Below, one piece after another: positions 1-20,767 of a stretch of DNA of 20,767 nt. The stretch covers positions 1-20,767 of the forward strand of contig CAXBPH010000109.1 in assembly GCA_963977445.1 (NCBI GenBank). Direction: 5' to 3'. Source of the DNA: an uncultured bacterium. Lineage in GTDB: Bacteria; Hydrogenedentota; Hydrogenedentia; Hydrogenedentales; JAEUWI01. The notes under the pieces were generated by a model that did not search any database, was not told the DNA's origin, and saw only the letters and a program-made list of their open reading frames with translations. Position 1 is the stretch's first letter. Every line of letters starts with the position of its first letter. The position numbers were made by a program, and so were the translations under genes.

Positions 1-1
1 C

Positions 2-1414
2 CAGGCCAACGACACCGATCCCATTGACCGGAGTGCTCCGGAAGACACCCTCTTCATGAAAGCCTGTGAAGATTTGCCCGATCACATCGTGTTGCTGGAT
101 GTGCCCGATGTGGATTCCATCGATATGGTTAATTGGGACGTGGCGGAAAACATTCAGGCCGTGTGTGACGTTCTTGTGGCGGTGCTGACGGGTGAAAAGT
201 ATCAGGACGACCAGGTCATCGCCTATTTTCGACAGGCGGCGGAATCGGGCCGGGTCATACTGCCACTCATGAACAAGGCCAACGCTGCCCAGGATTTTGA
301 AGTGGCCCGCCAGCAGCTGGACGATTTTTGCGAGGCCGTGGGTCTGGAAGAGCGGATTTACTTTGCCGTGCCCCATGATTACACGTTGATGGAGACCTGC
401 GACCACCGTATTGCGTCTATAAGCGGCACGGCCGACCTCCGACCTTACCTGGAGCAGCTCGATGTCGTGGAGACCAAAGAGCGGGTGTATCGTGACACCC
501 TGACCCATTTTACCGAGCATACGGTGGAATTTGTGGCACGGATGGACCGGTTTTCCACCAGCCTCGCGGGCGTCAGCGAACTTTTTAAACACCGCGCGCA
601 GGCCGTGGCCGCTACCTACGATCCCGAGCCAGACGCCAAGGTGGGGAAGCTGCTCCACAGCTACATCAAAGCCCGTCGCGGTGTGTTGAGTCGCACCATG
701 GGCAATGTGGGGTCGGCGGTATTCGACCGGGTGGTGCCGGTGGGCCAGGCGGTCGGGCGTATGGTGCGAAGCCGACTTTCCCTGACGAGCGAGCCCAAGA
801 TACCGACGGCCGAAGATGTGCGCGCGCACCACGTGCGCGAACTGGAAATACGTACCTGTGATTTTATTCGGGACTGCGTCGAAGTGGCGCACAATCTCGA
901 TGAACCGGCCCGGGCCATGATTGCCCACCGCTTTGAGTCCCTCGATGTGAGCGCCACGGTGAAGGCCGTGAATGAGGCCACGCTGGTTGACAACAATATC
1001 TCTGAGGCCTTTCGGGCCCACGCCGAAAAGACCCTGGACGAGTGGTGGAACGGTAACAAGATGCGTCGGGTTTTTCTGGTGCAACTTGATGCCATGCTGA
1101 TGCTGGCACCGACGGCGGTGGCCGTGCCCCTGGCCGTTTATGCCGGCGGTGTGGGCGTGCCCGAAGTGGTCGCGGCGACCAGCCCCCTTGCAGGCGAATT
1201 TTTTGCCCGGGTTCTCGAGCATCAATTTTCCGAAAAATGGGTAGACCTCATGGCCCCGTGGCACCGCGAGCAACAGGCCCGTTTTGAGCAGGCCCTGGTG
1301 GCCCACGTGCTCGCGACGGCACTCAGCCCGCTGGCGGAAGCGGCGGACGTGCTGGGTGGTGAGATGGCGGATACCCTTCGAAGGATTCATGAGAAGTGTC
1401 TGAAAGTATCATAA
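2..1414 (+). CDS. Dynamin-like/TRAFAC membrane GTPase, 5'-truncated by the window edge
   Basis: The frame is open from base 2 (CAG GCC AAC...), so the ATG at 56 is internal. It shows a G3-like LLDVPDVDS, a G4-like LMNKAN, a long helical region and a hydrophobic C-terminal segment (MLMLAPTAVAVPLAVYAGGVGV). The P-loop would lie upstream of the window. Confidence 0.75.
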   Translation, partial: QANDTDPIDRSAPEDTLFMKACEDLPDHIVLLDVPDVDSIDMVNWDVAENIQAVCDVLVAVLTGEKYQDDQVIAYFRQAAESGRVILPLMNKANAAQDFEVARQQLDDFCEAVGLEERIYFAVPHDYTLMETCDHRIASISGTADLRPYLEQLDVVETKERVYRDTLTHFTEHTVEFVARMDRFSTSLAGVSELFKHRAQAVAATYDPEPDAKVGKLLHSYIKARRGVLSRTMGNVGSAVFDRVVPVGQAVGRMVRSRLSLTSEPKIPTAEDVRAHHVRELEIRTCDFIRDCVEVAHNLDEPARAMIAHRFESLDVSATVKAVNEATLVDNNISEAFRAHAEKTLDEWWNGNKMRRVFLVQLDAMLMLAPTAVAVPLAVYAGGVGVPEVVAATSPLAGEFFARVLEHQFSEKWVDLMAPWHREQQARFEQALVAHVLATALSPLAEAADVLGGEMADTLRRIHEKCLKVS

Positions 1415-3036
1415 ATGTTATGGAGCACCTGGAGGCCCTGGCGACCTATAATGGTCCCTGGAAGGCCCTCCGTGAAGAAGCGCCCCGGCTGCAGGAGCGC
1501 GTAACCGAATTACGTGCCCGTGAGACGCGCCTCGATGATGTGTTGGTGGTGGCCCTGGTGGGCGGCTCCGGCGTGGGAAAATCCACGTTGTTGAATGCTA
1601 TCGCCGGGGACCAGATCGCCCTGACCTCGGCCATGCGCCCCTGCACCACCAAGCCCCGGGCTTATCATCCCCCGGGAACGGAACTGCCCTTTCACGAGTG
1701 GGAGGGCGTGCCCCGATCGGCCCTGGAGCACCTCGTGCTCATTGATACGCCCGATTCCGACAGCATTGCCCATATTCATCGTGAGCGGACCATCGACGTG
1801 CTGAAGCAATGTGATTTGATCGTATTGTGTGCCAGCACGGAAAAGTATCTCGATGAGGCGACCTGGTCGTTGCTCCGTCCACTCCGTGGTCAGCGTGCCA
1901 TGATTTGCGTGGAGACCAAGGCCGGTCCCCATCCATCGGTAAAAGAACACTGGCTGGAACGTCTCAAGGATCAGGGCTTCGAAGTGGGGCCCTATTTCCG
2001 GGTAAACGCGTTGCGCACCCTGGATAGGAAGATGGCGGGCACACCCGCTGGGGATGACGAATACGATGGCCCGGCCTTTGACGAATTTCTCCGTGAAGAA
2101 CTGACGCGGGAGCGTATCGCGCGCATCAAGCGATCCAACGTGGCGGGCCTCCTCCAGAAGGCGACTGGCCAACTGGAAAGCATCGCCGCCGAAATTCGCC
2201 CTTCGCTGAAGACCCTGGAAACCCGCATCACGGAAGCCGACAAGGCCCTGGCACAGGAGACGCTCACGCTGGTGAGTGATCACCTCTTTGCGGAGCCCCA
2301 CCTGTGGACCTACGCCGTGGGGCGGGAAACGAGCATTCGATCCAAAGGCTTTGTGGGGCTGTGTTATCGCATGGTCGACGGCCTGCGGAATCTGCCCATG
2401 CGGCTGCCCGGCTTGCTGACCTGGAAGGGGCTCAAGAACAGCGATGGCCGGAAGGCCGCCGAAATGCTGACCACCGACGATTTGGTCCAGGCTGGCGCAA
2501 CGATGGCACCCGTGCGGGTGTTGGAATTCTACCGTGCCCAACAGAGTGAGCTCGCCCTGGCCTTTGTGCGCGGGGGTATTGATGCCCTGGATAGCCCGGC
2601 GGGCGAAGCGGCCTTTCAGAAAGAATTGGATACCCGGCTGGTGTCCGTCATTAAAGGGCCGGCGCGGGAACGGGTTCAACAAGGTGCCCGACGTCTGAGC
2701 CGGTGGTTGACGACGGTGGTGCTCGACGCGCCGCCCGTGGCCTTCCTCGTTTACACCGCTTACCTCGTGGTGACGAACTACCTGCATGCCCGCTTTCTCG
2801 ATATTGGCTTTCTCGTCCACTCGGCGGCTGTTTTGTCCATCATAACCGCCGTGGAACTCGTGGGTTTGTCCTTCGCCATTCGGAGTGTGGCCTGGATGGC
2901 GCGCCAGGGAAGTCTGCAGGATCTTCGCGTGGCTTTTCTCGCTCCTCGCCTCGCCTTTCAGCAAGAAAAAGTGGCCCTGTCCGACGTGAAGGAAAATCTG
3001 GAACGCATCGAAGCGGTAAAGGCCATGGTGCTGTAG
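1396..3036 (+). CDS. Dynamin-like/TRAFAC GTPase (50S ribosome-binding GTPase-type domain) with two C-terminal TM helices
   Basis: G1 GGSGVGKST, G2 RPCTT and G3-like LIDTPDSDS are present, then a helical stalk and two hydrophobic segments (PPVAFLVYTAYLVV; FLVHSAAVLSIITAVELVGLSFAI). The GTG start overlaps the upstream gene by 19 nt; ATG at 1420 is an alternative. Confidence 0.8.
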   Translation: MSESIINVMEHLEALATYNGPWKALREEAPRLQERVTELRARETRLDDVLVVALVGGSGVGKSTLLNAIAGDQIALTSAMRPCTTKPRAYHPPGTELPFHEWEGVPRSALEHLVLIDTPDSDSIAHIHRERTIDVLKQCDLIVLCASTEKYLDEATWSLLRPLRGQRAMICVETKAGPHPSVKEHWLERLKDQGFEVGPYFRVNALRTLDRKMAGTPAGDDEYDGPAFDEFLREELTRERIARIKRSNVAGLLQKATGQLESIAAEIRPSLKTLETRITEADKALAQETLTLVSDHLFAEPHLWTYAVGRETSIRSKGFVGLCYRMVDGLRNLPMRLPGLLTWKGLKNSDGRKAAEMLTTDDLVQAGATMAPVRVLEFYRAQQSELALAFVRGGIDALDSPAGEAAFQKELDTRLVSVIKGPARERVQQGARRLSRWLTTVVLDAPPVAFLVYTAYLVVTNYLHARFLDIGFLVHSAAVLSIITAVELVGLSFAIRSVAWMARQGSLQDLRVAFLAPRLAFQQEKVALSDVKENLERIEAVKAMVL

Positions 3037-3090
3037 GTCGAGCCCGGCTGGCGATGTTACGGCGTCCTATTGTGTGGAACCGGGACCCTA

Positions 3091-3190
3091 TCCCCCGCTT
3101 TAAACGCACCCCGACACCAAAGCGATCGGTGAGGGTGCCACCCTTACACGGAGGAGCGAAGCGGGGGAGTTTAAGGGTGTTGGGCCACCC
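3091..3190. repeat. Intergenic palindromic (REP-like) structured element between convergent genes
   Basis: A perfect 10-bp inverted repeat, TCCCCCGCTT (3091-3100) / AAGCGGGGGA (3159-3168), encloses the hairpin GTGAGGGT-GCC-ACCCTTAC (3129-3147). A further short stem GGGTG..CACCC lies at 3175-3190. Confidence 0.4.
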
Positions 3191-3274
3191 CGTTTGCCCG
3201 GCATCCCTGCTATCGTGGTCGGAACTGATGCGCCATCCTTTGCGAATTGATGTCAGGGAAGGGCTGCTGTCCAG

Positions 3275-3730
3275 TCAGTTGGCCACCACCAAAATAATCA
3301 GGCCGAGGAGCACGATGACCAGGAGCAGGGCGACGATGAGGAGGGCGGCCTTGCTGCCGGTGATTTCCGGTACGCTGCCTGCATGGCTGGAAGAGCGCAT
3401 GGCTTTCACCTGTTCCGGCGTGGGGCCATCGCGGTGGCGCGCCTCGGTCTGGACGGTTCGGTTCAGGGTAATCATGGCGTCACTGACTTCGATCTTGAGT
3501 TTGATCGCTTCCTGATGCTGGTGATGCAGGGCGAGCTCATCGAGCAGATCGAGGGCTTCGTTGGTTTCGCCAATTTCGAGGAGGCACCGTGCCCGGGGAA
3601 ACATGATGTTGGGGGAATTGGGAAAGGCCTGATCCAATTCATCCAACAGGGCGAGGGCTTCATCAAAACGCCCTTGCTGATAGAGCATGTTGGCCTGGCC
3701 GAATTTATTATGCGCTGTGTGTCTTTCCAT
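3275..3730 (-). CDS. Small TPR protein with a C-terminal membrane anchor
   Basis: TPR-like helices (FGQANMLYQQGRFDEALALLDELDQAFPNSPNIMFPRARCLLEIGETNEALDLL) and a terminal hydrophobic helix (ALLIVALLLVIVLLGLIILVVAN); ATG start. Confidence 0.8.
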   Translation of the reverse strand: MERHTAHNKFGQANMLYQQGRFDEALALLDELDQAFPNSPNIMFPRARCLLEIGETNEALDLLDELALHHQHQEAIKLKIEVSDAMITLNRTVQTEARHRDGPTPEQVKAMRSSSHAGSVPEITGSKAALLIVALLLVIVLLGLIILVVAN

Positions 3731-3760
3731 AGGAACCCCTGTGTAGCAAGACTCCCCTTG

Positions 3761-3789
3761 ATAATACTTCAGTTCTCCACAGGGCGCAA
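3761..3789 (-). promoter_or_regulatory. Putative sigma70 promoter for the 3275..3730 TPR gene
   Basis: The minus strand reads TTGCGC-N17-TATTAT, ending 30 nt upstream of the ATG at 3730. Confidence 0.5.
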
Positions 3790-3967
3790 CTTACGGTTGT
3801 GGCAGGGCAATTGCATTAAAAGGCCGGTAGACTTCGTTTCCCATTTGCTGAACAGTCTGGACGGCGGGGTGCCACCATCGGGTTGACATCGAAAAATCGG
3901 AAGCCCGTCAAACGGACCTTGTGTGCGTGCATGCTTTAATGCTATTTCTCTCACGGTTGTGGCCGAA

Positions 3968-4846
3968 TCAGGCCACGCCGCTTGCCAGATTTGAGAAGAC
4001 CCACCCATAGCCGAGCAGGAGCATGATGGCGGCGAAAATTATGGAGAATCCCGTGGTCAATACCGATTGCAGTATGAGGAAGAGAATTAAATCACCTATG
4101 GGCAGTGAATAATGCCGTCGCAGTACAACGGGTATGGCGAGCCAGCCGAGGACCGGGACCAGGAGCAGGAGACTGATGGTAAAGGCGTATTGCATGACAT
4201 CGAAAATGTTATCGACGACGGTTTCGTAACGGTGATGACGCATGAGCCCGAGGAGCACATACATGGCCACCGCGTTGGCGGCGAAACTTGTTGCCAGGAA
4301 GATAACCAGCACCTGACCGAAGGACAGGGTGTCGCCATCGGTGCGTAGTGAAATGCCCGTCGAGGGCCCCGCACCGGGTGCATAGTAAATGAAGGCACCT
4401 GTGGCGATGAGAAAAGTCAGGATCAGGGCGGTGGCACCGATGCCATAGAGAAGGACCCGGGCGGAACCCCGTTGGGCAGGCAGGGGCGTCTGGTTGTCCG
4501 GGTTCTGCATCAGCATGGCGATGAGGCGGTGGTCGTCGTGGGTGAGATTGCGAGCGCCACTGGCGGAGATAAGGGGGGCCTCGACCCGGTCTTCGCCGGC
4601 AAAGCGATTGAGAATCAGTTCGGCACGTTCGTCTTGAAAACGCTCGATGAGTTGCTCGCACAGGGCGATGGATTCCTGAGCACGGCCCAGCTGCTCCAGA
4701 CACAGTGCGGCTGAATACATGATATGCTTCTGGCGCGGAAACTCTCGATTGAGCCGTTGCAGAATGTGCAGTGCGGCGTCATACTGACCACGTACGTAGA
4801 GAGTGTCGGCTTGCCGGAAGTGTTGCTTAGCTTCCGAGGTGTCCAA
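3968..4846 (-). CDS. TPR-containing polytopic membrane protein
   Basis: N-terminal TPR (FRQADTLYVRGQYDAALHILQRLNREFP...) followed by about four hydrophobic segments. The TTG start is preceded by purine-rich GGGGAAGAGACGGA. Confidence 0.75.
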   Translation of the reverse strand: MDTSEAKQHFRQADTLYVRGQYDAALHILQRLNREFPRQKHIMYSAALCLEQLGRAQESIALCEQLIERFQDERAELILNRFAGEDRVEAPLISASGARNLTHDDHRLIAMLMQNPDNQTPLPAQRGSARVLLYGIGATALILTFLIATGAFIYYAPGAGPSTGISLRTDGDTLSFGQVLVIFLATSFAANAVAMYVLLGLMRHHRYETVVDNIFDVMQYAFTISLLLLVPVLGWLAIPVVLRRHYSLPIGDLILFLILQSVLTTGFSIIFAAIMLLLGYGWVFSNLASGVA

Positions 4847-4960
4847 TGCGGTGTCCGTCTCTTCCCCAAGTCCCGATTGTAAGGCGTATTCTAGCGCGGT
4901 TGCTGTGGCTAACCCAAGAAATTTGGACGGCTATGGGAAAAAAAGAACCGGCAAGGCCCT

Positions 4961-7900
4961 TCAGTCCTCGGGCACGGGGCCAAAACCACCGCCACCGGGC
5001 GTCTCGATGATGACCCAATCTCCCGTCTCTATCTCCAATTGACAATGGCCGGGAAGGGGCGCTTTTTTACCGCCGTGGATGTGCCAGTTTTGTCCAGGGA
5101 GGCCGGGCTGACCCCCCTGGACCCCGTAGGCCTGGGTGAAGCGTCGTTCCATGAGGCACGAGAGGGTCAGGGGTTGGCGAAATTCAAAGGCCCGATGAAG
5201 GCCTTCCCCGCCATGGGTGGTGCCCTTGCCGCCGGAGCCCTGCCGAAGTGCGAAGGCCCGCAAGATGACGGGATAGCGTCGTTCCAGGACTTCCGGGTCG
5301 GTAATGCGGGTGTTGGTCATGTGACTGTGGACACCCGATGCGCCGGGGAAATCCGGACCGGCTCCCGTCCCACCGCCCATGGTTTCATAGTAGCCGAAGG
5401 TCGCGTCGCCGAAGCTCAGGTTGTTCATCGTGCCTTGGCTCCCGGCGAGGTTGCCGAGGGCCCCATAGAGGGCTTCGCAAATGCGCTGTGACGTTTCCAC
5501 GTTGCCGCCCACGACGGCGGCGGGCGGCCTGGGTGCCAGGAGAGAACCCGGCGGAATGATGACGATAATGGGATCCAGGCAGCCGCTGTTCAGCGGTATG
5601 GGCTTGCCCACGAGGGTCCGGAACACATAGAGCACCGCCGAGAGTACCACAGCACTTGGTGCATTCAGGTTGCCCTCGAGTTGCGCTGCCGTGCCCGCAA
5701 AGTCCACCGTTGCCCGTCGATCCGCAATGGTGATGGTGCAGCAAATGGGCGCGCCACTGTCCAGGCGTTCTTCCGCGTGGTAGGTGCCATCGGGAAGGCC
5801 GGCGATGCAATCGCCCATGGTGTCGGCGGCGTTTTGACGCACGTGGTGCATATAGGCCTGAACCACGGCGACCGAATAGTTAACACACAGTTCCAGCAAG
5901 AGCGAGACGCCGAGCACATTGGCGGCTATCTGGGCGCGAAAATCGCTCATACGCTCCTCGATATTTCGGGCAGGCCACTCTCCCTGCTGCAGGGCCGCAC
6001 GCAATGGCCCTTCCCGGAAGGTGCCGCCACTGACGAGGAGAAAATTGTGGAATCGAAGACCCTCCTCATCGATGCTGCGCGAGAAGGGAGGCATAGAGCC
6101 CGGTACGATGCCGCCAATGTCGGCGTGGTGACCGCGATTGGCGACGAAGAAGATGCATTCTCCGGTTTCTGAAAAGACCGGCGTGACCACCGTCATATCG
6201 GGCAGATGGGAGCCGCCATGGAAGGGGTCGTTGGTGAGATACACATCACCGGGTTGGAGGGTGTCGCCTCGATCCCGCACGATGGCTTTCACGCTCTCGC
6301 CCATGGCACCCAGGTGCACGGGGATGTGGGGGGCATTGGCCACGAGGGCACCGTCGGGACCGAAGAGGGCGCAGGAAAAATCCAATCGTTCCTTGATGTT
6401 CGCCGAGTGGCTGACCCGTTCTAGGCACTGGCCCATTTGTTCGGCCACTGACATGAACAAATTGTTGAAGACTTCCAGCAAGACGGGGTTCGCCTCGGTG
6501 GCCACCCGCTCCCGTGTGACGGTGTGCTGGTGGGAAAGAATCAGATTGTGGTATTGGTCCATGCGCGCGGTCCAGCCGGGATCGACGACGATGGTGGAGC
6601 CTTCTTCCACGATGAAGGCCGGGCCGGTGAGTTGGTGGCCCGGCTGCAGGGCGCTTCTCGGGTAGACGGGCGTTTCCAGGGGGCACCGCTTTCGTTCCCC
6701 ATTCGGCTGGATACTGTCAAAATGGACAACAACCTGCCCGGTGCGCAGGGTTTCCAGGGGTGCCGTTGCCCTGTTCATGCGCTCCGATGATGGGGCGAGA
6801 TCATCGGTGGCCGAAGACCCTTCTGCCATGATGCGGAGGTTAACCACCTCAATGGGCTTCTCGGCCATGGTGAAGCCGTAGCGTTGTTGGTGGCGGGCCG
6901 CAAAGGCTTCGCTCAGATCGGTGTCCGGGTCCCAGTCGACTTCGATGCACCCTTCTACGCCTTCGTATCGCAATTCCACGTGGCGAGCAATTTGAATGGA
7001 CGTTGCCCCGTCCTGTTCGAGTACGGCCTGGCAGGCCTGGGTCAATCGCGCAAAGCCCGATTCGATCTGATTGCGGAGCGCCGGTTCCCATCGTGCCAGT
7101 ATGGGCGCGGACTCCCCATGGGTCAGTCGGGCGAGTCCCATGCCGTAGGCGCTCAAGACGCCCGCCCAGGGATGGAGCACAATGTCCTGAATGCCCAGTG
7201 CCTCGGCGATGGCGCAGGCGTGTTGGGCACCGGCACCACCAAAGCAGCACAAGGCATATTCCTGGACGTCATAGCCGCGCGCCACGCTGACGACTTTGAT
7301 AGGTTTCACCATGCGCTCGTTGGCGATGCGGATGAAACCGGCGGCGGCTTCTTCCACCGCCACGGTCCGGCCCAGCGCCTTGCTCATTGCGTCGCTGAGT
7401 GCCTGGAGGCGCTGAAAGGCGGCCTCGGTATCGAGGCCCTCGTCGGCCCGGGGGCCAAAGCATCGGGGGAAATAGGCGGGCTGGATACGGCCCAATACGA
7501 GGTTGGCGTCGGTCACCGTTGCGGGGCCGCCCTTGCCATAGCAGGCCGGACCCGGTTGGGCACCGGCACTCTCCGGGCCGACCATACAGCGATGTCCGTC
7601 GAAGGTCAGAATGGAACCACCACCAGCGGCGACCGTCTCAATCCACAACATGGGGGCTTTTATGCGAATCCCGGCAACGTTTTTTTCGTAGACAAAATCG
7701 CTGCCATCGTCGACACGACTCACATCGGTGGAGGTGCCCCCCATATCGAAGCCAATAACCTTTGGAAAACCTGCTTCCCGGCAGACGGCGGCACACGCCA
7801 CCACACCCCCCGCGGGCCCCGACAATATGGCGTCTTTGCCGGAGAATCGTTGGGCATCCGCGAGGCCGCCGTTGGATTGCATGAAATGGAGGCGGGTCTG

Positions 7901-8611
7901 GCTACCCAGTGCCGCCCGGGCCCGTGCCACATAGTCGCGAATTACTGGCGTGAGATAGGCATCCGCCACCGTCGTATCGCCCCGTCCCACGACTTTAATC
8001 TCGTTGGCGACTTCGTGACTCAGGCTTATCTGGGAAAAGCCCGCCTCTCGGGCCAGTTCACCCAGCCGAAGTTCATGACGGGCATCGACATAGCTATTGA
8101 GTAAAACCACGGCCAGACTGTCGATGCCCTGGGTGCGAAGGGCCTCAAGAGATTTTCGGGCCGCCGTTTCATCCATCGCCCGATCAATGGTGCTATCACT
8201 GAGGATGCGCTCCCGGATTTCTATGGTTTCGAGGGCCAGGTACTCGGGCAGTTCGATTTTCACGGCGAAGAGGTCGGGTCGGTCCTGGTACCCGATGCGG
8301 AGCAGGTCGCGGAAGCCCTCGGTCACCAGGAGAGCGACGGGTGCTCCTTGTCGTTCCAGCAGGGCGTTGGTGGCGAGGGTGGTGCCCATGCGGACTTCAT
8401 GAATCTGGTCGGGCGGTATGGCGCTTCCAGAGGGCACGCCGAGGAGGGTCCGGATGGCATGGAGCGGTGCGTCGTCGTAGTGATCCGGGTTTACGCTGAG
8501 GAGTTTGCGGAGATGGAGCCGCCCCGCCGGGTCACGGGCCACGATATCGGTGAAGGTGCCGCCCCGATCAATCCAGAAATCCCAGCCGGGTCGGGATAGG
8601 GTAGTGGACAC
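4961..8611 (-). CDS. Fused hydantoinase A/B / ATP-dependent 5-oxoprolinase family protein (OPLAH/Oxp1-type)
   Basis: A-half motifs: [64 protein letters not shown]-half motifs: [60 protein letters not shown] moved the start from 8656 to GTG at 8611, which follows the RBS AGGAG at 9 nt spacing. Confidence 0.93.
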
Positions 8612-8657
8612 GGTGAAAAGCTCCTGCAAGTGACAATCAGCGGTAAATGGAAGCACA

Positions 8658-8666
8658 AGTATAACA
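8658..8666 (-). promoter_or_regulatory. Putative extended -10 promoter for the oxoprolinase gene
   Basis: The minus strand reads TGTTATACT (TGn + TATACT), 46 nt upstream of the GTG at 8611. There is no good -35. Confidence 0.5.
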
Positions 8667-8860
8667 AGTCAGGCCGCACGGGATCGTTGTTGCGCGGCTC
8701 ACGGACGTCACAGCGCTGGGGAGCCCGTGAGACAAAAATGCGATAGGTACAGGTAGCAACGGCTTCGTTTGTTCCGACCACCAGGCTGATATGGGGGAAG
8801 GTTCTGCTTTGTCCTGGAAAACCACACTTTTGGGCGTCGCAGAATTCATAGGGTAATCGG

Positions 8861-8889
8861 TTGACACGTATGTCCCGTTGGAGTATTAT
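8861..8889 (+). promoter_or_regulatory. Near-consensus sigma70 promoter upstream of the polysaccharide-export operon
   Basis: TTGACA (8861-8866), 17-nt spacer, TATTAT (8884-8889). Confidence 0.75.
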
Positions 8890-9151
8890 TAGAAGCAGCT
8901 AGATCGATTGAAATCAACCGGTTAGCGAATATCCTGGTGTGTCGCTCGCACGGTTTAGCGCGCGAAACGGATGTAGTTCTGCCATTGGTGTGACAGGCTA
9001 TCCCCATTTATAAAACAGACTGATCGCGGCCGCGTGGGGTGCAGGCAGGGATGCCGTGCGACGCGGTTCCCGCCATTAGCGATCCCCTTTTTGGTAGCCC
9101 TCGGCCACCAAACGAGGTCGTTGGTGTTCGGACTCGAATTTAGACAGGTAT

Positions 9152-10177
9152 ATGCGCATGGATGGAACGCAAACGTACTTACGGCAGTTGGGTTTGACGG
9201 AGCAGCCCTTTGCTCCGACAGCAGACCCAGTCTATTTCTATGCCACACGAGGCCACAAAGAGTGCCTTTTTCGCCTCTGGAATGCGGTAGACGCAAGCCA
9301 TGGTATCGCGGTCGTTCTTGGCAACTACGGCACCGGAAAGACCACCCTCCTCCGCAAACTCATGACCGGCATGGCGGCCGACCCCGAGCGGTATTTGACG
9401 GCGGTCATTGGTTCGCCCATTCCTTCGTGGACCAGTTTTGCCCTCCTCGAAAGCATTGTGGCCCAGTTTGGGTTGCGTCCCCACGAACAATCTTTCGTGG
9501 CCTACATGGAAGCGCTCAATCAACATCTGCTCGACAATCGTGGTCGAATTTGCACCCTGATTATTGACGATGCACAGAATCTGAATAAGCGTGGACAGCT
9601 TGAATTGCTCCGCCTCGTTCAAAACCTCGAAACCCAGCAGCAGAAACTACTTAACCTGGTTTTCTTTGCCCAGTTGGAGTGGATTCAGGTATTGCAGGCG
9701 GCCCCCAATTTTGAACAGCGTATCAACCTGACCTGCACCTTAGAATCTATCCAATTTGACGAAGCCCAGCAATTTATTGAGTTCCGACTTCGTCAGGCGG
9801 GCGCCCAGCCGGGTACCGGGCCGGTCTTCGATGAAGGGGCCCTCCGTGCGATCCATGCTTATGCCGAAGGCAGCCCCCGGGTCATGGTTACCTTGTGCCG
9901 AAATTCGCTCTTAATGGCCGCTCAGCTAAAGACGCGGCAGATAACACACGATATAGTTGTACATACGATCGAAAAGACCACCCTTCCGGACCCCGAAAAA
10001 CGCGCGCGGGTTGCGGCGGCGGTGAGTAGCGCTGTCCGACCACCAGCACCCGTCGTGCCTGCGGTGGGCGGTGGTAATCGCGAACGTAATTTGCGGGAAC
10101 AACAGACTCGGGATCAGCGTGCAGCTGATTTACTGTTGCGGTCCGCTCGAATCCGACAGGGTCAGGAATTGGGCTGA
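9152..10177 (+). CDS. ExeA/GspA-family AAA ATPase (general secretion pathway protein A-like), without a TM or peptidoglycan-binding extension
   Basis: N-terminal YLRQLGLTEQPFAPTADPVYFY matches the ExeA Y..fGL...PF...PDP..fy pattern. Walker A GNYGTGKTT, Walker B LIIDDAQNL, ELLRLVQNLE, QRI, FIEFRLRQAG and GSPR are present. ATG at 9158 is an alternative start. Confidence 0.88.
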   Translation: MRMDGTQTYLRQLGLTEQPFAPTADPVYFYATRGHKECLFRLWNAVDASHGIAVVLGNYGTGKTTLLRKLMTGMAADPERYLTAVIGSPIPSWTSFALLESIVAQFGLRPHEQSFVAYMEALNQHLLDNRGRICTLIIDDAQNLNKRGQLELLRLVQNLETQQQKLLNLVFFAQLEWIQVLQAAPNFEQRINLTCTLESIQFDEAQQFIEFRLRQAGAQPGTGPVFDEGALRAIHAYAEGSPRVMVTLCRNSLLMAAQLKTRQITHDIVVHTIEKTTLPDPEKRARVAAAVSSAVRPPAPVVPAVGGGNRERNLREQQTRDQRAADLLLRSARIRQGQELG

Positions 10178-10179
10178 AC

Positions 10180-12240
10180 ATGTCACCAAATGCGGAAAAG
10201 GATCAAGACAGCCACCCGGAAGAGGGCGATCTCCACTTGGAGCAGCCGTTGGATTCCATCGAAGGCAACCTTATGGCCGAAATGCCCACGGACGATCGCT
10301 TTGAAAGCGGCGTACCCGAAGGGCAACGCGCCAATTCCCTGGATTTTATTCAGATGACGGGTCTTACCCGTGCACCGCTCCGCAATGCCTCTGCCGAATC
10401 GATTTCTGAGACCGAGGTTAACGACGATGATCTGAACCCGACGGCGCCGTTGAGTTTTTATGAAAAGGGTGTCACCGATGTGGATGATGGTGACGGCGGT
10501 GACCGCGACGGGCTTTCCGATATGGCCCTGGACGCGAGTCTGATTCCAGAGCGTGGTTCAGACACCCTTCGGAGTGTCCGTGCGTCGTCATCGATAGACG
10601 CGTTTCGCGATATTGTGGCGGGACTCGAAGCGGGCACAGAGAAATTCGAACCGCCGGTACCGTCCTACCCCGAGCCCGAACTTAATGACGTGGTGGAAGC
10701 GGTGCCGGAGAGTTTTGGGGAAGAGCGCTCCGCCTCGTCTGATTTACTGGCCATGTTGGATGCCCTGGACGCCGCCGCGAAACACGCTGATTCGACAGAC
10801 GGTCTTCCTGAAGCGCAGGCCTATGATATGCCCGAGCAGCTAGATGATGAGGACTTGCCTGCCCTTGCAGCACCCATAGATGAACCCGCTCCGGTGGATA
10901 GTGAGGCAATGGTAGATGATTGGGACACCCTCTTTGAATCGGTAACACCCGGTGAGTCGTCGGTAAGTCCTGTTGCCCCAGCGCCTGCTCGCGCGCCCAG
11001 TGCCAGTGGTGCCTTGGCGGAAGCGGAGCAGTTGATGCAATCCCTGGGCCGTGTCAGCAACGACAAGGGTCCCTCCGAAACACCCAAACCGACACCAGTG
11101 CCGGTTCCGAGTCTCTTGCCCACCTATTCCAACACCGTGGCGACGGTGGCCGAGCTCGACGGAGAGCTGGCCTACGACTACAGCGCGGCCCCGACACGTC
11201 GGCGCTCCAAGCGCCACTCCCGAGCCGTCCGTCGTGGTCGAAGGGCGCTCAAGATTATTGTAGCGCTGGTGGTGATTCTGGGCGGGCTTGGCACACTCAT
11301 GATGAAAATTGTTTTGCCTGCGTGGGAAAAGGCCGAAGGCCTGGAGTCCAAGGCAAGCCGATTCATGAATGAAGGCAAGTACGTGGAAGCATCCGACGCC
11401 TACAAGGCCCTCTCCAGGAAACTGGTCGGGGACCCCACCGGCCAGGCCGACGCTCAGTTTAAGGCGGCTTATGTCTTGACCTTGGGTGAGCCCCGCACCG
11501 GCAACGAACGGGACAAGCGGTATCGGTCTGCACTTGAGCAGTTCCAAGCCTTTGTTGATAGCAATCCCCAGCACCCGAAACGTACGCGCGCCCTGACAAT
11601 TATGGGACGCTTGTACTATGAGTTACACGATTACGACGAAGCCATCGACTTGCTCCGCGATCAGGTTGAGCCCCGCCAAGATCCGCAGGCTGCCCTGACG
11701 ATGTTGCGCTATCTGGCCCGGTCTTACAACATGAAGTCGGACTATGAAGCGGCGGAAAGTGCCTATCTGCGTGCCGTTGGTGTGGAAGGAAGTTATGGCG
11801 TTGACCAGGATTATTCCAGCCTGGGCGAAATGTTCAAAGCGCGCGCGGACCTTGCTGTAAACAGTGAGGCTGACAAAGAGCTGTTCATCGAAAAGGCAAA
11901 AAACTACTGGCAACTTGCGATGCAAGTTCCCGGTATAGACCCGGCGCGGAAAGTGGCCTTGCGGGAGAGTCTGAACTGGCTTGATAGCGCGGGCCAGGTT
12001 CCTGCCGACCCAGCGGCCACCGAAGGTATAACGGATTTGGCGGTAGAGACACTGCCGATGGAAACGCCTGACGTTGTTGCAGAGCCCACCCTGCCCGAGC
12101 CGGAGAACCTTCCCACGGAAGGCACGCAGGAAGAGAATCCGAATGCAGAATTGAACGCGGTGCTGGACGTATCGAATGCGTCCATGCTGAGCGGGGAAAC
12201 GGCCCAGGATTCTTCTGCGCCCCCGGTTGAAAACGAATAG
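10180..12240 (+). CDS. Bitopic membrane protein: long acidic low-complexity N-terminus, one TM helix, C-terminal TPR domain
   Basis: The first ~340 aa are Asp/Glu/Pro-rich. A basic patch RRRSKRHSRAVRRGRRALK (11197-11253) precedes the TM IIVALVVILGGLGTLMMKIVL. TPR-like helices follow (ALEQFQAFVDSNPQHPKRTRALTIMGRLYYELHDYDEAIDLL; LRYLARSYNMKSDYEAAESAYLRA). It starts 2 nt after the ATPase stop. Confidence 0.8.
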   Translation: MSPNAEKDQDSHPEEGDLHLEQPLDSIEGNLMAEMPTDDRFESGVPEGQRANSLDFIQMTGLTRAPLRNASAESISETEVNDDDLNPTAPLSFYEKGVTDVDDGDGGDRDGLSDMALDASLIPERGSDTLRSVRASSSIDAFRDIVAGLEAGTEKFEPPVPSYPEPELNDVVEAVPESFGEERSASSDLLAMLDALDAAAKHADSTDGLPEAQAYDMPEQLDDEDLPALAAPIDEPAPVDSEAMVDDWDTLFESVTPGESSVSPVAPAPARAPSASGALAEAEQLMQSLGRVSNDKGPSETPKPTPVPVPSLLPTYSNTVATVAELDGELAYDYSAAPTRRRSKRHSRAVRRGRRALKIIVALVVILGGLGTLMMKIVLPAWEKAEGLESKASRFMNEGKYVEASDAYKALSRKLVGDPTGQADAQFKAAYVLTLGEPRTGNERDKRYRSALEQFQAFVDSNPQHPKRTRALTIMGRLYYELHDYDEAIDLLRDQVEPRQDPQAALTMLRYLARSYNMKSDYEAAESAYLRAVGVEGSYGVDQDYSSLGEMFKARADLAVNSEADKELFIEKAKNYWQLAMQVPGIDPARKVALRESLNWLDSAGQVPADPAATEGITDLAVETLPMETPDVVAEPTLPEPENLPTEGTQEENPNAELNAVLDVSNASMLSGETAQDSSAPPVENE

Positions 12241-12306
12241 TCCAGCGAACAGAGCGAAAAGATTTGGCGTTGAGCCAACGTAAATAAACCAGGTGGAGTG
12301 GAAACT

Positions 12307-13788
12307 ATGCCATCCCAGATTAGAGTATTCATTCGTGCGTGCCTCGTGGCGACCTTCGCCATCTGCTCCGCATCGTTATATGCCGAAGAAGACATGTCGG
12401 GCGAGGCGCTGAAGCCGGGCGATTTGGTCTTTGTGAATGTGCACCGTCAGCCCGAGCTTTCCACCACGACCCAGCTGGATAGTCAGGGCAATGTGGAAAT
12501 GCCCTATATCGGCAATGTTTCCCTGAAGGGATTGAATCTGGGCGACGCCGGTGCGCGGGTATCGATGGGGCTGAAGAGCGTGCTCAAGAATCCCCGGGTT
12601 ACCGTCACTCGCAGCGTCGAGGGTATGGGGGCGCTTCCCGGCGGCTTCATGCGCACCCAATCGATGCAGACCCAGGTCGTGCCGCTGAACAATTCGGATG
12701 CAGGCACCTTGGAAAAAGCCTTGTCCGGTATGTCCACGGCTGGCGGTAGTGTCAGCTATGATCCGAATACGAACAGTCTGATCCTGACGGATGAGCCACC
12801 CGTCCTGCAGAATATGTTGTCAGTAATTCGCGAGCTGGACCAGATGGAATCCCAGATAACGCAGGTGCTCATCGAGGCCAAGATTGTAGAAGTGGAAACG
12901 GCCGCCGCCAAAGAATTGGGTGTGCGCTGGTTTGCCCAGGGCGACCACGTGGGTACGGGCTATACGCCGCCCCCGCGGCAGGATGCCTTGTTGAATTCTA
13001 TCCGTCAATCGGTGGGGCCGAGTTACAACGAGTCCCTTGATTCCGGCGCCCGCGGCGGCGGTATCAGTCGGCGTTTCGTTGACAATACCCGGTTTGATCG
13101 TCGATTGCAGGTCCCGGTCCAATTGGCCGCGCCCGGCCAGATGTTCCTGGGTTACATGAACAGTGGCATCGATCTGGGCGTTATGCTGGATGCCCTCGTG
13201 GCCGACGACAAGGCCGAATTGCTGGCCTCCCCCTATGTGGGGACTATCAATCACAAGGCGGCCACCATCCGTATGACCGAGGAATTTCCGTATTCCGAAG
13301 TTGGCTCGGCCGGATTATCTACGGTGGTAAATGTAAACTTTCTGGATATTGGTATCGTCCTCGAGGTCGTGCCGCATGTGCGCCGCGATCCCTCCGGAGA
13401 ACGGTATGTATTGGTAGAGCTCGCACCGGAAGTCTCCACGGCAGTTGGCGTGTCCAATGGTGTGCCCGTGCGGGCCGTGCGGAGCAGCAATAGTCAGCGA
13501 ATTGTACGCGATGGCCAATCCCTTGTTATCGGCGGCATTGTCATGGCCGACAACCATACGGTGATTCAGAAGCTTCCCGGACTCGGTAATCTTCCCATCT
13601 TTGGCAATCTCTTCAAGCATAAAGAACAGAGCCGCAGCAGTCGCGAATTGATGATCTTTGTTACGCCCACGATTCACGACCGGCCAGAAGATATTCGATG
13701 GGAACGTAGCCTCGAAATGGACGGATTTGGTCACAACGATGCCTTTCTTGCTGCGCTCGAATCCCGTGCAGAAGTACGGAAGGACTAG
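12307..13788 (+). CDS. Fusion of a polysaccharide biosynthesis/export (Wza D1, Poly_export) domain with a type II/IV secretin (Secretin_N + Secretin)
   Basis: Signal peptide (..SASLYA/EE). Poly_export signature LKPGDLVFVNV..PELS....LDSQGNVEMPYIGNVSLKGLNL...LKNPRVTV (~12409-12612). N3/NolW-like TQVVPLNNSDA..SVSYDPNTNSLILTD..IRELD (~12670-12843). Secretin core QVLIEAKIVEV...ELGVRW...LLASP...DIGIVLEVVPHV...VRDGQSLVIGG...KLPGLGNLPIFGNLFK...RELMIFVTPTI. ATG 12307 has GGAG 8 nt upstream and is preferred over GTG 12298. Confidence 0.88.
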   Translation: MPSQIRVFIRACLVATFAICSASLYAEEDMSGEALKPGDLVFVNVHRQPELSTTTQLDSQGNVEMPYIGNVSLKGLNLGDAGARVSMGLKSVLKNPRVTVTRSVEGMGALPGGFMRTQSMQTQVVPLNNSDAGTLEKALSGMSTAGGSVSYDPNTNSLILTDEPPVLQNMLSVIRELDQMESQITQVLIEAKIVEVETAAAKELGVRWFAQGDHVGTGYTPPPRQDALLNSIRQSVGPSYNESLDSGARGGGISRRFVDNTRFDRRLQVPVQLAAPGQMFLGYMNSGIDLGVMLDALVADDKAELLASPYVGTINHKAATIRMTEEFPYSEVGSAGLSTVVNVNFLDIGIVLEVVPHVRRDPSGERYVLVELAPEVSTAVGVSNGVPVRAVRSSNSQRIVRDGQSLVIGGIVMADNHTVIQKLPGLGNLPIFGNLFKHKEQSRSSRELMIFVTPTIHDRPEDIRWERSLEMDGFGHNDAFLAALESRAEVRKD

Positions 13789-13791
13789 CCT

Positions 13792-16047
13792 ATGTCCAGC
13801 ATTGATGCACCCGTTCTAGAAGAGACCACGCGGGAAAACCAGGACAACCAGTTTCGTTTTTTGTGGAATGTGGTGTCGGAGCGTTGGATCCTCCTGGTGA
13901 TCGGTACCCTGTTGGGGGCCATCTCTTTTGGGGGCATCACGTGGCTGAACCAGACGACCACGCCCACCCGTTACAACAGTCTCGGCACGTTGGTCATCTC
14001 CCAAGGTCGCACGGCATTCGTCCAATCTCTCAATACAACGGCGAGTGCGTCCCTGTATGAAATGACGGCCGAAAAGCTCGTCAATGGCACCCGGGCTACC
14101 TTGCTCGCAGAAGAAGTTGCCAAGGCACTTATACAAAAAGATATTGCCACCGGCGGTAAATACAGTAGTGTGGCCACCCCGGAAGAATTTCGCGCCCAGG
14201 TGAACCGTATCGAAAGCAGAATCAACATGGTGGCCCTGGATCCCCAGAATATAGAGATCCGAGTCCAGGGGTGTGAAACGGCACACGAAGCCACCGATAT
14301 TGCCGAATATGCGACACGGGCCTTCCTTAAGCTGAACCAGCAGGTTCATTTTGAATTGGCCAGCCAGAACCACAATGACGCCCTGGCGATGATCAAGCTA
14401 CTTCGCGATGACCTTACCGAGGCCGAAAAGGCCCGCTTGGCGTTCTTGTCTAAGCACGGCTTTCGGGCATACCAGGATATTGATGATCTGATGACCAGCA
14501 AGGAAAATACCTTGCGGGAAATCGAATCCACCAAAGAAATCACTCAGCAGAATCTCGCCAAGCTGGATGCGGAACTCGCTCAAGCTCGGGAGCAGTTCTC
14601 CGATTCACTGGATCAGCCCAGCGATACGATGATCAAGGGGCTGCTCACTGATCTGGACAAGCTTACACAAGAGCAGTTCACCCTGAGCGCCGTTTATCAG
14701 CCGGGCTGGCCGCGCCTTCTCGAGTTGGAAGAAGAGATTGCCGAAACGACGGGCCTTATTCGCAGGGCGGAAGGACAGCTTAGTTCCGGTGCTTTGGGTG
14801 GCAGTGATATCTGGACGCGGCGCAACGAAATTTACCGCCAGCAGAAAGAATATCACCAGCAGTTGGCGAGTCTCGAAGCGCGGGAAGAATCTATAAAAAA
14901 ACAACAGGAAGAATTGCTTCCACGGGTGCCCGAGCTGGCCAATATCAAGTTGGATGCGGAGCGGCTCAAACGGGAAGTGGACGCCATCGAAGACCGGTTG
15001 AATCAGGCTTCGAATCGCGAAATGGAGATTCGTGCTGCCATCGAGCGTGGACTAGGGTCCGTCGAGCGCAAAGATTCCATTGCGGCCGCTATCCCTATTT
15101 CATCCCAGAGTGGTAAAGAGAAATGGGTGAATTTTGCCATTGGCGCGATCATCGGATTTGTAGTTACCTTCGGGTTTGCTATGGTCACCGAATATAACGA
15201 TACCTCTATTCGCAGTATCGAAGACGTAAACGAGTACATTGGCCTCGAAGTGATCGGTACCATACCCCGGATGCGCTTTGGTCGACCACGGGGTGGTCGA
15301 CGACGAAGGGCGACTTACGTGAGCACGGTGGACGAGGAGCAGATTGACTCCTGTATCGTGACGCAGCATGATCCCAAGTCTCCTATTTCAGAAGCCTATC
15401 GTACCTTACGTACGAACTATCAATTCGCGACCATTAAGCAAAAGCCCAAAACGGTCATGGTGACCAGTGCGGTGCCCGGCGAAGGCAAGACGACGACGGC
15501 CGTGAATCTGGCCGTGACGATGGCTGATCGCGGAATGCGCGTGCTAATTGTCGATACCGACTTGCGGCGCCCTAATGTGCACCGCGTGTTGCGTATGGAA
15601 CGTGGTCCGGGCCTCGCAGACGTATTGCGGGAAGGTCTGGATCCCAAGAGTGTAATTCGGCCCACCCGCATTGAAAACCTCTGGATTATTTCCAGTGGGC
15701 GGGTTCCGCCGAATCCATCCGAATTAATCGGCTCAGACCACATGGCCGAGTTAATGGGCCAGTTGGGCGATGAGTTTGACCTGGTTATCTGCGATGCGCC
15801 TTCTGTACTCGTTGTGACGGACCCGGTTCTTCTTGCCACCCATGTGGATACCTGCATGATGGTGGTCTCCACCAACAACGCACGTCGCGAAACCGTCATC
15901 CGCGCGAAAAAACTGCTGACGACCGCTCAGGTCTCGGTGGCTGGTGTCGTGGTGAATGGTCTGGAAACTACCCGACGCCACTACTACTACTATTATTACT
16001 ACTACGATGACGGCTCTTCGGGACGCCGCAAGTGGTATCACTTCTAG
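13792..16047 (+). CDS. wzc: Polysaccharide co-polymerase / bacterial tyrosine autokinase (Wzc, PCP-2a)
   Basis: TM1 WILLVIGTLLGAISFGGITWL, a long coiled-coil periplasmic region and TM2 FAIGAIIGFVVTFGFAMV. Kinase motifs: PKSPISEAYRTLRTN, Walker A SAVPGEGKTT, A' IVDTDLRRP, PPNPSELI, Walker B VICDAPS, and a C-terminal Tyr cluster HYYYYYYYYDD. Confidence 0.93.
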   Translation: MSSIDAPVLEETTRENQDNQFRFLWNVVSERWILLVIGTLLGAISFGGITWLNQTTTPTRYNSLGTLVISQGRTAFVQSLNTTASASLYEMTAEKLVNGTRATLLAEEVAKALIQKDIATGGKYSSVATPEEFRAQVNRIESRINMVALDPQNIEIRVQGCETAHEATDIAEYATRAFLKLNQQVHFELASQNHNDALAMIKLLRDDLTEAEKARLAFLSKHGFRAYQDIDDLMTSKENTLREIESTKEITQQNLAKLDAELAQAREQFSDSLDQPSDTMIKGLLTDLDKLTQEQFTLSAVYQPGWPRLLELEEEIAETTGLIRRAEGQLSSGALGGSDIWTRRNEIYRQQKEYHQQLASLEAREESIKKQQEELLPRVPELANIKLDAERLKREVDAIEDRLNQASNREMEIRAAIERGLGSVERKDSIAAAIPISSQSGKEKWVNFAIGAIIGFVVTFGFAMVTEYNDTSIRSIEDVNEYIGLEVIGTIPRMRFGRPRGGRRRRATYVSTVDEEQIDSCIVTQHDPKSPISEAYRTLRTNYQFATIKQKPKTVMVTSAVPGEGKTTTAVNLAVTMADRGMRVLIVDTDLRRPNVHRVLRMERGPGLADVLREGLDPKSVIRPTRIENLWIISSGRVPPNPSELIGSDHMAELMGQLGDEFDLVICDAPSVLVVTDPVLLATHVDTCMMVVSTNNARRETVIRAKKLLTTAQVSVAGVVVNGLETTRRHYYYYYYYYDDGSSGRRKWYHF

Positions 16048-16097
16048 AATCCCGCCAGGAGTTCTCACGGTCCCGACGTAGCGGGTAAGGGAAGCAC

Positions 16098-17615
16098 ATG
16101 TCATTCTTCCGCTCAGAACGCGGTATCGGTCGTGGTGAAGTTGCCGAGAGCCAGCTGGAAGTCCCTATCTTCGCGGTCTTCATGCTTGTTTGCAGCATGA
16201 TACTGGTTGCGCAGCACCTCCTTTTGGAAAACGATAGCCTTACCGCCGCGCTTTCCATCAGTATGGTCGTGTTCGGGGGCACCGTAGTGCGCGTTGAGTT
16301 CGGCCTGTTTGTGTTGCTTATCGCCATGTTGCTGTCGCCAGAGATCGAACTACGTGCCGGGGTTAACGGGGACCGCAGTCTGAACATCCGCTACGATGAT
16401 ATCCTGATCATCGTTATTTTTCTCGGCGTCATGGTCAAACTCGTATTCGAGGGGCGTTTGATGCTCTGGCAGCCCAGCCCCATCAACGCTGGCATCGTGG
16501 CCTACTATGCGGTCTGTATCTTTGCCACCTTGCTGGCCTACGAGCGCAGTCTGCCTGCCTGGGACAAGCGGACCGCTTTCTTTGTCATGTTGAAGATGCT
16601 GGAGTTCTACCTGATATTCTTCATGGTGGCCCACTCCGTTCGCACGTCGAAAGATATTCGAACGCCTCTGGCACTATTTTTTGTCGTCATGTTGATTGTG
16701 AGCGCCTACGGCATTTACTCCATTGGAACGACGCCACGGGTGAGTGCGCCCTTTGAAAAAGGGGGTACGGAGCCCAATACCCTGGGCGGCTATCTCGTAA
16801 TTTGCCTCTGTGTGGCCCTCGGGTTGTGTCTCCAGGCCCGACGCTATCGAATAAAACTGATCTATCTCGCCATCGTAGTTCTGGGCACAATCCCCCTGCT
16901 CTATACGCTGTCGCGGGCGTCCTATATCGCGATCATCGTGGGATTTACCGTCATTGGAGTCATGAGTCGAAAATACCTCGTGCTGGTTGCGCTAGCGGCC
17001 ATCCTGTTGAGTTCGACGCTCATTATGCCCACGGAAGTCATTGAACGTGTCGCCTTCACCGTTCAGGAAGAGGGTGGGCGTGATCTGACGGTCGGTGGAC
17101 GAGAGCTTGGTGTTAAGGTGGATAAGTCGACCTACGAGCGGGTACACGTCTGGCGAAAAGTGGGATTTATTCTCAGCCTGGGACCCCAATTCTTTTTGTT
17201 CGGTGGTGGCGTTTCCTGGGAGTCGGTGCTCGACAGTCAATACGCCCGTGTGCTGCTGGAAACCGGTACCGTTGGGCTTCTTGCCTTTGTATTTCTGCTG
17301 TATCAGCTACTGAGAACCACCCGCCAGGCCTATCGGTGGACAGATGACTGGATGGGCCGGGGCATCGCGTTGGGCATGTTTGGGGCCACAGCGGCCCTCG
17401 TGGTTCACTCCTTTGGAACGATTTCATTCCTGATCGTTCGCATCATGGAGCCCTACTGGTTTCTTATTGCCCTGACCGTAACGATTCGCAATGAAGCTAT
17501 CTTCAGGCATCTGCAACGCCACCGCGCCCAACAGCGTATACGGCAACCGAAAATTGTAGAACCCGCCGTTGAAGAACTTCCTCTCGAAGCCGGTGTGGGC
17601 GCTGCCAGCCAATAG
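16098..17615 (+). CDS. O-antigen ligase / Wzy polymerase family (Wzy_C) membrane protein
   Basis: There are ten or more hydrophobic segments. Family-like motifs are EPNTLGGYL, TLSRASYIA, STYERVHVW and FGGG...DSQYARVLLETGTVGL. It lies directly downstream of wzc. Confidence 0.8.
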   Translation: MSFFRSERGIGRGEVAESQLEVPIFAVFMLVCSMILVAQHLLLENDSLTAALSISMVVFGGTVVRVEFGLFVLLIAMLLSPEIELRAGVNGDRSLNIRYDDILIIVIFLGVMVKLVFEGRLMLWQPSPINAGIVAYYAVCIFATLLAYERSLPAWDKRTAFFVMLKMLEFYLIFFMVAHSVRTSKDIRTPLALFFVVMLIVSAYGIYSIGTTPRVSAPFEKGGTEPNTLGGYLVICLCVALGLCLQARRYRIKLIYLAIVVLGTIPLLYTLSRASYIAIIVGFTVIGVMSRKYLVLVALAAILLSSTLIMPTEVIERVAFTVQEEGGRDLTVGGRELGVKVDKSTYERVHVWRKVGFILSLGPQFFLFGGGVSWESVLDSQYARVLLETGTVGLLAFVFLLYQLLRTTRQAYRWTDDWMGRGIALGMFGATAALVVHSFGTISFLIVRIMEPYWFLIALTVTIRNEAIFRHLQRHRAQQRIRQPKIVEPAVEELPLEAGVGAASQ

Positions 17616-17631
17616 GGGGCTACTGCCAACC

Positions 17632-19134
17632 TTAGTGGCCGCGCACGCCTTCGAGACGGGGCACCGCGTAGGTGCCCATGCGTATCTGGTCAAACATGCT
17701 CTTCTCGGTAGCAAATTCCTGTGCCCGTTCCAGACTGATTTGCTTCTGATTGAACAAATTGAAGAGGTAGTGTTCAAAGAGGAAGGAGTGGGAAACAGAC
17801 TGCTGCATCCCAATTCGTATGTGATCCGTGCTGCCTTCCATGATGCCGTCGGCCACGGCCTTTACATCATTGAGCATCATTTCCAGGGCAGGAATGCGGC
17901 CACCACCAATTTTTGGAACCAGGCGCTGGCAAATGACGCATTGCAGGCAATCACGTAACTGCAATTTGACGAGGTCCCGTTCTATCGGGTCGAAGAAACT
18001 GAGCACCCGGTTAACCACCTCCGCCGCCGTGTTGGCGTGGAGGGTGCTGATGACCAAGTGACCCGTGGCGGCCGCATTGATGGCGGAGCGAATTGTATCG
18101 GGGTCACGCATTTCACCAATGAGGATGACATCGGGATCGTGACGCAGGGCACCGGTCACGGCGTGAAAGAACGATTTCACATCCATACCGAGATTCCGCT
18201 GCGAAATGATGGACTTCTTGTTTGAGTGAACGAACTCGATTGGATTTTCGATGGTCAGAATATGGCTGGAGCGGGTGGTGTTGATCCAGTCAATCAACGC
18301 GGCCACCGTGGTGGTCTTTCCGCTCCCTGTCATGCCCGTAACGAGCAACAGACCCCGGTGTAACTCCGCCAGCTTTACCATGGTGTCCGTGGGTACGTGG
18401 AGCTCTTCAAAGCTCGGCACCGTTTCCGGAAGATAGCGAAAGGTACAGTGGGGCGCGCCTGATTTTATGAAGGCCGAGACTCTGGAATAGCCCAGGCCCG
18501 CCTGGTGATAATTGAAACTCGTCTGCTTGTCCGCGATGAATTCGTTCCAGGCATCATCGAGGGAGATTTCCTTAATCAGGGAGAGAATCTGCACCGCTGA
18601 AAGGGGACCCATAATATCGGCTGGTCGGGTTTCCCCATCGATTCGAAACACGGGGCGCACCCCGGGCGAAAGGTGCACATCACTGGCGCGGTATTGGATC
18701 ATGGCCTTAAACAACAGCTCAGCGCTGATGTGATCGAGGCGATATTTACCCCCTTCCGCGCGCCAGACTTCGGGAATGGGCATGGCCTTCGCAAAGGTGT
18801 CGAAGGCCTCCATTGCGGCATGGGCGGTGTCGGGGGAGGTGGGCGCAAAGGTGTAAAACACGCAACCTTCTTCCACATGGCTGGTGCCGTGGGGCGAGAG
18901 GGTCGCAATCGATGCGTCGAGAGCGTCTCGCTCGGGCCATGTCTCGGGCACGCGAATCAAGAAATGATCAAAGGGGCCTTCGAATTCGGAGCGCTCGGCT
19001 TCCAGATGGAGGTCCTCGTTCCAGGCAGTAATGCGCCGGGGAACCCCTTCCGTTCGGAGAAGATGTTTCTCCAGAAGTCCTATAACACCACGAAACGATT
19101 GTTGGGCACCGGTACCCATAAGAAAAACAGCCAC
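17632..19134 (-). CDS. pilT: PilT/PilU-family type IV pilus retraction-type ATPase with an N-terminal extension
   Basis: ASDVHLSPGVRPVFRIDG, Walker A GMTGSGKTT, Asp box TIENPIEFVH, ALRHDPDVILIGEMRD, His box TGHLVISTLH, VICQRLVP and GRIPALE. I moved the start from 19233 to GTG 19134, where the RBS GGAGAGAGGT lies 6 nt upstream; ATG 19119 is an alternative. Confidence 0.88.
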   Translation of the reverse strand: MAVFLMGTGAQQSFRGVIGLLEKHLLRTEGVPRRITAWNEDLHLEAERSEFEGPFDHFLIRVPETWPERDALDASIATLSPHGTSHVEEGCVFYTFAPTSPDTAHAAMEAFDTFAKAMPIPEVWRAEGGKYRLDHISAELLFKAMIQYRASDVHLSPGVRPVFRIDGETRPADIMGPLSAVQILSLIKEISLDDAWNEFIADKQTSFNYHQAGLGYSRVSAFIKSGAPHCTFRYLPETVPSFEELHVPTDTMVKLAELHRGLLLVTGMTGSGKTTTVAALIDWINTTRSSHILTIENPIEFVHSNKKSIISQRNLGMDVKSFFHAVTGALRHDPDVILIGEMRDPDTIRSAINAAATGHLVISTLHANTAAEVVNRVLSFFDPIERDLVKLQLRDCLQCVICQRLVPKIGGGRIPALEMMLNDVKAVADGIMEGSTDHIRIGMQQSVSHSFLFEHYLFNLFNQKQISLERAQEFATEKSMFDQIRMGTYAVPRLEGVRGH

Positions 19135-19187
19135 GACAATACCTCTCTCCAGAGATTGACCAGTCTGTAATGTAAAAACTCTTCGCC

Positions 19188-19216
19188 ATGGTACGCCATC
19201 CTTGTGTACTATGCAA
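19188..19216 (-). promoter_or_regulatory. Putative sigma70 promoter for the PilT-family gene
   Basis: The minus strand reads TTGCAT-N17-TACCAT, 53 nt upstream of GTG 19134. Confidence 0.5.
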
Positions 19217-19227
19217 ACCCGTTTTTC

Positions 19228-19257
19228 TTGCACCCCAAAAGGGGACTGCCGTATAAT
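19228..19257 (+). promoter_or_regulatory. Putative sigma70 promoter for the aldehyde dehydrogenase
   Basis: TTGCAC (19228-19233)-N18-TATAAT (19252-19257). Confidence 0.55.
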
Positions 19258-19415
19258 TTAGCCATCGGTAATCTGGACATCGCACTTCCCTGGTGCGTCT
19301 CTTCTTCGTCCAGATCGGATAATGATGCAGCCCGCGATCGCATGTGCATCGAGTCCCAGGAATTATTTCATTGCCCCCGGTATGTGATTGCGCGTCAACC
19401 AGCTAGAGGTGCCCT

Positions 19416-20767
19416 ATGGCCAGTAGTATAGAAGTAACCAGTCCCTTTTCAGAATCCGTGGTATGCAGCGTGGATGCCCTTTCTGCAGAAGGCGTAGATG
19501 CCGTCGTGGACCAGGCCCGTGCGGCCTATGCGGAATGGCGGACATCTCCACTCATCGTGCGCAAGGCCCTCTGCGAAGGGGTTGTGGCCTGGTTTCAAAA
19601 AAATTCCGATAAGATTGCAGCGGATATCACCCGGCAGATGGGTAAGCCCCTGGGCCAGGCGAAAGGGGAAATCGGGGGCCTCGCAGAGCGAGCAAACTAC
19701 ATGATTGCCATCGCCGATGAGACCCTTGCCGACGATGTGTTGCCGGAAAAAGAAGGGTTCACCCGCTACATCCGCCACGAGCCTTTGGGTGTGGTCCTGG
19801 ATATCGCCGCGTGGAACTATCCCTTGCTTATCGCCGTCAATGTGGTGGTGCCGGCCGTACTCGCGGGTAACGCGGTTATCGTGAAGCATTCCAGCAAAAC
19901 GCCCTTGTGCGCCACCGCTTTCGAAGAAGCCTTCCGCGCGGCCGGTGCGCCTGACTTTCTTGTTCAGGCGGTTGCCGCAGATCACGAAGTGACCGAACTC
20001 CTGATTAAACACGAAGGTGTGGATCACGTCTCCTTCACGGGTTCCGTTTCCGGTGGACGTCAGGTCAATCAGAGCGCCGCAGACCGTTTTGTAGAAGTGG
20101 GCCTCGAATTGGGTGGCAAAGATCCCGCCTATGTGTGCGCCGATGCCGATTTTGACTGGGCCGTGGCCAATTGCGTTGATGGAGCCTTCTACAACGCGGG
20201 TCAGTCCTGTTGCGCCGTAGAGCGCGTCTATGTCGAAGCGCCCATCTACGACAAATTTGTCGAAGCCTACGCCGCAAAGGCCCGTGAGTATGTCGTGGGC
20301 GATCCCATGAATACGGCCACGACCCTGGGCCCCCTGGCCTCCAAGGGAGCCATCGCCTTTTTGCAGCAGCAGGTTGCGGATGCCGTAGCGGCCGGCGCAC
20401 GACTGGTGGTATCGCCCGACGAGTTTTTGACGCCTAAGACCGGCTATTTCCTCGCGCCCGCCGTGGTCGCCGACGCGCCCCAGGATTGCTCCCTCATGCA
20501 GGAAGAAAGTTTTGGTCCAGTGATTGGGATCACCAAGGTTTCCGGCGACGAAGAAGCCATCAAGTTCATGAACGACAGTCCCTATGGCCTGACGGCGTCC
20601 ATCTGGACCAGCGACACCGAGCGGGCTATTCGTATTGGTGAGCAAATCGAAACGGGCACCTTTTTCATGAACCGCTGCGATTGCCTGGACCCGGCGTTGC
20701 CCTGGTGCGGCGTGAAAGACACGGGCCGTGGCGCGACCTTGTCGACCTATGGCCTGCTGGGCTTTAC
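19416..20767 (+). CDS. NAD(P)-dependent aldehyde dehydrogenase family protein, 3'-truncated by the window edge
   Basis: Not in the ORF track because it has no stop in the window. Translated by hand from ATG 19416 (RBS GAGGT): MASSIEVTSPFS...QMGKPLGQAKGE...RHEPLGVVLDIAAWNYP...AGNAVIVKHSSKTP...SFTGSVSGG...LELGGKDPAYV...FYNAGQSCCAVERVYV...MQEESFGPV...MNDSPYGLTASIWT. Confidence 0.95.
   Translation, partial: MASSIEVTSPFSESVVCSVDALSAEGVDAVVDQARAAYAEWRTSPLIVRKALCEGVVAWFQKNSDKIAADITRQMGKPLGQAKGEIGGLAERANYMIAIADETLADDVLPEKEGFTRYIRHEPLGVVLDIAAWNYPLLIAVNVVVPAVLAGNAVIVKHSSKTPLCATAFEEAFRAAGAPDFLVQAVAADHEVTELLIKHEGVDHVSFTGSVSGGRQVNQSAADRFVEVGLELGGKDPAYVCADADFDWAVANCVDGAFYNAGQSCCAVERVYVEAPIYDKFVEAYAAKAREYVVGDPMNTATTLGPLASKGAIAFLQQQVADAVAAGARLVVSPDEFLTPKTGYFLAPAVVADAPQDCSLMQEESFGPVIGITKVSGDEEAIKFMNDSPYGLTASIWTSDTERAIRIGEQIETGTFFMNRCDCLDPALPWCGVKDTGRGATLSTYGLLGF

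Follow-up and report, generated by a model that had tools for sequence, protein, structure and literature searches.

A conserved five-gene locus of Hydrogenedentota encodes an OPX-secretin chimera beside Wzc and may form a polysaccharide export core

Polysaccharides of the Wzy and ABC pathways are known to cross the outer membrane through the Wza helix barrel, by a KpsD-like route, or by a truncated OPX protein together with a PgaA-like porin. In the secretins of T2SS and T4P, the N0 domain is the binder of the inner-membrane platform (GspC, PilP). The Aeromonas ATPase ExeA has its own membrane segment and a periplasmic peptidoglycan-binding domain, and MSHA pilus loci carry a trio of ATPase, TPR protein and secretin (MshM, MshN, MshL). 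Hydrogenedentota are uncultured and known chiefly as degraders of polymers and lipids.

In Escherichia coli, the forearm of the Wzc helical arm touches the D1 domain of Wza, and deletion of D1 abolishes Wza-Wzc co-localisation, according to the available part of PMC12881504. The available text of 10.1101/2022.02.11.480155 describes three OPX classes, all of the form Poly_export-SLBB(n); in the class 3 paradigm, WzaX/S/B of Myxococcus xanthus, a separate beta-barrel porin (WzpX/S/B) is present. In cyanobacteria and myxobacteria, the secretion of slime requires secretins (Nat Commun 2025, PMC12475490), and the available passages of that report leave open how the polymer pathway is coupled to them.

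Here we describe a locus of an uncultured member of the Hydrogenedentota in which an OPX D1 domain and a secretin are joined in one gene. The stretch of DNA that was analysed (the window) is 20,767 nt long and contains the following features:

8861-8889, plus strand: sigma-70-like promoter, TTGACA-17-TATTAT, about 260 nt upstream of gene 1
8890-9151, plus strand: putative long 5' leader between the promoter and gene 1
9152-10177, plus strand: gene 1, ORF of 341 aa (public start probably the ATG at 9158), predicted soluble GspA/ExeA-like AAA_22 P-loop ATPase
10180-12240, plus strand: gene 2, ORF of 686 aa, predicted bitopic inner-membrane protein with a periplasmic TPR domain
12298-13788, plus strand: gene 3, 496 aa from a GTG (public records use the ATG at 12307), OPX-secretin chimera
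13792-16047, plus strand: gene 4, ORF of 751 aa, predicted Wzc-type PCP-2a tyrosine autokinase with a tyrosine-rich tail
16098-17615, plus strand: gene 5, ORF of 505 aa, predicted polytopic membrane protein of the Wzy / O-antigen-ligase (Wzy_C) superfamily
17632-19233, minus strand: convergent gene for a PilT/PilU-family ATPase (TIGR01420, 343.7 bits against a cut-off of 319.1)

A preliminary description of this DNA had claimed five co-oriented genes with particular domains and short gaps, bounded by a near-consensus promoter and a convergent gene. The ORF list and the domain searches bore this out for 9152-17615. The gaps between genes 1 to 5 are 2, 57, 3 and 50 nt in the ORF list, the second becoming 66 nt if gene 3 starts from the ATG at 12307. 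The promoter matches the consensus at 11 of 12 positions, and both hexamers are invariant in seven of seven aligned upstream regions of relatives, in which the flanks diverge (mean column identity 59%). The convergent boundary is the PilT-like gene.

The same description had suggested synteny across related genomes as a check, and the gene order withstood it. All 51 loci that encode the chimera keep the order ATPase, TM-TPR protein, OPX-secretin, Wzc and Wzy_C-like protein on one strand, an arrangement that chance does not account for. All five genes are present in 32 of these loci, and the other 19 are interrupted solely by contig ends; chimera identity across related loci drops as low as 39%. 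Of the 51 loci, 49 extend to gene 4, and genes 3 and 4 are together in every one of these. Genes 1 and 2 overlap or lie at most 10 nt apart in 27/39 loci, a count in which the start-picking rule favours small gaps. None of the four other genes is present at the 27 loci (L059-L085) where the match is confined to the secretin part. Comparison of these sequences supports the view that the five genes form a single conserved unit, which is probably an operon. A full-length chimera is encoded in 67 of 135 Hydrogenedentota species genomes. The module is absent from the other 68, including 23/23 genomes of one family and 10/10 of another, and is not a core envelope function.

Genes around the module are less constant. 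Among the 39 loci with at least 1800 nt downstream, the convergent PilT-like gene directly follows gene 5 in 11 and is absent there in 28; it is a possible accessory outside the conserved core. Domain searches of the window for glycosyltransferase, Wzx and initiating transferase genes found none, and of 12 diverse loci that were inspected, only 4 have glycosyltransferases downstream of the module. Over the window and these 12 loci, none of the three is part of the conserved unit.

Behind a signal peptide, the gene 3 product consists of a D1-like Poly_export domain (PF02563, residues 37-104; 55.6 bits against a Pfam cut-off of 28), Secretin_N (PF03958, residues 125-186; 51 bits, above cut-off) and a secretin barrel (PF00263, residues 299-459; 117.9 bits, above cut-off). 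This three-domain set is common to 119 of 120 homologues among the matches listed, the exception being a 314-aa fragment. In PDB profile searches, residues 27-115 matched the OPX D1 of 9n9a (E = 1.5e-11) and residues 64-152 of Wza 2j58 (E = 4e-6), and residues 116-463 matched GspD or PilQ (residues 286-463 against GspD 5wq7, E = 1.4e-48). Foldseek searches with an AF2 model, a monomer of mean pLDDT 73.9 and pTM 0.48 in which most of residues 205-301 are below 50, gave GspD at E = 1e-20, WzaB (9n9a) at an rmsd of 1.0 over 71 columns and Wza (2j58) at 1.3 over 84 columns (overall D1 range 1.0-1.4 A). The T2SS-like and capsule-like parts that had been proposed to come together at this locus were thus found to be joined within the single polypeptide of gene 3.

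Several domains of the parent families were sought in gene 3 with Pfam. SLBB and SLBB_2 gave no match at E ≤ 0.001; the same tool does find SLBB in the genome's other OPX protein and in the unrelated proteins P0278, P0373 and P0297. There was no match to the Wza_C helix, the C-terminal part being secretin, nor to a secretin N0 (PF21305) or STN domain. A lipoprotein cysteine near the N-terminus is not conserved among 14 aligned homologues. By its Secretin and N3-type Secretin_N domains the protein classifies as a secretin (GspD/PilQ/InvG superfamily), one that lacks N0, and it is predicted to form a multimeric gated outer-membrane pore.

The locus resembles E. coli Wza-Wzc (group 1 capsule, colanic acid) in that a gene with a Poly_export D1 domain directly precedes a Wzc gene with a tyrosine-rich tail. 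Unlike Wza, the gene 3 protein has a secretin barrel instead of the SLBB domains (D2, D3), the Wza_C helix and the conserved lipoprotein cysteine. The E. coli proteins are octamers, whereas known secretins are 12-15-mers, and the module differs further in having no Wzb phosphatase gene. The best structural match of the gene 3 D1 is the class 3 OPX protein WzaB (9n9a). As in class 3, so far as the available text describes it, the OPX part would be unable to span the outer membrane alone and is paired with a beta-barrel. The class 3 barrel, however, is a separate PgaA-like 18-stranded porin and SLBB is kept, whereas the gene 3 barrel is a predicted multimeric secretin in the same chain. Because the three published classes as described there all need SLBB, gene 3 lies outside every one of them. 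We found no published description of a D1-secretin combination in the literature. The nearest functional parallel may be slime secretion (PMC12475490), for which a PilQ/GspD-family secretin is likewise proposed as the outer-membrane route of an exopolymer. The available passages concern ordinary T2SS and T4P secretins and mention no OPX fusion, whereas here the link to the Wzc pathway is built into gene 3.

The presumed partner, gene 4, scored 180.7 bits with TIGR01007 (cut-off 108.05) and remained far under the cut-offs of the equivalog models for Wzc proper; the Pfam search reported no Wzz domain. We read from the sequence hydrophobic segments at about residues 33-52 and 446-466 around a periplasmic domain, and eight consecutive tyrosines near the C-terminus. 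Residues 343-750, the only span that aligns, match E. coli Wzc (7nhr, 9r62) at E ≈ 1e-39. These properties mark the product as a predicted PCP-2a / Wzc tyrosine autokinase. How such a protein might meet the gene 3 D1 was considered at the level of single residues. Of the Wza interface residues quoted in the available part of PMC12881504, only E102 aligns with a Glu (E53) in gene 3 in our reading of the HMMER alignment; D99 aligns with an invariant Arg (R50) and Y155 with Val. Glu at position 53 reaches at least 90% conservation in the 14-sequence alignment and falls short of 90% in the 56-sequence alignment. PDB entries of Wza and Wzc contain 8 chains and those of secretins 12-15, so a ring of D1 domains borne by a secretin would be mismatched with an octameric Wzc.

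Genes 1 and 2 had been likened to ExeA/ExeB and the TPR protein to the AlgK/PgaA/BcsC scaffolds; both likenesses stand as hypotheses of function. Gene 1 matched only AAA-type families (AAA_22, 67 bits; TIGR03015, 151.8 bits, under the cut-off of 324.5), and its 341 aa contain no membrane segment and no peptidoglycan-binding domain. Orthologues carry the JGI labels 'ExeA' or 'general secretion pathway protein A'. Of the family alignments that were compared, that of gene 1 shows the strongest conservation, with 66% mean column identity against 23% for gene 2 (29 sequences), 51% for gene 3 (56 sequences) and 61% for gene 5, and the homologues of gene 1 are 54-89% identical to the window protein. 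The N-terminal part of the gene 2 product is acidic, disordered and cytoplasmic and bears two short motifs that are conserved (D38, R40, G44, F56, G61 and F93 are invariant); it is followed by a single hydrophobic segment at about residues 358-378, just behind an Arg-rich stretch, and by a TPR at residues 445-505 (Pfam). No GspB, MshN, AlgK, PgaA or BcsC family matched it above cut-off; the TPR part matched just generic TPR, YbgF and BamD models, below cut-off. LysM is present at the C-terminus of 4 of the 29 aligned homologues (E = 1e-9 to 7e-15) and absent from the window protein; on these homologues it points to a link with the cell wall.

In gene context, the module resembles GspA/GspB (ExeA/ExeB) with the T2SS secretin, and MshM/MshN/MshL: genes for an AAA_22 ATPase, a bitopic partner and a secretin are neighbours. 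Unlike GspA/GspB and MshM/MshN, gene 1 is soluble, the gene 2 TPR protein matches neither GspB nor MshN, and pilin or pseudopilin genes are absent. Domain searches of the window for pilin, pseudopilin, prepilin peptidase, PilC/GspF platform, PilB/GspE ATPase and GspC/PilP genes found none. The preliminary description had asked whether this is the genome's only secretin, and it is not: seven Secretin-domain matches correspond to six secretin genes besides gene 3. They include a GspC-GspD pair (contig C358), in which an N0 domain adjoins GspC, and a T4P secretin within a PilMNOPQ cluster (contig C97). The gene 3 secretin is therefore not borrowed from either system, and T2SS and T4P were rejected as its users on the same grounds, together with the lack of partner genes in the window.

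Similarity to XrtA/PEP-CTERM loci was also apparent, in that the families TIGR03015 (ATPase), TIGR03007 and TIGR03018 (chain-length and kinase models), TIGR03027 (exporter) and TIGR03097 (ligase-like) are represented, all below cut-off, together with a TPR protein. Unlike those loci, the module lacks genes for an exosortase, EpsI and PEP-CTERM proteins, and no exosortase was found in the window or the examined flanks. The genome has just two Poly_export genes, gene 3 and one in an exosortase-type EPS locus on contig C52; the latter locus has the exosortase and its own Wza-type exporter, Wzc-like and TPR genes, where the present module has a secretin. A better TIGR03015 match of the genome (314.7 bits) is on contig C99. 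Membership of the XrtA/PEP-CTERM EPS system was rejected on the TIGR03015 score of gene 1 and the location of the exosortase.

The interpretation that we favour, with some confidence, is that the five genes supply the core of a Wzy-type pathway, for polymerisation and export, with a secretin channel docked to Wzc via D1. Lipid-linked repeat units would be built and flipped by products of genes elsewhere and taken over at the periplasmic face by the gene 5 protein, as a Wzy-type polymerase or a ligase. Wzc, judging from its family, would form an inner-membrane and periplasmic cage whose tyrosine-rich tail tunes output. Its helical arm would dock on a D1 ring at the base of the gene 3 multimer, a step suggested by the domain architecture and the solved E. 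coli Wza-Wzc complex. D1 would take the position of N0, and this swap would direct the secretin to Wzc as its platform in place of that of a pilus or pseudopilus; the polymer would then exit through the gated barrel. In the weakest step of the scheme, the cytoplasmic gene 1 ATPase may bind the conserved cytoplasmic motifs of the TPR protein, and the two may aid assembly of the secretin multimer through the cell wall, in the manner proposed for GspA/GspB (ExeA/ExeB) and MshM/MshN.

Gene 5 leaves room for another product. It had been listed as Wzy/ligase, with Wzy taken as part of the polymerisation unit, and our data did not single out polymerase activity over that of a ligase. Wzy_C scored 23 bits (cut-off 31.7), although 25 of 26 family members match it at E ≤ 0.01, and a PDB sequence search gave no match. 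With the AF2 model (pLDDT 79.2, pTM 0.81), the best Foldseek match was the O-antigen ligase WaaL (7tpg_B, E = 1.3e-6, TM 0.53/0.64), followed by RodA and FtsW. Among NCBIfam models, gene 5 is related just to TIGR03097 ('putative O-glycosylation ligase, exosortase A system-associated', 29.3 bits) and to IctB, and the nearest model of gene 1 is the XrtA-associated ATPase TIGR03015. The module could accordingly be imagined as a glycoconjugate machine, in which a WaaL-like ligase, akin to that of exosortase-linked EPS loci, moves a lipid-linked glycan to lipid or protein and the other proteins deliver or display the product. We regard this as unlikely. The TIGR03097, IctB and TIGR03015 scores are far under the family cut-offs, the exosortase and the better TIGR03015 match are on other contigs, and Wzc is a typical partner in polymer export; moreover, Foldseek has no power to separate polymerases from ligases of this fold, no Wzy polymerase structure being among the matches.

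The chance is slimmer still that two units merely travel together, genes 1-3 providing a secretin for a pilus or protein secretion and genes 4-5 an unrelated polysaccharide pair, with D1 acting as another ring-forming domain. The PilT-like neighbour, the likeness of the first three genes to the MSHA trio and the gaps of 57-66 and 50 nt, wide enough for internal promoters, would suit such a split. It is difficult to reconcile with the lack of pilus genes in the window, with the 3-nt spacing and unbroken pairing of genes 3 and 4, with the docking role of D1 in E. coli and with the loci that lack the PilT-like gene. Equally doubtful is a variant that keeps the channel and its Wzc coupling but makes genes 1 and 2 an ATP-driven regulator or energiser of export, the TPR protein handling polymer as in AlgK/PgaA/BcsC. 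The strong conservation of gene 1 suggests more than a chaperone role, and exosortase-type EPS loci carry a related ATPase and TPR protein without a secretin; on the other side, LysM on some gene 2 homologues favours the cell wall over polymer, and the TPR part resembles only generic models.

If the favoured interpretation of a Wzc-docked secretin is correct, secretins would be genuine polysaccharide conduits in a Wzy-type pathway. Wzc would then have to join an 8-fold to a 12-15-fold ring or take a new stoichiometry, and assembly of secretins by a GspA/GspB-like pair of ATPase and TPR protein would be a general device that extends beyond protein secretion. A natural D1-secretin chimera in a conserved Wzc operon would add a fourth route to those on record. 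Whether it is a secretin wired to Wzc via D1 replacing N0, and with that a fourth structural class among outer-membrane polysaccharide exporters, we consider evenly balanced. The N0-to-D1 swap illustrates how one small periplasmic domain could re-address a secretin between inner-membrane machines, and the operon is a case in which the coupling of secretin and pathway is written in one gene and is open to testing with recombinant proteins. The operon also marks about half of the Hydrogenedentota species genomes as likely makers of surface polysaccharide.

Two further observations concern the edges of the module. About 170 aa at the N-terminus of the PilT/PilU-family ATPase are a private extension: alignments with its paralogues in the genome begin only at about residue 140-175, and residues 1-175 had no family match in a Pfam search. 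The 5' leader (8890-9151) matched zero Rfam families at gathering score, and contains a near-palindrome, CGATTGA-AA-TCAACCG, at 8905-8920, which is present in perfect form in two related loci (L009 and L010).

The window is the whole of the 20.8-kb contig C109 of a Hydrogenedentota genome (G000; 7.1 Mb, 464 contigs, 94% complete), and its closest named relatives are Candidatus Hydrogenedentota. The five co-oriented genes analysed here lie on this contig together with a promoter-like site and a convergent gene:

8861-8889, forward strand: promoter-like site TTGACA-17-TATTAT, matching 11 of 12 consensus positions
9152-10177, forward strand: gene 1, ORF of 341 aa
10180-12240, forward strand: gene 2, ORF of 686 aa
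12298-13788, forward strand: gene 3, ORF; public records start at the ATG at 12307
13792-16047, forward strand: gene 4, ORF
16098-17615, forward strand: gene 5, ORF
17632-19233, reverse strand: PilT/PilU-family ATPase gene with an extra N-terminal region of ~170 aa

The intergenic gaps within the module are 2, 57, 3 and 50 nt, in order. Counted from the ATG at 12307, the second gap is 66 nt, so the spacing of 2, 66, 3 and 50 nt given in the preliminary description is reproduced by the ORF coordinates. That description had also placed the cluster between a near-consensus promoter and a convergent gene, and both bounds were found. The stop codon of the PilT/PilU-family gene lies 16 nt from that of gene 5. 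A divergent hydantoinase/oxoprolinase gene is the upstream neighbour of the module in the window. Genes 1 to 5 are presumably co-transcribed.

For the window and six relatives, we aligned the 380 nt that precede gene 1. The -35 and -10 hexamers were each invariant in all seven sequences, although the columns averaged only 59% identity; this is good comparative evidence that the predicted promoter is real. Rfam, searched at the gathering score, returned no family anywhere in the window, the ~260-nt leader included, and the long leader thus contains no known riboswitch. A near-palindrome, CGATTGA-AA-TCAACCG, lies at 8905-8920, a short way 3' of the -10 hexamer. Among loci of related genomes, L009 and L010 have a perfect version of it, and the sequence differs in L011 to L013. 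It might act as an operator or form a stem where the leader begins.

The product of gene 3 is a chimera. It carries a signal peptide followed by Poly_export (37-104), Secretin_N (125-186) and Secretin (299-459), each scoring above its Pfam cut-off; SLBB, Wza_C, N0 and STN domains gave no Pfam match. A lipoprotein is improbable, since the homologues do not share the N-terminal cysteine. We searched the PDB sequences with a profile built from 14 homologues. Residues 27-115 correspond to the D1 domain of outer-membrane polysaccharide exporters (OPX; 9n9a, E=1.5e-11; residues 64-152 of Wza, 2j58, E=4e-6), residues 116-185 match the N-domains of GspD and HofQ, and over residues 286-463 the matches are secretin cores (GspD, PilQ, InvG, RcpA and pIV; 5wq7, E=1.4e-48). 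These matches divide the protein cleanly into an OPX and a secretin part. An AF2 model from 56 sequences had a mean pLDDT of 73.9, with high values in D1, the N-domain and most of the barrel and values below 50 over most of 205-301. A Foldseek search with this model agreed with the profile search (GspD, E=1e-20), and the predicted structure superimposes on the class 3 OPX protein WzaB with an rmsd of 1.0 Å over 71 columns and on Wza with 1.3 Å over 84 columns. In automatic database annotation the protein appears as "polysaccharide biosynthesis/export family protein" or as "GspD/PulD secretin".

The published OPX survey (10.1101/2022.02.11.480155) recognises three classes, each with a Poly_export-SLBB(n) architecture, and its only use of the word secretin is in an unrelated sense. 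None of these classes accommodates the chimera. We found no paper on a Poly_export-secretin fusion or on this operon; the supplementary tables of the survey preprint may list such proteins.

Conservation of the module was assessed by a pattern scan that covered 185,579 species genomes and yielded 78 distinct loci. The chimera family was matched in 51 of these (L008-L058; 39-85% identity). In the other 27, only the secretin part matched, from residue 114 or later and at 27-32% identity, and none of these 27 loci had any of the other four genes. All five genes were present in the same order and on the same strand in 32 of the 51 chimera loci (tblastn with the window proteins). In the remaining 19, each missing gene would lie beyond the contig end, and among all 51 there was no locus whose contig runs on while a module gene is absent or displaced. 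One locus counted as syntenic, L043, has a break at 5465-8714: the match to the chimera ends at query residue 353, and that to Wzc begins at residue 440. Possible causes are a sequence gap, base masking or decay of this copy. As deposited, 37 of the 51 loci are titled Hydrogenedent*, and the other 14 are labelled "uncultured Nitrospirales/Nitrospiraceae" (nine), "uncultured bacterium" (two), "metagenome", Bathyarchaeia and Rhodothermaeota (one each). By our own count of the result table, a full-length or nearly full-length chimera (best E<1e-50) occurs in 67 of 135 Hydrogenedentota species genomes; whole families are without it, one represented by 23 genomes and another by 10. Gene order is thus kept across related genomes with losses only at contig ends, and the fusion and the synteny together support well the view of the preliminary description that secretin-type and capsule-type parts form one conserved functional unit. 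The five proteins would then work as one physical machine, with a glycopolymer as the putative substrate.

Two other assignments of the module were considered and rejected. Gene 3 might be the secretin of a canonical T2SS or T4P. It is not the sole secretin of its genome: there are seven Secretin-domain matches in G000, of which one is of the GspD type, adjoining an N0 ORF and GspC, and another lies in a cluster of PilM, PilO and secretin. Because these dedicated GspD/GspC and PilM/PilO clusters exist, we rejected a T2SS or T4P role for gene 3. The rest comprise a tandem pair and two others. The tandem pair (C10:40125-42541, equivalent to L102:10125-12541; 381 and 424 aa) has no recognisable T2SS/T4P partners nearby, and further short secretin genes of G000 lie on C231 and C95. 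Alternatively, the module might be part of an exosortase-type EPS locus. It shares distant family relations with such loci but does not pass the cut-offs of their models; TIGR03015 (XrtA-associated ATPase), the curated model nearest to gene 1, gave 151.8 bits with a cut-off of 324.5. G000 contains only two Poly_export genes, and the second encodes a Wza-like exporter within an EPS locus on another contig:

C52:21755-31551 (L097): exosortase-type EPS locus with sigma-54 activator/regulator, Wza-like exporter, Wzc-like protein, TPR protein (PrsT-like, 1102 aa), XrtA-like exosortase and EpsI

A TIGR03015 match far better than that of gene 1 (314.7 bits) lies in an 827-aa open frame at C99:20443-21240. 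Since the exosortase EPS genes are on other contigs and come with an exporter of their own, we consider the window module a separate system.

The N0 domain of secretins binds the inner-membrane platform. In the chimera, D1 sits N-terminally, at the position that N0 occupies in T2SS/T4P secretins, and in the T2SS secretin region of G000 an N0 domain adjoins the GspC gene. In a cryo-EM study of the Escherichia coli Wza-Wzc complex (PMC12881504), D1 of Wza is reported to be touched by the forearm of Wzc's helical arm, and Wza and Wzc no longer co-localise once D1 is deleted. D1 is therefore the module through which Wza docks to Wzc. The chimera is most simply read as the result of a domain swap, by which a secretin would have been re-addressed to a platform made of Wzc. 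Two caveats weigh on this reading. As we read the HMMER alignment, the chimera has an invariant Arg (R50) opposite Wza D99 and a Val opposite Y155; of the interface residues named in PMC12881504, only E102 is paired with a Glu. In addition, PDB entries of secretins have 12 to 15 chains and those of Wza and Wzc have eight.

Gene 4 encodes a Wzc-type tyrosine autokinase (TIGR01007, 180.7 bits; cut-off 108) with a run of eight Tyr in its C-terminal region, and residues 343-750 match E. coli Wzc structures with E ~1e-39. The gene 5 product is a polytopic membrane protein. Its Wzy_C match is weak (23 bits; cut-off 31.7) and recurs at E<=0.01 in 25 of 26 family members. The gene 5 family profile had no match at E<=1 among the PDB sequences. 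The AF2 model (pLDDT 79.2, pTM 0.81) had the O-antigen ligase WaaL as its best match (7tpg_B, E=1.3e-6), with RodA and FtsW next. The predicted fold places gene 5 in the Wzy/WaaL/SEDS group, within which fold does not tell polymerase from ligase.

The product of gene 1 is a soluble P-loop ATPase (AAA_22, 67 bits). With a mean column identity of 66%, its family was the most conserved of those aligned. Its profile matched only generic AAA+ proteins in the PDB (Cdc6 and RuvB, E ~0.004-0.008), and JGI annotates the orthologues as "type II secretory pathway predicted ATPase ExeA" or as "general secretion pathway protein A". The N-terminal half of the gene 2 product is acidic and apparently disordered; after it come an Arg-rich stretch, one hydrophobic segment, a TPR domain and an acidic tail. 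Its cytoplasmic part had no Pfam match at E<=1. Overall conservation of the gene 2 family is low (23% mean column identity, 29 sequences); two cytoplasmic motifs are kept in this alignment, D38-R40-G44 through F56-I57-M59-G61 and S92-F93-E95-G97-V98-D100-V101-D102, as are the basic stretch, the membrane segment and the TPR domain. Four of the 29 homologues have a C-terminal LysM domain (E=1e-9 to 7e-15) where the window protein has its acidic tail:

L016:3295-5337: gene 2 homologue ending in LysM
L029:7612-9891: gene 2 homologue ending in LysM
L035:1682-3784: gene 2 homologue ending in LysM
L036:7749-9950: gene 2 homologue ending in LysM

In 27 of 39 loci, the stop of gene 1 overlaps the start of gene 2 or is at most 10 nt from it; the rule used to pick start codons favours small gaps, and the aligned N-termini back the choices. 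The pair resembles GspA/GspB (ExeA/ExeB), in that a soluble ATPase would grip cytoplasmic motifs of a bitopic periplasmic, sometimes wall-binding protein, but the parts are distributed differently between the two proteins. Genes 1 and 2 may have an ExeAB-like role, and the TPR domain of gene 2 may guide the polymer.

The flanks of the module, examined in 12 diverse loci, were variable. Glycosyltransferase genes follow the module in four of them (L015, L021, L033 and L047), and none of the 12 has an adjacent Wzx or initiating transferase. A divergent FHA-GAF-HD (HD_5) gene lies within 1.2 kb upstream in 21 of the 34 loci with enough upstream DNA. The encoded protein is HD-GYP-like and ~570-610 aa long (for example L015:4022-5818, reverse strand). 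It is likely a dedicated regulator, possibly acting via a cyclic dinucleotide. In G000 the orthologue is unlinked (C81:15403-17166, 62% identity) and the hydantoinase gene takes its place at the module. In 11 of 39 loci, gene 5 is followed by a convergent PilT-like gene. The N-terminal 175 aa of the window's PilT-like protein had no Pfam match at E<=1. This region is kept in the syntenic orthologues, where tblastn matches begin at residues 6-33; the many PilT paralogues of G000 lack it and align only from residue ~140-175.

A search of 1.84 billion representatives with chimera residues 30-200 returned the chimera family and one distant member, P0270, which is 28% identical to the window chimera, colinear over its full length and composed of the same three domains; P0396, encoded on a JGI contig of 159.6 kb, is its cluster mate. 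P0270 had no match at E<=1e-60 in the 135 Hydrogenedentota genomes, so the two proteins may come from another lineage. The phylum to which genome G135 belongs, searched in 401 genomes, likewise gave no match at E<=1e-50, and metagenome scans with P0270 and P0396 returned no locus. The representative library also contains a giant secretin, P0249 (3491 aa), with N0, 23 Secretin_N stretches and a C-terminal secretin domain.

At the left end of the window (56-3036, forward strand), there are two overlapping ORFs, one of 452 aa with no family and one of 546 aa with a GTPase or dynamin-like P-loop. Both occur upstream in L009 and L010 as well.

Follow-up and report, generated by a model that had tools for sequence, protein, structure and literature searches.

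How does a polysaccharide leave the cell when the gene in the wza position encodes a secretin? The accepted routes for polysaccharide through the outer membrane are the helical barrel of Wza and a short OPX protein paired with a beta-barrel; secretins figure in textbooks as the channels by which folded proteins, pili, needles and phage pass. The question is raised by an ORF at 12307-13788, on the plus strand of the window (the whole stretch of 20,767 nt that was analysed here), in which a Poly_export domain is joined to a secretin. We think it reasonably likely, from the domains and the gene order, that in a Wzc/Wzy-type polysaccharide pathway the product forms the translocon of the outer membrane, with a secretin channel in place of Wza D2-D4. 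The existence of such a fusion next to genes for polysaccharide assembly suggests that a secretin probably serves as the exit for polysaccharide in some bacteria.

The ORF encodes 493 residues and closes with a stop codon at 13786-13788. An in-frame GTG is also present at 12298, 5' of the ATG at 12307; a Shine-Dalgarno-like run, AGGTGGAG, lies 8-15 nt 5' of that ATG, and the starts of the homologues coincide with its position. The first 26 residues (12307..12384) are signal-like, with a hydrophobic stretch following Arg7 and Arg11; residues 2-24 are helical in the AlphaFold model, and the mean pairwise identity of the segment is 22%. An alignment of 25 sequences contained no conserved lipobox Cys, and since the single Cys of the segment, residue 20, varies among them, lipidation is unlikely.

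Residues 34-101 (12406..12609) form a Poly_export (Wza D1, or PES) domain (PF02563, E 5.9e-15, 55.7 bits against a cut-off of 28) that is closest, in sequence as well as in fold, to that of WzaB, one of the class-3 OPX proteins (M. xanthus WzaB/WzpB and EpsY/EpsX). The WzaB entry 9n9a was matched by phmmer with an E of 4.9e-8 and by Foldseek with an rmsd of 0.9 Å over 71 columns at 34% identity (E 5.4e-5); the corresponding Foldseek values for Wza (2j58) were 1.4 Å over 83 columns (E 9e-4). Its mean pairwise identity of 55%, near the level of the N3 domain (about 55-56%), indicates that the N-domain is under selection. In WzaB, Arg106-Arg107 of the Poly_export domain are described as touching WzcB (PMC12819527). 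These align without gaps with K94-N95 of the fusion, where position 94 is Lys or Arg in 25/25 sequences and P96 is present in all 25; the PCP-contacting loop, around K94-R97, is partly kept.

A linker follows (residues 102-121, 12610..12669) that varies in length, has a mean pairwise identity of 34% and is modelled with pLDDT <50 at residues 104-113. It leads into a single Secretin_N domain of the N3 type, which builds rings, at residues 122-183 (12670..12855; PF03958 in one stretch, 51.1 bits against a cut-off of 28.2). The first part of the secretin barrel (12856..13191), which carries a family-specific insert at about residues 221-278, has pLDDT <50, yet its mean identity is 45-53% and W208, N241, E242, R265 and R266 are invariant; Pfam gave no match for residues 201-298. 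The secretin core at residues 296-456 (13192..13674) matches PF00263 (E 4.6e-34, 117.9 bits against a cut-off of 27.5) over positions 1-167 of the 169 in the profile and, at 63%, has the highest mean pairwise identity in the protein. Foldseek searches of the PDB with the model returned GspD-type secretins at E 1.6e-17 and below, GspD 5wq8 among them (E 1.6e-17), and a profile of the family alignment matched GspD 5wq7 nearly end to end (E 6.2e-51). The C-terminal tail (residues 457-493 and the stop codon, 13675..13788) has no Pfam match, although E489 and R491 are kept in at least 90% of sequences; the model places a short helix at residues 479-488 with low confidence, and the tail may have a role like that of an S-domain. 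The AlphaFold monomer is of moderate quality overall (pLDDT 65.6, pTM 0.36), with pLDDT of 72-85 for the N-domain and 80-86 for N3, and is poor at residues 200-300.

The earlier note, made from the sequence alone, had described an uninterrupted ORF in which a signal segment and a Poly_export domain precede a single N3 domain and an entire secretin core, and both the Pfam matches and the fold bear this out: PF02563, PF03958 and PF00263, which the note had proposed as a check, all score above their gathering thresholds on the one polypeptide. The domains it had reported as missing are missing in Pfam as well, with no match at E <= 0.01 to SLBB (PF10531, PF22461), to the C-terminal helix Wza_C or to the usual N0 domain of secretins (GspD-N0, PF21305; STN, PF07660), and none to GfcC. 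The ordinary secretins recovered in the same searches, unlike the fusion, do carry N0/STN domains.

The fusion resembles each of its parental families in some respects and departs from them in others. With E. coli Wza (class 1) it shares the D1/PES domain, which in Wza faces Wzc, and a gene immediately upstream of wzc; the D2 and D3 SLBB domains and the barrel of C-terminal amphipathic helices of the Wza octamer, which also carries a lipoprotein anchor, are missing. Like a class-3 OPX protein, it is encoded beside a PCP-2a Wzc and has no Wza_C helix, which, as in class 3, leaves the crossing of the membrane to a different module, but it differs from that class in having neither SLBB/D2 nor a conserved lipid anchor. 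The partner in class 3 is a separate 18-stranded beta-barrel (PMC9603273, PMC12819527), whereas that of the fusion is a covalently joined secretin. In the census of OPX proteins, all three classes have the composition Poly_export-SLBB(1-n), with the Wza_C helix in classes 1 and 2B, GfcC in class 2 and a lipoprotein anchor in most members of class 1 and about half of class 3 (PMC9603273); because this classification requires SLBB, the fusion family falls outside it. With the secretins of type II secretion systems and type IV pili (GspD, PilQ, MshL) the fusion has in common the complete core and N3, but it is without N0/STN, N1, N2 and AMIN, and its inner-membrane neighbour is Wzc rather than GspC or PilP. 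It scores under every secretin cut-off of NCBIfam, including those for PilQ (176.9 against 284.35 bits), GspD (166 against 351.35), SctC (109.8 against 238.45) and MshL (86.1 against 250.2), and in a tree built from the secretin part only, all 23 fused rows lie to the same side of one branch, whose SH-aLRT support is 96. Judged by these scores and this tree, the fusion is outside the named secretin subfamilies (GspD, PilQ, MshL, SctC and HofQ) and forms a clade of its own.

The genes around the fusion are those of a polysaccharide pathway on one side and of secretin assembly, probably, on the other. Its stop codon is followed after 3 nt by wzc (13792..16047, plus strand); the wza position claimed in the earlier note is confirmed, and the partner is a genuine Wzc: a PCP-2a co-polymerase of 751 residues with a BY-kinase domain (TIGR01007, 180.7 bits against a cut-off of 108.05), transmembrane segments near residues 30-52 and 455-475, a Walker A motif GEGKTT and a C-terminal tail of eight tyrosines, Y731-Y738, that are invariant in 32 sequences. 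In the PDB it matched E. coli Wzc 7nhr (E 5e-47) and, over the periplasmic part, PslE (E 6e-7). That part spans residues 53-455, and its conserved tip lies around G336-W341. Next comes a polytopic membrane protein of the Wzy/WaaL superfamily, either a polymerase or a ligase (16098..17615, plus strand, 505 residues); it reaches 23 bits with Wzy_C (cut-off 31.7), and its model, of low confidence (pLDDT 61.9), has WaaL 7tpg as its best fold match (E 4.9e-4, TM 0.47/0.56); RodA and FtsW, both of the SEDS type, rank next.

Upstream of the fusion lie two genes that the earlier note had not taken up. The first (9152..10177, plus strand, 341 residues) encodes an AAA ATPase like ExeA, GspA and MshM (PF13401 AAA_22, E 2.7e-18), a probable secretin-assembly factor. 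The second, which starts 2 nt past the stop codon of the ATPase gene (10180..12240, plus strand, 686 residues), encodes a bitopic TPR protein with, as read from its sequence, about 350 acidic, low-complexity residues at the N-terminus, one transmembrane segment at about 358-380 and then the TPR region (Pfam TPR matches at residues 445-505); Pfam gave no match for the N-terminal 357 residues. An ATPase of this kind and a TPR protein also accompany the secretin in T2SS and MSHA loci. Further upstream, TTGACA-17-TATTAT at 8861..8889 on the plus strand (11/12 matches) resembles a sigma-70 promoter; since the scan as a whole found 10 sites, not above the 5.9 ± 2.7 of shuffled sequences, it remains a mere candidate. 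Neither Rfam, at its gathering threshold, nor a scan for tRNA genes gave a match in the window, and the region 5' of the module is accordingly without a recognised riboswitch.

A genome scan with patterns for secretin motifs provided 80 loci, 3 of them from the fusion family (L001 in full, and L002 and L003, each truncated 5'); because the patterns describe secretins, the other 77 are ordinary secretins and served as a control set. The linkage to wzc and wzy that the earlier note had pointed to recurs in all three related loci, where wzc and then the Wzy/WaaL-like gene directly follow the fusion with 40-61% identity while the outer flanks differ between genomes, and it occurs in 0/77 ordinary-secretin loci, none of which has a Wzc or Wzy-like gene within about 10 kb. 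L001 also has, at the same positions, counterparts of the ATPase (64% identity) and of the TPR protein (32%). Split forms were sought with an HMM of the fusion family, which does detect generic OPX proteins, and none of the 77 ordinary secretin genes has a Poly_export-like ORF within about 10 kb. As indirect evidence that wzc and fusion genes share a contig elsewhere in the family, the longest contigs of 17 of the 55 other Wzc family members are equal in size to that of a fusion-family member.

How such a machine might work can be sketched. Lipid-linked repeat units would be made and flipped by the products of genes outside the window and polymerised by the Wzy-like protein with the Wzc oligomer, whose periplasmic tips would touch the Poly_export (D1) domains hung from the secretin by the flexible linker of about 20 residues. 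The polymer would then thread the D1 and N3 rings, enter the vestibule of the secretin and leave by way of the gate. The secretin core would provide outer-membrane anchoring, oligomerisation and the pore, which a short OPX protein obtains from its lipid anchor and its partner beta-barrel. Oligomerisation of class-3 OPX proteins requires membrane tethering (PMC12819527), and we count it in favour of a translocon that the fusion, without a conserved lipobox, has a secretin covalently attached. The ATPase and the membrane-anchored TPR protein would probably aid assembly of the secretin multimer through the cell wall, a role modelled on relatives that serve the secretins of type II secretion and of MSHA pili.

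Several points count against a translocon. The solved entries contain 8 chains for Wza and Wzc and 12-15 for secretins, a symmetry mismatch; secretin gates are opened by a rigid pilus, pseudopilus or needle, and we know of no mechanism by which a flexible glycan would open one. These same difficulties speak for a secretin that does not conduct at all but forms a scaffold, its ring fastening the Wzc machine to the cell wall and the outer membrane, and the polymer leaving through a separate porin or a Wza whose gene lies elsewhere. Conventional Wza-type OPX proteins do exist in Hydrogenedentes (27 occurrences of that name in the census table, with class 1 in the two rows shown), and our view of the genome is limited to 20.8 kb. 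A scaffold would nevertheless sit uneasily with a complete secretin core that is better conserved than any other part of the protein, and the module has no conserved porin gene; neither a separate beta-barrel porin nor a second OPX was found among the 13 window ORFs scanned. We consider the scaffold unlikely.

Three further observations count against the translocon. Wzx, initiating and other glycosyltransferases and Wzb are not encoded by the 13 ORFs of the window or by the 11 flank ORFs of L001 and L003, an absence from the module that the earlier note had not mentioned, and they may be encoded elsewhere in the genome; the Wzy-like protein, for its part, is under the model cut-offs and closest in fold to a ligase, WaaL, an ambiguity that was likewise new. 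The third is a gene for a PilT-family ATPase (17632..19233, minus strand; TIGR01420, 343.7 bits against a cut-off of 319.1) that is convergent with the module and was also not in the earlier note; with the window included, it is found beside the module in 3/4 genomes (at the same place in L001 and L002, and not in L003) and hints at a pilus-like component. Its N-terminal extension of about 170 residues has no Pfam match (N-terminal 176 residues searched) and no usable Atlas match, and its membership in the fusion/wzc system is uncertain.

The fusion could be read as a secretin working in a pilus-like or protein-secretion machine that this ATPase drives, with the Poly_export domain as an adaptor only (a replacement for N0 or a glycan-binding module) and the adjacency of wzc as a matter of co-regulation of pili and exopolysaccharide. 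The score of the PilT-family protein above the NCBIfam cut-off and its recurrence fit this, as do the ATPase and TPR protein, which are typical companions of a secretin; 6 of the 77 ordinary secretin genes have a relative of the ATPase nearby. The rest of a pilus machine was not found, however: a scan of all frames, in the window as well as in L001-L003, gave no match to a prepilin-type motif, and a platform protein, an assembly ATPase (PilB/GspE equivalog) and a prepilin peptidase were absent among the ORFs scanned. Moreover, L003 keeps wzc and the Wzy-like gene without the PilT gene, and the N-domain is a genuine, conserved Wza D1. A pilus-like machine seems to us quite unlikely.

It is also conceivable that the module attaches or exports a product other than a free Wzy-type polysaccharide, such as a glycan that the polytopic protein, acting as a WaaL-like ligase, would join to a protein or a lipid, and is a distant cousin of the XrtA/PEP-CTERM exopolysaccharide loci, which hold a parallel set of genes for an ExeA-like ATPase, a chain-length determinant with a tyrosine kinase, a Poly_export protein and an O-antigen-ligase-like protein. 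XrtA/PEP-CTERM models are the best or near-best NCBIfam matches of four module proteins, and WaaL is the best fold match of the polytopic one. All of these matches are, however, far under the curated cut-offs: 151.8 against 324.5 bits for TIGR03015 ('XrtA/PEP-CTERM system-associated ATPase'), 154.2 against 230.65 for the kinase TIGR03018, 51 against 278.85 for the chain-length determinant TIGR03007, 28.3 against 180 for the export protein TIGR03027 and 29.3 against 188.1 for TIGR03097 ('putative O-glycosylation ligase'). Pfam and NCBIfam gave no exosortase match among the window ORFs scanned, Wzy and WaaL are inseparable by fold alone, and XrtA/PEP-CTERM loci are not known to us to contain a secretin. 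We hold this reading to be improbable as an account of the module.

That an assembly chimera or a gene-calling artefact joined an OPX gene to a secretin gene is exceedingly improbable and is rejected, since the ORF runs without interruption, the same three domains (Poly_export, Secretin_N and Secretin) occur in all but one of the 120 best relatives in the database, that is, in 119 from many independent assemblies (46-86% identity over the 120), and L001 and a second clade are fused as well, the latter colinear over the junction, which must be real. The sole exception among the 120 relatives listed, P0025, is a 314-residue fragment on a contig of 1283 nt; another relative, P0054, is listed with a contig of 5.1 Mb. 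The second clade consists of 7 cluster representatives (28-34% identity), including a Candidatus Auribacterota record; the taxon was assigned from homologues retrieved with P0148 as the query. The organisms of the fusion family are all known from metagenome-assembled genomes only. One protein that matches the N-terminal query residues 8-184, P0210, was considered as an intermediate of OPX and N3; it has only Poly_export and SLBB in Pfam, and was for that reason rejected as such.

We return, then, to a polysaccharide translocon as the preferred reading. The earlier note knew of no characterised example, and a search of the literature likewise found no description of a Poly_export-secretin fusion; the 'secretin' of a preprint on the A. 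tumefaciens UPP is a loose name for a Wza-type OPX protein and not a PF00263 protein. The note's count of a 'third solution' does need correction, as the literature already has three OPX classes and a composite OPX/beta-barrel translocon (PMC9603273), and the fusion would be a further solution. The nearest proposal concerns slime 'nozzles', PilQ in filamentous cyanobacteria and GspD in M. xanthus, where secretins are reported to be necessary for slime secretion and, as with the fusion, are proposed to carry a non-protein polymer (PMC12475490); these are ordinary PilQ and GspD, with no known molecular link to a polysaccharide pathway. In the fusion, the putative link to polysaccharide sits in the polypeptide and in the operon. 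We would give about even chances to the stronger proposition that the module represents a polysaccharide translocon of a new class, in which a gated secretin is dedicated to glycan, hard-wired to Wzc by a fused Wza D1 domain and equipped with its own ExeA-like ATPase and TPR assembly factors; in the boldest version, the conserved PilT-family ATPase may also be part of the machine.

Going by sequence alone, a conserved, natural fusion of the Wzc-facing OPX domain to a secretin, located where wza would be expected, is an argument for secretins being able to serve a Wzy/Wzc pathway. If the module does represent such a new class, it would be the first case in which sequence ties secretins to a defined polysaccharide pathway, and the disputed idea that secretins can carry non-protein polymers would gain support. 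The module, of two to five genes, offers a test bed for the claim, made in 2025, that slime secretion needs secretins (PMC12475490). It also poses structural questions, such as how a ring of 12-15-fold symmetry would meet an 8-fold Wzc and how a flexible glycan would open a secretin gate, and it suggests a reason for the recurrence of ExeA-like ATPases in exopolysaccharide loci.

A single unbroken open reading frame at 12307-13788 (+), from the ATG at 12307 to the stop codon at 13786-13788, encodes a protein of 493 residues that joins a polysaccharide-export domain to a secretin; a AGGTGGAG run lies 8-15 nt 5' of the ATG, and the gene for Wzc, the next downstream, begins at 13792. Three Pfam domains lie on this one polypeptide, each above its gathering score: Poly_export (PF02563, residues 34-101, 55.7 bits), a single copy of Secretin_N (PF03958, residues 122-183, 51.1 bits) and Secretin (PF00263, residues 296-456, 117.9 bits, profile positions 1-167 of 169). 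Pfam returned no SLBB, Wza_C, GfcC, GspD-N0, STN or AMIN domain. The architecture is firmly established, and the earlier note, which had described these three domains next to wzc with no SLBB domain or Wza C-terminal helix, was right on all testable points. As each of its 12 NCBIfam matches falls below the curated cut-off, the fusion lies outside every curated family; among them are PilQ, GspD, SctC and MshL for the secretin part, whereas the N-terminal domain draws, among others, EpsE, the PEP-CTERM export protein and EpsY.

Comparison with solved structures divides the protein in the same way: over its C-terminal two thirds it resembles GspD and PilQ (best E 1.8e-31), and over residues 30-101 it resembles 9n9a, a 186-aa 'polysaccharide export protein'. 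The AlphaFold model (input 25 homologues) is moderate overall, with a pLDDT of 65.6; the N-terminal domain (72-85) and N3 (80-86) are better defined, and the linker between them (residues 102-121) and residues 200-300 are poor. In Foldseek, secretins rank first with this model (E 1.6e-17), and the N-terminal domain superimposes on 9n9a, the Class-3 outer-membrane polysaccharide export protein (OPX) WzaB of M. xanthus, with an rmsd of 0.9 Å over 71 columns and on Wza (2j58) with 1.4 Å over 83.

A chimeric assembly, which the earlier note had asked to see excluded, is ruled out by the relatives, which also show that the fusion is no one-off. A search of a protein collection clustered at 90% gave 637 matches at E <= 1e-5, and among the best 120, which were inspected, the full set of three domains is present in 119, at 46-86% identity to the fusion; the sole exception is a 314-aa fragment. 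Where given, source names read 'polysaccharide biosynthesis/export family protein [Candidatus Hydrogenedentes bacterium]', and JGI names read 'GspD/PulD secretin', 'PilQ' or 'HofQ'. In the ESM Atlas cluster of 57 proteins, a phylum is given for 32, most often Hydrogenedentota. An exhaustive HMMER search with residues 29-215 against 50%-identity representatives returned 2277 matches at E <= 1e-3, 15 of them at E <= 1e-30. When 30 chosen from the 150 listed matches were run against Pfam, 14 had Poly_export followed by Secretin_N (12 with the core as well, two truncated), 11 were ordinary OPX proteins with SLBB, and five were ordinary secretins or fragments. P0142 and P0148, both among the 14, are members of a second clade that is divergent and lysine-rich, 28-34% identical to the fusion and colinear with it over all domains; a search with P0148 gave seven three-domain cluster representatives among the 120 matches listed, including one that comes from Candidatus Ancaeobacter aquaticus, of the phylum Candidatus Auribacterota. 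In a tree of N3 and core only, with the N-terminal domain excluded (83 rows: 16 Hydrogenedentota-type, seven second-clade and 60 ordinary secretins, these a random draw from the 144 eligible), a branch with SH-aLRT 96 has all 23 fused rows on the same side, in a quick search without bootstrap and with an outgroup drawn only from secretins returned by our own searches. The simplest reading of this grouping is therefore that both clades descend from one ancient fusion event.

The same searches brought up other unusual proteins. P0134 (3491 aa), P0208 (4527 aa), P0273 (3295 aa), P0145, P0158 and P0165 are very large, with 6-12 separate stretches matching Secretin_N (N3), arrays that stand outside normal secretins, and P0150, P0266, P0153, P0195, P0223 and P0268 are OPX proteins in which three or four Poly_export copies stand in tandem before SLBB. 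Two fusion-family records carry the bin labels Nitrospirales (locus L002) and Nitrospiraceae (P0116), despite module proteins 53-61% identical to the Hydrogenedentota type; these labels could reflect mis-binning or lateral transfer.

A genome scan with secretin motifs yielded 80 loci, three of the fused family and 77 with ordinary secretins. Genes for Wzc and a Wzy-like protein accompany all three fused loci and none of the 77 others, which shows in the fused loci the linkage to wzc/wzy on which the earlier note had made its reading depend. L001 is complete, with identities of 64% for an ExeA-like ATPase, 32% for a TPR protein, 49% for the fusion, 49% for Wzc, 54% for the Wzy-like protein and 57% for a convergent PilT-like protein; L002 and L003 are cut within the fusion gene, the former retaining fusion, Wzc, Wzy-like and PilT-like genes and the latter fusion, Wzc and Wzy-like genes, then unrelated ones. 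As indirect support, the Wzc and fusion families appear to share contigs in 17 of 55 cases, in which the longest contig of another Wzc-family match has the same size as that of a fusion-family match (for example 65959, 58190 and 90808). Among the 80 loci, L001 and six with ordinary secretins encode a relative of the ExeA-like ATPase. The PilT-family ATPase is convergent with the module in three of four genomes (17632-19233 (-) in the window, 10607-12154 (-) in L001, about 4487-6046 (-) in L002), with no pilin or platform gene nearby, and the outer flanks vary from genome to genome. The window copy scores above the NCBIfam cut-off for TIGR01420 and has an extra N-terminal region of ~170 aa with no Pfam or Atlas match.

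The module opens with the ExeA-like AAA_22 ATPase (9152-10177); its best match in NCBIfam is the XrtA/PEP-CTERM-associated ATPase TIGR03015, whose family is described as homologous to the GspA and MSHA ATPases. Next is the 686-aa TPR protein (10180-12240 (+)), whose N-terminal half is acidic and which also has a single TM segment and a TPR domain; its first ~350 residues (10180-11250), which precede the TM segment, are Pro/Ser-rich and disordered-looking, with no family match. The product of 13792-16047 (+) is unambiguously Wzc: it has two TM segments, a Walker A motif GEGKTT, a tail of eight consecutive tyrosines invariant in 32 homologues, and a TIGR01007 score above cut-off, and its family profile matches E. 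coli Wzc (E 5e-47) and, in its periplasmic portion, PslE (E 6e-7). Its periplasmic part has no Pfam match to a Wzz-type/GNVR domain, retrieves just 56 proteins, all of ~750 aa, when searched alone, and contains a short glycine-rich motif, G336-W341, that is invariant or almost so. The 505-aa polytopic protein that follows (16098-17615) scores below the Wzy_C and TIGR03097 cut-offs, and its low-confidence model (pLDDT 61.9) best matches WaaL (E 4.9e-4), then RodA and FtsW; it belongs to the Wzy/WaaL/SEDS-like group and may be either a polymerase or a ligase. A scan of 13 window ORFs turned up no Wzx, glycosyltransferase, Wzb, exosortase, pilin or beta-barrel porin. Four module proteins (9152-17615) have as their top NCBIfam names XrtA/PEP-CTERM exopolysaccharide-locus models, all far under cut-off (ATPase, tyrosine kinase plus chain-length determinant, export protein, O-glycosylation ligase). 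The module may be distantly related to those loci, in which an ExeA-like ATPase is likewise present.

Elsewhere in the window, the gene for a 546-aa GTPase with an MMR_HSR1/dynamin-N-like P-loop (1396-3036 (+)) shares its first 19 nt with a 452-aa ORF that has no family match (56-1414 (+)), and the pair may form a two-gene unit. On the other strand, divergent from the module and ~495 nt away from it, 4961-8656 (-) encodes a single 1231-aa protein fusing hydantoinase/oxoprolinase A and B subunits, caprolactamase alpha-/beta-like.

Most likely, judging from sequence, the fusion is a polysaccharide exporter that works with Wzc, on which its N-terminal domain would dock. This reading is favored because the N-terminal domain is as conserved as N3 (mean identity 55% vs 56%), whereas the linker, also low in pLDDT, is not (34%); because the PCP-contact loop of WzaB aligns without gaps (9n9a) with S91-N95, where all 25 family members have K or R at position 94 and an invariant P96 follows; and because WzaB, without tethering to the outer membrane through its lipid anchor, stays monomeric (PMC12819527). 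Since no conserved lipobox was found in the fusion, we read its secretin part as what would supply anchoring, oligomerization and the pore. The D1 domains would be flexible tethers that capture Wzc tips, and the ExeA-like ATPase and TPR protein would serve as secretin-assembly factors.

Several points weigh against this reading or complicate it. The symmetries do not match, as solved Wza/Wzc entries have 8 chains and solved secretin entries 12-15; the module lacks flippase and transferase genes; its Wzy-like protein may instead be a ligase of the WaaL kind; and a PilT-family gene is conserved beside the module. Nor is any mechanism known by which a flexible glycan would open the gate of a secretin.

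In the published OPX census, Classes 1-3 are Poly_export-SLBB(1-n), with or without Wza_C or GfcC (PMC9603273); the fusion, which lacks the SLBB common to all three, therefore lies outside them, and neither 'secretin' nor 'PF00263' appears in the six supplementary files of that census, one of them covered in part. A 2025 paper reports that slime secretion by cyanobacteria and M. xanthus requires PilQ/GspD secretins, in the available text with no link to a polysaccharide pathway (PMC12475490). Where authors apply 'secretin' to polysaccharide exporters, the word loosely denotes Wza, and full-text searches of the openly accessible literature brought up no description of a Poly_export-secretin fusion. 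The fusion would represent a further OPX solution, one built from a secretin.

Follow-up and report, generated by a model that had tools for sequence, protein, structure and literature searches.

A Wza-type D1 domain joined to a secretin directly upstream of wzc: a candidate outer-membrane exit for polysaccharide in Hydrogenedentota

The window, the whole stretch of 20,767 nucleotides that was analysed, is contig C109 of an uncultured bacterium (GCA_963977445.1 CAXBPH010000109.1:1-20767) whose genome measures 7.1 Mb, is 94% complete and has Candidatus Hydrogenedentota as its nearest named relatives among the matches listed. The operon of interest lies on the plus strand. Its first gene (9152..10177, +) encodes a purely cytoplasmic AAA ATPase of 341 residues (PF13401), which is taken here to be of the ExeA/MshM type and which scores 151.8 bits against TIGR03015, below the cut-off of 324.5. 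The second (10180..12240, +), assigned by Pfam and sequence analysis, encodes a bitopic membrane protein in which a transmembrane segment at about residues 355-373 separates an acidic, low-complexity N-terminal part with two conserved motifs from TPR repeats that are presumed to be periplasmic. The fusion gene under study (12307..13788, +) follows, and behind it lie a gene for a Wzc-type PCP-2a co-polymerase with a tyrosine autokinase (13792..16047, +; TIGR01007, 180.7 bits, above cut-off) and one for a polytopic O-antigen-ligase/Wzy-like protein with about 12-13 transmembrane segments (16098..17615, +; PF04932, 23 bits, below cut-off). A sigma70-like promoter sequence (8861..8889, +; 11 of 12 positions) lies 5' of the operon as a consensus match only; the search found 9 such sites, against 5.0 +/- 2.3 expected by chance.

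Convergent with the operon is a gene for a PilT-family ATPase with an extra N-terminal region of about 170 residues (17632-19233, -). At the other end of the window are tandem dynamin/GTPase-like genes (2-3036, +), the first cut by the contig start and the second of the Dynamin_N/MMR_HSR1 type, and two small TPR-plus-membrane genes (3275-4846, -) adjoining a 5-oxoprolinase/hydantoinase gene (4961-8656).

The fusion gene is a single open frame of 493 amino acids running from an ATG at 12307 to a TAG that ends at 13788. A GTG at 12298 was considered as the start and set aside in favour of the ATG on account of its ribosome site, a GGAG placed 7 nt 5' of it. The wzc ATG at 13792 leaves a gap of 3 nt after the stop codon, as a sequence-only reading of the window had stated. 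That reading also described one uninterrupted frame with a signal peptide, a Poly_export domain, one N3 domain and a secretin core; Pfam, AlphaFold2 and Foldseek agree on these three domains. The signal peptide (residues ~1-26; 12307..12384, +) is SPI-like, with a hydrophobic stretch and a cleavage site near A26 predicted by eye; of 116 homologues, only 2 show a lipobox-like pattern. The Poly_export (PES, Wza D1) domain (12406..12609, +) is class-3-like by Pfam, conservation, Foldseek and alignment, with a short beta1-beta2 loop, no Tyr ring and an LKNP loop at residues 93-96. After a variable linker of 12-19 residues comes a single N3-type Secretin_N domain (12670..12855, +; Pfam, conservation), which leads directly into the secretin core (12856..13686, +; Pfam, AlphaFold2, GspD/PilQ alignments). 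The core comprises outer-barrel strands, a conserved cap/loop of ~65 residues (~213-275), two gate hairpins and an amphipathic KLPGLG segment; gate, cap and amphipathic segment were assigned from the GspD/PilQ alignments and partly from general secretin anatomy.

The HMMER check proposed with the earlier reading places all three profiles on one polypeptide: PF02563 at residues 34-101 (55.7 bits, cut-off 28), PF03958 at 122-183 (51.1 bits, above cut-off) and PF00263 at 296-456 (117.9 bits, above cut-off). Beyond these domains Pfam returns nothing for the fusion at E<=0.01, including SLBB (PF10531/PF22461) and Wza_C, whose absence had been noted, and the N0/STN, N1-N2 and AMIN profiles (PF21305/PF07660/PF11741); the same scan does detect SLBB in the other OPX protein of the genome. 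The AlphaFold2 monomer model, built from a 116-row alignment, has a pLDDT of 79 and a pTM of 0.56, with confident D1 and N3 (block pLDDT mostly >90) and low confidence in the linker and the loop at ~213-285. Foldseek ranks secretins first (5wq7, E 9e-21), followed by WzaB and Wza. The N-domain model superposes on WzaB (9n9a) with an rmsd of 0.9 A over 69 columns and on Wza (2j58) with 2.9 A over 87 columns, so that both the PF02563 score and the fold speak for a Wza-type domain. Mean column conservation is 0.63 in D1, 0.65 in N3 and 0.72-0.76 in the core, falling to 0.32 in the linker and 0.26 in the signal region; because D1 is conserved as much as N3, it is not decaying. The protein is thus a secretin by fold, although by curated score it is neither a PilQ nor a GspD (TIGR02515 and TIGR02517; 176.9 against a cut-off of 284.35 bits and 166 against 351.35 bits) and its N-domains differ from theirs. 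It is a PilQ-like secretin that lacks the N0/N1/AMIN region and carries an OPX D1 in its place, which bears out the proposal that N0 had been exchanged for a Wza-type D1.

The fusion is real and conserved, and it is no assembly artefact. Among 120 listed homologues, drawn from 664 matches among 8000 candidates and 46-86% identical to the window protein, 119 contain all three domains and the remaining one is a fragment of 314 residues. In 59 of 135 genomes of the phylum a single stop-free match covers D1 through the core. Because these independent sequences share the architecture, a chimeric assembly at the D1/secretin junction, for which the earlier reading had asked that the sequence be checked, is excluded. 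Among the listed pieces, short contigs of one DNA read set do not bridge the junction (share 0.06), which bears neither way. The ESM Atlas contains a 57-member cluster of the same architecture under an automatic name.

Gene maps were drawn for 43 loci, namely the window, L001, L003 and 40 regions among the 59 full-length matches picked for spread and contig size. The usual order is ATPase, TPR, fusion, wzc and Wzy/O-ligase. In all 43 loci the fusion stands between the TPR gene and wzc, the latter directly 3' of it; 38 of them also have the ATPase gene, the five misses falling at contig ends. The ligase/Wzy-like gene occurs in 40, with two misses at contig ends and one true absence (L059), where Wzc also has no Tyr run. 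The proposed link to wzc and wzy therefore holds across homologues, while the conserved upstream ExeA-like ATPase and membrane TPR genes had been overlooked. Wzc itself has two transmembrane segments around a periplasmic part, a coiled-coil arm tip near residues 296-310, a Walker A motif and a Tyr-rich tail, and a profile search with it matches Wzc and PslE structures. Of 41 sequences, 37 have intact kinase motifs and 39 an intact Tyr tail, so BY-kinase activity is predicted, and 40 have an aromatic residue at 302 in the arm tip. The convergent pilT has homologues in 14 of the 43 loci. A gene for an FHA-GAF-HD(-GYP-like) protein, divergent from the operon and seen in 26 of the 43 loci (for example L043:14790-16547) but not in the window, hints at control by c-di-GMP.

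An orthologue of the fusion occurs in 67 of the 135 phylum genomes (59 full length and 8 partial, as read from the matches), and the N-terminal 450 residues of Wzc are matched in 63 (E<=1e-20). Both are found in 63 genomes, the fusion only in 4, Wzc only in none and neither in 68. The four exceptions are two genomes in which wzc is cut by a contig end (G032, G100), one whose contig ends within the fusion (G101) and one whose adjacent wzc is sub-threshold (G040). Families f3 (0 of 23) and f8 (0 of 10) have no Wzc match, and their secretin matches are weak. As the genomes are kin, this co-occurrence is a measure of linkage and not a count of independent events. One locus (G042:C135:6798-9187) combines a fusion match containing an internal stop and a frame change with a short adjacent wzc frame, and this operon is possibly decaying as a unit.

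The D1 domain has the features expected of a part that docks on Wzc. In E. coli, Wza D1 is the Wzc-docking domain, and its deletion abolishes Wza-Wzc colocalisation, according to PMC12881504. No gap is needed to align the fusion's D1 with class-3 WzaB, and this D1 is missing the 11-residue loop of Wza that makes the Tyr gate (PMC12819527). Its alpha1-beta5 loop, L93-K94-N95-P96, is 94, 91, 83 and 100% conserved, and K94 aligns with R106 of WzaB, part of the R106-R107 motif that PMC12819527 describes as binding the PCP WzcB. By alignment, D1 thus resembles that of class-3 WzaB and keeps a basic residue at the predicted PCP-docking position. When D1 (28-106) and the Wzc arm (215-400) were modelled together from 41-row alignments, the score of 0.21 stayed below the mark of 0.32, with controls not folded, and it carries no weight here. 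Taken with the gene order, the features of D1 indicate that the fusion is probably a secretin pore that docks on Wzc and exports polysaccharide, that is, the outer-membrane exit of a Wzc-dependent exporter; the cargo, the D1-Wzc docking and the opening of the gate are parts that we infer.

Two properties of the pore bear on whether polymer would pass through it. Secretin structures solved so far contain 12-15 chains and those of Wza and Wzc 8, which makes 1:1 docking impossible, and both gate hairpins of the fusion are near-constant in length and within 0-2 residues of those of GspD/PilQ, which disposes of a shortened or lost gate. No pseudopilus is encoded at the locus and no known opener is present there. 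These points would suit a role in which D1 only tethers or positions the secretin at Wzc as a scaffold, sensor or checkpoint, with the polymer leaving through a second OPX or an unlinked beta-barrel. In the source genome, PF02563 and above-cut-off Wzc matches number two each and form pairs, one on C109 and one on C52, the latter a conventional OPX(SLBB)-Wzc-TPR-exosortase locus whose SLBB-bearing OPX could serve. PF02563 is matched in 103 of the 135 genomes of the phylum, frequently more than once. That second OPX, however, has an adjacent Wzc of its own, the fusion occupies the place of wza and its occurrence follows that of its own Wzc exactly, and no other OPX match was found in the loci with a query that is insensitive. 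The tether is accordingly judged improbable. By domain content there is no barrel among the conserved neighbours of the fusion. For a polysaccharide pore, the symmetry mismatch may be absorbed by the variable linker; in one cryo-EM class four Wzc arms were enough to hold a Wza, as reported in PMC12881504. As a guess, the gate may be opened by the polymer pushing or by the Wzc arms pulling.

In Hydrogenedentota, only 3 of 43 loci have a glycosyltransferase match within roughly 10 kb, and 21 queries of limited sensitivity returned no priming glycosyltransferase or wzx in 53 stretches, nor any exosortase, GspC or PilM/N/O; the search is insensitive because it missed the fusion's own D1 when the second OPX was the query. 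In the source genome, priming glycosyltransferase and flippase-family genes are found on other contigs. The polysaccharide setting that had been proposed for the locus is upheld in its tie to wzc and wzy, although the Hydrogenedentota loci mostly go without glycosyltransferase, flippase and priming genes. The Wzy assignment of the last gene is itself weak, with polymerase and ligase indistinct by sequence. The PF04932 family also covers ligases and oligosaccharyltransferases. PDB sequence searches with this protein and with the ATPase gave no match.

The shortage of sugar genes leaves some room for a pore that docks on Wzc to pass a glycoprotein or glycan-protein conjugate made by the O-ligase-like protein, for example an exosortase/PEP-CTERM substrate. 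Folded proteins are established cargo of secretins, and in M. xanthus the export of MYXO-CTERM proteins is the work of GspD (cited in PMC12475490). The ATPase, PCP and ligase score best or well against XrtA/PEP-CTERM models, if below cut-off, and an exosortase is encoded elsewhere in the genome. Yet no exosortase or GspC match was found near the 43 loci, and pilin-type motifs lie near only one. The ligase-like protein has none of the extra domains of the PglL type in Pfam, and a complete Wzc whose kinase is intact belongs to polymer chain-length control and export.

A second group of fusions speaks to the same question. A profile search of 1.84 billion representatives, the only route by which forms with extra SLBB domains were sampled, placed 14 D1-bearing proteins among its best 150, two of them distant, and a follow-up yielded 8 distant fusion proteins and one from a locus. 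The member compared is about 32% identical to the window protein, and in the ESM Atlas this clade is of mixed phyla. Two of 80 metagenome loci (L083 and L084) carry the fusion, in the order histidine kinase, response regulator, HATPase_c_4-TM-TPR gene, fusion, PCP and separate tyrosine kinase; in L083 one small ORF lies between the HATPase_c_4-TM-TPR gene and the fusion. Both are without an ExeA-like ATPase and pilT, and their TM-TPR gene is weakly similar to that of Hydrogenedentota (E 2e-5). In that gene (L083:7526-9418, L084:3139-4803) a RecG-C-like HATPase_c_4 domain is fused through one transmembrane segment to the TPR repeats, and it sits where Hydrogenedentota have the acidic low-complexity region. 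Downstream in L084 are Wzy_C, three GT4 genes, one GT2 gene and an asparagine synthase gene, and the Wzy_C protein passes the PF04932 cut-off (36.5 bits) and is 27% identical to the ligase/Wzy-like protein of the window (E 2e-40). Downstream in L083 are a radical SAM gene, Wzm, Wzt and GT2 genes, with GT4 genes upstream; this locus (L083:11631-17341) thus sets a PCP and tyrosine kinase, parts of the Wzy type, before Wzm/Wzt, shows these in place of a wzx, and no Wzy-like match occurs in the 21.6 kb seen. These two loci provide the best evidence that the partner pathway would make a glycan. With the second clade lying among glycosyltransferases, a glycoprotein cargo is considered unlikely. A channel that imports a polymer, whether DNA or an external glycan, is less plausible still, and very improbable. 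HofQ/PilQ secretins take up DNA and the core of the fusion scores against HofQ models, below cut-off, but its partners are biosynthetic (Wzc, the Wzy-like protein and the clade-2 glycosyltransferases) and the gene maps show no conserved uptake genes.

The origin of the fusion was examined with quick trees of the secretin part, of 126 and 56 rows, with most of 428 candidate rows omitted by subsampling. Each fusion clade forms one group, and both are joined, at unstarred support values of 91-92, with P0140 and P0146, two PilQ-like STN/AMIN secretins. A tree that unites all 23 fusions is not rejected and is 5.2 log units better (p-AU 0.66), and the data are compatible with a single origin from a PilQ-like secretin. 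Some secretins from the profile search (P0133, P0141, P0148 and others) are giants, 1,500-5,500 residues long and showing 10-30 matched stretches, and they probably carry many N-domain repeats.

The PilQ-like kinship of the nearest non-fused secretins is one argument for a reading in which the protein serves a type IV pilus or T2SS as a specialised secretin and its D1 links Wzc signalling with the activity of the pilus or the glycosylation of pilin. The convergent pilT and the divergent HD-GYP gene point the same way, as does the resemblance of the ATPase, TPR and secretin set to MSHA mshL-M-N. MshN is a TadD homologue (PMC6668835), and ExeA-like matches occur in 11 of 78 non-fused secretin loci. 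Against this reading, the fusion lacks N0, the domain of ExeD that binds ExeB (PMC4098917), and no PilM/N/O or GspC match lies near the loci, where the pilin-type motifs are near one locus and GspE-family matches are mostly the convergent pilT. The source genome also has separate gspC-gspD-gspE and pilM/O-pilQ clusters with their own secretins. The ATPase was rejected as proof of an MSHA/T2SS module: its family occurs in a plain OPX-PCP-kinase locus without a secretin (L163), it is absent from the second clade along with pilT, and the genome has, at another place, an ExeA-ExeB pair of canonical appearance. A pilus or T2SS function is therefore held to be rather remote, and the ATPase, which the second clade lacks, is regarded as an accessory. 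Two further secretin loci of the source genome were noted in passing: a gspD split over two overlapping frames with N0 in one ORF and the rest in the other (L177, G000:C358:1360-3998), through either a frameshift or an assembly error, and two tandem short secretin-domain genes of about 380 and 420 residues with no obvious pilus or T2SS neighbours (G000:C10:40127-42540).

Returning to the polysaccharide pore, its closest parallels are the known OPX translocons. With class-3 OPX proteins (M. xanthus WzaB-WzpB-WzcB and EpsY-EpsX; PMC12819527, 10.1101/2022.04.04.486985 and 10.1101/2022.02.11.480155) the fusion shares a gapless D1, the missing Tyr-ring loop, the basic PCP-loop residue, a PCP-2a partner with a kinase and a beta-barrel crossing of the outer membrane. 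It differs in having no SLBB domain, in not being a lipoprotein and in carrying its barrel on the same chain as a multimeric gated secretin, where theirs is a separate monomeric 18-stranded porin. With class-1 E. coli Wza-Wzc (2J58, 9R64; PMC12881504) it shares one chain from D1 to the outer membrane and a position directly before wzc, and a continuous channel would likewise form; N3 and a secretin, however, replace D2/D3 (SLBB) and the helical barrel, 12-15 chains are expected in place of 8, no wzb lies between fusion and wzc, and the gate is at the membrane and not at a D1 Tyr ring. With PilQ/GspD (5WQ7, 4AV2, 6W6M) it aligns through N3, double-barrel core, gate hairpins and amphipathic segment, but it lacks N0/STN, N1/N2 and AMIN, and no linked pilin, platform or alignment genes are apparent in the loci. 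In its way of working it is most likely analogous to an OPX translocon of class 1 or class 3. An OPX has been defined as having at least one SLBB domain after D1 (10.1101/2022.02.11.480155); the fusion has the PES domain and is paired with a PCP (43 of 43 and 2 of 2 loci) but has no SLBB, and hence it falls outside every defined OPX class.

In the mechanism proposed here, the fusion would be exported by Sec and would form a ring of 12-15, probably with help from the TPR protein. TadD helps the assembly of its secretin (PMC6668835), and the TPR protein may aid assembly likewise or guide the polymer. The N0/N1 end of ExeD is its partner-binding end, with N0 binding ExeB (PMC4098917); a D1 in place of N0 as connector would therefore tie the pore to Wzc and not to a pilus platform. 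Suspended from N3 by the flexible linker, the D1 domains would bind the helical arms of Wzc at their tips, as happens in Wza-Wzc and WzaB-WzcB. The Wzy-like protein would polymerise lipid-linked repeat units made by enzymes encoded elsewhere in Hydrogenedentota or next door in the second clade, and the polymer would then run from Wzc through the D1 and N3 rings to the secretin gate, with Wzc phosphorylation cycles timing the docking. The balance tips slightly toward a further translocon class, in which a secretin was co-opted once from a PilQ-like ancestor by a swap of N0 for D1, forms a gated 12-15-mer driven and opened by octameric Wzc, and has been kept in Hydrogenedentota and at least one further lineage. 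The carriers seen so far are all uncultured assemblies, and the genomic case for export, known from genes alone, appears strong.

No description of a D1-secretin fusion, and thus no prior role in protein secretion, was found in open-licence PubMed Central full texts and bioRxiv, although the tables of OPX surveys may list it unremarked. The novelty claimed by the sequence-only reading stands for the fusion and is narrowed for the pore, for secretins are already proposed as slime and EPS pores in PMC12475490, which reports that cyano- and myxobacteria depend on them to secrete slime. The PilQ/GspD proteins of those slime nozzles are likewise proposed to be outer-membrane exopolymer gates, but they are ordinary secretins and have no known link to a synthesis pathway, whereas the fusion has D1 and a cognate Wzc. 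What is new is therefore the hard-wired D1-Wzc link and not a polymer-passing secretin as such.

Two outer-membrane solutions have been described for Wzx/Wzy export, namely the helical barrel of Wza and a short OPX with a separate porin. If the proposed function is correct, the fusion would be a third, secretin-based solution, in which neither pilus nor needle is required to open the secretin gate, and a further instance of secretin co-option. It would also bear on two questions raised in PMC12475490, one being whether polysaccharide goes through secretins directly and the other whether secretins connect to a synthesis pathway already known; because the link lies within one polypeptide, a small, defined system may serve to test it.
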